Translations under genes and position numbers: made by a program
Virus record (IMG/VR): IMGVR_UViG_3300024264_000019
Location: 1 to 64,000 of that record
From: a virus
Reading direction: 5' to 3' (one strand)
Length of the DNA stretch: 64,000 nt
Shown here: positions 1 through 64,000 of the stretch, piece after piece
Layout: every line of letters starts with the position of its first letter
How positions within the stretch are numbered: the first letter of the stretch is position 1
The notes under the pieces: generated by a model
What the model was told of the DNA's origin: nothing
The model's database searches: none
Seen by the model: only the letters and a program-made list of their open reading frames with translations

Positions 1-105
1 CACGATTGGTTCGTAACCTTGGCGTGACCAACTAATTTTCCATAAGTCAATAAGTTCGTTTTGGGAAGGGTGGTTGATATTCTGGTAGTATGTGTAAATT
101 TTCAC
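1..105 (-). CDS. Partial ORF running off the window start; glycosyltransferase-like N-terminus
   Basis: GTG at 105 reads MKIYTYYQNINHPSQNELIDLWKISWSRQGYEPIV and is open to the window edge; it follows the sulfotransferase genes in the same direction. Confidence 0.45.
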   Translation of the reverse strand, partial: MKIYTYYQNINHPSQNELIDLWKISWSRQGYEPIV

Positions 106-210
106 GGTAAATTATGCTATGCGCGTTTTCACCTCTTTTACAAAATCAAAGTTGAATCTGTTGATTCTGTTTCTTTTATGTAATTAAGAAGGTCTTTTGA
201 ATTATTCGCC

Positions 211-861
211 TTAATATTCATACCCTTTTAATTCTATTAAACTTTTTTCTTTTTCTGCGACTAATTCAATAGTCTTCTTGGTGTAAATATTTGCATATCC
301 AGTTTTAGTAGAGCTTTTATTAGAGTGAAGGAGAGGTGAATGCGAAACGTTAACTTTATCACATAAAAATTTAAATTCTTCGTTTAAATTTTCAAATTCC
401 GCTATATGCGAAACCATGATTTTATTATCTTTATCTGTGTAATAGTCACTTTGGCAATTATTGCCAATAATGATATTTTTTAATATTTTTTCATCTGTTC
501 TATTTTTAAATAACTCTTCGCATATTTTGCCTTGATTGATATTGGGGGTGTTCCATGTGATGTTTGCGTCTTTATTTTTGTATTTTTCTGCATACTCTTT
601 TAAATATTTAAAAAAACTGTAATAACGATCCCACGGATTACGAACGATAACAAAAGAAAAATAATCAGAAAAGTTTTTGTTTAGTTTTTGCAATGAATTG
701 CGACATTGTTGTGCAGTTCCGTGTTGATAAAAATCAGCATTTAAATTTGGTTCACCAATAATATCAATTATATTTTGTGGTACAAAAGTTTCTCGCAAAG
801 ACCTTGTAGCAGTTTTGGGAATATCAATTGTTATGAATTTATTTTTGTGGGAAATTAGCAT
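211..861 (-). CDS. Sulfotransferase (Sulfotransfer_2-like)
   Basis: 5'-PSB-like motif FITIDIPKTATRS and 3'-PB-like motif FVIVRNPWDRYYS. Confidence 0.8.
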   Translation of the reverse strand: MLISHKNKFITIDIPKTATRSLRETFVPQNIIDIIGEPNLNADFYQHGTAQQCRNSLQKLNKNFSDYFSFVIVRNPWDRYYSFFKYLKEYAEKYKNKDANITWNTPNINQGKICEELFKNRTDEKILKNIIIGNNCQSDYYTDKDNKIMVSHIAEFENLNEEFKFLCDKVNVSHSPLLHSNKSSTKTGYANIYTKKTIELVAEKEKSLIELKGYEY

Positions 862-870
862 ACAACGAAT

Positions 871-3756
871 TTATTTTTGCGAGTATTTATTGAATACTTT
901 TTGGTCAAAAAAAGTTCTTTCTTGGAATTTAGATAAAGCTAATTCGGAAACTTCTTTTTTATCTATTTTTTTTGAGTTTTTGTTTTTATTATAATTGAAC
1001 TTGCTTAAATTTAAGTTTGGGTGCACTTTATTAATATCAGAAAAAACCAAGTCGTCGCAAATTTTATAAACTTCATCCAATAAAACATCGATATCGTGAA
1101 CTTCGCAAGTTCGAAATAAATTAAAAATTTCACAAAACAACTGGTAAACATTTTCATTTAAGATTTCTGAATCTGGTAGATCTAGAAGGTTTCTAATTAA
1201 CCAAGAATCTTCAGCCTCTGAACTGGATATATACTGATCAAAAGTTAACAACCCTAGGGATTTATGATTTGGCTCATGTGATGAAATAGATGAGTTGATA
1301 TAATTGTATAAAGAAACCGCTCTTTCGAAAGGATCTCTAATGGTGGTATACATGAGGAAACCAAAATCATTTACATTAAATAATTTAACGAATTCATCTA
1401 CGAACCTAAGGCCATTAGGTAAGACGTCTACCTTATGAGGTATAATTGATTCTAAAAAATCTTTACTTAAATTTTCATAACTGATAGTGAATTCATTACC
1501 ATTTGTATTATCTACTGGTTTTAAGATTTTACTATTCAAGTCGTTTTGATTAAAATTTAATTTAAAACCAGAAATTCTAAAAATTCCACGACCAGAGTTG
1601 TCTCTAACTGTATAATGCCTTATTCTAAATAATTGATTCATTGATTTTTCATCTAGCGAAAATTCACGAAGCATAGAAGCTCTTTTAGCGCAAGTAAACT
1701 TTTCTGATTTACTAATTACATAACTACCACCATTTTTGGGCACGTGAAAAAACATTGGAATAATATTTTTTTTATTTTTAAGATTCGAATACTTTTGAAA
1801 AGTTTCTTTTTTTTGATTAAATTTTTCTTCAAAATTAAAATTATTTTCTGTTTTGTTTATTTTAAAACCGATGAGATCACTTCTTAATTCCTCTAGTTTT
1901 TGTTGGCTGTTATTAATTTGCTCAATCTCCTCTATTTTATTTTTAGAAAATATATGAAAAAAATGATAATTTAACTCGTTCTGGATTTCAAAAATTTTTA
2001 AAGACTGAGGGTCGAGATGTTTTTTTTCAACTTGAAATTTATTCTTAGATTCATTTTTTTGAACCATGTAATCAAACCAATCAGTAGGTATATCTTCAGG
2101 AGTGATATCGTAAATATTTTTATAGACGACTGAGATTTGTTTGAATAAAGAATCTGTATCATCTTGCACATTGTTCATTTTAATGAAATGTATTTTTTCT
2201 GAAATTGCTTCAAAGGTATTAATGTGTTTAGTATTAATTTCTTGAAAACTAGGAATCATTAATAACCTTCTCAAAAACCAACCATCTTCTTGCTCAATAC
2301 CCGAAATAAAATCATTAAAGGAATTTAAATTTTCTTGTTTGTTTTTATTTTCATATCCACCACGACTAAACTCCGACAGGGTTTTTTCAAAAGGATCTCT
2401 CAACACTGTAAACGGAGAAAAATAATAAAATTTATCATCAAAAACTTTCTTTAAATCAAGGATTTTTTCTACACCCTCTGGATAAACGAAAACGCTGAAG
2501 GGGAAAAATTTATTTAATAAATTTTTATCAAAATCTTTTAAGTTTATTTCGTAATGGTTTGAGTTTTCGTGTTTTAATATTTTATTTGATAACATTTCCT
2601 TAGTATCTTCCGACCTGAGTGAAATAAATACTGAAAATATATATTGACCTTTTTCTACGACGCTAACTCTAGCTGCGCTAAAAAGATCGCAAGGTAATTT
2701 TTTCTCATGGTAGAAGCGGTGAAAACAATGCATTAAACCTAGGGTTGTTATTCCAGCTTGTTTAGGTATATGAAAAAACAAGGGTATCCCAATTTTTGAT
2801 ATAGATGGAGTGAAGAATTTTTTTGAAAAGTTTAAAACTTCTTCACAATTTTTATTAGATATTGAACTAGCTTTAGCTTCTAATAAAAGTGGGTCACCAT
2901 CTCCATATGAAAAATTATTTTTAGATGTTTTATGGTGCAGCAGGAATGTTTTCGGGTAATGTTTTAAGAATGTTTCTTTGTTGACATTTTGATCGGAATC
3001 ATCACACGCATTGGTTATATAATCTATATCTAGTAATTGATTAAAGTCATTAAAAAAACCTTCGGGACATTCTTTCCTTCTCCACTCATCTATAGCTATA
3101 TCAAAATTTAGTTGTTTTTTTCCATTTTTTACTGCGCTTTCCATATAAGCTTCAGATTTATTCAAAATTTCTTTTAAGTCTTTAGTGTTTTGATAAATAG
3201 CTATTCCATTGAGGTGATCTTTATAATCTAGTATTCTGTGCCATCTAGAAACGCCTTTATATTTGGAGCCAGCAATAGAAAAACTGTTTTCAATAGAGAA
3301 TTTTAATAACGCATCAAACCAATAATCTTGAACAATTTGAATATCAGATTCTAAAAGCAAGAAGTTTTTATATTGAGAAAATTGACTTAATAAAACTTTC
3401 AGAGAATCAAAGAAAGAGATAGCTGGACCCGAGCACAAACCCAATCTAGGAATTTTAACCTCTTTTTGAATATCATTAGTTTTCCAAGATGGTTTATATA
3501 TATTATCTTCATCTTTAATGTTTAATATTTTAATATATACCTTATTAATAAATTGACTATCAGCATATTGCAGTAATCTTTCATAATTATCTTCACTTGA
3601 TTTATCAAAAAATAGAAATAAATCAAAAGAGTTTTCGTTGGAAGGAGTGTTTTTTAAAATTTTTACTATAGAACTTTCTAAAAGTCCACTCTCATATTCT
3701 TTTTTTGTACTAGGGTAAAAAACAGCTAAATCTAGTGAGTGTTTGAGGTCCGTCAT
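871..3756 (-). CDS. Multidomain protein: glycosyltransferase-like N-terminus plus two sulfotransferase-like domains
   Basis: N-terminal LLLESD acidic motif; two motif pairs, FFHIPKQAG...LRDPFEKTLS and FFHVPKNGGS...IRDPFERAVSLY. Confidence 0.65.
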   Translation of the reverse strand: MTDLKHSLDLAVFYPSTKKEYESGLLESSIVKILKNTPSNENSFDLFLFFDKSSEDNYERLLQYADSQFINKVYIKILNIKDEDNIYKPSWKTNDIQKEVKIPRLGLCSGPAISFFDSLKVLLSQFSQYKNFLLLESDIQIVQDYWFDALLKFSIENSFSIAGSKYKGVSRWHRILDYKDHLNGIAIYQNTKDLKEILNKSEAYMESAVKNGKKQLNFDIAIDEWRRKECPEGFFNDFNQLLDIDYITNACDDSDQNVNKETFLKHYPKTFLLHHKTSKNNFSYGDGDPLLLEAKASSISNKNCEEVLNFSKKFFTPSISKIGIPLFFHIPKQAGITTLGLMHCFHRFYHEKKLPCDLFSAARVSVVEKGQYIFSVFISLRSEDTKEMLSNKILKHENSNHYEINLKDFDKNLLNKFFPFSVFVYPEGVEKILDLKKVFDDKFYYFSPFTVLRDPFEKTLSEFSRGGYENKNKQENLNSFNDFISGIEQEDGWFLRRLLMIPSFQEINTKHINTFEAISEKIHFIKMNNVQDDTDSLFKQISVVYKNIYDITPEDIPTDWFDYMVQKNESKNKFQVEKKHLDPQSLKIFEIQNELNYHFFHIFSKNKIEEIEQINNSQQKLEELRSDLIGFKINKTENNFNFEEKFNQKKETFQKYSNLKNKKNIIPMFFHVPKNGGSYVISKSEKFTCAKRASMLREFSLDEKSMNQLFRIRHYTVRDNSGRGIFRISGFKLNFNQNDLNSKILKPVDNTNGNEFTISYENLSKDFLESIIPHKVDVLPNGLRFVDEFVKLFNVNDFGFLMYTTIRDPFERAVSLYNYINSSISSHEPNHKSLGLLTFDQYISSSEAEDSWLIRNLLDLPDSEILNENVYQLFCEIFNLFRTCEVHDIDVLLDEVYKICDDLVFSDINKVHPNLNLSKFNYNKNKNSKKIDKKEVSELALSKFQERTFFDQKVFNKYSQK

Positions 3757-3829
3757 GCTGTTTTAATATACACAAGAATAAAAATTTTAACAGCATAATT
3801 GATTTAAAATCAATAAAAAGTATAATGTT

Positions 3830-4201
3830 ATGTGTAAAAGTTCATTAATGGAATTGTCAAATATAATTGGAGTTGTTTTTGCGGAGATGCATGAAGATGA
3901 CACTAATCAGTTATTAAGTCAAATGTCTAAATCTCAACTTGAGACTGGTAGAGATTTTTTTTACATATTTTCAGAAAATAAAAAAGTAAAAGATAAAATT
4001 ACTAAAACTTGTTTTAGGGATTTAGCTTTTAGCGGTTTAAGTAATGATGATGAAGTTGAAATATTAAAGGGGATTGATTATATTATATCGTCAAAAGAAT
4101 TTAAGGAAGATAAAGCTTTGCAAAAAAAAACCATTATAATTCCATCTGAAGAGTCTTTTTATTTTGATATTGAAGAAAGCATGATTAATAAAATCTTATG
4201 A
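3830..4201 (+). CDS. Hypothetical protein
   Basis: 123-aa ORF preceded by TTGATT-16-TATAAT; ATGA overlap with the next gene. Confidence 0.6.
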   Translation: MCKSSLMELSNIIGVVFAEMHEDDTNQLLSQMSKSQLETGRDFFYIFSENKKVKDKITKTCFRDLAFSGLSNDDEVEILKGIDYIISSKEFKEDKALQKKTIIIPSEESFYFDIEESMINKIL

Positions 4202-5067
4202 AAAAGTTTAGTTTTATAGCTGTTTCCAGAAACGATAATTATGGAGGAGACGCAAAAAAAAGATTAGAGAATACTATAAACTTACTTGGAGATTTAATTA
4301 TTGAATCTGGACATTGTGAAATATTTGAAATAATAATTGTTGATTGGGGGTCTTTCCTACCTAGCTTGCATAAAGTTTTAAATATAAATAAAAAAATTAA
4401 AAAATTAATAAAATTTATTATTGTTCCATTTGGGATCGTTAATTATTATAATAGGGAATCATGCTTCTCAGAAGTCCACGCAATGAATTGTGGATTTAGG
4501 AGGATGTCTGGAGATTTTTTTATAAGAATTGATCAGGATACAATAGTTGGAGAGAGATTCATAAAATACTTAATAGAATCCGATGAGATACCAAGCGTTG
4601 CTTTTTCAGGAAGGAGAGATTTTGATAAAGATCAAGATGGGTCGATTAATTATTATAAAAATATAATCAAGAGTGAAAAAAGTTTAGAAGTCCCTATAAT
4701 TCATTACGAAAACGCTTACAATAACTTAAAGAAAGGTAATTTTTCTTGTTTTTATGGAGGAGCTGTTGGGTGCCTAATGGTTAAAAGAAAGGCTTTTGAA
4801 AAAGTCAGTGGTTTTAATGAAGAATTAGTTTTTTTAAATCAAATGGATGTTGATTTGTTTAATAGGCTTTCCGTACATTATAATATATATAATTTAGGGT
4901 TGAAAGTTGATTTTGATTTTTACCATCAATACCATGATCGTTCTGACAATTTAAGTAGAGCTCCGAATTCTATAGCTTACAGGAGAGAAGTTTTACCGAA
5001 TAACAACCCCATAGACTGGGGTTTGAATAGCGAAGATTTAGAGGTTTATCAGTATGATGACAAATAA
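4198..5067 (+). CDS. Glycosyltransferase family 2-like protein
   Basis: SRNDNYGG, EIIIVDWGS, AMNCGFRR, RIDQD (DxD), GFNEE motifs. Confidence 0.75.
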   Translation: MKKFSFIAVSRNDNYGGDAKKRLENTINLLGDLIIESGHCEIFEIIIVDWGSFLPSLHKVLNINKKIKKLIKFIIVPFGIVNYYNRESCFSEVHAMNCGFRRMSGDFFIRIDQDTIVGERFIKYLIESDEIPSVAFSGRRDFDKDQDGSINYYKNIIKSEKSLEVPIIHYENAYNNLKKGNFSCFYGGAVGCLMVKRKAFEKVSGFNEELVFLNQMDVDLFNRLSVHYNIYNLGLKVDFDFYHQYHDRSDNLSRAPNSIAYRREVLPNNNPIDWGLNSEDLEVYQYDDK

Positions 5068-5068
5068 A

Positions 5069-6085
5069 TCATTTGCATAAAAATTTAGAAATATCTGTGA
5101 CAAAAAAATCCGAATAAGTATGTTTTTTAGTTGGAGCGTCTAACCAATTATATTTTGATATTAACCTCCAGCAGTTATCAATTGAATTACTTTCAGTTTT
5201 TATAACTCCTCTTGAAGGGTCTGGTACAAATCCTGGAATTTTATTTTCTATAAAGTTTTTGATATTACATTTTTCTCTATATAAAGATTTGTGGTTATGG
5301 ATGCATTTTACAAAGCCAGATATGCCTATATTTTTGCAGTTAACCCCGAGCTTTATTAGTTTGTCTATTAATAATATTTCACAAAGGTTAGTTCCTAGAT
5401 GCTGGGAAAAATCATTTAAGTTATTTTTTATAAGCTGTAAGGAGTTAAATTTAAAAGCCCAAGCGTCTGAACTCCATGGTTCTAAGTAAGGGAGGTCTTC
5501 ATATCGATCTATTGATTTATTTTTAAATTCTTCATCAGACCATTTTTCCACAAAAAGATTCTTTCCAACATCTAATTTATTGTTTACATATTCATATCTA
5601 GTCATCGAAAGAAAGAGGGGTGTTGGTCTTTTTTCAAAATTTATATATTTTAAAGTTTTTATAGATTCATCGAAATAACAATCAGAATTAGATATTAGAT
5701 ATATATTATTATTGTTATCGAAGTGATTATTTAAAATATACTCAAAGGCTATTTTGTAATTAAGCCTTAGTTTAATAGATATTATTTTACATTTACGACT
5801 ATACCCGAAGATTTTTTTTACATTTTTACCATCTATATTTTCGGTGAATAAAAAAATTTCATCTATAAGTTTATTGTTTATGTTTTTTTTTATAGATTCT
5901 ATAATTTCTAAATTTCTAGATTCATTTAAACTTTGATGATACTGTGTTATTAGGATGGTTTTTCTGTTAGACTCTGGCTTTTTAAACTCACTTAAATTAG
6001 GGTGAATTGAAGACTCTACTCCTGATTTTACTAATTCAGAAATTGATTGATGAGTTTTATTGACAGCTTTCACAGGACTCACCAT
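5069..6085 (-). CDS. Glycosyltransferase-like protein
   Basis: ISNSDCYFD DxD-like motif, LSMTRY and SSDAWAF motifs; lies within the glycan-modification cluster. Confidence 0.5.
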   Translation of the reverse strand: MVSPVKAVNKTHQSISELVKSGVESSIHPNLSEFKKPESNRKTILITQYHQSLNESRNLEIIESIKKNINNKLIDEIFLFTENIDGKNVKKIFGYSRKCKIISIKLRLNYKIAFEYILNNHFDNNNNIYLISNSDCYFDESIKTLKYINFEKRPTPLFLSMTRYEYVNNKLDVGKNLFVEKWSDEEFKNKSIDRYEDLPYLEPWSSDAWAFKFNSLQLIKNNLNDFSQHLGTNLCEILLIDKLIKLGVNCKNIGISGFVKCIHNHKSLYREKCNIKNFIENKIPGFVPDPSRGVIKTESNSIDNCWRLISKYNWLDAPTKKHTYSDFFVTDISKFLCK

Positions 6086-8495
6086 TCTTCATAGCTTCTA
6101 TACTGCAAGATTTTGGTTCATTATCTTCTGATTTTTCAATTTTAGTAGCAGCTCTATTCCTTAAATAATAGGTTGTTTTTAAACCTTTCTCCCAGCAGGA
6201 CATATATAAATCATTGAGATATTTTAATGAAGTTCCACTATTATATAAGTTGAAACTTATGGATTGATCAATCCATTTTTGTCTAGCAGCGGTACAGTCA
6301 ATGAGTTTAAACATGTCTCTATCAAACGCAGTCTTATATTTCTCTTTTAAGTCTTCTGGGATATTAGTATTTGCTATTGATAAGTCACCATCAACCCCCT
6401 TGATGAAGTTAGAAATTTCAGGATTCCATAAGCCTCTATCCTTCATGTCTTGAACGAAATAAGGGTTAGTTATATAAAAATTACCACTCTTGTTTTCATA
6501 AACAAATAAAACAGAAAAATTTGGCTCAATACTTTGTTCAACACCATTAATATAACCAATGGTGGCTGTAGGCGCTATAGCCATAACGTTAGAGTTTCTC
6601 ATTCCATGATCACGAACGTGAGATCTAACTTCCGTCCAGTCATTGAGAGTTTGACCGTCACCAGTTAACGGTTTTTCTGTAGCTGATTTATTGGGGTTTT
6701 CCGAATTACTTTTATAAGCTATTAAATTATTGTAAGAATCGATAGGGAAAACGTCTTGTGACCAAAGCGAACCTTCGTAAGTTTCATAGGAACCTCTTTC
6801 TTGAGCGAGCATTGAACTCGCGTGAATAGCATTTAACGAATAAAACTCAAAAAGCTTGTCATTGAATGCTATAGATTCATTACTATCAATGTTTATATTC
6901 TTGATGTGAAGGATATCATGAATACCCATCATTCCTAAACCAATAGGTCTATTTTTAAGGTTGGAGTTACTAGCTTCTTTAGTTGGGTAAAAATTAATAT
7001 CAATAACGTTATCAAGCATTCTAATGGCTGTGTGAATGGTTGATTTGAGTAGTTCATAATTTAGGTCTCCATCAACCATGTGGTTAACTAGGTTGATAGA
7101 ACCAAGGTTACAAACAGCGGTTTCTCCGATTTTTACTTTTTCCCCGCTTTTATACTCGGACGCTTTAGTATGAAGAGTAATCTCTGTGCATAAATTTGAG
7201 CTGTGAACGACGCCTTCATGTTGGTTGGTATACCTAATGTTACAGGGATCTTTAAACGTGTTCCAGGGGTGAGACGTTTCAAAAAGAACTTTTAACATTT
7301 TTTTCCACAATTCTTTTGCGGTTGTGATGCGATAGTTTTTAATTAAACCTTCTTCTGCTTGATCACATAGTTTGTTATACTTTTTATCAAATTCCTCCCC
7401 AAAACAATCGTGAAGATCTGAATCTTTAGGGTCAAAAAAGTACCAAACATCTTCATTTTTAACTCTGCGCATGAATTCATCTGGTATCCAGGACGCTGTA
7501 TTCATATCGTGACATCTTAATCTATCATCCCCAGTGTTCCTTCTTAGGTTTAGGAATTCCTCAAAATCCAAATGCCAAGGCTCGAGATATGCGCACCCAG
7601 CGCCTGGGCGTTTACCGCCTTGGTTTACTGCAATCAAGAGGTCGTTATAAATTTTTAACCAAGGAATTAAGCCGCTAGAAATACCACTAGTTCCTAAAAT
7701 ATTCGAACCTGTTGATCTAAAAGGTGTAACATCTAGACCTAAACCTCCAGCAAATTTTGATTTCCTAGCTTCTTGCCAGGCTCCATCAAAGATACCATCT
7801 ATACTATCATCAAAAGTATTAAGGTAGCAAGAGCTTAATTGAGAGTGGGTCGTTCCACTATTGAATAACGTTGGGGTGGATGGAGTATAAAGCATACTAC
7901 TTATCAAATTATAAAATTCAATAGCCTTTTCGTTTTTATTTTTTTCATTGATAGCTAAACCCATAGCTACTCTCATCCAGAAAGATTGAGGAGCCTCTGA
8001 GCATTTACCATCAACCCTTAAGAAATATCTATCAGTTAATATTTGGATACCTAAGTATTTAAAATTTAAATCCCTTCGTATTTTTAGAGATTCAGATAAT
8101 TTAGGGAGATCAAAAGTTAGGAGTTCCTTATTTAGTCTTTTTTCTTTTACTAACTTTTTAATGTTTTGAATAAAACTCTTCCTGTATTGTAGTTTAAAAG
8201 CGTCTGAGTCAACACCTTCCTTAAACACCTCTTTGTATAAGTTGTTTAGCAATAACCTTGCCGCAGCAAGCGAGTAATTAGGCTCTTTTTCAATCTTCTC
8301 CCTTGCTGATAATATTAAAGCTTTATCAATATCTTTAGTCGGAATCTTATCAAAAAGTTGTAATTGAGCATCTAGTACTATTTCACTAGGAGACACATCT
8401 TCAATACCTTCACAAGCTCTTTGCGCGCTAGCATTTATCTTATCAACCTGGAAGTCTTCGAGTCTACCGTTTCTTTTTTTTATTTTAATTTGCAT
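6057..8495 (-). CDS. nrdA: Ribonucleoside-diphosphate reductase class Ia alpha subunit with N-terminal ATP cone
   Basis: IKKRNG ATP cone; TPTLFNSG, QLSSCYL, SNLCTEI, VCNLGSIN, AIAPTAT and TTYYLR motifs; C-terminal CESC. Confidence 0.95.
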   Translation of the reverse strand: MQIKIKKRNGRLEDFQVDKINASAQRACEGIEDVSPSEIVLDAQLQLFDKIPTKDIDKALILSAREKIEKEPNYSLAAARLLLNNLYKEVFKEGVDSDAFKLQYRKSFIQNIKKLVKEKRLNKELLTFDLPKLSESLKIRRDLNFKYLGIQILTDRYFLRVDGKCSEAPQSFWMRVAMGLAINEKNKNEKAIEFYNLISSMLYTPSTPTLFNSGTTHSQLSSCYLNTFDDSIDGIFDGAWQEARKSKFAGGLGLDVTPFRSTGSNILGTSGISSGLIPWLKIYNDLLIAVNQGGKRPGAGCAYLEPWHLDFEEFLNLRRNTGDDRLRCHDMNTASWIPDEFMRRVKNEDVWYFFDPKDSDLHDCFGEEFDKKYNKLCDQAEEGLIKNYRITTAKELWKKMLKVLFETSHPWNTFKDPCNIRYTNQHEGVVHSSNLCTEITLHTKASEYKSGEKVKIGETAVCNLGSINLVNHMVDGDLNYELLKSTIHTAIRMLDNVIDINFYPTKEASNSNLKNRPIGLGMMGIHDILHIKNINIDSNESIAFNDKLFEFYSLNAIHASSMLAQERGSYETYEGSLWSQDVFPIDSYNNLIAYKSNSENPNKSATEKPLTGDGQTLNDWTEVRSHVRDHGMRNSNVMAIAPTATIGYINGVEQSIEPNFSVLFVYENKSGNFYITNPYFVQDMKDRGLWNPEISNFIKGVDGDLSIANTNIPEDLKEKYKTAFDRDMFKLIDCTAARQKWIDQSISFNLYNSGTSLKYLNDLYMSCWEKGLKTTYYLRNRAATKIEKSEDNEPKSCSIEAMKNGESCESCQ

Positions 8496-8645
8496 GGTTT
8501 TATTTTAATTACACTTTTGATCGCCAATCTTTAAAGATAATACAATAAAAGATTAACTTTTACAAGAAAAAAAACTTTTTTCCTATATAATATAATTATA
8601 ATATATATATAATATTATTTATAAAATAAATTTTATGGAAAATAC

Positions 8646-8674
8646 TTGACATAATACAATTAATTTGTTAAAAT
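8646..8674 (+). promoter_or_regulatory. Sigma70-type promoter
   Basis: TTGACA-17 nt-TAAAAT upstream of the rightward operon starting at 8694. Confidence 0.6.
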
Positions 8675-8693
8675 GATTCTTACATAAATATAA

Positions 8694-9002
8694 ATGAAAA
8701 ACATTTCCACACAAAGAATAATCGAAAATGACATAGAAAGCATGTATCACATATCTTCAGCAGACTGGGAATCAATTATAATTGAAACATCCCATGATAA
8801 AGCTGTTTCAAAATGCATGGAAGATATGTTTGACATTTATGGTCAAAACTTAAATATAAGTCCAGCAATCATATCTGTCGACATGACTAGGTTTTCATTA
8901 AATTTCAATGAGGATCATACTAAAATATATTCTACATCAATGGTCCTCTCTGATATAGGCAAACACGACTTAGCTAAAAAATTTAAAAAAATAATGGAAT
9001 GA
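8694..9002 (+). CDS. Hypothetical protein
   Basis: 102-aa ORF; ATGA overlap with the downstream kinase. Confidence 0.65.
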   Translation: MKNISTQRIIENDIESMYHISSADWESIIIETSHDKAVSKCMEDMFDIYGQNLNISPAIISVDMTRFSLNFNEDHTKIYSTSMVLSDIGKHDLAKKFKKIME

Positions 9003-9559
9003 TAATTGGAGTATCAGGAGTAGCGAGGAGCGGAAAAGATACATTCTTTAACCTCCTAAAAACGAACTTAAGAGGTAAGGAGTATGGAGTTTGTAAAAGA
9101 TTTGCTTTTGCAGATGAAATAAAAAAAGAGCTGAACAAAATAACGATTCCCAATTTTGGCATAGACTGCACTAAGGTCCCAAATAAAGATAAAGAGAAAG
9201 TTAGACCGTTAATGGTAGCTTACGGAACCCACTTAGCGAGATCTATAAATTCTAATCACTGGATAAATAGAATAAAACCTCATGTCGAGTCACATTATAA
9301 ATCGGGAGGCATATGCGTTATAACTGATGTTAGATATCCCAATGAACAAGAATTTATCAAAGAAAATTTTGAGCATTCTTTCAATGTTCATATTCATAGA
9401 TTTGGATTTGATCCAATAAATGAAGAAGAGGAGAGTAACGCTCCACTACTTCAACAAAAATCAGACTATCAAATATCTTGGAAGACTTTTAATAATGTAA
9501 ATGAAGGAGACGCCCTAGTTCAAGGGTTTATTAATGAAAAACTCAGAAGAAGAGAATGA
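8999..9559 (+). CDS. Deoxynucleoside monophosphate kinase
   Basis: P-loop GVARSGKDT, FAFADEIK and ITDVRYPNE motifs typical of phage dNMP kinases. Confidence 0.8.
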   Translation: MIIGVSGVARSGKDTFFNLLKTNLRGKEYGVCKRFAFADEIKKELNKITIPNFGIDCTKVPNKDKEKVRPLMVAYGTHLARSINSNHWINRIKPHVESHYKSGGICVITDVRYPNEQEFIKENFEHSFNVHIHRFGFDPINEEEESNAPLLQQKSDYQISWKTFNNVNEGDALVQGFINEKLRRRE

Positions 9560-10136
9560 AATTTTAAAAAATATACAAAAAGGACGAAACACATCCTTAA
9601 ACCTTAACAAGATATTAGATCTCCACTCTAATATCTTTTACAAGATATGTAATAAGTATATGTACTCTAGTTTTCATTTTCATAGGGAAGACTTCCTTAT
9701 GGATAAAAATCTATTTATTTATCAATGCATATTAGATTATAAATTTGATAAAGGTGCTAAATTTAGCACCTATTTAGCTAGTAGGGTTAAATGGTTTTGC
9801 CTGAATTTTTCCAGAAAACATAAAAGAACATCTAGTAATGTATTTAATATGGATAAAGACTGCATGGAATCAATGCCTTGCCCTTCTGGAGACCGCTCTA
9901 ATAATAACTCTTATAACGCTGAAAATAAAGATACGTTAACATCTTTCATAGAAAATCTTAAAAAAAATAAAGATAAAAGACTTTACAAAATATTCCATTT
10001 AAGGTATATTAAAGGTAAACACAACTCTGTTATGCCTTGGTCAGAAGTTTCAAAAAACCCTGACATTAACCTAAGTATACAGGGTTGCATAAATGTTCAC
10101 GATAAATATTTAACAAAAATAAGAAAGGAAAAATAA
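9534..10136 (+). CDS. Sigma-70-like RNA polymerase sigma factor
   Basis: Region-2-like YKFDKGAKFSTYLASRVKW and a C-terminal HTH-like segment (IFHLRY...MPWSEVS). Confidence 0.65.
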   Translation: MKNSEEENEILKNIQKGRNTSLNLNKILDLHSNIFYKICNKYMYSSFHFHREDFLMDKNLFIYQCILDYKFDKGAKFSTYLASRVKWFCLNFSRKHKRTSSNVFNMDKDCMESMPCPSGDRSNNNSYNAENKDTLTSFIENLKKNKDKRLYKIFHLRYIKGKHNSVMPWSEVSKNPDINLSIQGCINVHDKYLTKIRKEK

Positions 10137-10137
10137 T

Positions 10138-10635
10138 ATGGCTTACTACTTAAATCAATTTCACTGCATAGGTAATCTAGTTGCCGCGCCAGAATTAAAA
10201 AGCGCTGGGCAAAATAAAGTTTGCAAATTCAGGATAGCTGTTAATAACCCCCATAATGAAAAAGCTTTATTTTTCTATATTGATGTTTGGGGGAGGGAGG
10301 GTGAAAAATGCATGATGCTCAAAAAAGGAGCTCAAGTATTTATCTCAAACGCTTCAATTATACCAAAGCAATATACAAAAACAAGCTCTCAAGGCGAAGA
10401 ATTAACTTGTACAACCTTCACTGTTAATGTCGATGGATATTGCGGTAAAATCCAATTTGGACCAAAAGTTGAAATTGAAAACTCTGAAAAAACTTCTACC
10501 AGCAAAAACTACAAAAGCAAAAAAAATAAGAAGGAAAAGGTTGAAGAAGAAATTTCAGATTCACCCAGTGATACAGTCATTAACTCTGAACCAGATGAAG
10601 AACATGATTCGTTTGCTGAAGAATTTGAGTTTTAA
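10138..10635 (+). CDS. ssb: Single-stranded DNA-binding protein
   Basis: IGNLVAAPELK, FRIAVN and VWGREGE OB-fold motifs; acidic C-terminal tail ending EEFEF. Confidence 0.85.
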   Translation: MAYYLNQFHCIGNLVAAPELKSAGQNKVCKFRIAVNNPHNEKALFFYIDVWGREGEKCMMLKKGAQVFISNASIIPKQYTKTSSQGEELTCTTFTVNVDGYCGKIQFGPKVEIENSEKTSTSKNYKSKKNKKEKVEEEISDSPSDTVINSEPDEEHDSFAEEFEF

Positions 10636-11750
10636 TTTATTTTTTTTATTTTATTATGCAGGTCAATATAAGTGCTATTAATAAACTCTCCCCTATCTTT
10701 TTTAAAAGATATCTGAGCTGCAATTAAAAGTAAAACAGCTAAAGGGTCAAAAACCACCATTATAACAACAATAATAAGCCTTACAGCTTGATCGTTTTCA
10801 AAGTTCTTACCTGTAGTATCAGTTATTAATCCAACTACATACTTTAATGGTCCAATCTCTGTTTCTAATAACATAATCTTTTCATCGAACTTCAACTTCT
10901 CTCTTTTTAGTTCTTGGATTTTACTTTCAGATTTAATAATTTCTTTTAAGTAATCTTCGTTTTCCCTCTCAATGTTTTCTTCTTTTACTATAGCTACTTC
11001 GCTTAATGTTTTTATAGATTTATATAAAACATTATATTCAGAGTTGTAATTATTTTTAATTTCTTCTATTTTATTTTTAATTAAGTTTAATTCTGCTTCA
11101 TTCTCTAGCCTCTTTTGACCTTGAGACTCTTTAATGTTTTTAATTTCTTTTTGTTTATTATAAAATAGTCCGCCTTTCCTTACCTCTATAGCGCTTAACT
11201 CTTGATCTAATCTTTCTTCAATTTCTTTAATTTTTTGAATTTTATTTTTTTCAAATTCAATATCTTTATTAAATTTATCTTCGAGCATTTTTATATTTTC
11301 CTGAATATTATTTTTTTGATTATTGGAACGGTCAATAGGGTTTAATGTTTTATTTTCATTATTAACTATATAGCCCTCATATTTTTTAATTAAGCTTTCC
11401 TCTGTTTTTATCCTTAACTCAAATTCTTCAATAAAAGTTCTTTCTTTTTCTGTTAAGTATTGGTGCTCCACATGAGATTTACTAAGAAACCCAAAAATAC
11501 CTAAACTAGTTATGCCCATTAAAACTAAAACGGAAAAAGTTAAATAACTCCTTAATAATAGTTTGGATTTTTTCCAATTCCTATGCAGCCATATTACAGT
11601 AATTACCTTAGCTATTTCTAGTATAGAAGCCATAATTATTACGGATTCCTTTTCTCCAGGAAATATTGTAGCTAAGCCAATAATACTAAAATAAGCGCCA
11701 ACAATAGATAGTGCTAGCGCTGTTGTTATTGTTATTAAAAAATAAAACAT
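10632..11750 (-). CDS. Membrane protein with a long coiled coil
   Basis: Three N-terminal TM segments, a coiled coil, and a C-terminal TM segment (VVFDPLAVLLLIAA). Confidence 0.7.
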   Translation of the reverse strand: MFYFLITITTALALSIVGAYFSIIGLATIFPGEKESVIIMASILEIAKVITVIWLHRNWKKSKLLLRSYLTFSVLVLMGITSLGIFGFLSKSHVEHQYLTEKERTFIEEFELRIKTEESLIKKYEGYIVNNENKTLNPIDRSNNQKNNIQENIKMLEDKFNKDIEFEKNKIQKIKEIEERLDQELSAIEVRKGGLFYNKQKEIKNIKESQGQKRLENEAELNLIKNKIEEIKNNYNSEYNVLYKSIKTLSEVAIVKEENIERENEDYLKEIIKSESKIQELKREKLKFDEKIMLLETEIGPLKYVVGLITDTTGKNFENDQAVRLIIVVIMVVFDPLAVLLLIAAQISFKKDRGEFINSTYIDLHNKIKKIN

Positions 11751-11812
11751 AATATTTATTACTATACACTTTTTGTTGATAAATTACTAATTAATTGTTA
11801 TTATGTAATTAC

Positions 11813-12202
11813 ATGCCTATATATATTTATAAACACCCAACTAAAGATCAACATATAGAAGTTATCCAATCTATGAATGAAGAGCATGTCTACTTCGATG
11901 AAGATAATCTTCAGTGGCAAAGAGTCTGGTCTAACCCTCAATTAAATTGTGAATCCAATATAGATCCATTTGATAATGTTTCATTTATAGAGAAAACTGG
12001 AAAAATGAAAGGTTCGTTTGGGGATGTTCAAGATTATTCCAAAGAACTGTCAGATAAAAGAAAAAATATGAATAATGGCGTAGACCCCGTTCAGCAAAAA
12101 TATTTTAATGATTATTCTAAAAAAAGAAAAGGAGCTAAACACGCTACTGAATTAAAACAAAGATCATGGGAAAACAAAAACTGGAAAGTAACATACGACT
12201 AA
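11813..12202 (+). CDS. FmdB-like protein (zinc-binding Cys residues absent)
   Basis: MPIYIY...EVIQSM N-terminus; start moved to ATG 11813, downstream of TTGATA-17-TATTAT. Confidence 0.5.
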   Translation: MPIYIYKHPTKDQHIEVIQSMNEEHVYFDEDNLQWQRVWSNPQLNCESNIDPFDNVSFIEKTGKMKGSFGDVQDYSKELSDKRKNMNNGVDPVQQKYFNDYSKKRKGAKHATELKQRSWENKNWKVTYD

Positions 12203-12203
12203 A

Positions 12204-12737
12204 ATGAGCATATCAATATATAAACCAAATTCTAAAAATACGGGATGCGCCTTTAGCTTCAGATACGGAGTTCAGAGAAATCAAGAACCCTGCTTATATG
12301 TAAACTCAATCAAACAGTATAGCTGGGACGATAGCAAAAAAACTGGAAGTTTCGGGTCTAATAGCGATAACCCATCCAAAAATCTATCAATAAAATTCAA
12401 CGAGTTTGAGTGTGGGTCCATACTGAGCGCTTTTGAAAACAGATATGAATATAATACCTTCCACAATTACGAAGGAAATAAAACAACTATAAAATTTTCC
12501 CCATGGGATAAACCCATGAAAGTTTCATCCTTAAATCGAAAAACTAAAAAATTTGAAGAGAGCTACTCAACGGTCCCAGCTTTTGGGGTCTCAATAACTA
12601 GGAATGGCTCTGACACTTTCAAAATTCCACTTGAACCTGGAGAGGTTGAGGTGGTATCTCAATTTATTAAAGTTATAATCAATAAAACTATCAATCATAG
12701 AATTGAAGCTCAAATAGCTAACGCAAAAAAAACTTGA
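12204..12737 (+). CDS. Hypothetical protein, possibly a PC4/Whirly-like nucleic-acid-binding fold
   Basis: 177-aa ORF with a repeated beta-strands-plus-helix pattern (IKFNEFE; IPLEPGE); fold call is weak. Confidence 0.4.
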   Translation: MSISIYKPNSKNTGCAFSFRYGVQRNQEPCLYVNSIKQYSWDDSKKTGSFGSNSDNPSKNLSIKFNEFECGSILSAFENRYEYNTFHNYEGNKTTIKFSPWDKPMKVSSLNRKTKKFEESYSTVPAFGVSITRNGSDTFKIPLEPGEVEVVSQFIKVIINKTINHRIEAQIANAKKT

Positions 12738-12768
12738 CATTACTTAAAAAATAAGCTAATATCATAGC

Positions 12769-13539
12769 ATGTCAAAAACAGAAACAATCGACAATTCATT
12801 CGGCCCTGATAATTTCAAAAGAGATGAGAATGGATTATTACAGAATGTTAAATACGTCTTCAATGAAGATGGTTCTATAAATTGGAGAGCTATGGTTAGG
12901 GAAGAGCATTTATTCCCAAATAAAGCTTGGTTTGAAAGGTTCAACAAGCCTTTGCCTAAAGTCATTAAAGGATTAAAAGATCACCAGCTACTCATAAAGC
13001 TTTCTGGAATTAAAGAGTTAGCTAGGTTAAGGGGGTTTAACTCTGTTTCTTATGAAACAGTAAAGTGCTCTTATGAACATGTAGCTGTAAAATGTAATAT
13101 TAATTTTATATCTAATTATGAAACTTTATCAGAAACCTCTTATGAAGACATGGCTAACGCAACAATTAATAATTGTAGCAGTTTTGCCGTTAAGTTTCTA
13201 GAAACAATAGCTTGCAACAGATCTTTTGTTAGAGCTGTCAGAAATTTCTTGAATATTCACATTGTAGGCTTAGACGAAATGGACACGTCTGACTCTAGTA
13301 AATCAAATGAAGCTACTGGAGCAAGCCTGTCTCCCTCCTTCTCTATAGATCAAACCTTAGAAAAATTCGCTAAAGATATTATTAACTGTCAAGATTTTGA
13401 ATGTTTTAAAGAGTACTTACTATCTCTTAAAGATACTAATGTTTATATTAATAGTGAAATACCTAACTGGGCTAGCTATAAAGATATACCAGCTAAGGAC
13501 TCTAGAATTTTATTAAAAATAATTAAAGAAAACTCTTAA
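12769..13539 (+). CDS. Putative ssDNA-annealing protein (Rad52/Sak-like)
   Basis: ETIACNRSFVRAVRNFLNI resembles the A..RA..RA.R helix of annealases; leaderless start after TTGACA-17-TAATAT. Confidence 0.45.
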   Translation: MSKTETIDNSFGPDNFKRDENGLLQNVKYVFNEDGSINWRAMVREEHLFPNKAWFERFNKPLPKVIKGLKDHQLLIKLSGIKELARLRGFNSVSYETVKCSYEHVAVKCNINFISNYETLSETSYEDMANATINNCSSFAVKFLETIACNRSFVRAVRNFLNIHIVGLDEMDTSDSSKSNEATGASLSPSFSIDQTLEKFAKDIINCQDFECFKEYLLSLKDTNVYINSEIPNWASYKDIPAKDSRILLKIIKENS

Positions 13540-13541
13540 AG

Positions 13542-14297
13542 TTGAAGGTTTTACTAATAGGAGAATCTTGCGAAGATGTATATTTTTTTGGTGAATGCAC
13601 GAGGTTAAGCCCAGAAGCTCCAGTTCCAGTCTTAGACTACTTTTGTAAAAAAAAATTCTTAGGCATGTCGGAAAATGTATTAAGAAACTTAAAAAGTTTT
13701 AATTTTAATTTAGACTTCATATCTAATAATCCAAGCCTTCTAGTTAAGGAAAGATATATTGATAAAAAATCAAAAAAACAATTATTAAGAGTTGATAAAG
13801 GTTTTAGCGTTAAACCCTTATCTTTAAACGCTAATGTTTTAAAAAAAATTAAAACAGCTGACTTAATTGTAATTTCAGATTACAACAAGGGTTTCTTAAC
13901 TCAAGAAATTTGCAAAAAAATTAATAAAAAAAGAAAAGGTTTTATGTTTGTTGATTCAAAAAAACCAGACTTGTCTTGCTTTGAGAATTGTTTTATAAAA
14001 ATAAACAATTTAGAGTTTTCCGTAAAACCAAAACTCCCAAAGAGATGCGACATGATTATAACTCAAGGTTCTAAGGGGGCCTTGTATAAAAATAAAAAAT
14101 ATAAAGCCCCAAAGGTTAATGTTCATGACGTTTCTGGAGCGGGAGATGTTTTTTTATCTGTTCTCTCTGGGGTTTTTATTAAAACAAAAAATATTAAAAA
14201 ATCAATAAGAGCAGCCGTTGAATTATCCTCTAAGTCTGTATCTTATTTTGGCAACTATCAAATATCTAAAAAAGATATTAGTCAATATATTTCCTGA
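13542..14297 (+). CDS. RfaE/HldE-type heptose-phosphate kinase domain (PfkB family)
   Basis: RLSPEAPVPV, ISDYNKG and DVSGAGD motifs; TTG start. Confidence 0.85.
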   Translation: MKVLLIGESCEDVYFFGECTRLSPEAPVPVLDYFCKKKFLGMSENVLRNLKSFNFNLDFISNNPSLLVKERYIDKKSKKQLLRVDKGFSVKPLSLNANVLKKIKTADLIVISDYNKGFLTQEICKKINKKRKGFMFVDSKKPDLSCFENCFIKINNLEFSVKPKLPKRCDMIITQGSKGALYKNKKYKAPKVNVHDVSGAGDVFLSVLSGVFIKTKNIKKSIRAAVELSSKSVSYFGNYQISKKDISQYIS

Positions 14298-14628
14298 TTA
14301 AAAAATATATTAATACTGGATAAGTAAAAAAAGCAAAAGGTATTACCATTAAATTAACATCAAGGTAAATAGCTATTACTCCAGAAAAAACTGCACCAAC
14401 CCAATGGCTAAAACATATAGGGCAAGTTATTAGTTCCCCAAGTATTCCCCAGTTTTTATAAACGTACTCATCAAAGTCAGTCGGAGTGTAAACCATTTTA
14501 TTTATACGCCTAAAGAAAAACCATACTTTTAAAAATTTAACTTTTAAAGTTGTTGTTTGCCATGTAAATATCCAATTTAATGCAGCTAGAAAACCCCAAA
14601 CATAAACCTCTATAATTTCTTGAACCAT
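14278..14628 (-). CDS. Small membrane protein, DUF1360-like, with CxxC
   Basis: ELITCPICFSHWVG motif plus hydrophobic segments. Confidence 0.55.
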   Translation of the reverse strand: MVQEIIEVYVWGFLAALNWIFTWQTTTLKVKFLKVWFFFRRINKMVYTPTDFDEYVYKNWGILGELITCPICFSHWVGAVFSGVIAIYLDVNLMVIPFAFFTYPVLIYFLIRKYID

Positions 14629-14640
14629 ATATTATATATA

Positions 14641-16197
14641 TTAATCATGAAAATGAATTATTCCACCAAATATATTGAAACCCTGAATCAAAGTTGTAAA
14701 ATTTAAATTTTCTTGGTAAGAGTCGTAATTTTTTATAGGATTGTAAATCATTGGTCCAGATCCACCTAAAGCAAATTGTACAGAATCCGCAACAAATACA
14801 TCCCCATTCCCTACAGCTATTGGTCCAGCTGATATAGAATACTCTGGATTATAAGATGTTGGATCTTGATCGATACTGCTTCTTGAAAAATCAGCACAAG
14901 ATGATGGAGACTCAACCCACCCCTTTCTGGAAGATATTATATTCCCAGAGTGGTCTAAAAAATACACACCGTTTTGCCACATACTCAAAACTATATAATT
15001 CTCATCAACTCCTATCCCTGTTGGGAATGTTCCTATTTGCTCTGGGCTTTTTATATTCTCGACGCCTCCCGAACAAGTTGCTAGTAAAGACCTAGAATTT
15101 AAAATGTAACTATTTCGTTGGTTTAATATTATAGCGCCGTAAGACCCTTTGAAATCTTGTAAGGTGTTAAAGTCAAAACAGTTAATAAAATCATCAAGAC
15201 ACCAAGGGTTGTTTTTGTATTGATCATCCTTAAATAATAAATTCCCATTTTTATAAACACTTCCTTGTACCCGATCTGGAAAATTAGATACAGCTGTAAA
15301 GAAAACGTCATCCCCTATTGCGTCAACAGCTGTGACTTGCTCATTAAAACCTATAGGATCATACTCAACTCTCGGAATTTTAGTGTCTGGATTGATAGTC
15401 ACCTTGGCTCCATAACACCCTCTCCGCGTACCAATAAAAACACGCTCAGATCCAGATTTCATATCTGTTACGTCTGAATTTAAATCTATTTTTTTAATAA
15501 AAGCTGACCCCACCTTACCTTCTAATATTTTAGATATTTTGTATACATAAACTCCATGCGATTGTTTTTTAATACTTAAAAGACTTTGGGTGTAAGATCC
15601 GTACTCTGGATAATTATTTGGATTTGGCGGTGGGGTATAACCACAAGTCCCTACGTAGAGGTATCCATTCAAACATGCTACTTTATTGGCAATCGTTCCC
15701 GAAAAAGATGCTACGTTTTTATATGTATTATTTTCTATATCGTAATACACAACATCCTGTCCTCTAGCTATAAATATAGATTTTGATGTGTAAAAATCAG
15801 CTCCATAAGATCCTGTAAAATTATCAAATCCATACCTTGTGCCTCTTCTATCACCACTCCAGTAATAATCACCAAACCTCCCCTGAAAAGATCTCGTATT
15901 TCCTCCGCTTCCATTAATATTTGTGTGAGCGGTTACACTTTTGTTTTTATACTTACTTATTATAACCCCAGCAGACCCGTGACAAGAAACTAAAAAATCA
16001 TCACTAACTCTTATATCGTAGGTGAAATTTGGATTCGCGCCACCCCCTAAACTTAGCACGTTCAGAGACTCAGTCCTAGAGGAAAAATATTCTGATTGTA
16101 AATACGGCTGTGAACTCGTGGAAGGATTTCCATAATATTTAATCCTACCATCAATAATCTCTCTTTCTTCAGGGCTGCAACAGTGGCCTACTCCCAT
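14641..16197 (-). CDS. Putative tail-associated beta-propeller-like protein
   Basis: Beta-rich repeats (GYLYVG, RVFIG, DVFFTA, DVFVAD); start placed at ATG 16197, right after the upstream stop at 16199 (track start 16272 overlaps that gene). Confidence 0.5.
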   Translation of the reverse strand: MGVGHCCSPEEREIIDGRIKYYGNPSTSSQPYLQSEYFSSRTESLNVLSLGGGANPNFTYDIRVSDDFLVSCHGSAGVIISKYKNKSVTAHTNINGSGGNTRSFQGRFGDYYWSGDRRGTRYGFDNFTGSYGADFYTSKSIFIARGQDVVYYDIENNTYKNVASFSGTIANKVACLNGYLYVGTCGYTPPPNPNNYPEYGSYTQSLLSIKKQSHGVYVYKISKILEGKVGSAFIKKIDLNSDVTDMKSGSERVFIGTRRGCYGAKVTINPDTKIPRVEYDPIGFNEQVTAVDAIGDDVFFTAVSNFPDRVQGSVYKNGNLLFKDDQYKNNPWCLDDFINCFDFNTLQDFKGSYGAIILNQRNSYILNSRSLLATCSGGVENIKSPEQIGTFPTGIGVDENYIVLSMWQNGVYFLDHSGNIISSRKGWVESPSSCADFSRSSIDQDPTSYNPEYSISAGPIAVGNGDVFVADSVQFALGGSGPMIYNPIKNYDSYQENLNFTTLIQGFNIFGGIIHFHD

Positions 16198-16198
16198 A

Positions 16199-16450
16199 TC
16201 ATCCTTCTTTCCAAGCTTGAGTTCCAAGTACATACATCTTATACTTTTCTCCATCCTCCGAACAATAATCAATTTTCCTAAGTTTTAATTCTAGTAGTGA
16301 TGGCTTGCTATCAACTGTTGGTAAGGGCTGAACTGATTCTCCAGAATCTATGTTAAACCTAAATTCACTGCCATCACTAGTTATTACTATATGAGACTCA
16401 CCATTATCAACGTACATTTTTACTAATTTACTTGCTTTTATATTCCTCAT
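16199..16450 (-). CDS. Hypothetical virion-associated protein
   Basis: 83-aa ORF coupled to the upstream tail gene. Confidence 0.6.
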   Translation of the reverse strand: MRNIKASKLVKMYVDNGESHIVITSDGSEFRFNIDSGESVQPLPTVDSKPSLLELKLRKIDYCSEDGEKYKMYVLGTQAWKEG

Positions 16451-18852
16451 TATCTTATCAGGTTTTGTAGTGATACTTTTGCAGCATCCATACCTCTAAA
16501 ATCTGGAGTGCTTGATTTTTCAGAAAAAGAATATTTTGCATTCATTTTTCCATCGTTAATTGTTATAGATAGAGCTTCTAAAAATTTCATTTGATTTTCT
16601 GTTAACGAGTACAACTCATTAACCAAGGAAAAAGAAATAGTTTCTATAAACGGCACTGAACCAGGTTGACCACAACTAAAACTAAAGGGAGGTCTTTTTA
16701 TGTAATTAACATTATTCTCTCTCCATAAAACTTTTGCCGCTTGCTCTTGATTATACGCTATTCCTTCGTACCAGGATAAGTTATTAACTTTATGAAATTT
16801 ATGTCTATTTAATTTGTAAGCTTGACTATCAGGCGGATCAATAAAGTGGGATTTACATTTTTGTATATGCTCTCTCCTTGATACTGCAATTTTTTCATTT
16901 ATTGTCTCTATCTGCTCTTGTTCCGTTAGAGAGTTTCTATTCTTTCTTAAATTATCCTCACCTAAAGCTGATTTATTTCCAGTATAAAAAGTGTCTGGGT
17001 CTCGAACGCCGCTCCAAAAAGCTCTTGCTCGCCCACCGTTTCTTTTTTCCCCATGTGTATTTATTGTATTAACTGCATTTTGATAAAGATTTTGAGCTCT
17101 CGTGTATAACGTTCCATATTTTACAGCAGCCACTCCGCCAAATTGAGTTCCGCCCTTCGCAAGTGTTGATGCTGATATGTCTATGAAGTTTTCAACTCCA
17201 TTTAGGTTAGCTTCCATTGGTATAGATGGGAATGGTATAGATCCATAATCCGCTAAAATAATTCCCTCATTTGGGTTGTCCGTGCCAACAAGAGAGGCTA
17301 TTGAAGTGCTAGCTCCCTCCCCAGTGAACCCAAACTCTCTTGCCTGGGTCTGCCCTGGAACGAATGATAAACTCGCGGTTCCAGTTATAGTCCAAGTCCT
17401 TGACCCCATCGGCTGAGGAGCTGTTCCGTAATTTTCAAAACCAAAAGTTTGGGGGAAATAATTATCTTTAGCATCGCCCTGTTGAGTTATTCCTTTGGTT
17501 CCTCCAGTATATTCATCCGCTCTCTTTGCATACCAAAATCTTCCATCATTTTCCCAAGCTGTAACAGCTTCGTCAAAATCAACATCTTGCATACCTGAAG
17601 CAAATAAAGCTTGTTTTGCTAATTCGATAAAATCTTCGTTTCTTAAAGCGTATTCAGCGTTTTTATACCACGTGTAACCCGCTAGGTGTTCCATATCATA
17701 TAATTCTGATACTCCAGGATCAACTGGATCTCCGTATTGTGAAATAGCGTAAGCTGCTCCCAGCTCTGTAAAAATAGGGTGGTGTTTAACTATATTCCAA
17801 GCTAAAGCGCTAACATTATACAGATGACCGAATTGCAATTTGCTAGTTAATCTGACATCTCCTGAGTGAAACGTTCCAGAGTTATTTACGTAATAATTAT
17901 TTGTTGTATTGGTTGATGTGTCTTGGTGATCTCTCCTATATCTACCAGGAGTTCTTGATATTAATTGATACTCCGTTTCGTATCCAGCGCTATAATCCTT
18001 AGTTATACTTGAGCTTGTTGCTGAATCTGGAACCGTAATACCATTAAGCGTTAACTTTTCCTTTGTTCCGTATCCTGAATCTATATTCAAGTACTTAATT
18101 CCATGTATTGAATTCGCTACAAATAACTTTCCAAATCTACTACCAATTGATGATAAAACGTCAAAATACGTGCCTGAATCATTAAATACTCCATCTATCG
18201 GACTGGTGTTTTTCACTAGCGGGAAAAAATTAAATAGCTCATGAGCCATGTAATAATATTCTCCAAACTCTACCATCGGGTCAGGCAGACCTGGGCTGTG
18301 ATTTTTAACGAATTCTTCTGGCGTAACGTTAAGAACATTTTCTGGAAGTCCATCATTATTTATAAATAACTTACCAGAATTTAATTTACTATAATAAGCT
18401 CTTAGGTAATTTCTATCAACTAGTATATTTTTAGGAACTCCATCGAATTTTGACATAGGTATTCCACTAATATTAAAAAACTCACGGCCTATAAAAGTAT
18501 CATAAAATCCATCTGCTGGTCCAGCTGCTATGAAACTTGTTGAATACTCCAACCAAATAGTATCAATTAATCTTACATTTGTGACTACCCCAGATGAAGA
18601 TTTATCTACTGAAACTGAAGCCACAGTCCAATTTGAGGGGTTCAATATTGGAATGCCCAACGTTTTAATATAATTTGTTATCTTAAACCCTAAGTCTTTA
18701 TAGTCATCAATCTCTCCAATCAGGGAAGCGTCTATTGTTGGACCTGAAGCTGGAGATAAATTCATATTTAACGAAACGAATCTCGAGCAGAATGCTTCAA
18801 TATTTTTCTTAGTGCAGAGCTGTGTTGGTGTTGGTGTTGGTGTTGTACTCAT
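16450..18852 (-). CDS. Putative tail protein (N-terminal TPTPTPT tract)
   Basis: 800-aa ORF downstream of the TMP in the tail module. Confidence 0.6.
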   Translation of the reverse strand: MSTTPTPTPTQLCTKKNIEAFCSRFVSLNMNLSPASGPTIDASLIGEIDDYKDLGFKITNYIKTLGIPILNPSNWTVASVSVDKSSSGVVTNVRLIDTIWLEYSTSFIAAGPADGFYDTFIGREFFNISGIPMSKFDGVPKNILVDRNYLRAYYSKLNSGKLFINNDGLPENVLNVTPEEFVKNHSPGLPDPMVEFGEYYYMAHELFNFFPLVKNTSPIDGVFNDSGTYFDVLSSIGSRFGKLFVANSIHGIKYLNIDSGYGTKEKLTLNGITVPDSATSSSITKDYSAGYETEYQLISRTPGRYRRDHQDTSTNTTNNYYVNNSGTFHSGDVRLTSKLQFGHLYNVSALAWNIVKHHPIFTELGAAYAISQYGDPVDPGVSELYDMEHLAGYTWYKNAEYALRNEDFIELAKQALFASGMQDVDFDEAVTAWENDGRFWYAKRADEYTGGTKGITQQGDAKDNYFPQTFGFENYGTAPQPMGSRTWTITGTASLSFVPGQTQAREFGFTGEGASTSIASLVGTDNPNEGIILADYGSIPFPSIPMEANLNGVENFIDISASTLAKGGTQFGGVAAVKYGTLYTRAQNLYQNAVNTINTHGEKRNGGRARAFWSGVRDPDTFYTGNKSALGEDNLRKNRNSLTEQEQIETINEKIAVSRREHIQKCKSHFIDPPDSQAYKLNRHKFHKVNNLSWYEGIAYNQEQAAKVLWRENNVNYIKRPPFSFSCGQPGSVPFIETISFSLVNELYSLTENQMKFLEALSITINDGKMNAKYSFSEKSSTPDFRGMDAAKVSLQNLIR

Positions 18853-18860
18853 TTTAAAAA

Positions 18861-20528
18861 TTACACAACAGAATCAAAATATTCCCTTGTTTCCGCTATG
18901 GACGCTTGGCTATTGTTTATATTATAACTTTTATTCTGCCCTATTTTTACTTTTTCTTCACTCGAGAAAAACTCTTGCTCCATGGTTAAGAAAATACTAT
19001 TTATTTTCTCAGTTAATTTATTCAACGCATTATCTTTATCATTTTCTTCATTACCAGTTTTGTTTATGTATTCACCAGATGCGTTAATTGATACAGAGCC
19101 CTTAGTGAAACCAGACCTCGTAACAGTATATTGATTCATACCTCCTCCGAAATTCATATCAACTGAATATTTTGGAGATCTCATATTCACCGAGGATGAA
19201 CATTGAAAATTTTTAAAATCTTCAGGTTTATCTTTATTTGAAAAATTATAATTAAATTTTATTTCACCGCCTTTTTGATTTTCTTCAATACTACTACTTT
19301 CAGGTTCGCCAAGTAATGTCACATTTGTTAAAAATTGATTTATCTCTTGTTGAGCCTCTTGATGAGCCCAGCTTTCGTATAATACTGAATCGTAAGGTTT
19401 ATTTATAAAATTTGAATGCACCAATCTCCATCTTTCCTCAATAGGCCCTTGTGCTAAAATTAATCCGTCTATTGATAAACTTACAACACTATCTTCCCCC
19501 ACGCTTATAGATGTATTTAATTGTGTAGAAACCCCGCACTCATTAAAACTATCATCATTATTAAAATTTAAAGAAAATGAAATTGTTCCAGCTCTCTCGT
19601 TTTCGTTAAAACTAATACTTCTTGGTATTCTATTGTACCCCTCATCCCCGTAAGCGTTAATTATTTCTTGATAGAAATCAATATCCTTAACTTGGTTCCT
19701 AACATCATTAAAATTAGAATCAATTCCAGCTGTTATTTCTCCACTAATTTCTATTTGGTTTATTCCACCAAAAGTACTCGACTTATTAATTGCATATCGA
19801 ACTACGCCAACATCATTCGAGGAGCCATTTTTATCTAATAAATAATTTTCTTGCACTTGTACAGAATTACTTATTCTGTCTATTTTTTCAGACTCAGAGG
19901 TTAATATTAGCGCAGCATTTTCAGATCCTAATGGTTTACTTGTGTTATTTCTTCCTCGAAAATTATCAACAAAATCAATGGCGTTTTGTAAAGCTGAGGA
20001 TATTTCCGTGTCATTCAACCCATTCAATTCTCCATCTTGAGTGTTAATACCATTTGCTGATATCGATCTTTGTATTGAGTAAACATCGTCTTCCATCTTT
20101 TCAATCGAAGTTGAGTTCACGGGTTTATCTATGCCGTAAAATTCGTTATGAGTTAATTCATCGTAGCATTCTATTTTTATTGAATATTCTAGTGTTTTTT
20201 TATAGTCTTGCTCTGGAAAAGAAATCTCTGAAATTATACAGAAATCTTTTTGTAATATTATTTCTCCATCTTCTTTAATTTCAAGTTTTTTAAAATCTTC
20301 AGAAAAAGCTTGAACCAGTTCATCTCTTCTTTGTTTCAAGAAGTTGAAGTAATCGCAATTTGCAATTTCTTCACTAAAATAAATCTGTCCATTTAATTCT
20401 ATTTTTTCTTTTACTCCCTTCTTGTCTCCAAAAAAAACATCTGATGTAGATCTTTTCACCTCGGGAGTTGGTAGATTTTTACTGGAAAAGAAGTCTGCGT
20501 TATTATAAAATATATTTACTTTTTTCAT
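18861..20528 (-). CDS. Putative distal tail/baseplate-type protein
   Basis: Repeated beta-rich units (GTISFSLNF, GEIKFNYNF); likely start is ATG 20528, after the upstream stop at 20533. Confidence 0.55.
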   Translation of the reverse strand: MKKVNIFYNNADFFSSKNLPTPEVKRSTSDVFFGDKKGVKEKIELNGQIYFSEEIANCDYFNFLKQRRDELVQAFSEDFKKLEIKEDGEIILQKDFCIISEISFPEQDYKKTLEYSIKIECYDELTHNEFYGIDKPVNSTSIEKMEDDVYSIQRSISANGINTQDGELNGLNDTEISSALQNAIDFVDNFRGRNNTSKPLGSENAALILTSESEKIDRISNSVQVQENYLLDKNGSSNDVGVVRYAINKSSTFGGINQIEISGEITAGIDSNFNDVRNQVKDIDFYQEIINAYGDEGYNRIPRSISFNENERAGTISFSLNFNNDDSFNECGVSTQLNTSISVGEDSVVSLSIDGLILAQGPIEERWRLVHSNFINKPYDSVLYESWAHQEAQQEINQFLTNVTLLGEPESSSIEENQKGGEIKFNYNFSNKDKPEDFKNFQCSSSVNMRSPKYSVDMNFGGGMNQYTVTRSGFTKGSVSINASGEYINKTGNEENDKDNALNKLTEKINSIFLTMEQEFFSSEEKVKIGQNKSYNINNSQASIAETREYFDSVV

Positions 20529-20532
20529 AAAA

Positions 20533-23500
20533 TTAACATGTTGAAAATACATCATTAATGCAAGGTAGCACTTGTCCAGCATCAGGCCCGTCAGTTAAAT
20601 TCACAGAGCAAGAACAATCGCACTCAGTTTCACCACAATTAGTGAAATATCCAGCGCCACTAATATGCTGCGCTCCACAAAGGGAACAGTCTACGGTAGC
20701 TGGAGTTGGTGTGGTAGTGGTTGTTGAGGTTGGTGTGGTAGTGGTTGTTGAGGTTGGTGTGGTAGTGGTTGTTGAGGTTGGTGTGGTAGTAGTTGTTGAA
20801 GTTTGAGTTAAAGTAGTTGTTGAGGTTGTGGTGCTTGTCGGTGTTAAAGGAGTTTCATAATCGATTACGCAATTCACAGTTAAAGAACTTTCTGAGCAAT
20901 CAACCTCTTTTACAATCACTGAATATATAAGTTCGTTGTTTGAAAACTCATTACAATTGTCATACACTTGGTTTTTATTTAAAACTCTCTGGCCTCTATT
21001 AAATTCTTGCGATAAGGAACAATTTTTATAACCAACAATCTCAAAGCATTTTCCCGAGCTCCAGTTTGATACCCCTGATATAATTTGTTCCGCTAGTGTT
21101 AATGAGGATCCTGTTGGAATTATTATTTCTTGATTTATGTATCTCTGCTCAACGTTGGTAAACTCAGTTCTTTCGCTCCCACAAAGTTTAAAGACAACTG
21201 TGTTGTAAACAACAACTCCATTATTAAAATACGGGTGAGACTGATTGTTCAAATTTGATTTTATTACTTTTGAGGCTGAATTAACACTACCATAAGAATA
21301 CTCAAACGTTCCAGGGTTCACCATTGCTCCCGTGTAATTTTCGTCAGTTCCCATGCAGGAGCCATCGTTACTAGACCTTATTAAACAACTTATATCTTCT
21401 TCATAAAACTCAGGGACGCTAACTTCAAAGAATTCGCAATCATCAGTATATGGAGGGGTAAAATTTGAACCGCCAGGAATATCAAATATAAAACTATACC
21501 ATCTATCTCCAGACCCAGACCTTATACAGTCTTTGACGTTATTATTACTTGCGTATGAATTTGATATTAGTGTTTCGTTTAAAATTGACGCGGATCCACT
21601 ATCATCGAAGCATTGTTTACCTTTGATTAAAACAGCTCCCTGTATATTGACTAGAGCATCTATATTATCGTTAAAATTTTCAGGTATAAACACTTCAACT
21701 CTTTCAGTAGTTTGCGTCGGGGTTGGGGTGGTATTTATGGGTGTTGGGAAAATAGTGGGAGTGGCGGTTTGAGTCGGGGTAGGTGTCTTAAAATAGAAAT
21801 TAAAATCTGTTAACGTGGGTAATGGTGTCGGGGTTAGTTCGACAATTGGTGTTGAAAAATCATAACCATAATCGTTATAGTTCCACGCTTGAGTTGGTGG
21901 TGGCGTAAAACTGTATTGATAATCTATGGGGTTAAATACTTGATTTTCAAACATAGTGGGCGTTGGAACATTCCCCAAATCTACCCACCCATGTTTACTA
22001 TCTCCATCGGTGGATGTCGGGCATTCGGATAGATCTATAACAGATCTATTGTATTGAATTTTATCCTCCTCTTGATTGTGAGAAAAATCTTCGTTTACTG
22101 TAAATTCTAATTTATTATATGTATCTTGTACATAACTTTTAGTTCCCTCCGACCCCAGTCCAAACATTAAATTTTTATGCAAAAGAATAGTTTTTGATGC
22201 GTTTAATAAATCCAGCACACCAACTCCTTTATTTCCAAAAACCGAAATAGATACATTTATACCCTTTGGTTGGAATAAATCTCCCATGAGCTGAGCTACC
22301 GCATTACAATTAACAGCAAACTCATTAAATACCCCAACTCTTTCATCAATAGAAACTTCTATATCGTATTTTTTAACTAAATTTTTAACGGAATCTGGCA
22401 TATCGCTATAGGAAGGCTTATTGCTATATACCAACCCATAGCTTATTCTCCCAGAAACATCCTCAATGGATAAAGTTCTACCTATTTCTATAAAATCCCC
22501 AGATAAACTATACGCTGTCTTTGCGTTATTTATAATCGTATTCTTATTAGAATCAAAATCTAACAAAGATTGCTTTGCGTTTAACTTTCTACTGTTGGAA
22601 TTATCACCCTTGCCCTGCGCCGTTCCATTAAAAGATAATAATTGATACCCTTCCGAGTTTTCTATACTTAAAGAATCTTCAAGCTTATAATATTTACTTG
22701 TTGATTTTACATTCCTAGTGTCATTTGTGTAAGTTATGCTCAGCTCTGATGTGCAACTTTTAAAATCAAATGAAACAGTTTTATTTTCTTCTATATCATA
22801 AATGTTATTTTCATCAATAGTTTGAGTTCTAGTTGGCGTTGGGCATCCAAATTTATAGTAATCATTATAAGACGCTAAAGCGTTAACACATCTATCCCTC
22901 GATGCAGCTTCAACAATGTTTGTGTAATTTTTAATCTTAGCATCTGTTCTTTGTGATAAACATTTAATTTCATTTTTATCAGCGACCGTTATTATTCCCT
23001 CTTCTCCGATCTCAATTGTTAAAGTGTTTTTGTTTGAATAATTTCCAGAATCATCGATTTCTGAATATTTTATTTTTTTTGATATTGAATAAGATAAATT
23101 AATTTCGTCAAAGCTTTCTACCGTCTCAAAATTATCAAAAAGTTTTTGCATTGAATATTTCTCAGAAATACTACTTGTTATTATTGGATACTCCGATGAA
23201 GATGATAATAAAAAACTAGCAAATGCTCTTGATTTCTCTAGAGGTGTGTCTTCTTTTTTACATAAATAAAAATTATCAAAAAAAGTATCTCTACTTTGAT
23301 TTGCATTCAAACTAAATAAAACAGAAGAATTTGATGAGACACTAAACTCAATTTTCTTTCTACCCGTTTTCTCTTCGAGGGATATTGTTTTATCTAAACA
23401 ACTTAGGCTACAAACTCCCACTGAGCTTGAGTCTTGGCCTAGATAATCAAATTCTAGGATGTACGTACCAGCGTCAAGACTTACGCTTTGTGTTGAAGTC

Positions 23501-24129
23501 TCACCAGCTTGCACTTTAATTGAGCCCTTACCTTTGTTTCTTAAATTAGCTATTTTTTGATTCTGTAAAGATGCGTTTTGCCATAAGTTTTTCCTTTTTG
23601 GCATTATCGACGATCTTCTATCAAATGAGCAATCAATCGAGTGGTTAATATCTACATCGTCACCATTTTGTTTAAAGTCAAAGCTTTCACTAATTGATTT
23701 TAAATATTTAAAATCTTCTTCTGATATACTTGAATCACTAAAACTCAAATCGCTAACGCTATTCTGGCTTAATTTTAATTTGGTAATATCAGCTGATTCG
23801 TTAAATTCTATTTGAGCTACGTAACTAGCGTCTTGAATATGACTCCCCCTAACAGAGTAAGATATAATCAATCCCTCTCCGAAACTTACATCATTAATAA
23901 AAATTTCTTGTAAACCATGGCTAATAGATCCATCTTGAGAGTTTAAAGAATTTTCTACCTCAATTAAATCATTAGTTTCTTTTAATATTTGCTTGACCCC
24001 ACTAGTGTTTGATAAACTTAGTAAGTTTCCAGATATGTTTATATTTTTTTTCTTTCTGAAAATTAAATCTGTACCAACCTTACCATTCTCAAACGATACT
24101 CCGAGTATTTCTACGTTATTAAATTTCAT
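20533..24129 (-). CDS. Putative tail protein with Thr/Pro-rich and Cys-rich C-terminal extension
   Basis: First gene after the TMP; GRISYGLVY unit resembles those in the next gene; TPTPTQT and TTTTTPTS tracts; Cys-rich end. Confidence 0.6.
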   Translation of the reverse strand: MKFNNVEILGVSFENGKVGTDLIFRKKKNINISGNLLSLSNTSGVKQILKETNDLIEVENSLNSQDGSISHGLQEIFINDVSFGEGLIISYSVRGSHIQDASYVAQIEFNESADITKLKLSQNSVSDLSFSDSSISEEDFKYLKSISESFDFKQNGDDVDINHSIDCSFDRRSSIMPKRKNLWQNASLQNQKIANLRNKGKGSIKVQAGETSTQSVSLDAGTYILEFDYLGQDSSSVGVCSLSCLDKTISLEEKTGRKKIEFSVSSNSSVLFSLNANQSRDTFFDNFYLCKKEDTPLEKSRAFASFLLSSSSEYPIITSSISEKYSMQKLFDNFETVESFDEINLSYSISKKIKYSEIDDSGNYSNKNTLTIEIGEEGIITVADKNEIKCLSQRTDAKIKNYTNIVEAASRDRCVNALASYNDYYKFGCPTPTRTQTIDENNIYDIEENKTVSFDFKSCTSELSITYTNDTRNVKSTSKYYKLEDSLSIENSEGYQLLSFNGTAQGKGDNSNSRKLNAKQSLLDFDSNKNTIINNAKTAYSLSGDFIEIGRTLSIEDVSGRISYGLVYSNKPSYSDMPDSVKNLVKKYDIEVSIDERVGVFNEFAVNCNAVAQLMGDLFQPKGINVSISVFGNKGVGVLDLLNASKTILLHKNLMFGLGSEGTKSYVQDTYNKLEFTVNEDFSHNQEEDKIQYNRSVIDLSECPTSTDGDSKHGWVDLGNVPTPTMFENQVFNPIDYQYSFTPPPTQAWNYNDYGYDFSTPIVELTPTPLPTLTDFNFYFKTPTPTQTATPTIFPTPINTTPTPTQTTERVEVFIPENFNDNIDALVNIQGAVLIKGKQCFDDSGSASILNETLISNSYASNNNVKDCIRSGSGDRWYSFIFDIPGGSNFTPPYTDDCEFFEVSVPEFYEEDISCLIRSSNDGSCMGTDENYTGAMVNPGTFEYSYGSVNSASKVIKSNLNNQSHPYFNNGVVVYNTVVFKLCGSERTEFTNVEQRYINQEIIIPTGSSLTLAEQIISGVSNWSSGKCFEIVGYKNCSLSQEFNRGQRVLNKNQVYDNCNEFSNNELIYSVIVKEVDCSESSLTVNCVIDYETPLTPTSTTTSTTTLTQTSTTTTTPTSTTTTTPTSTTTTTPTSTTTTTPTPATVDCSLCGAQHISGAGYFTNCGETECDCSCSVNLTDGPDAGQVLPCINDVFSTC
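20701..20840 (-). repeat. 24-bp tandem repeat encoding TTTTTPTS
   Basis: ggttggtgtggtagtggttgttga units on the + strand. Confidence 0.9.
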
Positions 24130-24130
24130 T

Positions 24131-27100
24131 TTATCTTAAAACTCCTTGAGGATCAATTTTAGGAGCTAATGCTGTTGCTAAATAATCAAGTATGACACCC
24201 TCTTGTAATATACTTCTTAATTGATCTCTCATCACTGGAGTTAATACGCCCTTAACCACTTCAGAATTAAAGTCGAAGGTTATTCCTCCTTTAACCTCAT
24301 GATTAATAACTAACCCACCTAACTGCTCAGATAACTGAGCGGGTAATTCTTGAATAACTTTTATCGCTGCAGAAAAATCTTGGCTACCCTCTGGCGGACT
24401 AGTTGTGGGCGGTTTTTCTCCATCTGAATTACCACCATTTGGAGGGGTTTCTACTGGAGGTTCACCCTCTTGACTTGTCAATCTATTAACAAGGTCTTGT
24501 AGTGGAGTTGTGATAGTGCTTAAATTAGTAACTGCTAATCCTTGTTTCCATAAATTACCAAGCTGCACTGTTAATCCCTTTATTGGATCTTTTACTAGAT
24601 TTGGGTCTAAACCTTCTTTTCCAGCCACTTTTTTAAGTTCTTCAGCGACTCTTTCGCTATTTTTTAAATCTGCTTCTAAATTTGCTTTTATTTTTTCAAA
24701 AACAGGTCTTAATTCTGCGGCTTTTTCTGGGTCCATGTTTTGTAACTGTTCCATTATATCATTCACATTAGCTAGAGCAACGATGTAATTTTCTGTATCT
24801 GAATTCAATCCAGTGAAAATCGTCGATGAAACCCCAAGTACATCAGCGAGTGTTCTAAACGCGTCTATACTATCAGCTACAGGTGCAGCTGAATCGTCAG
24901 TAGGTAGGCGACCAAGCGTCGGTATAATTGAGGAGTCAGAGTTTATAGCTGCGTCAACCCCCGTTTTAATATCACCATCATTCAACCTCCGACCTCCTTG
25001 GTTTTCTAGTCTTGAGGATGACGCATCACCTGATGCTATCAGTTGATTAATAGCCACTCTTTGTAGCTCCGCTATCATTTTTTGCGAGCTAGCAACTTCT
25101 AGATCTCTCGCATTCTGAGCTATTCTATTACCCTTTTGCCCCGTGCCCTTAATGGAGCCCAGAAAGCCCTTCATTTCCTTAAGTGTTACATTTCCATCCT
25201 TGTTGCCTGCAGCAAATTCTGCAAACTGCCTTGCTAGCATTTGATTTTGTTCGCTTTGTTGTCTCTGAACATCTTGTTCAAATTTACCTGTTCCACTAGT
25301 GGGTTTAGGTTCTTTTATATTCATCTCTCGTTTTTCAATTTCGCTGGGGTTAAACAAAGCAGACATATCAATATTGCTAGCTACTTCGTTCATTAATTCA
25401 GTAATTAATCCGCTTTCGTTCCTACGCTTAATGTCATCATTCTCAATAGAAGCTTGCCTTCCTTGGAATCCCCTTGGGTCAATATAATTTCTAGATGATA
25501 AATATTCATTAGCTGAAGATCTTGCCATCGTTTTTGTTTCACCTTGGTAATCTTTTAAACTTTGATTTGATTGAAACCTACTCATCATAGTATCAACGTT
25601 TTGTTGAGCTTGCAACATGTTCTGATACTCTGATAGTAGCTTCTCTTCAAGGTTAACTATTTTTGATTGAATTTCTACTGCTTTTTGGATTCCATCACCC
25701 ATACTCTCCAAAGCTTCCTTTCCGTCAAGCGCTGACTGAGCGAATTCTTTTAAAACCGCTCCCCCAAAAGTAAGCATTGTACCATCTTCAGAGGTAGCTA
25801 ATCTATCAAAATTCTCAAAGCTTTGCGCTCCGCCAGGCATTTCTTCTAATGATTTTCCCACTTTTGAAGTTGATAACTTTCCAGTTTTAGCGAAGTTGCT
25901 CATGGCTTCTTTAAATAAATCATTAAAAGCTCTAGCCTCTTCTTGTTGCATTCCCGCGTCTAACTTTAAATCTGTTTGTCTAGCTAAAGCAATTTCTTCC
26001 TGAGTTTTTCCTCGCAAGTCTTCACTACCACTAACAAAAGATGTTCCTTCGGATATTCTACTTGCTACCTGTTGCTGAGCTAGCATTCTCGCTTGAGTTT
26101 CGAAACTATCATTTAAGTTTCTAGCCATATCTGTAGCTTCCCCAAGCTTACCTTGCATAGGATCCCTTCCTGACAAAGTTTCCTTGTTGTAATCATATGT
26201 ATTACCTTCTCCAGTTAAAAAATCAAGACCTGTTTTCGCTCCTGCAACAGCTGTTTGCACTAAATCTCCAAACCAACTTTTTGCAACCGTTCCTGGCCCC
26301 ATCTTATCATCCTCATTAGCAGCTGTTCCAGCTTGAAGTAGTGCAGTTCTTGCTGCTGCTTGTGCCCCCATATTTTTAATAGCTTCTCCTAATAAAGCTA
26401 ATTTTTGGGACGCGCTCATACCTGAGTTAGCTAATTGATTCATTCTTGATTGGACCTCTGGGTCTGAAATTTTATTTATAGATTCTCTTATTTGAGTATT
26501 TGCAGCTATTATTCCCTTTGTATCTCCTGATTGAGAAGCTGCTTGTAGTTGCTGAACTCCCATAGCTAAATTCTGAATACTAGATGTATCCTTCATAACT
26601 TTATCCAAATCCTTCTTGGCTTTACTTAAGGCTTTAAACGTGTCAGCTTGAGAGTCTCTATTGCTCATTTGATTCAGCCCACTACTTACTCCTTGAAAAG
26701 CTCCTAATCCCATACCTATAGGCCCAAAAGCTGCACCCATAGCAGCAGAATTAAGTACATCCATACCTAATCTCCCGCTGCCGCCCACTGCTTCATCCTG
26801 TCTTCCATCCCTTATCATTTCTGCGGCCATTGGTCCCATAAACATCGCCCCCATTGATGCGCCCCCCGCCATTGCATTCGCGTTAGACATTCTCTGCCTA
26901 GCTACAGGAGACAATCCATGTTTTCTAATTTTATTAAAACCTCTACTTCCCTGACTTCTTTGATTGTGCCTGTCTTGTTGTTGTTTTAATTCAAAACCTT
27001 TATCTGAGTCCATTCCAGCGTATGGGTTTAGGATTTTATCTCTACCTAATAATTTACTTTGTTTTCTTTCTTGCTCAAGTTTGAACAGCTCTTTCTCTTT

Positions 27101-30100
27101 TATTAATTTTTTTTCTTCTGGCGATATCGCAAATGAAGGTATTCCGTGAGTTTTTGGATTTAACCCTGTTTTATTAGCTCTGTTAATTCCTTGTTGTATA
27201 CCCATTGGTTCATCAACCGTGTTTATCACAGCGAGTCCCTGTGGGTTCATAGGTCCCTTCAATAAAGAGCTTTTTTCAACTTTTATCTTGCTTGAAGATA
27301 TCCCTCTTTGTTTCAGAGCTTCTGATTCCCTTGCTATCGCTTGATCCAACGCGAAATTTGGCAAAAACCCGTTTCCATAATTTGATATTTTCCCTTTAAA
27401 ACTTGGGTTTGCTGAATGCCTTAGGTACTCAGGGTCCATATTTTTAAGAGATGATACGTTAGCTTTTTTATTATTATAAAAAAGGATTAATTTTTCTTGT
27501 AGCTCTTTTGGTAGATTTTTGAACTCGCTTGAATTTGTAAATCTTTTAATATTATCTAAATCTTGAATTCGATTTCGTTTGCTAATTTTAAATGGTTGTT
27601 TTCTATCTATCGAAGTGACAGGTCGAGTCTTTAATTCTCCTTGTTTTGAACCTTGAATTCTGCGATTAAAATCAGCTACTCTCCCACTAAGATTAGAGAA
27701 CTCTTGACCACCTAAAGGTTTAGATGCTTGAATTTTTTTATTATGAGCAAGTATTAAATTTGCAAGTTTACTAAAGTTTGGAATATGACCTTTAGAAAAT
27801 CCAAGAATTTGAAATACATCATCAATTTTGTCAAGTCCAAATTTTTCATGTATTCTTTGGAACTTTCGAGCTCCCCCTGCGGCTTTTACATACGCATCAA
27901 TTTTGTATTGTTCATTCTTATTTTTTCCAATTTTTAATTCCTTAAGGTATTTATTTTTATTAAACTGCTTAAACCTTCTCGCTGGCCTAGCAAAATTCGG
28001 TATTCTCCCCTCAGAGAATCTATTACTTCTCGATCCAAATCTATACTCTGGTAAACCATCCCCACCAAGCCTCCTCGTTAATGAAGTAGGTCTTTTTTTT
28101 CCTGGTTTACCTCTTTGTGTTTTCTTTGAGTATTTTTGGTAAAACTCATCAAGAGCTTCTTTTTGTATTTTAATTTTTTCTATCTGTTTTTCGATATTTC
28201 TTAACTCGTTAACATCTCCACCTGATCTTCCAGATAATAAATCCATTGCTTTTGATTGAGTTGATTTAAAATCATACTTTATATCTTCGTTTTTTCGTTT
28301 ATAGCTTTCTGCGTCTTTTCTTTTTAAATAAAAAGTGTCTGAACCCATTTTTATAGGAACTCCCGAAACCGACTCTCTTAGACTTTTGGTTAATTTATTA
28401 TTTTTTAATTTGTCTCTGTATTTATACATCGCATATCCCGCCAGCCCAATTCCAGTCCCTACTCCCCCAGTAGTTAATAAATCTCCAACTACCGATCCTC
28501 CTACCCCTGCTCCTCCTGCTCCTCCTACCCCCAAAGCCAACTTTCCTGCGGCTACTGCCTTCCCTCCCAATCCAACTGTCTGCCCGACTGATGATAGTCC
28601 AGATAAACCTTTAATTCCCAAACCTATCGCTCCAGCTCCAGCTCCTAAAGCGCCAGCAACCCCTAGGCGTTTTTTATTTTTATTAAGAAACTCTCTTGGT
28701 TTACTAAATTTCTCTTTTCCGAATTTTTGTAAACCTATTAATTTATTTTGAATATTTAAAAACTGTTTCTGTCCAAATTCTTTCGTTTTAGACGCTCCTG
28801 TTCTAGCGTAATATGTTAATGGTGATATTAATTTTTCACCAAGAAAAGCCTTTCCGTCTTTAATTCTTGAACCTAACTGTTTATAGTTTACATTTGTTAA
28901 TTGGTCAAAGCTTTTATTAAAAATACTAGGACCTTTGGCTTTCCCCGTTTTAGAAACTTCTTCATAATTCTCTAATACATACAATAGATCTCTAAAGGAA
29001 TTAACCCCCTTACCCCAAGCTGAAGAAATACCTTTAAATATTTTTGATCTTTCGGTTTTGTTTTGAATAGATTTAGTTTTTTCAATAATTGATTTTTTAG
29101 TTTTCTCTTCTTTGCTTGACCCTGAACTCCAAGATCCTACTTCAGGGTTAAAAGAGTTTTTTCCAAAACTGTTAAAAAAATCATTCATCCATTTTTTTGA
29201 ATCTTGATATTTGTCTCTTGTTTTTCTAATTTTCTTGTGGCCAAAAGCTAGAACGTTCCTACCCACACTTTTAGATCTTTCGTATTTTTCATTCAAACCT
29301 TCAATAAATCCAGACATGGGCAAACTCATTTTCTTATCTTTAAAATTTTTCAATCCATTTACGACGCTAGAACCAACCCTACTCCCACCTTTCCCCACTA
29401 AGGATAAAGTTTCTGAAATTCCCCTAGTGGCATCAATTTGCCTAAAGGGTCCCGTTGCGGATGCGATTGATCTTACAGCTCCACTAGCAATTGCTTTAGG
29501 TAAATTAATGGCAGTTGATTTCACGAAATTCCCAGCCTTATCCACAAAGTATGTTCCATATTGTTTAACATCCTGTTTCATTCCTTGGAGTTTTTCACGT
29601 CTAGCTGTTCTTTTTTCTATTTGAGCTTTAGCTTTGTTTTCGACCTCAAACAGTCTTTGCACTTTTTTTCCATTAGGGTCTTCGCTACCCTTAAAATCTA
29701 CATTTTTTCCAGTCGACTTGGAATAATATCTTGTCGTTTGAGTTTGGTCATTTGATCCAACAAATTTTAAATCATTATACTTTATTCCATCTGGACCTGT
29801 AGCCCTAAATGTAGCATTCCTAACTATATTTGATCTATTCTTTAAGCTATTTAATTTAGAACTCTCTAAAGCCTCTTTTGCTTCAACAGCTTTTTTAATA
29901 AATTTTTCTTTTTTCTCCAAAGCTTTCTTACTAGCTCTTTCCACAGGGCTCATTAAATTCATATTTCTTAAATCTATTATATTAGCAAGGTCCGAAGGTA
30001 TTGCTCCAACGGTATTCATGAATTTTCCTCCCATAGCTACAGCTTTATCTTTCACCGCAAGTCCTAATTGTTGAGCTTTTTCACTTACATATCCTGGGCT

Positions 30101-33100
30101 TAACATTGACGTGTTTATTCCCCGACCCTTCTTCTTTTTATTTTTTTCTTGGAGTTGTCTTCGTTTTTCGGTTGAGGCTTGCGAGTGAATTACCGTTTGA
30201 TTCAGGAAGTTATCGAGATCCAAACTTCTTCCTCCATTTTTTTGAATTAATGAACTTATACCTTCTCCACTCATTCCCCAATACCCCTTATCTTTAAAGA
30301 AATGTCTCTTGTCAATATCAACTGCAGATCTCATATCTTTTTGTCTTTTCTCTAAGGGTGTCGCTCCTGATCCAAGGAAAAAATTTAAATGTTCTGCTAG
30401 CCCTGATTTTTGTTGAAACTTCACAAGTCTACTGTTCACCTCTCCTTGAATCAGTTTTTTATTCTTAGGGTCTAGTATTATTCTTCTTAAATCTTTTGGC
30501 GATATTTCTTTACCATCAATTTTAATCTCTTGATTTTTCCTGTCTATTACTAAACTTCTGTTTCCAGCAACTTCTTTAGCTTCCTTTGTGAAATTCTTAT
30601 CTCCACTTAACATCGACTCTTTAACTATAGACTCAATAAATCCAACGCTACCAGTATTCGGATCTAATTTTCTAATACTTTTATCTCTATCCCTTAATGC
30701 AAAATTAGGTATGTATCCGCTTGATAAATTCTGAACTCCAATTTGTTTTTCTATATTACCAACTCTTGAAACTAAACCTTGAACCGTATTCTGAATTTGA
30801 GAAACTGCATTCATTGAAACCGCAGCTCCAACAGCACTAGTTTTGGCAATTCTTGAGCTCCTCTTGGTTTGCGAGCCAATACTAGCTTCCTGGTTACCAG
30901 GGAAAGCTCCATAGCCTTTTTGCTTCCCTAAGTATCTCACTCCTGTCATTTTACCGTACTCAACATCAAAACTTTTTTGCCTCAACCATTCTTTTTTTGA
31001 TAGTTTTTTATCGATTAAATAATGGTGATCCATGTGATTATATTTCTTCGAAGCTTCTTTATGGTTTTTAGCGAAACCTGCTGTGACTAAATCTTGCTTT
31101 TGGTTTTTCCTTAGACCTGCAAAATTTGGTATATATCCAGTAGCAGCTTTAGTGAGGGGCCCATAGGACTTTCTGCTCGTCCTCGAAACTTCCATCTGTT
31201 TTTCTTTTTGCGCTTTAGATAGCTTCACTGTGTTTTGCGGTATCTTTAATACCTTTGAGCTAAAATCCCTCTTCGTATCCGCGTTAAGAGCTATTTTTGC
31301 ATCAGCGAATGGAGTGTAATATCCAAATAGCTTTTGAAGTTTTTCGTCAGGAGTACCATTGATATCAAAACTCGCATTGTTTTTTGTAAAAAGCCTGTTT
31401 TTTCCTACAGCCTGCAAAGCTGTTTCAAAAATCGAGCCAGAAGCTGAGCCCACGCTTCCTGCGTTAGCCATTCTACTAATTCCAGGAATATTCATTCCGA
31501 AATTTCCAGCGCCAGCCATTTCTCTAGCTAATCTAGATGACTCCCCAAGCATTAAATCTTCTATTCTGCTTCTTATATTACCTTCTGTATTTTTTAAAGA
31601 CTTTGGTTTTATTCCCTCAACTCTATATTTCATCCTCACATTACCCTTTTCCGTCTTGTAGGAAGTATCAACTCTTCTTCTTATATTGTTTGTAGCTACA
31701 AGCATTGTTGCTTGAGTAGAAGCGTCAATCGTTGGCATTTTATTTTTAATATCTCTAGAAGCTTGCTTTTTTGCCACTATATTTTCTTTAGAGTTTTGAG
31801 CTTTAAAACCTTTTATTTTTTTCTGATCCTCAACGGAAAACATATTTAAATAAACCTTTTCACCCTGCGGGTCTTTAGAGAAATCTCCATCTTTCAACCT
31901 GTTAATTTTTTGAGTAGTAAAGAAACCTTTTTTAGTTTGAACTCCAGCTGCAAAATTTGGAGTCTTAGCTCTAGCTGATCCATATGTCCTGGGATCAACC
32001 CCTTCAGCTTTAGCTCTTTTTATTCCTTGAGAAATTCCCATTGGTTCGTCACGGGTATTGGTGACAGCTAAACCTATTGGGTTTTCTTTTGTAATTAAAT
32101 CTGGACTTCTTTCAATTCTTATTTTTGATCTTGGTACTCCAGCTTCAGTTTCTCTCTGAAGTGCTTCTGATAAAGCGTTTCTCGCAAAATTAGGGATTAA
32201 ATTTGAATTTACTTCAGATGAGTTTGCGTAGTTTGGGATAAAACCTTTCCCCATAGTTTTTATATCAATTTTGCCACCTTTTTTGAAGTGTTTCCTTAGG
32301 GATAATAATTTATCTGGATTATATCCCATCTTCATTAACATCTGAAAATCACCCTCTAAACCTTTTTTGAAATAAGATTCTAGCCAGAGTTTTTGAAACT
32401 CCCCACCCATCCCCTTTTTCACGGTGCTCACGCTCTCTCTTTTGAATAGAGAAGATTTAAATTTTATATTTTTATTAGCTGGATCCTTTAATGTGTCTTG
32501 TATTTTTTGATATCTATTTCTTTTATCAATAAAATTTGGTATAAACCCACTTGAAGCTGACCTAACTCCTCCACTGGGAATTCTATGATTTGGATCTAAA
32601 AACAAACTTTGACTTTGGGAGGAATCTTTTCTTTTAATAAAATCTTCAATTGATTTTGGAATTGTTGCGTTTTTGTTTAAATTATTAGTTACGTATTTTT
32701 TGTAAAATTCTAATTCTTTCTGATTATCAATAGACTTGATTCTTGTTGAGAAAATTTTCGATAATTTATCTTGGCTCGAGTATTTGTATATTGCTTGTTT
32801 ATTTTTAAAATCAGGGTCGATCATGCTCCTTAAAACCCTGAAAGAATCTGTTTGTTTGAAACTTTCTTTATTTGCAGATATTACAGATTGGCTTAATTTA
32901 GTATCTGAGGGAGTTATCATGTTGATTCCTCCACCAAATAAAGCGTTACCAGAGGTTAAATTAATATTTTCTCTTTTATTATTTTTGTGCCCTATTGGTT
33001 TTTCACCCAGCCCTTTTTGTTTCGCAGCTACCATATTTAAATATTGGTCCGCAGCTTTCTTTAAAGCTACAACAACATTTTGCTTTTTAGTGGCTTTTGT

Positions 33101-40833: not shown

Positions 40834-41426
40834 TTTACTGATCTATTAATGTTAATTTTTAAATTATTTAAAATATTTGATAAATATTTAGTATTCCTAA
40901 ATTGTCCTGATCTTACTTTATTTTTAGTTTGAATTCCTTGACCCGATCTACCAGATAGAGTCATCCTGTTTATGTAGTTACCCAAACCAGATATTCCTTT
41001 TTCAATACCTTCAGCCCAACTTCTTCCGCTAACCCAAGGCATTGGGCTAGCTGAGAAAATCTCTTCCTTGGATGGAAGTTCAACTTGAAATTTTAAAATC
41101 ATCGATCTTTGAGAGCTTGGTATTGATTTAATGTTTAAAGCTTTTTTTAATATTAATCTGATTGGAGTTATAGGATCCATTCCTTCCTCAAAACCAATAT
41201 AGGAATATAAATTCCCATATCCACCCAATGTACCGCTTTCATTCCAACCTTCTGGGCCAGATTCAATTTCTTTAGTAACTGGGTGAGATTCAAACTCTTT
41301 AATCATTTCTCTATGAGCTTGGTTTACTCCTTGAATGATTTTTTTCTCAATATGTTTTCCAACTATAGGTCCAACTTGACTATTTTCTATTCTTTTTAAA
41401 GCTCTCTCGTTGATTTTTATATTCAT
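40830..41426 (-). CDS. Putative neck/tail-completion protein
   Basis: Basic protein in the head-tail connector position. Confidence 0.5.
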   Translation of the reverse strand: MNIKINERALKRIENSQVGPIVGKHIEKKIIQGVNQAHREMIKEFESHPVTKEIESGPEGWNESGTLGGYGNLYSYIGFEEGMDPITPIRLILKKALNIKSIPSSQRSMILKFQVELPSKEEIFSASPMPWVSGRSWAEGIEKGISGLGNYINRMTLSGRSGQGIQTKNKVRSGQFRNTKYLSNILNNLKININRSVK

Positions 41427-41427
41427 A

Positions 41428-41874
41428 TCATCCCCTTCTTTTCAAGAGTATATTGTAATATTTAATTGAAAACATGCCAGATTTCGCCGCATCGGAAGAA
41501 ATATTAAAAAGTTCACCATCAACTTCGATATCAGTAGCTTTTTTTAATAAGTTATACCCTTCTTCGTTGATTTTTATTCTTATGTGGTCGGAAGGTATAT
41601 CTATACCTAATATTTCATTTTCACTGCTTTGCCTCAGAAATTCAAAATTTCCAGCATAAGCTATTCTCGCTTTTAATTTTAAAGTCTCAACGATTTTATC
41701 ACTACCTTTTTGATTCTTAATTCTAGAATATAGAGCGTTATAAGTATTATTAGTAGCGACAAAAACTTTTTTTTCTTTTTTAAATATTGTAATCTCTCTA
41801 GCAAAAGTATCATGAATATCATCAAATACTTTATCAAATCTACTTTTATCTGAACTTGATATTAAATCGCTCAT
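41428..41874 (-). CDS. Putative head-closure protein
   Basis: DDIHDTFAREITIF...IEVDGELFNI pattern; start ATG 41874 follows the upstream TAG. Confidence 0.5.
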   Translation of the reverse strand: MSDLISSSDKSRFDKVFDDIHDTFAREITIFKKEKKVFVATNNTYNALYSRIKNQKGSDKIVETLKLKARIAYAGNFEFLRQSSENEILGIDIPSDHIRIKINEEGYNLLKKATDIEVDGELFNISSDAAKSGMFSIKYYNILLKRRG

Positions 41875-41876
41875 TA

Positions 41877-44219
41877 CTATGGAGTTGGAGTTGGAGCTGT
41901 ATTTATTATAAAATTGCACACGCCGTTTGTTCCATTCCACTCAATTGTTGCGCTCACACAGGTTGTGTCATCATCACAATGACAGCATCCTGCACAAGAT
42001 TCAAATACATGTGAGCCTGTTTGAGGCACTTTTTTAATCATCCAGCTATTATATTGACTAACGTCCTGAAACTTATTACCGCCCCCACCGCAACCAATAT
42101 CATCACCCACAAACGCGCTACAGTTACTAACTGGTACGGAATCATTTACTAAATTATAACACCTACTATCCGACATAAATGTATCTAGAGCTACATCGCC
42201 ATCAGCATATCCTATAAATTGATTTTCAATACCAGATATATTTTCTGGACAAGTTAATAAGTCTATGCATCTAGTTGGATCTATCTGGGTAGGATTACAA
42301 GGCGCATATTCAGCACAAAACCCAAAACCGCATGTGGTTTGCGGGCTCGGAGAATTATCTTTGAAAGATTGTAGGGATTTAAAAAATGAAGCTTTTGATT
42401 CAAGCGTAAAAGGCTGAGCGCTAAAAGTAAGAATGTCTGCAATTGATTTCGTTATATAAACCTTATTAGTTGTTAATACATTTGAAAAAGCGGTTATGTT
42501 TAAAGCTGTTACTCCATTAATCTGCAGCTCTATATTTGACTCTTTCTGACCCACTGGCGCTCCTAGGCATATCCTAGCACCAACCAAAGCGTCACTCGTA
42601 TACGAAAGAGTAGAACCTTTTGTTCCATTTGTGGAATTCGCATAGAATATTTCTCCGCCTTCTATGCAGCACTCTAGGGGTGTTGGCGTACTAGTATGAG
42701 TGAGAGTACTTGTTGAAGTGTGAGTGAGTGTTGGCGTACTAGTATGAGTGAGAGTATTTGTCGAAGTATGAGTGAGTGTTGTCGTACTAGTGTGAGTGAG
42801 TGTTGGCGTACTAGTATGAGTGAGAGTACTTGTCGAAGTATGAGTGAGTGTTGTCGTACTAGTGTGAGTGAGTGTTGGCGTACTAGTATGAGTGAGAGTA
42901 CTTGTCGAAGTGTGAGTGAGTGTTGGCGTACTAGTATGAGTGAGAGTACTTGTCGAAGTATGAGTGAGTGTTGGCGTACTAGTATGAGTGAGAGTACTTG
43001 TCGAAGTATGAGTGAGTGTTGGCGTACTAGTATGAGTGAGTGTTGACGTGCTAGTATGAGTAAGCGTTGTTGTCGAAGTGCTAGTAGCTGTTAGCGTTGA
43101 AGTTGGTGTTGGTGTTGGAACATCTGGCGTTTCGGTAGCTGTTGAGGTATGAGTAACTGTTGACGTACTAGTATGAGTGAGTGTTGGCGTACTAGTATGA
43201 GTAACTGTTGACGTACTAGTATGAGTAACTGTTGGCGTACTAGTATGAGTGAGAGTACTTGTTGAAGTGTGAGTGAGTGTTGACGTGCTAGTATGAGTAA
43301 GCGTTGTTGTCGAAGTGCTAGTAGCTGTTAGCGTTGAAGTTGGCGTTGGAACATCTGGCGTTTCAGTTGTTGTCGAAGTGCTAGTAGCTGTTAGCGTTGA
43401 AGTTGGCGTTGGAACATCTGGCGTTTCAGTTGTTGTCGAAGTGCTAGTAACTGTTGGCGTGCTAGTATGGGTGAGAGTAGACGTGGTGGTAGTCGTTTTT
43501 GTAATTGTAGGGGTTACTGTACTTGTTTGCGTCTCGGTCGCTGTAAGGGTGCTAGTTGGCTCATTACACGGCGGTGTAGGGGTCAATGTCGCAGCTTTTT
43601 CTGGACAGTCTACTAATTCTTCTTTACAATCTTTGGGTTTTTTATCACAAGATGTGGTTTTTATGCCCTGACTAACCACCTGTCTTGGTAACGAATTATA
43701 AAGATTATAATATTGCACCATATCTTTAATTCTCAAGTCAGCTTCTTTTGATATAGACTTGTAAGTTTGAGCTGCCTGAATTTTTTGTTGAGGGGTGGTA
43801 ATTAAAGACTGCCTCTTGATAGAAGAATCCCCTTCTCTTAACTCTACCCAGTCAGTCATGGTTACAGAAGACTCCCCTGTTGTAGTGGTTGAACTACTAG
43901 AGGAAACTCCTTTTAATGCTAAGCGACTCTCTCTTTTGTAAAACTCCCTTAAGTATAATTGTATTAAGATAGATATTTCTTCGGGTCTTAACCTTGGACA
44001 TATATCATTCTTCTTAGTTATTCTATGGCTCGAATGTATTAATATATTTAATTGACCTATGTTCGTTTCTATCCAAGCTGAAATTCTAGCTTTGAAGGTC
44101 TTTATTTTGGGAACGTCTTCAGCAACGCCTGAATCAAAAAAGTCATAAAACTCTGATTCGTATATACTTTCAGCTATTTCATCAACTTGACTATATTCGC
44201 AATCACAGTCTTCTAACAT
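41877..44219 (-). CDS. Putative head-tail adaptor with a mucin-like Thr-rich repeat and Cys-rich C-terminal domain
   Basis: ~190-aa helical N-terminal domain in the adaptor position, then ~300 aa of TLTHTS(T/P) repeats, then a Cys-rich domain. Confidence 0.6.
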   Translation of the reverse strand: MLEDCDCEYSQVDEIAESIYESEFYDFFDSGVAEDVPKIKTFKARISAWIETNIGQLNILIHSSHRITKKNDICPRLRPEEISILIQLYLREFYKRESRLALKGVSSSSSTTTTGESSVTMTDWVELREGDSSIKRQSLITTPQQKIQAAQTYKSISKEADLRIKDMVQYYNLYNSLPRQVVSQGIKTTSCDKKPKDCKEELVDCPEKAATLTPTPPCNEPTSTLTATETQTSTVTPTITKTTTTTSTLTHTSTPTVTSTSTTTETPDVPTPTSTLTATSTSTTTETPDVPTPTSTLTATSTSTTTLTHTSTSTLTHTSTSTLTHTSTPTVTHTSTSTVTHTSTPTLTHTSTSTVTHTSTATETPDVPTPTPTSTLTATSTSTTTLTHTSTSTLTHTSTPTLTHTSTSTLTHTSTPTLTHTSTSTLTHTSTPTLTHTSTSTLTHTSTPTLTHTSTTTLTHTSTSTLTHTSTPTLTHTSTTTLTHTSTNTLTHTSTPTLTHTSTSTLTHTSTPTPLECCIEGGEIFYANSTNGTKGSTLSYTSDALVGARICLGAPVGQKESNIELQINGVTALNITAFSNVLTTNKVYITKSIADILTFSAQPFTLESKASFFKSLQSFKDNSPSPQTTCGFGFCAEYAPCNPTQIDPTRCIDLLTCPENISGIENQFIGYADGDVALDTFMSDSRCYNLVNDSVPVSNCSAFVGDDIGCGGGGNKFQDVSQYNSWMIKKVPQTGSHVFESCAGCCHCDDDTTCVSATIEWNGTNGVCNFIINTAPTPTP
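42680..43560 (-). repeat. 24-bp tandem repeat array encoding TLTHTST(P/S/T), with ETPDVPTPT units
   Basis: Repeated gtactagtatgagtgagtgttggc / gtacttgtcgaagtatgagtgaga units. Confidence 0.95.
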
Positions 44220-44325
44220 TACTAACCCTTTTGTTTTGCGCTGTTAACGCTGTTTTTATAAAAGAATTTATACTAATGTTTAAATACCCACTCGGGTGAA
44301 TAGTAGTGAGTATCCTCATTTTGAA

Positions 44326-44709
44326 TCATGATAAATTAAACAACTTCTTTTGATCCTCTGTTAAATCTTCCGTGTTAATCATTGGTTTTGTGGACTGGAA
44401 AGATCTTCCTTTCCCACCAACAACAACCGCGTTAAATTCTTTCTTGAGTTTATTCTTTAAGGTTGTTTTATTTCCTGATGGAAAAACACCTGCACTCACA
44501 GCTAAAGACTGCAAGTCGGTAAGATTCATGTTAGCCAAATTCTCTTCAAACTTGCTCTCGCTAGAGGTTTTAAAAGGGTTTGGAATACTAGGTCTTAGTA
44601 AATTTTCTAGATCTCTAATTTTTTCAACTTCAGATTGGTTACTTGACTTTCCATCTGTATATAAGGGAGTTTTCTTCGTTTTTATGTTTGTTTTTTTTAT
44701 TGATGTCAT
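44326..44709 (-). CDS. Hypothetical head-associated protein
   Basis: 127-aa ORF after the major capsid gene; helix-extended-helix-like MNLTDLQSLAVSAGV. Confidence 0.6.
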   Translation of the reverse strand: MTSIKKTNIKTKKTPLYTDGKSSNQSEVEKIRDLENLLRPSIPNPFKTSSESKFEENLANMNLTDLQSLAVSAGVFPSGNKTTLKNKLKKEFNAVVVGGKGRSFQSTKPMINTEDLTEDQKKLFNLS

Positions 44710-44755
44710 AGCTGCTTGATATAATTTGATACACTTTTATGTTACCCCTGGGAAT

Positions 44756-44786
44756 AAAAAAATCCACCGAGTAGGTGGATTTCTTT
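44756..44786. terminator. Rho-independent terminator after the major capsid gene
   Basis: AAAAAAATCCACC-gagta-GGTGGATTT; U-tract on the minus strand. Confidence 0.75.
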
Positions 44787-44812
44787 AAAGTTGATAAATT
44801 ATCAGACTTCTC

Positions 44813-46045
44813 TTACATAACAATACCTGTAAGAGCTCGGCTGTCAACAACCATTCTACCTTCTTCAATCGAACCATAATATCCGATCTTCTGTTGGCGA
44901 ACAGTGTATTGATCATCAGCTGCTAAGTTTAACTCAGCACCTGTTTCCGAATCAGTAGCGATAGCTCTCATGAGAGACTCTCTAGAGCGATCAATACCGA
45001 TAATCAATTGATCTCCACCTGTAGCGTTACTAAACGTTGCTCCACCGTGTCCTTTATCTCCACTACCTGCAGCGTCAAGAGTTGCAAACACCTCGTTAAA
45101 CTTTTGCTCTTGTCCAAGCTCATTAAGCTCAGTAAACGCAAGTCCATAAAGCTCAGCAGCTCCAGCGTTAGCATACAATGCATTACGCATTTGCTCGGTT
45201 GCAGGAATAACACCAGCACCTTGGTTAACAACTGTTTGTCCGCTAACGGCTCCAGCTGTTACTGGCTCTGCAGCTCCGCCTCCTGTAACATTAGCAGTCT
45301 GTGAACTAACTGTTGCTCCTGTTACATCAAGAGTTCTTTGCATACCACGAGTATTAATCGGGTTGTAAGCCATTGCTCGGATTTCACCCATAACTTCTGG
45401 AGAAATGAGCAAGTCAGTAACTCCACGGTTATTGGTGATAGGTGTTCCCTTATTCCAAGCGGTATTAATCCTCTTGGCGTGAGTGATAAGCTTATTAACA
45501 TCAGCAAGCAAGAATTGTCCTGCGTTATGAGATGAAACAACATGATCTTTACTGTTTGTTGAAGCCTGAGCTAAAACTCCCAATACAAGATTAGCAGATG
45601 TAGCTTCTTGTTTAAGCATCAATTCTTGAGCCAAACGAGAAAACGTCTTGCTTATGACATCGAGCCTAGAACGAGCGGCGTACCTGCGATCAAAATCAAT
45701 AGCTGTTTCAAGCCTGTAAGTAGTAAACTTAAGTTCACTATGCGAGGGCATGATAGAGTTAGATGGAAGACCTCCAGGGACATTCTGAGTATAAATACTA
45801 ATGTAATCAGTATCAGTAATGTCATGGTACAGATCCAAAGGGATCGAGGGGTTATCATCTTCGTTAAATGAAAAGCTTGTAAACATATTGCTCAAAGTTG
45901 GAGCGTTGTTAATAACTTCAGCTAAAACTGGAGCGATAAATTCAGCAGCAGCAGCTTGCGCTTCATGTGCTACATTGCGATTCTTGGAAGCCATCGCTTT
46001 AATGAGCTCAACTTGTTCTTCTGTTCGTTTTAATGTAATATTCAT
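44813..46045 (-). CDS. Major capsid protein
   Basis: Position after the protease and decoration genes; HK97-like features (TDLLISPE; KIGYYGSIEEG); followed by a terminator. Confidence 0.8.
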   Translation of the reverse strand: MNITLKRTEEQVELIKAMASKNRNVAHEAQAAAAEFIAPVLAEVINNAPTLSNMFTSFSFNEDDNPSIPLDLYHDITDTDYISIYTQNVPGGLPSNSIMPSHSELKFTTYRLETAIDFDRRYAARSRLDVISKTFSRLAQELMLKQEATSANLVLGVLAQASTNSKDHVVSSHNAGQFLLADVNKLITHAKRINTAWNKGTPITNNRGVTDLLISPEVMGEIRAMAYNPINTRGMQRTLDVTGATVSSQTANVTGGGAAEPVTAGAVSGQTVVNQGAGVIPATEQMRNALYANAGAAELYGLAFTELNELGQEQKFNEVFATLDAAGSGDKGHGGATFSNATGGDQLIIGIDRSRESLMRAIATDSETGAELNLAADDQYTVRQQKIGYYGSIEEGRMVVDSRALTGIVM

Positions 46046-46064
46046 AATATAAATTTTCCTTAAA

Positions 46065-46733
46065 TTATCCGAGTTGAATTAAAGCTACGTCGTAGCCAGC
46101 TCCTGCTCCAGTAGCAATAACTTTAGCAAAAGCAGTCTTGCCATCGTTAAGTGTAAGTTGTCCACTTCCACCAGATTTTAAAACAGATCCTGGAACAATT
46201 CCTCCAGATCCAATTCCACTCGCATGAAAGATACCAGCTCCGCTAGCTATTAGTTTCGAAACTTTCACAGTAAAGAAACCTTTTGTTGCTACAGGCACCG
46301 CTTCTCCAGGAAGCACGGCTTGAAGCTCGTCTTTCTTAACATCATAGTTAAGTAACTTCATTAAGTTTTCATCCCATGCTAGTGTTGGGCGAAGTGTTAA
46401 TCCAACTGCGCTTGTAGCATCAGCAGCTGTGACGCCAAAACTCATTTGAGTTGTTGGGTAAATACTTCCTTGTTTCATTGCGAATCCTTGATCTCCTGAT
46501 CCAATTGCTCCAAGATAACTATCATGAGTTCTTGCAGGTTGATCAGCTCCAAGCTTATCATTAGTGGTTGCAGTATCAACCAATGTACCTGACCAATTGC
46601 CTCCATTGTTAAAAGCGGAGTCACCAGGTTTGAGATTTATATACTCACTTCCTGCGCCAGTGCTTACATCAAGAGAAAAGAGGTTGATAACATCCTTCTC
46701 GTCGTATTGTCTAAATGGTAATAGTTTATGCAT
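46065..46733 (-). CDS. Head decoration/cement protein
   Basis: Gly/Ala-rich 222-aa protein between the scaffold and MCP genes (VLPGEAVPVATKG). Confidence 0.6.
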   Translation of the reverse strand: MHKLLPFRQYDEKDVINLFSLDVSTGAGSEYINLKPGDSAFNNGGNWSGTLVDTATTNDKLGADQPARTHDSYLGAIGSGDQGFAMKQGSIYPTTQMSFGVTAADATSAVGLTLRPTLAWDENLMKLLNYDVKKDELQAVLPGEAVPVATKGFFTVKVSKLIASGAGIFHASGIGSGGIVPGSVLKSGGSGQLTLNDGKTAFAKVIATGAGAGYDVALIQLG

Positions 46734-46745
46734 TTTTTTTATAGG

Positions 46746-48317
46746 TTAAAATTTTACAGATATATTCTCTCTAGCAAAAGCCATAGAGAATTTTTCTTTT
46801 AGTGTTGGTTCTTCAGTTGCGCTTTCCAAATTATTATTTGTTGCGATTTCAGAAGCTTCTTCAGTTACTCCTGCGAGAACTTCTTCTACTTCCACCACTT
46901 CTTCTGTTGCTTCAATTTTTTCAGTGAGTGTAGAATCTTCTCCAGAAATTCTTTTTTGAACTTCAGCTTCAACTTTTTGTGCAAAGATTTTTTCTTGTTC
47001 TTCTAGATACTTTTTATTTTTATGGGCCCACATTACTTGGAGTTTTGACGCGTACTCTTCAAAAGATTTTTCATCTAAACTAAGTTCTTGAACCTCTTTA
47101 GCTAAAAGCTTCTTATCTTGATCGTTAATTTCGTAGCTAGCTTCAATAGTTTCCATTCGAGCGTTAAAAGCTTCTTCTTTTTGGCTTTCTAAAATTTCGC
47201 CATTCAAAGATTCAACTTCAGTCTTAGACTGAGTTAGCTCAGTCCTTAAAGATTCAATTTCCTCTTTTAAATTAGCTTCTACTTTTTGAAGCTCTTCTTT
47301 TTGAGCGTCGATAGCGGAAAGTTCTTTTTCATATTCGTCGCTTTTGGATTTAATTGCATCTCCAATTACGCGACTAATATTAGCTACAGCTTCTTGAGTG
47401 AAATTATGCTCGGGCATTTTTTCGTCTAGAAGCACTTTAAATTCTTCGATGAGTTCTTGTTTTTGCATATTAGAAATTTGGTTAATATCATTATTTACAT
47501 CAATTTTTTCTTTTTGTGAAGTTTTTTTTTGATTTTTATTTGCTAGATCTTCTTCTTCAAACTCTTCAGCCTCAATCTTCTCTTTTTTTTTGTGCACCAA
47601 AACACCTTTAACATCCGCAGCTGGATTACCAGTAAAGCCTATTCCTAATGGGTAAACTTCTCCAGCTACAACTCTATATATTGGCGTACCATCTTTCAAC
47701 TCACCTTCTCCATCAAAACTCCTTAGGTATTCAGATAATTCTTTTACTTGTTTTTCATCAGTTACGATTTCAGCTTCATTTAAATCTTTACTACCAAGTG
47801 CTATATTGTATTCATTAAACCCAAGTTCCCAGCTCGCTGAAACAGACTCGTACAATTCATCTTCTTCATCACTTGACTTTAATACCAATTTACTAAATTC
47901 AGGAAAAGAGTGAGAGTAAACAACTGCCCCAAGTGCTATATTAAATTTCCCAGAAAATTCGTCGGGAATATCTTCAATTAAATTACCAGAGCTGAAATCT
48001 GAAAATCCTGTTGATACAATATGACCAACGACTTTCTTTTTATTGTGTTCTATATTAGTTGGTTTATTTAAAAAGTATTTTCTTATTTTCTTTGCTGTAA
48101 TAGTATCAATGCCATCATCGTTCTTATTAATTGTATTTACTACTGCAGCATTAAATGCAACTCCAAGAATATCAATATTTTGATCAAAATCAATATCTTG
48201 AGGAATTAATTCATTTAAATCACTCTTTGAAGCTTGACTAGTATAAGAATTAGCTATAGATATTAACTGGTCAACTTTTAAGTTATTTGAGAAATTAGTT
48301 TTGTATTTAAAGTTCAT
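46746..48317 (-). CDS. Prohead protease-scaffold fusion
   Basis: KPTNIEHN..VVGHI and SVSASWE protease-like motifs, followed by an acidic coiled coil. Confidence 0.75.
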   Translation of the reverse strand: MNFKYKTNFSNNLKVDQLISIANSYTSQASKSDLNELIPQDIDFDQNIDILGVAFNAAVVNTINKNDDGIDTITAKKIRKYFLNKPTNIEHNKKKVVGHIVSTGFSDFSSGNLIEDIPDEFSGKFNIALGAVVYSHSFPEFSKLVLKSSDEEDELYESVSASWELGFNEYNIALGSKDLNEAEIVTDEKQVKELSEYLRSFDGEGELKDGTPIYRVVAGEVYPLGIGFTGNPAADVKGVLVHKKKEKIEAEEFEEEDLANKNQKKTSQKEKIDVNNDINQISNMQKQELIEEFKVLLDEKMPEHNFTQEAVANISRVIGDAIKSKSDEYEKELSAIDAQKEELQKVEANLKEEIESLRTELTQSKTEVESLNGEILESQKEEAFNARMETIEASYEINDQDKKLLAKEVQELSLDEKSFEEYASKLQVMWAHKNKKYLEEQEKIFAQKVEAEVQKRISGEDSTLTEKIEATEEVVEVEEVLAGVTEEASEIATNNNLESATEEPTLKEKFSMAFARENISVKF

Positions 48318-48444
48318 AAATTATTTTTTCTTCAGCCCAAGCTTCTTGGGAGATTTCTTTACCTTCTTCATGTTCGCAGTCACAAAATAAATCATGCTGT
48401 CTAATCCTTGCGGATAAATCTATTGAGATTTTCTGTATTGGCAT
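48307..48444 (-). CDS. Small ORF, 45 aa (not in track)
   Basis: MPIQKISIDLSARIRQHDLFCDCEHEEGKEISQEAWAEEKIIYEL, starting 8 nt after a GTGTA motif. Confidence 0.45.
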   Translation of the reverse strand: MPIQKISIDLSARIRQHDLFCDCEHEEGKEISQEAWAEEKIIYEL

Positions 48445-48490
48445 ACGTTATTGTACACCTAAAAATTAATAGTGTTAATAAAAAATAAAA

Positions 48491-50569
48491 TTATTTACTA
48501 TGCCAAAGTATCGCTGCTGGATAATCAGTTAACTGGTGATTTGATGATACTTCTAATATTTCTGGCAGAATAATTTGTTTTTCAATTTCCTCAGGGTTTT
48601 TTATGCAAGCTTCTATTCTTGATTCCCAGGAATCTTTCTTTCCCGAAACGACAACTGTTTCGATAAGACTATCTACAGTTTCGTTTTGCTGTTTATTCAA
48701 CCTCTTTACTTTGTATTTCTCCTTTACCCTGCTTGATGCGAAAGATCTCAACTTCTCAATATCGTAAATTACCGATTGTAAGTTTTTTCTCGAATATAAA
48801 TCTTTCGCAGTCGCTCCTGTCGGTCTTCCAGCTTCTTTTGGCGGGGTTTTTTTTAAAACTTGTTGTTGATTTTGAGCTGGGCTTTGAGTTGAATTTTTCT
48901 TAATCTGTTGCTCTTTTAAACCTCTTTCTTCTTCTGCCCCTGGAGGCTCAACTAGCGGAACTCCTCCAATAAGAGGGTTATACATACCCTTCTCTCTGTC
49001 TTCTACATATTTTTCTTGAGCTGGTTGCAAGGTGTCTGCATTTGGGAATAAACCAGTTCTTATTGATTGCATTCCTTGCTCTGGAGATATTACTCCAATT
49101 TCGAGCAATCTAGTTATAACTCTCTGAAACTGAACTTCGTCTTTTATATCAACTTCTTGAAATTTAACCGTTGGGTACTTTCTGAATCCCATATTCTTGC
49201 AAAGCATTTTTACTTGAGGCATTATAAAATCATTTACAAATGCGTTTCGAGCTTCTTTTAATCTTTCTAAAAATATTTGAGCTTTTATTTGAGTGCTTGA
49301 GTAATTTTCTTTACCAACTATAATGTTCTGCAAGCCTTCTCTAATATCTTGGTTTACGATCTCGTATTTTTGCGGACCTAATATTTTATTCACGTCAGGA
49401 ATAACAAAGTCAGCTTTAGTGGTGTAGTCACTAACTAGCACTCTACCTACGCTTTCATTTTGAAACAAACATTGCATCGCGCTCATGCTGTGCGGGTTAA
49501 TACCCCCTTTATCTGGCTCAGCCCCCATGGTGATCAATAGAACAACGTTTTCAATAGTTCTACTAATTGCTTGATCGATTTTTTTCAATTCAATTTTCCA
49601 GTTTAAATCATCTAAAACAGGGAATCCAAAAGGAATAGCAAAAGGTTCGTAATCTTGTTTTTTATAAAAAGAATATATTATTTTTTCAGGGTTTAAAGGT
49701 ATAAGTACTCCTGATCTATGATAGCTATTTTTTGTAATCTTTTCTTGAACTTCTTTTGGTAATGAATCGAAAATATCTTGATCCTCTTGAGTAGATGGGT
49801 TTTTGAGTTTTTCAAGCTCATACTCTGATAATACTTTTTTGTACACCCCTTGGCTAAAAGAACTCGTTCTTGATGCAACTATATCGTATGGATTTAATAA
49901 TATATATCTGACGGGTATTTTCTCAGGATCTAAATATTTGTGACTAGCGCTTCCATATATTTTATTCAATTTTAAAACATCTTCTTTTGAAAACTCTCCA
50001 TCTATTCTATAAAAAAATATATTACCACTTCTATAATACTCTCTAAAATATTGATCTTTTAACTTCCATAAGTTGATTTTTTCGAACCATTTATATATAA
50101 AACTTTTTGCGTTTTCAGATCCTCCCTCTAGATATATTTCAGAGTTTGAGAATTCAGACATCACATCAATAGCATTTCTAAATATAGGGATATTAGCATA
50201 TGCTTTTTGGCAAAGTTCTATAGATTCTCTGACGTCAACACCATCAACGTTAACGTTGTATGGCAATAACCCCTCCGCTATGTTTTTGTATTTTTCAGAT
50301 TTAGGCTTGGAGCCGAATCTCCCCCTCATTCCAGAAGTGGATTTGTCCGCCCCCCTTAATGCGTCTGTTACTGTATTGCAAGAGCTCTTAGATTGAAAAA
50401 GTTGGGGTTTCTGACCTAGATTACTAGCGTTGCTAGTGTAATAATTATCTCCGCACAAAACTGGTTCTACAGGGTCAATTCCAACTGGCTCGTTAAACTG
50501 ATTAGTTTTGTCAAACTTTTTCCAGTAGTTTGATTTTTTTTTATATTTTCTTTTCTTTGAGTCGCTCAT
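48491..50569 (-). CDS. Portal protein
   Basis: Between terminase and protease; IFRNAIDVMSEF and FREYYRSGNIFFY portal-like helices; start ATG 50569 preferred. Confidence 0.8.
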   Translation of the reverse strand: MSDSKKRKYKKKSNYWKKFDKTNQFNEPVGIDPVEPVLCGDNYYTSNASNLGQKPQLFQSKSSCNTVTDALRGADKSTSGMRGRFGSKPKSEKYKNIAEGLLPYNVNVDGVDVRESIELCQKAYANIPIFRNAIDVMSEFSNSEIYLEGGSENAKSFIYKWFEKINLWKLKDQYFREYYRSGNIFFYRIDGEFSKEDVLKLNKIYGSASHKYLDPEKIPVRYILLNPYDIVASRTSSFSQGVYKKVLSEYELEKLKNPSTQEDQDIFDSLPKEVQEKITKNSYHRSGVLIPLNPEKIIYSFYKKQDYEPFAIPFGFPVLDDLNWKIELKKIDQAISRTIENVVLLITMGAEPDKGGINPHSMSAMQCLFQNESVGRVLVSDYTTKADFVIPDVNKILGPQKYEIVNQDIREGLQNIIVGKENYSSTQIKAQIFLERLKEARNAFVNDFIMPQVKMLCKNMGFRKYPTVKFQEVDIKDEVQFQRVITRLLEIGVISPEQGMQSIRTGLFPNADTLQPAQEKYVEDREKGMYNPLIGGVPLVEPPGAEEERGLKEQQIKKNSTQSPAQNQQQVLKKTPPKEAGRPTGATAKDLYSRKNLQSVIYDIEKLRSFASSRVKEKYKVKRLNKQQNETVDSLIETVVVSGKKDSWESRIEACIKNPEEIEKQIILPEILEVSSNHQLTDYPAAILWHSK

Positions 50570-50611
50570 TTCTACATGATACACTCAAAAGTATCAAAGT
50601 CAACTTAAAAG

Positions 50612-52471
50612 TTACTTTATAAACATTGGTGTAAATGTATTTAAAGCTTCTTCTTTATGATGAGTTATGTCTGTGTATATTTTTATCATCCAACTTCCAA
50701 GAATTAAAGCTGAGTAGCAATCTTTCCTAGCTTTACTTGGGCCAGTTGTTCTTTTTAATGTTAAAGGGAGGTCGAAAGTTTGATTCCCCTGGGGGGAGGA
50801 TTTCACTTCGATTAAGGCGCACTGACCCTTTGTGTAGGACATCATATCGTGTTGATGTTCAATTAGGTCTATCATTTTAGCTCCATCGCTCTGCTTCTCT
50901 TCCTCCTCCGCAAAATTCATAAATTTTAAATTTTTTATGGGAATTTTTTTTCTCCTCTGTGATTGAAAGTGCTCGTCAGTAGCTTGAGATGCGAACCATA
51001 TTCTCTTGTGGTCAAAATTAGCTTGCAGTAATTCATTAGCTCTGCGAATCCAATCTGAAGTTGGTTTTCTGAGTATGCATGGTATTCCTTCTTTTGAAAA
51101 TTCTCTCTTGGCGTCTCTTAATGATTTTTGATAATTCTCTACATCATCAAATTCAGTTTCTATGTTGTTAATCTTAATACCAAAAGATTTAAATAAAGAA
51201 CTTTCTTTTACCGCGCTCATGAATTGCACTCCTCCATTGTAATCACCTACAATAGCTATAATATTAAAATTATTTAATAAATAAGAAAAGTAATTAATAT
51301 GATTTTTTAAAGTCTCCCCTGCCATTGCGTAAACATGAACCAGGGTCCCGATTCCCGTCTTTTTATCAAGTTTAAAGACTTGCATTGCAAAATCATCAGA
51401 GCTTTCTGATTCAGCCCAACTTGGATCGAATGACAGAATATACTGATCCTCAAGTGACCCCTTTACTTCAACGCTGGGTGAAGACCCCTCCTCTATTGTA
51501 CAATCTTGCATTTTAGAAATCTTAAAATAGCCAGAGCTATCATCAGTGAAGATCGCTCCAAACTCTCGGTCGTACTGACTTTGGCTCATTGTTGATTTTG
51601 CTTGTTCAACAAGATTTTGATCATATAATTGTTTAGGTGCGCAATCGTATGAAAAGTGCATAATAGACCTACTGGCATTACTGTTATTTTCATTTAAGAT
51701 TAATTGTTCAAAATTTTCATACAATTTGTATAAATATTCAAATTTATAACTAGCCGAGGAAAGCATTATTAATTTATTGTTAGGCCAGACGTATCGCTCC
51801 TCCTCCTTCATCTTTCCTTCTTTTATTAATTTTGTTTCAAGGTTGTGCATGTCCTCTCTTTCTTTTGGGTTTTGAACAACCGAAAGGAATGGCACAATAA
51901 CTTCGTTGTAAATCCTTTCAGGCATCAATAGCATTTCATCGATAATTATCCTGTGAAATCTAAAACCTCTTAGCTTTGATCCGTCACCAAGCGGCAAAGC
52001 TCGTATGGAGCTGCTCCCTATCTCCATTACCCATTCGTCGTTTTGCTTTGATACTCTTGTGATGCAATTTGATAAATATTTTGCTTCTGGCTTTGCAGCA
52101 ATATCTTCAATTTTTTTAAAAATCATCTTAGCCTGTCTGAAGGATTTTGATAATATACCTATATCTACTCCCTGATGCATTATAGCGTCCATAAAGGCGA
52201 AAATTCCAGTCGTCCAAGACTTAGACATACCTCTAGACCAGATACCTAAAAAATAGTCAGAATTGAACATAGCTTTTATAGCCATGTGCTGAAAAGGGAA
52301 CAGGTCAACTCCAGCTATTAAATTTGCAGAAAACGTAGTGTTCTCCCTCAAGAATTTGTAAAGTAATACTTTAGCTTCTTGCTCGTTTAAAAAACCTTCT
52401 TTTGATTTTATTTCTTTATTAATATCTTTCGTCAAGATGCTTCTGTTTTGATCGCCTGTTTCCCAAGTCAT
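50612..52471 (-). CDS. Terminase large subunit
   Basis: Walker A SRGMSKS, LRGFR, Walker B IIIDE, RNase H-type SFDP and KDCYSA. Confidence 0.9.
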   Translation of the reverse strand: MTWETGDQNRSILTKDINKEIKSKEGFLNEQEAKVLLYKFLRENTTFSANLIAGVDLFPFQHMAIKAMFNSDYFLGIWSRGMSKSWTTGIFAFMDAIMHQGVDIGILSKSFRQAKMIFKKIEDIAAKPEAKYLSNCITRVSKQNDEWVMEIGSSSIRALPLGDGSKLRGFRFHRIIIDEMLLMPERIYNEVIVPFLSVVQNPKEREDMHNLETKLIKEGKMKEEERYVWPNNKLIMLSSASYKFEYLYKLYENFEQLILNENNSNASRSIMHFSYDCAPKQLYDQNLVEQAKSTMSQSQYDREFGAIFTDDSSGYFKISKMQDCTIEEGSSPSVEVKGSLEDQYILSFDPSWAESESSDDFAMQVFKLDKKTGIGTLVHVYAMAGETLKNHINYFSYLLNNFNIIAIVGDYNGGVQFMSAVKESSLFKSFGIKINNIETEFDDVENYQKSLRDAKREFSKEGIPCILRKPTSDWIRRANELLQANFDHKRIWFASQATDEHFQSQRRKKIPIKNLKFMNFAEEEEKQSDGAKMIDLIEHQHDMMSYTKGQCALIEVKSSPQGNQTFDLPLTLKRTTGPSKARKDCYSALILGSWMIKIYTDITHHKEEALNTFTPMFIK

Positions 52472-52484
52472 AATGTTTTATTTT

Positions 52485-53414
52485 TTATATTTTTAATGTT
52501 CTATTGTCTATATGATACTGAATATCTGACTTCCATATTTCTGGTCCAGCTTGCAAGAGTAATTTTATTAAATTTTCTGACCTCTTTCTTCCGCCTGAAA
52601 AAATAAATTGACAATGATTTGCGAAGTTGTGAGATATTAATCTCATTTGATGCCATACGAATGCTAAATTTGATTTATGAGCTCCGTGGTTATTGTTTCT
52701 AATTATTTTATCAATAGAGCTTTCTATAACAATGTACATAAACGAATCAAAACTTACACACCTATCCATTTCCTTACAGAATCTATCATAACCAACTGTC
52801 ATTGTTGACTTGAAATCTGTTTCGCTTTTTCTGTCAATATAAGTACTACTATACATTTCTCCTGACGCTGTATAATCTCCAAAGTCTAATTTCTGCAAAG
52901 TGCTATTTGAAAAATTAAGGGGTTGCTGCTCTCTAGTGTCAATTAGTATCTCAAAATTGTTTAAATTTTTACTTTCTTTTAAAAATTTACTTTTTATACT
53001 TTTATTTAATAATGGCTCAACCTGAAGCCTGCGACAGGCTTCATTATATGAACCAAAAAACTCTTTATATATCTTTATCTCAGGTAGCTCAAGTAATTTT
53101 AATTCTAAATGATTAGGCGCGTATTTTAAATTTTTACTAACTATTCTATTTTTTAACATTAATAATAATATTTGTTGCACGTGCTCATGGTCAGCTGTTG
53201 CTGCCCACTTTTCTAATTCAACGCTATTAGAAAAAAAGGTATTAAAATATTGCTCTTTATTTTTAAAAGGAATCAATTCATTGGTATATAAATTATATCT
53301 AGGATAATATGTAATATAATATTCAGATAATAGTATGCCATGAGCCTTAATATGAGTATGTAAGGATCTTTCGGATTTAAACTCCGCTTCGCATATTTTA
53401 CATTTTACACTCAA
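52485..53414 (-). CDS. C2H2 zinc finger plus ERCC4-family nuclease
   Basis: CKIC...HIKAH; IDTREQQP, GDY and IDRKS..DF ERCC4 motifs; TTG start. Confidence 0.75.
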   Translation of the reverse strand: MSVKCKICEAEFKSERSLHTHIKAHGILLSEYYITYYPRYNLYTNELIPFKNKEQYFNTFFSNSVELEKWAATADHEHVQQILLLMLKNRIVSKNLKYAPNHLELKLLELPEIKIYKEFFGSYNEACRRLQVEPLLNKSIKSKFLKESKNLNNFEILIDTREQQPLNFSNSTLQKLDFGDYTASGEMYSSTYIDRKSETDFKSTMTVGYDRFCKEMDRCVSFDSFMYIVIESSIDKIIRNNNHGAHKSNLAFVWHQMRLISHNFANHCQFIFSGGRKRSENLIKLLLQAGPEIWKSDIQYHIDNRTLKI

Positions 53415-53514
53415 CGCAATTAAATTTGTTTGTTTTTAAAAAAGATAAATGACTCTCCAATTGCCTTTAATGGCAACAAGAGATTTAGATACCGCGAAAA
53501 CTTCCTGTAGAAGG

Positions 53515-54564
53515 TCATACAACGTCTCCCTTCGATATCCCTAGTACTCTAGCCTTCCAAGAGTCCATACTCTCCAAATTGGTAGCTTCTTGATCGATTA
53601 GCATTTTTTGCTTCTCAGCCATGTCTACCATTCTTTCCCTGTCTGCTTCATTTTGAAAAGTTCTAACTAATGATAATATAGATGCATTATCTTTATGTTT
53701 ATTTTTAACTCTTTCTTTTCTATCTCCATTTAATCTCGCTATCAATGTCTCTTGTCTCTTTTCACATTGATTATACTCTTCACTTTTTGTTTTTAATAAT
53801 TCTGCTAATCTAACAGTCATATCTCTTTGATCCTCACACTCTTCAAACATTCTATTTAATTTATCTATAGCTTTACTTATATTTTTTAAATGTATATAAT
53901 CCATACAAACATTAATATATAAATTTAATTCATCACTAGTTAAGTCTGGTTTATCCCATACAGATCTTATATATTCAGCTTCGAATAAATGTCTATCATC
54001 CATAGCGCTATATGTGTTAACAACCTGAAGGAATCTAGGAGCTGACAAAAACTTAATGGTATTCTCTAAATGATCCAAGTCGTTTCTTGTCAACTCTTTT
54101 TCTGTTAATTCTTCTTGGCAGTATTCGTTAACCTTTTTAATCACTCTTGAAATTGATTTTGGCGCGAAATACTGAGCGTTCATAGCGCTTTCGTCTGGAT
54201 GTAAGAGCCTTTGATCAATATCTTCTATGAATTTAGCCACTTCCGTAACCTCTTTCGTTAAATTTGTTACGTTTATGTCTGGAAATAATATTTTAGATAT
54301 CTCGTAAGAGCTCATTCCTTCTTTAGCGTACTGAACTATAAACTCTTTTTGCTCTTGATTAAATTCAACATCTTCTCTTTTTTCCTTCTCTGTAGTTTTG
54401 TAATTTAACTTTTTATCCACTAAGAATTTCCTGACAGCTCTCCCCTCTTTAGTTCTTCCGTCTAAGCTTTCATCCTTAAAGGTTTGTCTAGTTAATTTTA
54501 TTAAGTCGTTGATTTTATCAAAGTTATTAGTGATAAATTCTTTTTGTTCTTCTGATAATTTCAT
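53515..54564 (-). CDS. HTH/coiled-coil protein, possible terminase small subunit
   Basis: HTH-like MSSYEISKILF; lies upstream of TerL; function inferred from position. Confidence 0.4.
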   Translation of the reverse strand: MKLSEEQKEFITNNFDKINDLIKLTRQTFKDESLDGRTKEGRAVRKFLVDKKLNYKTTEKEKREDVEFNQEQKEFIVQYAKEGMSSYEISKILFPDINVTNLTKEVTEVAKFIEDIDQRLLHPDESAMNAQYFAPKSISRVIKKVNEYCQEELTEKELTRNDLDHLENTIKFLSAPRFLQVVNTYSAMDDRHLFEAEYIRSVWDKPDLTSDELNLYINVCMDYIHLKNISKAIDKLNRMFEECEDQRDMTVRLAELLKTKSEEYNQCEKRQETLIARLNGDRKERVKNKHKDNASILSLVRTFQNEADRERMVDMAEKQKMLIDQEATNLESMDSWKARVLGISKGDVV

Positions 54565-55292
54565 ATTATATCGTTTCTATTTATTAATTTTTTAGCTAAA
54601 TTTTTAAAAGTTTTCTCAAAATTTTTAATCTGCTTGTATCCAGCGCTTCGACCTCTTTCACTAGTTTTGTATCCCAATTTTTCAGCAGCTTTATTTATGT
54701 CTAAATTTTTAATGTATAGCATTTCATATATAGTGTATTGTTTTTCATTTAAAGTTTGCTTCATTAATTTATGAAGTTTTTTACTAGCAATATCAATATC
54801 AAAAGAGTTGTTGCATTTTTGCTGAAAGTCTTCAGTATCTAAGCTAGATGCTGTGTTTATATGAAATGAATGTTTTTTTGTTTTATTCCATTTCTTGAAT
54901 AAAGGGCAAGATGTATCTTGTTTTCCGCTTTTAGTCCAACTGCAAGTGTTATTCGATTCGTTAATGTTATCAATTGAACCCCCCGAATTAAATGGGCACC
55001 TTCCACAAGGTCTCAAGAAGTTACCGTAGGTATTTCTTAATAAATTTTTAATTTGGTTTGATATAATTCTATTAAGCCAAGGATCTAAGCTTCTACTTTG
55101 ATCCCATAATCCCCACTTAATGTAAACATGATTAGATATGATTTGCTTTACATCTTCCCAATCTATCCAGGGCGAACTACTTAAAAACCAACTTTTTTTC
55201 CGAGATTCAATTTTTTGAATTACGTGGTCGTATTTATCCTCGAAGGTTACTTTTTTAGGTTTAAGCTTCTTCTTCGGTTGATCTTTGCTCAT
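54561..55292 (-). CDS. Sigma-70-like factor with a Cys-rich insert
   Basis: WDQSRSLDPWLNRIISNQIKN (region-2-like), CGRC..C..C insert, region-4-like LNEKQYTIYEML...AAEKLGY; start ATG 55292 preferred. Confidence 0.6.
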   Translation of the reverse strand: MSKDQPKKKLKPKKVTFEDKYDHVIQKIESRKKSWFLSSSPWIDWEDVKQIISNHVYIKWGLWDQSRSLDPWLNRIISNQIKNLLRNTYGNFLRPCGRCPFNSGGSIDNINESNNTCSWTKSGKQDTSCPLFKKWNKTKKHSFHINTASSLDTEDFQQKCNNSFDIDIASKKLHKLMKQTLNEKQYTIYEMLYIKNLDINKAAEKLGYKTSERGRSAGYKQIKNFEKTFKNLAKKLINRNDII

Positions 55293-55566
55293 GTGGCAAC
55301 TTGCCAGCAATCTCTTCAAAAGTAAAAGTTCTTTTTTCAGCTATATCTATATCATATTGAAGTCTACTGATGTTTGGCACGTAATCTATGTTTGTAGTAT
55401 CATCGCTATTTATAGCGTCAGATACGTTGTGTGAATTCGCAACGGAACCTTTTGTTATTTTTTTAACAAGTTTATTGAGAGGTTCCCCACAATGACTACA
55501 AAACTTTGGCTCAATGCCAATGTAACTATTTTTCGCTCCACATGATTTACAATATTTAACGCTCAT
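55261..55566 (-). CDS. Zinc-ribbon protein
   Basis: CKSCG...CSHCG. Confidence 0.7.
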   Translation of the reverse strand: MSVKYCKSCGAKNSYIGIEPKFCSHCGEPLNKLVKKITKGSVANSHNVSDAINSDDTTNIDYVPNISRLQYDIDIAEKRTFTFEEIAGKLPHEQRSTEEEA

Positions 55567-55796
55567 TCTATAATATATATTATTTTATTTTCACTAGCTT
55601 TAGAATAAAACCTAGGGTTATCACTATTATCTAATTTTTGACTATTTATAATAACAATGTTATTAGCGTTTACATTTAATTCTTTAACTAAATCACTAAT
55701 TGTTTCTTGTTTCTTTTTTTTGATTCTAGAAGCGTTTAAACAAGCAACTGTAATAGCGGAAAGAGCTCCGATAAGAGAAGATATAATAATTTCCAT
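55563..55796 (-). CDS. Small membrane-anchored protein
   Basis: N-terminal hydrophobic helix followed by a Lys cluster. Confidence 0.5.
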   Translation of the reverse strand: MEIIISSLIGALSAITVACLNASRIKKKKQETISDLVKELNVNANNIVIINSQKLDNSDNPRFYSKASENKIIYIIE

Positions 55797-55836
55797 ACGT
55801 TATATATAATAAGCATTTATCATAGATAATTCAATT

Positions 55837-56028
55837 TTAAATTCTTTCAATAGTTTTAGCTTCAAGTTTAAGCGTTCCTTTTTTAAATAAACCTTCATTA
55901 TTATCAAGCAAAATAATAACAAAAGTTTTCCCATGATCGTCAAACCCTATTTGTGTATAAATTTTAATTACTTTTCCCGACTTAATGTCATTATCATAAT
56001 GAAATTTAATATAATCCCCCTCTTTCAT
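55837..56028 (-). CDS. Hypothetical protein (SH3/KOW-like)
   Basis: MKEGDYIKF...SGKVIKI; ATGA overlap with the subtilisin stop. Confidence 0.45.
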   Translation of the reverse strand: MKEGDYIKFHYDNDIKSGKVIKIYTQIGFDDHGKTFVIILLDNNEGLFKKGTLKLEAKTIERI

Positions 56029-57230
56029 TTTTGTTCGTTTTGAAATTTTTTGTCCCAATCTACATTGCCATTCTCATCTATGTATGGTGGTTTAGGTACG
56101 TCCACTTGTTGACTGCATTGGTACAACCCAACAGCTCCAACGAATAGCGCAAACGCGCTCAAGACAATCCAGGCGATATATTTCTTAAACCAATCTTTAA
56201 ATTTTAATTCAGGCTTAGGCTCTGGTTCAGGCTTAGGCTTAGGCTCTGGTTCAGGCTTAGGCTTAGGCTCTGGTTCAGGCTTAGGCTCTGGTTTAGAATC
56301 TTCAATAATCAAATCTTTAACATTTACGATTCCGTGCCCCCAGTAATTATCCTTACCTGAATCGCCTTTATCAATTGTATATTTCAATAAATGTTCTTTT
56401 ATTTGATCTACGGTTTTGCAATCATTTTGCCCAGATTCCTTTTCTTGTTTTTTATGTTTTGATAGCATGAGAGCAACAATTCCAACCATAAAAGGACAAG
56501 CCATGGAAGTGCCGCTTAGTACTGCATATGAATTATTTAAAAACGTGCTGTACACATTAACCCCTGGGGCAGCCCAATCCACTTCTGGACCTTTAGATGA
56601 AAACGAAGCGATCCTGCCCATTTCATCATACGCGGCAACAGCAATTGTCTCCTCATAAGCTGCGGGCCAGTTAACTCCTGAGTGGCCACTGTTTCCCGCC
56701 GCGCAAATTACAGGTATATTCATTTCATATAAAGTTTTAATTTTTTGCTCAATTAATGCGTGCGGACGAGATGACCCTAGGCTCATTGATACAATGTCAG
56801 GTTTTTCGTCGATAGCGTATTCCAAAGCTTTAACAAGACCATCAAATGTACCTGACCCGTTTTTATTTAAAGCTTTCACTGATACGCATGTTGACCTAGG
56901 CGCTACGCCAACCATTCCGAATTTATTATTTTTTGAACATATAATTCCAGTGCAATGACTTTGGTGCCCATTTAGATCTTCATGAGGCTCATTTAGTATA
57001 AAATTTTCACCAATCTTTGCGTTATCACCTATATCTTCATGAACGGGGTGTCCAGTGTCAATAACAATTATTTTCACCCCTTCTCCTTTGGTAATCTTCC
57101 AAGTTTCTGGAATCTTAGACTGTTTAACTCCCCAATCAATAATTTGATTTTTACTCAAATCATTAATTTCTTCTATACATATTATTGGTAGAGAAGTCTT
57201 AATTTTGTTTAATTCTTTATAGTTATACAT
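56025..57230 (-). CDS. Subtilisin-family (S8) serine protease with a KPEP linker and C-terminal TM anchor
   Basis: Catalytic motifs VIDTG, NGHQSHCTG, AAGN and GTSMACP; (KPEPEP)n linker; hydrophobic C-terminal helix. Confidence 0.9.
   Translation of the reverse strand: MYNYKELNKIKTSLPIICIEEINDLSKNQIIDWGVKQSKIPETWKITKGEGVKIIVIDTGHPVHEDIGDNAKIGENFILNEPHEDLNGHQSHCTGIICSKNNKFGMVGVAPRSTCVSVKALNKNGSGTFDGLVKALEYAIDEKPDIVSMSLGSSRPHALIEQKIKTLYEMNIPVICAAGNSGHSGVNWPAAYEETIAVAAYDEMGRIASFSSKGPEVDWAAPGVNVYSTFLNNSYAVLSGTSMACPFMVGIVALMLSKHKKQEKESGQNDCKTVDQIKEHLLKYTIDKGDSGKDNYWGHGIVNVKDLIIEDSKPEPKPEPEPKPKPEPEPKPKPEPEPKPELKFKDWFKKYIAWIVLSAFALFVGAVGLYQCSQQVDVPKPPYIDENGNVDWDKKFQNEQK
56211..56295 (-). repeat. Tandem repeat encoding the KPEPEPKP linker
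   Basis: aggcttaggctctggttc units. Confidence 0.85.
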
Positions 57231-57452
57231 ACATATACATACACAATATTACTGTATATATATTTATGGAATTTTTACAATTAAATATTAATCCCAATTA
57301 CCTTTAGTGGGGTAATTTTTAAACTTGCCCCAATCAACGCTAAAAGCGAATTCTTCACTATCATCATTTATTTCAGTTTTGATTTCAGCTTTTTTCAGGT
57401 GAAAATATTTTAGTAGAGTTTTTTTAAAGATTGTATATTGTACTTTATTTAT

Positions 57453-58178
57453 TTATAATTCTTCTAATTTTTTAACTATATATTTTAATATTTCGCTTCT
57501 CTTAATGTCTTTATGAGTGAAGTGAAAATTATATATTCCTTGATTAGCACTATCTTCATCATCAAAAGCGCTTGTTATAGACTGGAAGCCGCTTTTTCCG
57601 TTAATATCGCTTTGCATTGGATCTCCACAGATTAACATTTTCGTATTCTCTCCGATTCTTGTTAATAGCGTAATAAGTTCTTTGGTTGTGAAATTTTGAG
57701 ATTCATCAGCTATTATGACTTGATCCTTGAAACTAGCTCCTCTGAGATAGTTTATTGGCATCGCAGATACAATATTCTTACTTAGCATCATTCTGGATTC
57801 TGAAGGGCTTGTAAGCTCATGTAGCTTGTCAGTTAAAGGCATCATGAATGGACAAAACTTTTCATCAATCGACCCAGGAAGAGCTCCCATTCCTCTATCT
57901 GCGCTTTCTATAATAGATCGAATATAACTAATGCCATAATCGTTGTTCATGTTAAACAAGTGTAACGCGGCGTAGATCGCCATAAAGGTCTTACTCGTTC
58001 CAGCGGGGCCAGATATGAATACTATTTTCGTTTTTTTATCAAAAATAATTTTCAGTAATTCATTTTGTTTTTCAGTAAATTCAATTTTTTTTGTTTTAAT
58101 CTTGATTTTACCCATAGAATTAACTATTTCATTTATATCTTCATCATTAACAATTTCAGATTTTTTCTTTCTTGGCAT
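57453..58178 (-). CDS. phoH: PhoH-family ATPase
   Basis: GPAGTSKT, YLRGASF, DESQN, LLTRIGE and GDPMQSD motifs. Confidence 0.9.
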   Translation of the reverse strand: MPRKKKSEIVNDEDINEIVNSMGKIKIKTKKIEFTEKQNELLKIIFDKKTKIVFISGPAGTSKTFMAIYAALHLFNMNNDYGISYIRSIIESADRGMGALPGSIDEKFCPFMMPLTDKLHELTSPSESRMMLSKNIVSAMPINYLRGASFKDQVIIADESQNFTTKELITLLTRIGENTKMLICGDPMQSDINGKSGFQSITSAFDDEDSANQGIYNFHFTHKDIKRSEILKYIVKKLEEL

Positions 58179-58445
58179 ATGTATTTATAGTATAGTGTTA
58201 CCACATTTAAATTTCAATGGATATTTAAATGGTCTACATTTTATATGTACACGATTTTTTTTGAAAAAGCAATTGTAAACGTTAACTCTTGCGTGACTTT
58301 TTGAGAAAAACCACCCCCCTCGTTAAATAAGGGTGGCGGGGGGCTAAAAAATTCAAAAAACGGGGGTGGGATCGTGCAATAAAATAATTGAATCTTTTTT
58401 GCCTTTATGCTTGCAATTCAATGGGCAAAGCCTTAGTTTATATAC

Positions 58446-58661
58446 ATGAACATTACTAAAGGATTAAAAGTCGGAAGCCTATATCATTCACGGGCAAATA
58501 ATAAAGTCGTGCGTCTCGTTTCACTTGATCGCATTAAAGGTGGCTTGCAAGTTGCAACAATCAAGCATCACAAACAAGATCATTTGTTTGAATCGGAGGT
58601 TTACATCTCTGACTTAATCAAGGCAACTACTGAACAAGTCAAGGCTTACTTTAAAAGGTAA
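58446..58661 (+). CDS. Early hypothetical protein (leaderless)
   Basis: TTGCAA-17-TAGTTT-6-ATG. Confidence 0.7.
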   Translation: MNITKGLKVGSLYHSRANNKVVRLVSLDRIKGGLQVATIKHHKQDHLFESEVYISDLIKATTEQVKAYFKR

Positions 58662-58698
58662 GTCTTGACACGACAAACAATAAAAGCCATAATTAGGA

Positions 58699-58872
58699 AT
58701 GATTAAAATAATAAGAAACCCAAACTTTGCCGAATGGCTCGACATTAAAGTATTCGACAAACTAATCGACAACGCCAAGACACAGGCGAAAGCTATGAAA
58801 ATAGCCGAGCAAGTCAAAAGCAAAAACCCACATTTTCAAATTGTAACAATAGAGGAAAAGACAAATGCGTAA
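58699..58872 (+). CDS. Early hypothetical protein, 57 aa (not in track)
   Basis: MIKIIRNPNFAEWLDIKVFDK...; preceded by TTGACA-17-CATAAT-5-ATG. Confidence 0.7.
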   Translation: MIKIIRNPNFAEWLDIKVFDKLIDNAKTQAKAMKIAEQVKSKNPHFQIVTIEEKTNA

Positions 58873-59170
58873 AGTAACAGAGCAAATAAAGCAAGCCTTC
58901 AATCAAGGCTTATCTAAAAAAGTCGGCAACACAAGAACAGACGGCAATAGCGTTTTCTTGCATGGTAACGAGATAATAAAGCGTGATGCAAGCGGGCTTG
59001 TAATGGCTACCCTTGCAGGGTGGAATACTCCCACAACAAGAGAAAGGATCAATGGCATAACAGGATTAGGCATTTATCAAAAGAACTTCGTTCCTATGTT
59101 AAACGGGCAAGAAGTTGATTCATACGATTGGCTAGTTCATACGACCAATACAGAGGAGGGTACAATATGA
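58865..59170 (+). CDS. Early phage protein of unknown function
   Basis: LHGNEI...GWNTPTTRERIN motif of a kind seen in phage early proteins. Confidence 0.7.
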   Translation: MRKVTEQIKQAFNQGLSKKVGNTRTDGNSVFLHGNEIIKRDASGLVMATLAGWNTPTTRERINGITGLGIYQKNFVPMLNGQEVDSYDWLVHTTNTEEGTI

Positions 59171-59217
59171 CTTGCATAATCCTCTTATCAGTTGCACTAT
59201 ACCTCTATTCACTTTAA
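59167..59217 (+). CDS. 16-aa hydrophobic peptide
   Basis: MTCIILLSVALYLYSL with an upstream GAGGAGG SD and an ATGA overlap. Confidence 0.5.
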   Translation: MTCIILLSVALYLYSL

Positions 59218-59231
59218 TTAAAACGCTCTCC

Positions 59232-59302
59232 TAAGTCGCTGATAGTCAGGCACTTAGGCGGGCGGCTGCCGCCCTCGTAAGTGATTGGTAAACAACGACT
59301 TG
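59232..59302 (+). repeat. Bipartite palindromic element, copy 1
   Basis: TAAGT-N15-ACTTA, 21-nt GC core containing GGCTGCCGC, TAAGT-N15-ACTTG. Confidence 0.9.
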
Positions 59303-59418
59303 CGAAAGCCTTGTTCATAAACCATGCCAATTCACGCAGTATAATAATGCAATAAAATAACTGCAATATAATTGCGAATAAATTTGACTTTAGTTAAAAA
59401 AAGCCTTAGTTTATATAT

Positions 59419-59769
59419 ATGAAATCATTATACAACACAGACACAGAAGAATTCACTTTTAGCTTTATCATGTGCATTGAGGGTAAATCCTACCGAGTCG
59501 AGGCAGTAGCTTGTCAAGACGACATCCTGTTGAGCGATCAATATCGCCCCGAATACATTGACGCATACATGGCTAAATTGACAAACGAAAAAACAAACGA
59601 ATTGACAGAGTCAAATGTCTACAAAAATACAGATCTTTTAAAGGTTGTAAGCGACAAACTTACAGAAAGGCTAATTACGAACGCGAGCAAAACTTGGTTT
59701 GTTACTGATGCCCCAAGGCTTTTCCTTGAGCAATTCGATACTCGCCTAGAAATAATGTTTAATAAATAA
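59419..59769 (+). CDS. Early hypothetical protein (leaderless)
   Basis: TTGACT-17-TAGTTT-6-ATG. Confidence 0.7.
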   Translation: MKSLYNTDTEEFTFSFIMCIEGKSYRVEAVACQDDILLSDQYRPEYIDAYMAKLTNEKTNELTESNVYKNTDLLKVVSDKLTERLITNASKTWFVTDAPRLFLEQFDTRLEIMFNK

Positions 59770-59816
59770 CCACAAATAAATTTGACTTTAGTTAAAAAAT
59801 AAACGATAGTATAAGT

Positions 59817-60032
59817 ATGACAGAAAGAGAAATAAAATCAAAAATTAGAGACTTAAAGAATCGATTAGATGCCGACCATTATGAAAGAGGCGTCGGGTTT
59901 GTACCTGCTAAGGGTTCAACTCGCGAATGGATCTTATCTAGCTTAGAAACCTTCGAGAAGATGTTGCCAAGAGCAAAGCATGACGACCAAGTAGCTCTTT
60001 ATGGTTGGAGATCAGTCGAAAGAAACGCTTAA
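59817..60032 (+). CDS. Early hypothetical protein
   Basis: 71-aa ORF after a TTGACT promoter-like element. Confidence 0.65.
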   Translation: MTEREIKSKIRDLKNRLDADHYERGVGFVPAKGSTREWILSSLETFEKMLPRAKHDDQVALYGWRSVERNA

Positions 60033-60051
60033 ACCACTTAAACCAAAAATC

Positions 60052-60252
60052 ATGACAGACACACTAAAGCAAGAAAAAAGAAGGCTTCAAGCCATCATTG
60101 ACAACAATAACAACGAAGCAGAAAATGGATCTGCTTCGGCTCAAATGCAAGTAATATCTGCACAGGCGGATCTTGACAGAATCGCACAGAGTGAGCTTGC
60201 TCAGTATATAGCAAGCACGCCTTTACCTAAACCTTTAATCTTAGTAGACTAA
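60052..60252 (+). CDS. Early hypothetical protein
   Basis: Start ATG 60052 (MTDTLKQ...) avoids overlap with the upstream gene. Confidence 0.55.
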   Translation: MTDTLKQEKRRLQAIIDNNNNEAENGSASAQMQVISAQADLDRIAQSELAQYIASTPLPKPLILVD

Positions 60253-60255
60253 GCC

Positions 60256-60429
60256 ATGCAGTACATAAAAGAAACAATCAACAAACTAAATCAACAAATT
60301 AAAGCTTTAAATCACGAAAGGGTTAAAGCTGTAAGATTGGGCAATAATAAGAAGGCTTCGGACATTGAAATCATACAAATAGAATTAGACAATAAAATAA
60401 CACAATTAGAGGGTTTAGCACATCGATAA
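60256..60429 (+). CDS. Early coiled-coil protein, 57 aa (not in track)
   Basis: MQYIKETINKLNQQIKALNHERVK... Confidence 0.6.
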   Translation: MQYIKETINKLNQQIKALNHERVKAVRLGNNKKASDIEIIQIELDNKITQLEGLAHR

Positions 60430-60439
60430 AGCCCTTCCC

Positions 60440-60510
60440 TAAGTTACTGATAATCAGGCACTTACGGGATCGGCTGCCGCCCTCGTAAGTGCTTGGTAAA
60501 CAACGACTTA
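60440..60510 (+). repeat. Bipartite palindromic element, copy 2
   Basis: 25 + 21 + 25 nt geometry with the same core. Confidence 0.9.
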
Positions 60511-60651
60511 CGAAACACCTGTTCACATACCATGCCAATTACCACACCTAAAAAGATGACCTATCCTACTAGCAGAATAGGGCAAAAACATAGTTGAAAG
60601 GTAATTCGCTATTGATTTGACTTCAATAGGCTTAGCCTTTACATTGTATTT

Positions 60652-60807
60652 ATGGAAATTAAAATTAAATCTCTCTCTACTTGGGCTAATGTCGTTTTTG
60701 AATTATATATCGGAAACAATTATTCAGGATCATTTGATTCTTTCAAGGAAGCCCAAAGCTACGGGCTTAAACTGACAAACTCTTTTCTTTTACTAGAAAA
60801 TAAGTAA
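60652..60807 (+). CDS. Early hypothetical protein, 51 aa (not in track)
   Basis: TTGACT-17-TACATT-6-ATG; MEIKIKSLSTWANVVFELYIG... Confidence 0.65.
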   Translation: MEIKIKSLSTWANVVFELYIGNNYSGSFDSFKEAQSYGLKLTNSFLLLENK

Positions 60808-60850
60808 AAAATAATTCGCAATTAATTAAAACATAGTTTACTTTATATAT

Positions 60851-61108
60851 ATGGAAGATAATAATCAAGATCGGATATCAATTGGTGATGTCATAGACAA
60901 TAACGCATATAAGAATGAAAAAGCTTATAATTTGACAAGGGCTCTTCTAGATATTGCTATTCTTGCAAGAGCTGTAAAGCATACAGCAAGCGAAGATATT
61001 AGAGGGAATGGAATGGTGGCAATTGACAATGTCAATGATTGGATGACCGAAATCAATAACATTGCAAATAAAGCCGTTAAAAAAGAAATGTTAACAGAAA
61101 AACTATAA
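60851..61108 (+). CDS. Early hypothetical protein (leaderless)
   Basis: TCGCAA-17-TACTTT-6-ATG. Confidence 0.65.
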   Translation: MEDNNQDRISIGDVIDNNAYKNEKAYNLTRALLDIAILARAVKHTASEDIRGNGMVAIDNVNDWMTEINNIANKAVKKEMLTEKL

Positions 61109-61120
61109 GGAAATATAATT

Positions 61121-61462
61121 ATGGAAAATTTAGATGCAGCTTTTGAACTTTACGAAATTGACGAAGAAACTTTGACTTGTTCTTACTCGGATGATGACGG
61201 ATCTTATATCGAGTTGACTTGCTCCTTATGGACTGATGAAATTGACAACCTTTGGGGTGATCAAGTTTCATCTGTTTCCTTAATTGGTTACTTTGACAAA
61301 GTTGAACAAGTTGAATCCTTTGATGTAAATGGTAAAAAAGTTGACTTTGTTAAGCTTGACGAAGTTGAAAGAGTCAAAAAAATACTCGAAAATGAAGAAT
61401 TTGAACTTGAAGAAACCTCTTGCAAAGTTGACTATTCCCCTCGCTACTATGATCTAGTATAA
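61121..61462 (+). CDS. Acidic early protein
   Basis: 113 aa, strongly Asp/Glu-rich; AAGGA SD. Confidence 0.7.
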   Translation: MENLDAAFELYEIDEETLTCSYSDDDGSYIELTCSLWTDEIDNLWGDQVSSVSLIGYFDKVEQVESFDVNGKKVDFVKLDEVERVKKILENEEFELEETSCKVDYSPRYYDLV

Positions 61463-61483
61463 TAGTAGAATAAGTCACCTTCC

Positions 61484-61554
61484 TAAGTTACTGATAGTCA
61501 GGCACTTAGCGAGGCGGCTGCCGCTTCTGTAAGTGCCTAACAGCCAACGACTTA
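61484..61554 (+). repeat. Bipartite palindromic element, copy 3
   Basis: 25 + 21 + 25 nt geometry with the same core. Confidence 0.9.
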
Positions 61555-61726
61555 CAGATCGATGGAATAAGTTAGGAAAAAAGTGTTATAATACGCGAAG
61601 CAAAAATCGTATTTTTATACTTTTTTATATGTATTTGTCTATTTACTATTTATACTATTTACTATTAAGTGAAAAAGTTTTTCAATTCTATTTGACTTCT
61701 ATTAATATATGTATTAGTTTTATAAT

Positions 61727-61873
61727 ATGATAAATAAGAAAATTGAAAAATTCATTCAAGACAATGATCTTGTTCGTGTTCTAGCTAGTCCAATGTCCGA
61801 GACCTTTGATCTCTGGGAATGCCCAGGCGGTCATGTTTGGACTTTTGAGATGATCGAGCAAGCAATAAAATAA
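61727..61873 (+). CDS. Early hypothetical protein, 48 aa (not in track)
   Basis: TTGACT-17-TAGTTT-6-ATG; MINKKIEKFIQDNDLVRV... Confidence 0.65.
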   Translation: MINKKIEKFIQDNDLVRVLASPMSETFDLWECPGGHVWTFEMIEQAIK

Positions 61874-61921
61874 TTGCGAATAAATTTGACGCAACTTAAA
61901 AAATAGATTACCTTTATATAT

Positions 61922-62137
61922 ATGACAGAAAAAAATGATTCACTTACTCGCCTTGCTCACGCCACTGGAATGACCGACATAGAATTTGAGGAACGCTCTC
62001 GAATTCAATCTGAACTTGCCCATCAACAAGTTGTCCGCCAGTGGGAGGAGGATCAGGAGGCTGACCGCCAAGCTCTAAAGGGGTTTTCGGAGAATGAGGA
62101 TGTTGATTGGGGTTATCATGACCAACTAGAGTTTTAA
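61922..62137 (+). CDS. Acidic early protein (leaderless)
   Basis: TTGACG-17-TACCTT-7-ATG. Confidence 0.7.
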   Translation: MTEKNDSLTRLAHATGMTDIEFEERSRIQSELAHQQVVRQWEEDQEADRQALKGFSENEDVDWGYHDQLEF

Positions 62138-62139
62138 TG

Positions 62140-62211
62140 TAAACTCTTTATAATCAGCCACTTAGGTGGTTGGCTGCCGCCCGCCCTAAGTGCTTGATAC
62201 TCAAAGACTTA
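62140..62211 (+). repeat. Bipartite palindromic element, copy 4 (at the convergence of + and - genes)
   Basis: 25 + 22 + 25 nt geometry with GGCTGCCGC core. Confidence 0.85.
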
Positions 62212-62235
62212 AAGCGGGGGTTTTACCAATAACAA

Positions 62236-62286
62236 CTACTTCACATAAAGATATAATAAAAAAGCCAAAAAGATTATTTCAATCAT
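62236..62286 (-). CDS. 16-aa hydrophobic peptide
   Basis: MIEIIFLAFLLYLYVK; ATGA overlap with the preceding 25-aa ORF. Confidence 0.4.
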   Translation of the reverse strand: MIEIIFLAFLLYLYVK

Positions 62287-62360
62287 TCTTCTTTCAAATC
62301 CTCCCACATTAAGTAAAAAACAAAAAGCCAAGGTGAAAACAATACTAATTCAAGAATCAT
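62283..62360 (-). CDS. 25-aa hydrophobic peptide
   Basis: MILELVLFSPWLFVFYLMWEDLKEE, overlapping the end of 62350-62613. Confidence 0.4.
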   Translation of the reverse strand: MILELVLFSPWLFVFYLMWEDLKEE

Positions 62361-62613
62361 TATAAATGCCTTTCATTTGGTCAGAGATGCCCATGTCTTC
62401 ATCTTCTTCGTCAATATCTTCTGCTGAATCAGTAAAGAGAAACTGAGATTCGTCAGCAAGATCTTCTTTTTGAGCATCTAGCAAACCATGCTCGGTTACT
62501 ACTTGCTCTGTTTTAATCTCTGCAATAAATTCCTCTATGGGCTGAGATGGCGTTATGGATTTTGAGTTTTCGACTGCTTTAGCGATAACTGCGATTCTTT
62601 GTTCTTCTGTCAT
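62350..62613 (-). CDS. Acidic early protein (leaderless)
   Basis: TTGACT-17-TATATT-6-ATG; DIDEEDED tract. Confidence 0.7.
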   Translation of the reverse strand: MTEEQRIAVIAKAVENSKSITPSQPIEEFIAEIKTEQVVTEHGLLDAQKEDLADESQFLFTDSAEDIDEEDEDMGISDQMKGIYNDS

Positions 62614-62637
62614 AATAGTAATATAGTTTAGTTGTGA

Positions 62638-63000
62638 TTAGTAGTCAAGTCCTAATTCTTTGTTGTGATCCGCTTGAGTCTTTCTTAATAAATCAACCCA
62701 TGTAAATCCATTAAGTTGGGCATCTCTCATGTGTTTGCTAATTTGAACAGGAGATTGCCAACCAAGAACATCGCCACATACTGCAAGAGGAATATCCACA
62801 TCTTTGAAAGTCATTAAAACTTCAAACTCCTTATCGTCAACATGACCATAAAGACCATGACCATCTCCTGAATTAGCGATCACAGAAATCATAAAGTCGC
62901 CAAACTTTAATTGAGCGATGACTTTCTCTGTGCCTGTTCCTTCGTACATTGTAATAAAAGCAAGGTTATCGAAGTCGAGTAATTGTTGTTTTGTTGTCAT
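62638..63000 (-). CDS. Early hypothetical protein (leaderless)
   Basis: TTGACA-17-TACATT-6-ATG. Confidence 0.7.
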   Translation of the reverse strand: MTTKQQLLDFDNLAFITMYEGTGTEKVIAQLKFGDFMISVIANSGDGHGLYGHVDDKEFEVLMTFKDVDIPLAVCGDVLGWQSPVQISKHMRDAQLNGFTWVDLLRKTQADHNKELGLDY

Positions 63001-63055
63001 AAGTATAATGTAATCTAGTTTAATTGTCTTGTCAAATAAAAAGAATAAATTTTCA

Positions 63056-63262
63056 CTAGAATTTTAATGCTTGTAATCGAGTGTTTTTCTTTAACCATCT
63101 GCGCAACGGATGAAATGCTCTAGCACTAAGGTGGGCTAAATACTGCTGTCCATTCTTGGCAAGAATCATATGACCGCTTGCTGTCTCACGAACCTCTTGG
63201 ATATCAGGACATTTCCGTAATTGTTTTAACACTTTGCGAGTTCCACTTTCTGAATGTTTCAT
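63056..63262 (-). CDS. Small basic early protein, possibly HicA-like fold
   Basis: Helix, then RETASGHMIL, then LAH, then helix; TTGACA-18-TATATT-6-ATG. Confidence 0.45.
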   Translation of the reverse strand: MKHSESGTRKVLKQLRKCPDIQEVRETASGHMILAKNGQQYLAHLSARAFHPLRRWLKKNTRLQALKF

Positions 63263-63337
63263 AATACTAATATAATCTTGTTAGGTGGTGCTTGTCAAAT
63301 AAAAAGAATAAAAAAAGAAAGAATTAAAACGCTTACG

Positions 63338-63409
63338 CAAGTACGTGAATAACAACCACTTACATCGGCGGCAGCGGCGGCACCTAAGTGCCTGACAATC
63401 AAAGACTTA
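63338..63409 (-). repeat. Bipartite palindromic element, copy 5 (inverted)
   Basis: 25 + 22 + 25 nt; core reads GCTGCCGCC on the minus strand; overlaps the stop of 63407-63613. Confidence 0.85.
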
Positions 63410-63613
63410 GTAGCCTAACCATTCAAGAACTTTTTGGGCTGAGTATCCGTCTTGATCGCCCATGTCCTCAAAAAATTTGCAAATTTCTTCGTTTGATGTG
63501 ACCCCGTGTTGCTCTAACTCTTTCAATGCCCTATCTTGCGAAATATCAACGGCATAAGCTGAGTCAAAATAATCGTTTCCAATTTCTGTTCTAATTTCAA
63601 TTTTTTCACTCAT
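63407..63613 (-). CDS. Early hypothetical protein
   Basis: 68-aa ORF; ATGA overlap with the upstream gene. Confidence 0.7.
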   Translation of the reverse strand: MSEKIEIRTEIGNDYFDSAYAVDISQDRALKELEQHGVTSNEEICKFFEDMGDQDGYSAQKVLEWLGY

Positions 63614-64000
63614 GAATTTTCTCCTTCTACTACAAACCCTGTTTCGTCTTTCTTGGCAAGACCTTTTTCGATAAGACCAACAACAACACCTTTCTTGTCA
63701 AGAAATCGCAAGTCAGTTTCATCACCATTGACGACCTCAAAACCTTTCCATGTTTTGGGTAATTGATTGCGAAATACAACGGCAACATTGCCACCCATTA
63801 AAAGAACCATTTCGCACTTTTTATCGTTATTCTCTGAGCGAGAAAAAGTCAAATGATAATTAGAGGGAAACTTTGCCTCGCCCTTGATAAAAGGCTTGCC
63901 AAGGAAAGAACACATTCTCTTGAATGACTTGGTATAATCGTAAAATTGAGTGGATGAATGTTTTTCTAGAATGGTCACACCATCCTCATTGATCTCATTT
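63610..64000 (-). CDS. GP88-like phage protein, probably 5'-truncated by the window end
   Basis: FYDYTK, NYHLTFSRSE, VAVVF, GDETDLRFLD and VVGL..KG motifs; the family is normally longer. Confidence 0.55.
   Translation of the reverse strand, partial: NEINEDGVTILEKHSSTQFYDYTKSFKRMCSFLGKPFIKGEAKFPSNYHLTFSRSENNDKKCEMVLLMGGNVAVVFRNQLPKTWKGFEVVNGDETDLRFLDKKGVVVGLIEKGLAKKDETGFVVEGENS

Follow-up and report, generated by a model that had tools for sequence, protein, structure and literature searches.

Tape measure proteins (TMPs) are commonly regarded as rulers and channel formers, and they exit the tail before the DNA. Some of them have embedded wall enzymes, such as the peptidoglycan-hydrolase motif of mycobacteriophage TM4 and pb2 of T5. 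An experimental precedent for a TMP carrying cytoplasm-bound enzymes is gp96 of Thermus phage P23-45, a giant TMP of 5,002 aa that contains a large folded enzyme, a virion RNA polymerase, in its N-terminal part (Nat Commun 2024, PMC10770324). It is proposed there to work at the TMP pore during DNA entry. The polyvalent proteins (Iyer et al. 2017, PMC5512222) have 2-15 unrelated effector domains per polypeptide and are delivered with the invading DNA; their authors predict processing into separate units by an embedded zincin-like peptidase domain. In polymorphic toxins, a short conserved motif (VENN in CdiA, DPxGL in Rhs) lies at the site of exchange of the variable modules, and the Rhs motif is also a self-cleavage site (PMC3482391). 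Finally, Sle1-type effectors of actinobacterial contractile injection systems are related to TMPs: the accessible text describes a functional domain that can be exchanged on a scaffold derived from a TMP, the whole being loaded into a tail-like particle and released from it (J Bacteriol 2026, PMC13277306).

The TMP described here, from an uncultured aquatic phage, has points in common with these systems and differs from each of them. P23-45 gp96 is one fixed N-terminal fusion, and the accessible part of its description mentions no repeated junction peptide, multi-module rack, bookends, or module exchange. ART-PolyVal, a domain defined in the work on polyvalent proteins, is a module in a relative of our TMP. 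However, the virion examples given in that work become part of the phage head and the word "tape" is absent from it, whereas here the TMP itself is the scaffold, the searches revealed no peptidase domain, and every module is bounded by the conserved junction peptide. A polymorphic toxin has a single variable tip and comes with immunity genes, in contrast to up to at least 12 serial junctions in a virion structural protein. The Sle1-type effectors belong to a cellular injection system and have a single variable C-terminal domain, with no junction peptide mentioned in the text available. We found no published description of this architecture, nor of effector cassettes in TMPs, and searches with the peptide strings gave no relevant paper.

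A giant tape measure protein and its junction peptide

The window, i.e. the whole stretch of 64,000 nucleotides that was analyzed (positions 1-64,000 of IMG/VR record IMGVR_UViG_3300024264_000019), encodes the TMP as one long ORF (Table 1). Its PF10145 match scores 105 bits, for a Pfam cut-off of 33.2, and it matches nine PHROG tape measure families. By these sequence matches the protein is a TP901-family TMP, and the TP901-type N-terminal domain reported in the first-pass annotation of this DNA is confirmed. Relatives of the protein are 3383-3626 aa long, with identity up to 98%. The terminase large subunit is encoded on the same strand, two ORFs at 35644-37513 precede the TMP, large ORFs of 1198, 573, and 800 aa come after it, and none of the immediate neighbours of the TMP matches a known tail family. 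Neither the window's record nor four relatives gave a match to the tail sheath family PF04984, which hints weakly at a non-contractile tail. As the same annotation had noted for the Lys/Arg-rich insert, the central region is strongly basic (net charge of +223 over aa 541-2830), while the N-terminal and C-terminal parts have net charges of +9 and -19, respectively. The protein has three membrane-type hydrophobic segments.

Table 1. Features of the tape measure protein and of two other genes of the window.
Feature	aa	Position	Strand	Remarks
TMP ORF, 3827 aa, without cysteine		24131..35614	(-)	ORF translation
PF10145 PhageMin_Tail domain	112-314	34673..35281	(-)	Pfam match, E 6.3e-30
Hydrophobic segment, N-terminal of cassette region	417-450	34265..34366	(-)	Kyte-Doolittle, 19-aa window, peak 1.85
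Junction peptide 0, degenerate, GFLPSL	558-563	33926..33943	(-)	Site conserved in family as GG[FY][ILM]P
Conserved domain A, small beta domain	564-641	33692..33925	(-)	115/120 relatives; folded in model of relative L082
Junction peptide 1, GFIPNF	642-647	33674..33691	(-)	
Module m4, invariant GxxGE..FD..ExK..K residues	648-1022	32549..33673	(-)	Alignment A7; 16/120 relatives
Junction peptide 2, GFIPNF	1023-1028	32531..32548	(-)	
Module m8	1029-1123	32246..32530	(-)	16/120 relatives
Junction peptide 3, GFIPNY	1124-1129	32228..32245	(-)	
Junction peptide 4, NLIPNFA	1138-1144	32183..32203	(-)	
Conserved domain B copy 1, core NPxGLAVTNTRDEP	1145-1215	31970..32182	(-)	
Junction peptide 5, degenerate, AKTPNFA	1216-1222	31949..31969	(-)	
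Module m2, globular, conserved E..D..(D/E)xK..K	1223-1490	31145..31948	(-)	AlphaFold2; alignment A6
Junction peptide 6, GYIPNFA	1493-1499	31118..31138	(-)	Low pLDDT in model
Module m140a	1500-1630	30725..31117	(-)	2/120 relatives
Junction peptide 7, GYIPNFA	1633-1639	30698..30718	(-)	
m903, lineage-specific long Lys-rich segment	1640-2533	28016..30697	(-)	A 98%-identical relative is without about 190-200 aa of it
Gly/Ala-rich hydrophobic stretch within m903	2316-2393	28436..28669	(-)	
Junction peptide 8, GRIPNFA	2536-2542	27989..28009	(-)	
Module m9	2543-2606	27797..27988	(-)	The one-unit indel between relatives P0008 and P0009
Junction peptide 9, GHIPNFS	2609-2615	27770..27790	(-)	
Module m140b	2616-2746	27377..27769	(-)	Tandem duplicate in relative P0004
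Junction peptide 10, GFLPNFA	2749-2755	27350..27370	(-)	
Conserved domain B copy 2	2756-2822	27149..27349	(-)	
Junction peptide 11, degenerate, GIPSFA	2824-2829	27128..27145	(-)	
C-terminal TMP part, net acidic	2830-3827	24134..27127	(-)	Hydrophobic stretch aa 2953-2976 (26687-26758)
Terminase large subunit		50612-52471	(-)	
S8 subtilase (PF00082)		56025-57230		

The twelve copies of the motif listed in the first-pass annotation were all found, within a few bases of where it had placed them. The exact string [IL]PNF occurs 8 times in the protein, when 0.04 occurrences are expected from its composition, and there are 4 degenerate copies on top of these. The form G-x-[IL]-P-N-[FY] is found at aa 642, 1023, 1124, 1493, 1633, 2609, and 2749, GRIPNF at aa 2536 fits it too, and the remaining four copies are NLIPNF (aa 1138), KTPNF (aa 1217), GFLPSL (aa 558), and GIPSF (aa 2824). 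Synonymous codons vary among them (CCT/CCA/CCG, AAT/AAC, TTT/TTC, ATA/ATC/ATT), in line with the earlier view that conservation is at the protein level. The copies delimit about ten modules. These were said to be mostly unrelated to one another, which holds, but aa 1123-1222 and aa 2740-2829 are 50% identical and represent the same conserved domain of ~75 aa (domain B) in duplicate.

Could these be ordinary tape measure repeats, or the product of chance in a long and compositionally biased protein? Periodic aromatic repeats are indeed frequent in TMPs. However, the excess of copies is about 200-fold or more, their spacing is irregular (14 to 903 aa), and the segments between them are mostly unrelated, with at least one of them globular. 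We thus regard this explanation as having a negligible chance of being right, and the distinction from the short periodic repeats of ordinary TMPs, already drawn in the first reading of the sequence, is upheld.

Conservation of the architecture and exchange of modules

The peptide is widespread in the TMPs of related phages. It has 386 copies in 81 unique related TMPs, for 1.5 expected, with the consensus A-[AS]-x-G-[FY]-[IV]-P-N-F-A. The Pro and Asn are invariant and the Gly is present in 98% of the copies, whereas the other parts of these proteins are about 25-40% identical. Each TMP has 2 to 13 copies, irregularly spaced. Outside the TMP ORFs, we found no copy in ~965 kb of flanking sequence, with the exception of one frameshifted TMP. 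At E<=0.001, 1394 cluster representatives match, the cassette beginning near residue 520 in the full-length ones, and the family is present at >560 IMG/VR loci. In the phage collection, we identified no cultured relative, either by megablast with the window TMP or by tblastn with the cassette of a relative.

The proteins of the family follow a common plan: the N-terminal TMP part, domain A, 1 to at least 10 variable modules, domain B, and a long C-terminal part. The two bookends (family-wide, ~80 aa for domain A and ~70 aa for domain B) are the sole partners that always accompany the peptide in the same protein. Stand-alone proteins of 48-154 aa made of domain B were not found, and a search of the ESM Atlas with domain A returned unnamed viral clusters only.

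Of the homology breakpoints, 71% are within 10 aa of a copy of the peptide, against 10% at random, which bears out the proposal that the peptide is a module boundary. Both the content and the order of the modules vary between relatives, and they do so exactly at the peptide, as the earlier reading had anticipated: the same modules stand in different order in different proteins, and near-identical relatives differ by whole peptide-to-peptide units. For example, P0008 and P0009 are 97% identical over the first ~990 aa, with a 72-aa gap between them in that stretch that matches roughly one such unit, and P0004 has a tandem duplication of a module whose copies are identical at 133 of 140 positions. 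The alignments used were collinear or of single modules (A4, A6, A7), the multi-module alignments A2 and A5 having been dropped because MAFFT stacked unrelated fragments flanked by the peptide. We are confident in this architecture and in its modular evolution, where modules are gained, lost, duplicated, and reordered in units that run from one peptide to the next. This suggests that the proteins probably brought into the host by the tail form a set that can change.

Such a pattern is also what would be expected of crossover points, since indels, duplications, and reordering occur exactly between copies. Hence, the peptide might be a recombination footprint devoid of function in the protein, left by short stretches of DNA shared at module ends, as in the loci of polymorphic toxins. 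However, the codons differ among copies while the Pro and Asn are invariant and the Gly nearly so, in a family whose other parts are about 25-40% identical, which indicates that the peptide, and not the DNA, is under selection. Furthermore, homologous recombination would have little to work on in eighteen degenerate bases. We consider the footprint improbable.

Content and predicted fold of the modules

Among 85 representatives of the modules of relatives, we identified ART-PolyVal (an ADP-ribosyltransferase, 1.5e-5), PolyA_pol (a nucleotidyltransferase of the poly(A)-polymerase/CCA type, 9.3e-15), and DUF7178 (3.5e-17). The first of these is at 13727-14365 of relative L045, and the second at 13619-15016 of relative L047. 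By their profile matches, the modules of relatives include enzymes known from phage polyvalent proteins. About 80 of the 85 representatives matched no known family, and a small sample already has 95 module clusters, mostly without known family. Wall enzymes are located outside the fenced rack, past the last copy of the peptide: P0012 has VanY at aa 3280-3362, and P0021 has a glucosaminidase-like stretch near aa 1701. The fenced modules, unlike wall enzymes, would be of the cytoplasmic type. Other enzyme-bearing TMPs of the TP901 family have the same PF10145 scaffold and added catalytic domains that travel with the ejected TMP, but these are single cell-wall enzymes.

In the window TMP, the modules had no Pfam match. 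The first-pass annotation had placed nucleases among the cargo, a claim that stays tentative. On its side, m4 has residues invariant in 8 sequences (G150 E151, F175 D176, E191 x K193, and K206 in A7), and in the 67 sequences of m2 (A6) D206, K229, and a Gly are invariant, with E186 and K243 nearly so. Both modules thus keep a nuclease-like E..D..ExK set of residues, as in PD-(D/E)xK nucleases. The ESM Atlas gave weak leads for m4 (0.79-0.80) to Tox-REase-7 and Mrr_cat. Against it, no nuclease match was obtained with Pfam, PDB profiles, Foldseek, or VIA-align; among them, the search of PDB profiles with the m2-type module of relatives (A4) was negative. Considering that the modules of the window lack a Pfam match and m2 a fold match in the PDB, enzymatic cargo in this TMP is only putative. 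Homology between m4 and m2 was considered and rejected, as hhalign aligned the junction peptide only.

The idea that the segments between motifs are globular rather than helical tape is supported for at least one module of the window: the AlphaFold2 model of the m2 region (aa 1212-1502) has a pLDDT of 85.5 and a pTM of 0.74, with low-confidence ends at the peptide. When the m2 model was compared with the PDB, the best Foldseek hit had an E of 0.12 and the best VIA-align hit a Z of 4.7, for a helical hairpin only; neither this model nor that of the cassette of a relative gave anything above noise with these two programs. The minimal cassette of relative L082 was predicted with domains A and B and the module folded, and all four copies of the peptide below a pLDDT of 50. 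According to these models, the peptide would sit in flexible linkers between independently folded modules.

The peptide could nonetheless be an uncleaved docking or spacer element, in a TMP that remains intact both until it is ejected and afterwards. It would then bind a conserved part of the virion, such as the lumen of the tail tube, the assembly chaperone, or one of the bookends (A or B) in an adjacent chain, or it would simply separate the modules, and the beads would thereby be kept in register inside the tail. Several observations are in line with this explanation. Domains A and B are the only constant companions of the peptide, no conserved protease was found, the measurement of the tail requires an intact TMP, and gp96 of P23-45 is proposed, in the available part of its description, to act while still fused to the TMP. 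In addition, many relatives have PNF-like strands within the beta sheet of the folded domain A, which means that the peptide can play a structural role too. On the other hand, the copies of the peptide are unstructured and undocked in both models, a strict asymmetric consensus of 10 residues ending in Phe-Ala resembles a recognition site more than a spacer, and 2 to 13 irregularly spaced copies fit poorly with a periodic register of binding to the tube. The prediction of a complex in which domain B is a clasp for domain A scored 0.01, which speaks neither for nor against such a clasp. Overall, we find docking rather unlikely.

Proposed delivery of the rack and handling of the peptide

The best overall explanation of these data, for which we see the chances as evenly balanced, is that the region is a variable cargo rack of a giant TP901-family TMP. 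Since TMPs precede the DNA, and since the rack is strongly basic and flanked by hydrophobic segments, it would most likely reach the cytoplasmic side of the host membrane, bringing ready-made proteins. Delivery of the modules into the host seems slightly favoured. What counts against a cargo rack is that about 2,300 residues per chain, partly globular, must fit in the tail tube.

The junction peptide would then most likely serve as the signal for separating or handling the individual modules. The form that we prefer is proteolysis after the invariant Phe (Ile/Val at P4, Phe at P1, Ala at P1'). It would have to occur once the tail is assembled or the TMP ejected, since a TMP has to be whole while it sets the length of the tail. 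Cutting at every copy severs the N- and C-terminal parts of the TMP, so any cleavage needs tight timing. Cleavage at the peptide is a tentative proposal, and somewhat doubtful. At E<=0.1 to 1, the window TMP and six relatives matched no peptidase domain of Pfam, except for the VanY of P0012, which is outside the cassette, and no conserved protease accompanying the peptide was found. The window encodes an S8 subtilase, an enzyme that Ile/Val at P4 and Phe at P1 would suit. We rejected it as the general processing enzyme, given that PF00082 is absent from four relatives, two of which are 100% complete. We also set aside the likeness of I-P-x-F to the C-terminal peptides of FtsZ and SSB, and to Hsp70-binding sites, as too short to provide support.

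In its most complete form, which we think unlikely to hold in full, this proposal makes the peptide a dedicated release or handling signal, cut in the cytoplasm either by the TMP's own bookends or by some host factor that is conserved universally, and the TMP a programmable rack for protein injection. With it, phages of many aquatic bacterial lineages would inject exchangeable enzymes (ADP-ribosyltransferases, nucleotidyltransferases, nuclease-like modules) before the DNA arrives, so as to disarm defences.

These results show a ruler used as a rack for exchangeable folded modules, linked by a single strictly conserved peptide, in ~1,400 protein clusters, none of them from a cultured phage. The junction peptide provides a handle for locating the boundaries of modules, for probing whether processing occurs, and perhaps for building phage tails that carry cargo. 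If the modules are delivered, they would constitute a second route for pre-made phage effectors, besides the proteins packaged in the head, and a large reservoir of unfamiliar enzymes for host takeover or anti-defence.

The junction peptide and the proteins that carry it

The tape measure protein (TMP) of the window is encoded by a single ORF of 3827 codons. Its N-terminal part has a TP901-type PhageMin_Tail domain (PF10145, aa 112-314, E 6.3e-30 in Pfam) as well as matches to nine PHROG tape measure families; the protein as a whole contains no cysteine. The first-pass annotation listed 12 copies of a motif in this TMP and took it for a candidate virion-delivered effector polyprotein. We recovered all 12 copies, and they do use differing synonymous codons, as it had claimed; the observation is thus confirmed, whereas its interpretation is only partly supported. 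Exact [IL]PNF occurs 8 times, for 0.04 predicted from composition, and four additional copies are degenerate (GFIPNY, KTPNF, GFLPSL, GIPSF). The segments between copies, described as mostly unrelated to one another, include a related pair: aa 1123-1222 and aa 2740-2829 are two copies of one conserved domain (50% identical).

Searches with the insert of this TMP retrieved giant TMPs of 2,100-4,000 aa that resemble it in their N-terminal part and likewise carry the peptide and a domain of ~75 aa. Scans of IMG/VR gave more than 560 loci, and scans of species genomes gave 37, of which the 27 closest are nearly all from metagenome bins assigned to varied, mostly aquatic-type lineages and the rest are distant TP901-type matches. 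Among 1.84 billion cluster representatives, a profile of the minimal cassette (the peptide-fenced region) matched 1394 proteins at E<=0.001, of which 1207 reached E<=1e-10, with the cassette starting around residue 520 in full-length matches. Cultured phages of a GenBank-derived collection had no match to the window TMP or to a relative's cassette. Across 81 unique TMP ORFs, [GSAN]-x-[ILVM]-P-N-[FY] was observed 386 times (1.5 expected), giving A-[AS]-x-G-[FY]-[IV]-P-N-F-A as the consensus; Pro and Asn never vary in it, and Gly is conserved at 98%. The stricter G-[FYLH]-[ILVM]-P-N-[FY] is absent from the non-TMP ORFs of ~965 kb of flanking DNA, the sole exception being a frameshift-split TMP. 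One relative, from a Neomarinimicrobiota bin, has a split TMP frame whose overlapping ORFs (1034 and 5940 aa) carry additional junction peptides; if this were one gene, it would encode about 7,000 aa.

The nine large ORFs tested around the window TMP gene, up to 1198 aa long, have no PHROG or Pfam match except for a sulfotransferase, which leaves the tail genes of the lineage essentially unannotatable. Elsewhere, a PhoH-like ATPase and an ERCC4-type nuclease flank the terminase region, and a subtilase, unusual for a phage, is also encoded.

Features of the window and of two relatives (L005 and L047 are loci of relatives)
Feature	Position	Strand	Remarks
Large ORFs on one side of the TMP gene	16450-24129	-	
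TMP	24131-35614	-	3827 aa
Gly/Ala-rich hydrophobic stretch in TMP	28436-28669	-	aa 2316-2393
Large ORFs on the other side of the TMP gene	35644-44219	-	
Sulfotransferase	37522-38229	-	PF03567, E 8.9e-16; two ORFs upstream of the TMP gene, within the tail gene block
Terminase large subunit	50612-52471		
ERCC4-type nuclease	52485-53414	-	PHROG 3490, E 1e-9; directly downstream of the terminase gene
Subtilase	56025-57230	-	Peptidase_S8, E 3e-42; Pro-Glu-Lys repeat linker, C-terminal hydrophobic anchor
PhoH-like ATPase	57453-58178	-	E 3.6e-46
Split TMP frame	L005:9986-30594		
Poly(A)-polymerase/CCA-adding head domain module	L047:13619-15016		PF01743, E 9.3e-15; within a 4126-aa TMP ORF

Cassette architecture and module exchange

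The smallest members of the family start with the N-terminal part of the TMP, after which come a degenerate peptide, domain A (~80-90 aa), and a peptide. These are followed by one variable module (~210-300 aa), a peptide, domain B (~55-77 aa, with the core NPMGLAVTNTRDEP), another peptide, and a long C-terminal part. Larger members, including the window TMP, have up to ten or more extra peptide-fenced modules between A and B. The order in the window is A, m4 (375 aa), m8 (95 aa), a first copy of B, m2 (268 aa), m140a, a lineage-specific segment of 894 aa, m9, m140b, and a second copy of B. The lineage-specific segment includes an ~80-aa hydrophobic stretch of glycine-zipper type, and a relative with 98% identity lacks about 190-200 aa of it (roughly aa 1900-2090).

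The peptide copies coincide with the limits of homology. Among 463 local homology boundaries between the window TMP insert and 120 relatives, 71% fall within 10 aa of a copy, for a random expectation of 10%. Module content and order vary: the same module clusters occur in differing orders even among close relatives, and 142 TMP ORFs contain 307 unique modules in 95 clusters. Two related TMPs (P0008 and P0009) share 97% identity in the first ~990 residues and differ in the aligned region by a 72-aa gap, about one peptide-to-peptide unit, homologous to m9. Another (P0004) has a tandem duplicate of a homologue of m140b, with 133 of 140 positions identical between the copies. It is unlikely that the peptide is a pure recombination footprint, because amino acids are conserved while codons vary.

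The closest known systems include the P23-45 fusion of TMP and virion RNA polymerase, the latter proposed to act at the TMP pore (PMC10770324), polyvalent proteins (PMC5512222, which nowhere refers to tape measures), TMPs with wall-hydrolase motifs, polymorphic toxin junction motifs, and TMP-like effectors of contractile injection systems (PMC13277306). A repeated peptide fencing serial exchangeable modules in a TMP is unmentioned in these three papers, as far as their available parts go, and literature searches for the peptide strings and for TMP effector cassettes yielded no description of such an architecture.

Folds and identities of the modules

AlphaFold2 models were built for a minimal cassette of a relative (L082, 62-row collinear alignment) and for m2 (aa 1212-1502, 67-row alignment). 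In the former, A, the module, and B are all folded and all four peptide copies lie in stretches with pLDDT below 50. The latter is a mixed alpha/beta globule (mean pLDDT 85.5, pTM 0.74) whose ends at the peptide are of low confidence. Given these models, at least m2 is globular rather than helical tape, and the peptide behaves like a linker. No solved structure matched either model (best Foldseek E-values >0.1), and VIA-align gave a Z of at most 5.0, for a helical hairpin only.

Pfam finds no domain in the window TMP insert and almost nothing in the TMPs of six relatives. Three clear matches were obtained with 85 module representatives: ART-PolyVal (E 1.5e-5), DUF7178 (E 3.5e-17), and the PF01743 module, perhaps a tail-borne enzyme for tRNA repair or RNA tailing. 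The charged residues of m4 (GxxGE, FD, ExK, and K, invariant in 8 sequences) and of m2 (in 67 sequences, an invariant D and K and a nearly invariant E and K) each follow the order typical of PD-(D/E)xK nucleases, but because fold and profile matches are absent, a nuclease role for either is a lead only. A language-model atlas gave weak leads for m4, under its reliability mark (Tox-REase-7, 0.80; Mrr_cat, 0.79). In some relatives, wall enzymes sit past the last peptide copy and thus outside the rack: VanY in P0012 and a glucosaminidase-like stretch in P0021.

Possible workings of the rack

TMPs occupy the tail tube, are the first to leave it upon infection, and contribute to the channel for the DNA. 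The rack of the window TMP lies between hydrophobic segments, and its net charge from first to last peptide copy is +223, against +9 and -19 in the flanking parts. The high basic charge and hydrophobic flanks are compatible with a cytoplasmic location of the rack after insertion.

The strict asymmetric consensus ending in Phe-Ala and the predicted flexible-linker position of the peptide fit a recognition site. The main rival to cleavage at this site is that the peptide stays uncut and serves for docking or as a spacer. We found no conserved protease partnering the peptide, and Pfam detects no peptidase domain in the window TMP. The S8 subtilase of the window was rejected for this role, having no counterpart in the records of four relatives, two of them complete. 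Only A and B always accompany the peptide, so these domains may carry out self-processing or offer a docking site; co-folding A with B gave no verdict. Our preferred reading is proteolysis after the Phe of the peptide, which would occur only after assembly or ejection, because cuts at all copies would fragment the ruler.

What the first reader, a model, noticed from the sequence alone, without database searches (positions are those of the whole stretch)
59232..63409. Five 71-72 bp bipartite palindromic elements delimiting cassettes of small early genes
Copies lie at 59232-59302, 60440-60510, 61484-61554, 62140-62211 and (inverted) 63338-63409. Each has two 25-bp imperfect palindromes (TAAGT-nnn-TGA-nnn-TCA-nnn-ACTTA consensus) separated by a 21-22 bp GC-rich core containing GCTGCCGC. 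Geometry is fixed while the sequence drifts. Each copy sits within ~25 nt of the last stop codon of a 1-4 gene unit, its core orientation follows gene orientation, and the next unit starts with its own promoter. Copies 1 and 2 share a further ~30-nt tail (tgttca...ccatgccaatt). Inference: these are protein-bound recombination or shuffling sites for an integron-like accessory cassette array (conceptually like the PeSL cassettes of T4-type phages), or structured terminator/RNA-processing elements, or binding sites acting during DNA entry. No recombinase is visible in this window.
Basis: partly seen in the sequence, partly recalled or inferred. Interest (0 to 1): 0.8.

Follow-up and report, generated by a model that had tools for sequence, protein, structure and literature searches.

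The report
Palindromic boundary elements between phage gene cassettes
A large uncultured marine-type phage separates its small early genes with ten copies of a 72-bp double-palindrome joined to a promoter, and related phages have reshuffled the gene blocks at these elements, much as T4-like phages do with their promoter/stem-loop cassettes.

Summary
The five copies are real. The 78-kb record holds ten, all between 59.2 and 69.7 kb, and seven related viral or MAG contigs hold 7-12 each (70 distinct copies aligned).

Each element is one 25-bp palindrome (TAAGTGCTTGAT-n-ATCAAGCACTTA) used twice around a GC-rich dyad core (GGCWGCC in this clade). That gives four half-sites. Their invariant bases, CA(R)...TTR, are those of the IHF consensus WATCARNNNNTTR.

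No RNA structure is supported. Pairing equals the shuffle expectation, RNAalifold predicts no pairs, G.U shows no excess over A.C, Rfam has no match, and there is no U-tract.

Many copies sit 26-31 nt upstream of the -35 of a sigma-70-like promoter that starts a leaderless gene. In 20 of 77 copies the element supplies the upstream gene's TAA stop.

Among relatives the gene units are permuted. Adjacencies spanning an element are broken 51/77 times, against 37/191 elsewhere. Crossovers map inside the element or at its edge, not at one fixed point. A 206-kb relative rated complete has no tyrosine or serine recombinase and no Y1 transposase.

Best reading: PeSL-like boundary modules whose palindromes are protein-bound DNA sites, shuffled by homologous recombination. 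The integron-like mechanism is not supported.

The parts
59232..59302 (+). Element e1: P1 59232-59256, GC core 59257-59277, P2 59278-59302. It follows the unit 58446-59170 (plus a 16-codon ORF ending at 59217).
   Evidence: 75.8 bits, E 1.6e-22
59303..59332 (+). Tail shared by the short-arm copies e1 and e2 (tgttca..ccatgccaatt). It is also present after the homologous elements of relatives. Function unknown.
   Evidence: (family D2)
59384..59421 (+). Promoter-like site TTGACT-17-TAGTTT, then 6 nt, then the ATG of the next unit (59419). This geometry implies a leaderless mRNA.
   Evidence: families D3-D5; geometry read from the sequence
60440..60510 (+). Element e2. It begins 10 nt after the stop of the 57-aa gene 60256-60429.
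   Evidence: (76 bits)
61484..61554 (+). Element e3. It lies 21 nt after the stop of gene 61121-61462 and is followed by an extended -10-like TGTTATAAT.
62140..62211 (+). Element e4, 2 nt after the stop of gene 61922-62137, at the point where the plus-strand and minus-strand units converge (gap 62212-62349).
63338..63409 (-). Element e5 (minus strand). Its outer TAA (63407-63409) is the stop codon of gene 63407-63613(-).
63262..63298 (-). Promoter-like TTGACA-18-TATATT, then 6 nt, then the ATG (63262) of the next minus-strand unit downstream of e5.
   Evidence: sequence
58446..63613 (.). Small early-type gene units delimited by the elements: 58446-59170(+), 59419-60429(+), 60652-61462(+), 61727-62137(+), 62350-63262(-), 63407 onward(-). 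Most products have no known function.

Best explanation
The elements are the upstream half of a composite boundary module between early transcription units of a large siphovirus-type phage. The module runs: stop codon of the upstream gene (often the element's own TAA), the 72-bp element, a 26-31-nt A/T-rich spacer, a sigma-70-like -35/-10, 6 nt, then ATG (a leaderless start).

The element acts as double-stranded DNA. It carries four copies of a 12-bp half-site, arranged as two 25-bp palindromes centred near -75 and -121, around a GC-rich dyad. This is most likely an array for a DNA-bending or architectural protein. Host IHF is the leading candidate, because the invariant bases equal WATCARNNNNTTR. 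Such a protein would set up or insulate each early promoter.

Because the same 70-150 bp recurs at every unit boundary, general homologous recombination between copies permutes, deletes and inserts whole promoter-bearing units. PeSLs do the same in T4-like phages.

Shown here: the anatomy, the confinement to one region, conservation of sequence rather than pairing, the coupling to promoters, and the concentration of breakpoints. Inferred: protein binding, the identity of the binder, the effect on transcription, and the recombination pathway.
For: Ten copies lie in 10.4 kb and none elsewhere in the 78-kb record. Nine copies lie in 9 kb of a 206-kb relative rated complete.

Seventy distinct copies from eight contigs keep the four half-sites. 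A of CA is present in 69-70/70 copies and TT in 70/70 at every half-site. WATCARNNNNTTR occurs 41 times in the record, and 15 of those fall in the 716 bp of elements.

Pairing is not selected. The cloverleaf model gives 72.5% paired against 73.4% in shuffles; the long hairpin gives 76.0% against 75.4%; covariation is not above shuffles. RNAalifold predicts 0 pairs. G.U counts roughly equal A.C counts. Rfam has no match.

Thirty-five of 77 copies have a T-run plus TTG -35 at 26-31 nt, 18 of them at exactly 27 nt. Copies e7 and e10 sit just downstream of canonical hairpin+T terminators, yet e10 is well conserved.

Unit order differs among relatives. Adjacencies across an element are broken 51/77 times against 37/191 without one. 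Three-way alignments place crossovers in the core or at the P2/spacer edge. P1 follows the upstream gene; the spacer and promoter follow the downstream gene. The PeSL definition matches.
Against: No binding protein is identified. The phage encodes no HU/IHF-family protein, and the host is unknown, so IHF availability is an assumption. The half-site also conserves 'AC' within IHF's N4 stretch, which fits another protein equally well.

Several copies fold into very stable hairpins (-31 to -37 kcal/mol, z -4 to -5.6), and the consensus is itself palindromic, so an RNA or cruciform role cannot be excluded by covariation alone. Short-arm copies (e1-e3) are not at the fixed distance from a promoter.

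Breakpoint counts are not independent events. The spacing between the two palindromes differs between clades (46-47 against 41-42 bp), so there is no conserved helical phasing.
Confidence: 0.5

Rival explanations
1. RNA-level element. The transcribed palindrome folds into a long hairpin that terminates or attenuates read-through between units, stabilises the upstream mRNA 3' end, or is cut by an RNase III-type enzyme. It would act in both directions at the convergence point.
For: It lies directly after stop codons. Copies e1-e4 and e9 fold strongly (z -3 to -5.6). e4 sits where the two arms converge. A U-rich spacer follows 7-8 nt after the hairpin in long-arm copies. PeSL stem-loops are experimentally effective terminators.
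Against: Pairing is no better than column shuffles, compensatory changes show no excess, and RNAalifold finds no consensus structure. G.U shows no excess over A.C on the sense strand. e5 and e8 fold no better than shuffled sequence. No U-tract abuts the stem, and the elements are not called by the terminator scan, which does find two canonical terminators immediately upstream of e7 and e10. A plain hairpin has no need for each arm to be palindromic on its own.
Confidence: 0.2
2. Dedicated site-specific recombination site (integron- or invertase-like). A recombinase binds the four half-sites and exchanges strands in the GGCWGCC core, moving promoter-bearing cassettes.
For: The architecture (inverted binding sites around a conserved core) resembles recombinase sites. 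Two resolvable junctions fall inside the conserved core. The element travels with the upstream gene, as attC does. A single-gene unit (family F36) is flanked by elements on both sides in one relative, absent in two others, and located elsewhere in this phage.
Against: PF00589, PF00239 and PF01797 are absent from this record and from a 206-kb relative rated complete. Other junctions lie at the P2/spacer edge or in the spacer, and P2 does not follow the downstream gene. The core sequence is not conserved in more distant relatives. A 21-bp spacer is far longer than known tyrosine-recombinase overlap regions (my knowledge).
Confidence: 0.1
3. Selfish REP/BIME- or MITE-like mobile repeat that has colonised intergenic DNA of the early region and has no function for the phage.
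For: It is extragenic, palindromic, carries an IHF-like motif, and lies after stop codons, as BIME/RIP elements do (my knowledge).
Against: There is no Y1 (RAYT) transposase. No bacterial genome among one per 185,579 species holds multiple copies; there were only two single, probably chance, hits. The copies are confined to one 10-kb region at unit boundaries and are phased to promoters. The family has been conserved across diverged phages.
Confidence: 0.05

Closest known systems
PeSLs (promoter-early stem-loops) of T4-type phages (Arbiol et al. 2010, PMC2839356; Comeau et al. 2014, PMC4122927)
   Same: Both are composite intergenic cassettes: upstream stop codon, A/T-rich stretch, sigma-70-like early promoter and a GC-containing palindrome. 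Both are repeated between small ORFan genes in a plastic region, and both mark the boundaries of indels, replacements and shuffled modules.
   Different: Here the palindromic part is a fixed 66-72-bp double palindrome with four conserved 12-bp half-sites and a GC dyad. It always lies upstream of the promoter (26-31 nt from -35), with no T-run. The genes start leaderless instead of using a Shine-Dalgarno site. The phage is a long-tailed siphovirus type, not a T4-like myovirus. Terminator and promoter activity are untested.
BIME / RIP (REP plus IHF-site) elements of enterobacterial chromosomes
   Same: Both are extragenic mosaics of palindromes placed after stop codons, combining GC-rich palindromes with IHF consensus sites.
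   Different: The arrangement is inverse: the IHF-like motifs are in the arms and the GC dyad is in the centre. There are ten copies in a phage rather than hundreds in a chromosome. There is no RAYT and no copies in bacterial genomes.
Integron attC sites
   Same: Both are imperfect palindromes at the 3' end of a gene unit that travel mostly with the upstream gene, and the units are reordered between genomes.
   Different: attC is conserved in folded structure, not sequence; it needs IntI; and its cassettes lack promoters. Here sequence rather than pairing is conserved, there is no integrase, each unit has a promoter, and crossover points vary.
Stoperators of cluster A mycobacteriophages
   Same: Both are many copies of a protein-binding DNA site in short intergenic spaces, with orientation tied to the direction of transcription.
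   Different: Stoperators are 13-bp asymmetric sites bound by the phage repressor of a temperate phage. Here the elements are 72-bp symmetric arrays, and no repressor or integrase is found.
RNase III processing sites between T7 early genes
   Same: Both are repeated hairpin-capable sequences of roughly 60-70 nt between early genes.
   Different: Here there is no support for selected base pairing, and several copies would form poor duplexes.

Membership tests
PeSL-type regulatory cassette | Sigma-70-like early promoter with an A/T-rich upstream region inside the repeat | tested here: met
   -35 (TTGACT / CTTGCK), 17-18 nt, -10 (TAnnnT), preceded by a T/A-rich 27-nt spacer. Activity was not assayed.
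PeSL-type regulatory cassette | Stem-loop-capable GC-containing sequence in the cassette | tested here: met
   A GC dyad core and hairpin-capable arms, although pairing itself is not under detectable selection.
PeSL-type regulatory cassette | Concentrated in a plastic region next to ORFan genes and at the boundaries of gene exchanges | tested here: met
   (51/77 against 37/191 broken adjacencies).
PeSL-type regulatory cassette | Stem-loop acts as a transcription terminator or attenuator | not testable with these tools
   No transcript data are available. The sequence lacks a U-tract.
PeSL-type regulatory cassette | Host phage is a T4-like myovirus | tested here: not met
   A 3827-aa tape measure protein (PF10145 and TMP PHROGs) indicates a long non-contractile-tail type. 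There are no close cultured relatives.
Integron attC | IntI-type tyrosine recombinase in the same replicon | tested here: not met
   PF00589 is absent from the record and from a 206-kb relative rated complete.
Integron attC | Conserved folded structure with variable sequence (covarying R''/R', L''/L') | tested here: not met
   Pairing equals the shuffle expectation and RNAalifold gives 0 pairs. No RYYYAAC/GTTRRRY ends appear in the sequence.
Integron attC | Promoterless cassettes expressed from a common Pc | tested here: not met
   Each unit has its own promoter-like site.
Intrinsic (Rho-independent) terminator | GC-rich hairpin immediately followed by a U-tract | tested here: not met
   The terminator scan does not pick up the elements as units (its only hit inside one, in e5, is a marginal 5-pair stem), but it does find two canonical terminators next to e7 and e10.
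REP/BIME (REPIN) | Associated RAYT (Y1 transposase) and many chromosomal copies | tested here: not met
   PF01797 is absent. No multi-copy bacterial genome was found.
IHF binding site | Match to WATCARNNNNTTR | tested here: met
   The full motif is present in 12-32 of 70 copies per half-site, and the CA..TTR core in 51-61 of 70. Fifteen of the record's 41 matches lie in 716 bp.
IHF binding site | Bound and bent by IHF of the host | not testable with these tools
   The host is unknown. There is no phage HU/IHF gene.
Any Rfam RNA family | Covariance-model match | tested here: not met
   No hit at the elements.

The most novel reading that the evidence does not exclude
The four half-sites and the GGCWGCC core form the target of an as-yet-unrecognised recombinase, encoded among the unannotated early proteins. 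On this reading, these roughly 206-kb marine siphoviruses run an integron-like exchange system for promoter-bearing early-gene cassettes.
Probability: 0.1. Interest if true: 0.85.

Novelty: new variant of a known kind. Interest (0 to 1): 0.6.

Why it matters
This extends the idea of regulatory cassettes that double as recombination joints from T4-like myoviruses to an unrelated, uncultured lineage of very large siphovirus-type phages. The element here is much more elaborate and appears to be protein-addressed.

It gives a concrete, testable model for how accessory early genes, the usual home of anti-defence and host-takeover functions, are permuted and exchanged as ready-to-express units.

The clean four-half-site architecture, the match to the IHF consensus and the fixed phasing to leaderless promoters make binding and reporter experiments straightforward. 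The family also provides a sequence tag for finding early regions in metagenomic phage contigs.

Tried and rejected
- N4-like or crAss-like virion RNA polymerase hairpin promoters. I considered these because of the 3827-aa ORF and rejected them because it is a tape measure protein. The crAss phi14:2 paper reports no early-promoter motif.
- Megablast and tblastn against cultured phages found no close relative.
- A first pattern with 14 specified bases gave only chance single hits. A 19-base pattern found the true relatives.
- A host-chromosome REP origin is unlikely: only two single hits in one genome per 185,579 species.
- Recombinase, transposase and HU/IHF searches were all negative.
- Host inference from RNR relatives failed. 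The hits are phage-like contigs binned into MAGs of five different phyla.
- An automated change-point scan for crossovers was noisy, so I replaced it with segment-identity statistics and three-way alignments.
- 'Core flipping' in some copies turned out to be a single central T/A change in the palindrome GGCWGCC.
- I looked for a DNA-binding early protein with Pfam, PHROGs and PDB sequence searches and found nothing.
- I compared the half-site from memory with DnaA, Fur, LexA, TyrR and ParB/KorB boxes. None fits as well as IHF.
Full report
**What is there**

The window is bases 1-64000 of a 78,208-bp IMG/VR virus record with 33.8% G+C. The five reported copies are at the stated coordinates and align over 71-72 nt. 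A sequence-only covariance model built from eight copies finds exactly ten sites in the record. Four are on the plus strand (59230, 60438, 61482, 62139). Six lie in the minus-strand arm (63336, 64411, 65221, 66681, 68142, 69576). E-values reach 1e-22, and there is nothing elsewhere.

Plus-strand units (58.4 to 62.2 kb) and minus-strand units (about 70 down to 62.35 kb) converge at 62212-62349.

**What phage it is**

The 3827-aa ORF is a tape measure protein. PhoH, class I RNR, a T4-type terminase N-domain and a manA RNA (RF01745, 83.8 bits, at record 70223-70432) are present. There are no close cultured relatives. It is therefore not an N4- or crAss-like phage with hairpin promoters.

A 19-base pattern taken from the element found seven related IMG/VR contigs with 1-4 exact matches each. 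The model then found 7-10 copies in each of five of them. One relative of 205,857 bp, rated 100% complete by CheckV, has nine copies, all between 25.1 and 34.4 kb.

RNR-based retrieval found two more distant relatives, which were binned into unrelated MAGs. They hold 12 and 11 copies.

**Anatomy**

Seventy distinct copies were aligned. Both arms are the same 25-bp palindrome, TAAGTGCTTGAT-n-ATCAAGCACTTA, so the element has four 12-bp half-sites. The inner two are the best conserved.

In every half-site the A of CA is present in 69-70 of 70 copies and TT in 70 of 70, followed by A or G. These are the specified positions of the IHF consensus WATCARNNNNTTR (consensus from my knowledge; counts). 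Of 41 matches to that motif in the record, 15 lie in the 716 bp of elements. 'AC' just before TT is also fairly conserved, so a different protein is possible.

The core is a GC-rich dyad whose sequence is lineage-specific:
- GGCWGCC in this clade
- CGCCGC-CCAGA-GCGGCG in one distant relative
- GCC-CYG-CC types in the other

In one relative, arrays of three palindromes with two cores occur.

**DNA site or RNA structure**

Single copies fold inconsistently. Some form three hairpins and others one long hairpin, and e5 and e8 fold no better than shuffled sequence.

On the 70-copy alignment:
- The three-hairpin model pairs 72.5% of cells, against 73.4% in column shuffles.
- The long-hairpin model pairs 76.0%, against 75.4%.
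- Neither covariation score exceeds the shuffles.
- RNAalifold predicts no pair at all.
- On the sense strand, G.U counts roughly equal A.C counts, with no G.U excess (36/41, 34/33, 35/27 and 38/56).
- Rfam has no match.

The terminator scan does not call the elements as terminators. It does find two canonical hairpin+T terminators 25-45 nt upstream of e7 and e10. e10 remains one of the best-conserved copies. What is conserved is therefore the sequence of four half-sites, not base pairing. This is what one expects of a protein-bound DNA array.

**Coupling to genes**

In 20 of 77 copies the element's outer TAA is the stop codon of an ORF of at least 40 codons. In 35 of 77 copies a T-run followed by a TTG -35 lies 26-31 nt after the element (exactly 27 nt in 18 copies). 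Then come 17 nt, a TAnnnT -10, 6 nt and ATG. This implies leaderless first genes, whereas internal genes have AGGA/GGAG-type ribosome sites (read).

The palindromes are thus centred near -75 and -121. Short-arm copies (e1-e3) instead carry a shared tail and lie 115-171 nt from the next gene.

**Shuffling**

Protein families were clustered across six genomes. Writing the long arm as units A-E:
- G002 reads A-B-C-D-E.
- G003 reads C-B-A-D-E.
- G005 reads A-C-D-B-E.
- This phage reads B-A-C and then differently composed units.

A single-gene unit (family F36) is flanked by elements on both sides in G002, absent in G003 and G005, and sits on the other arm in this phage.

Gene adjacencies that span an element are broken in 51 of 77 pairwise comparisons, against 37 of 191 without an element (odds ratio 8.2). 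The counts are not independent events.

Segment identities show which parts travel with which gene:
- P1 follows the upstream gene (0.82 against a background of 0.73).
- The spacer follows the downstream gene (0.81 against 0.47).
- The promoter follows the downstream gene (0.57 against 0.34).
- P2 follows neither clearly.

Three-way alignments place individual crossovers right after GGCTGCCGC (G005 8098), within the core (G003 8160), and at the P2/spacer edge (G003 5239). There is therefore no single crossover point.

PF00589, PF00239 and PF01797 are absent from this record and from the complete relative. This fits recombination driven by homology between repeated boundary modules. It does not fit an integron-like site-specific system.

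**Comparison with known systems**

PeSLs of T4-type phages are defined as a stop codon, an A/T-rich stretch, a sigma-70-like early promoter and a stem-loop, repeated in hyperplastic regions and mediating modular shuffling. The present modules meet these features, apart from the untested terminator activity and the phage lineage.

They differ in the elaborate, sequence-conserved double palindrome, its fixed upstream position, and the leaderless starts. BIME/RIP elements, attC sites, stoperators and T7 RNase III sites each share some traits but fail defining tests (see the membership table).

**Verdict**

This is a real, non-random and well-delimited repeat family. It is best read as a new variant of promoter-plus-palindrome boundary cassettes. 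The palindromes probably act as protein-bound DNA (IHF-like), and the cassettes serve as recombination joints.

The binder, the effect on transcription and the recombination pathway are inferences. An unknown dedicated recombinase remains possible at about 10%.

Earlier notes of this scan on the same stretch reached the same description (ten copies, IHF-like dyads, stop codon supplied by the element). These notes are not independent evidence, and I checked each point here.

Noticed in passing
record 70223-70432 (-), outside the window (L006:8223-8432): A manA RNA (RF01745, 83.8 bits, E 1.9e-20) lies at the head of the long early arm. It is preceded by TTGACA-17-TATTAT (L006 8604-8576) and followed by a terminator-like hairpin. 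An earlier scan note described this stretch as an unnamed structured RNA.
   Followed up: partly
window 59384-59421, 63262-63298; L006 minus-strand promoters: The first gene of every unit starts 6 nt after a -10-like hexamer with no ribosome-binding site, which implies leaderless mRNAs. Internal genes have AGGA/GGAG sites.
   Followed up: partly
window 24131-35614 (-): A 3827-aa tape measure protein (PF10145 at residues 112-314). Related contigs of 205.9 and 210.8 kb suggest a genome of roughly 206-211 kb, so CheckV's 67% completeness for this 78-kb record looks too high.
   Followed up: partly
window 59303-59332 and 60511-60540; relatives L166 and L169: A conserved tail motif, TGTTCA-N7-(C/G)(A/T)TGCCAA(C/T)T, follows short-arm elements only. 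It does not fit sigma-54 or sigma-70 spacing, and its function is unknown.
   Followed up: no
L179:12233-12342 and 13241-13348: In a distant relative the module is extended to three palindromes separated by two GC cores (P-core-P-core-P).
   Followed up: no
L006:3317-3338 (-) and 7692-7718 (-): Canonical GC hairpin + T-run terminators end the units that precede e7 and e10. The phage therefore uses ordinary intrinsic terminators alongside the elements.
   Followed up: yes
window 63028-63049 and 63291-63312: An exact 22-nt direct repeat (CTTGTCAAATAAAAAGAATAAA) carries the TTGACA -35 of two successive minus-strand promoters. The close relative G001 has an extra 95-aa gene in this interval.
   Followed up: no
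L006:7113-7514 (-), L006:1610-2365 (-), window 58865-59170 (+): Early proteins match families named after mycobacteriophage L5 gp82 (PF25735), GP88 (PF17338) and cyanomyovirus Gp96 (PF23790). All have unknown function.
   Followed up: no
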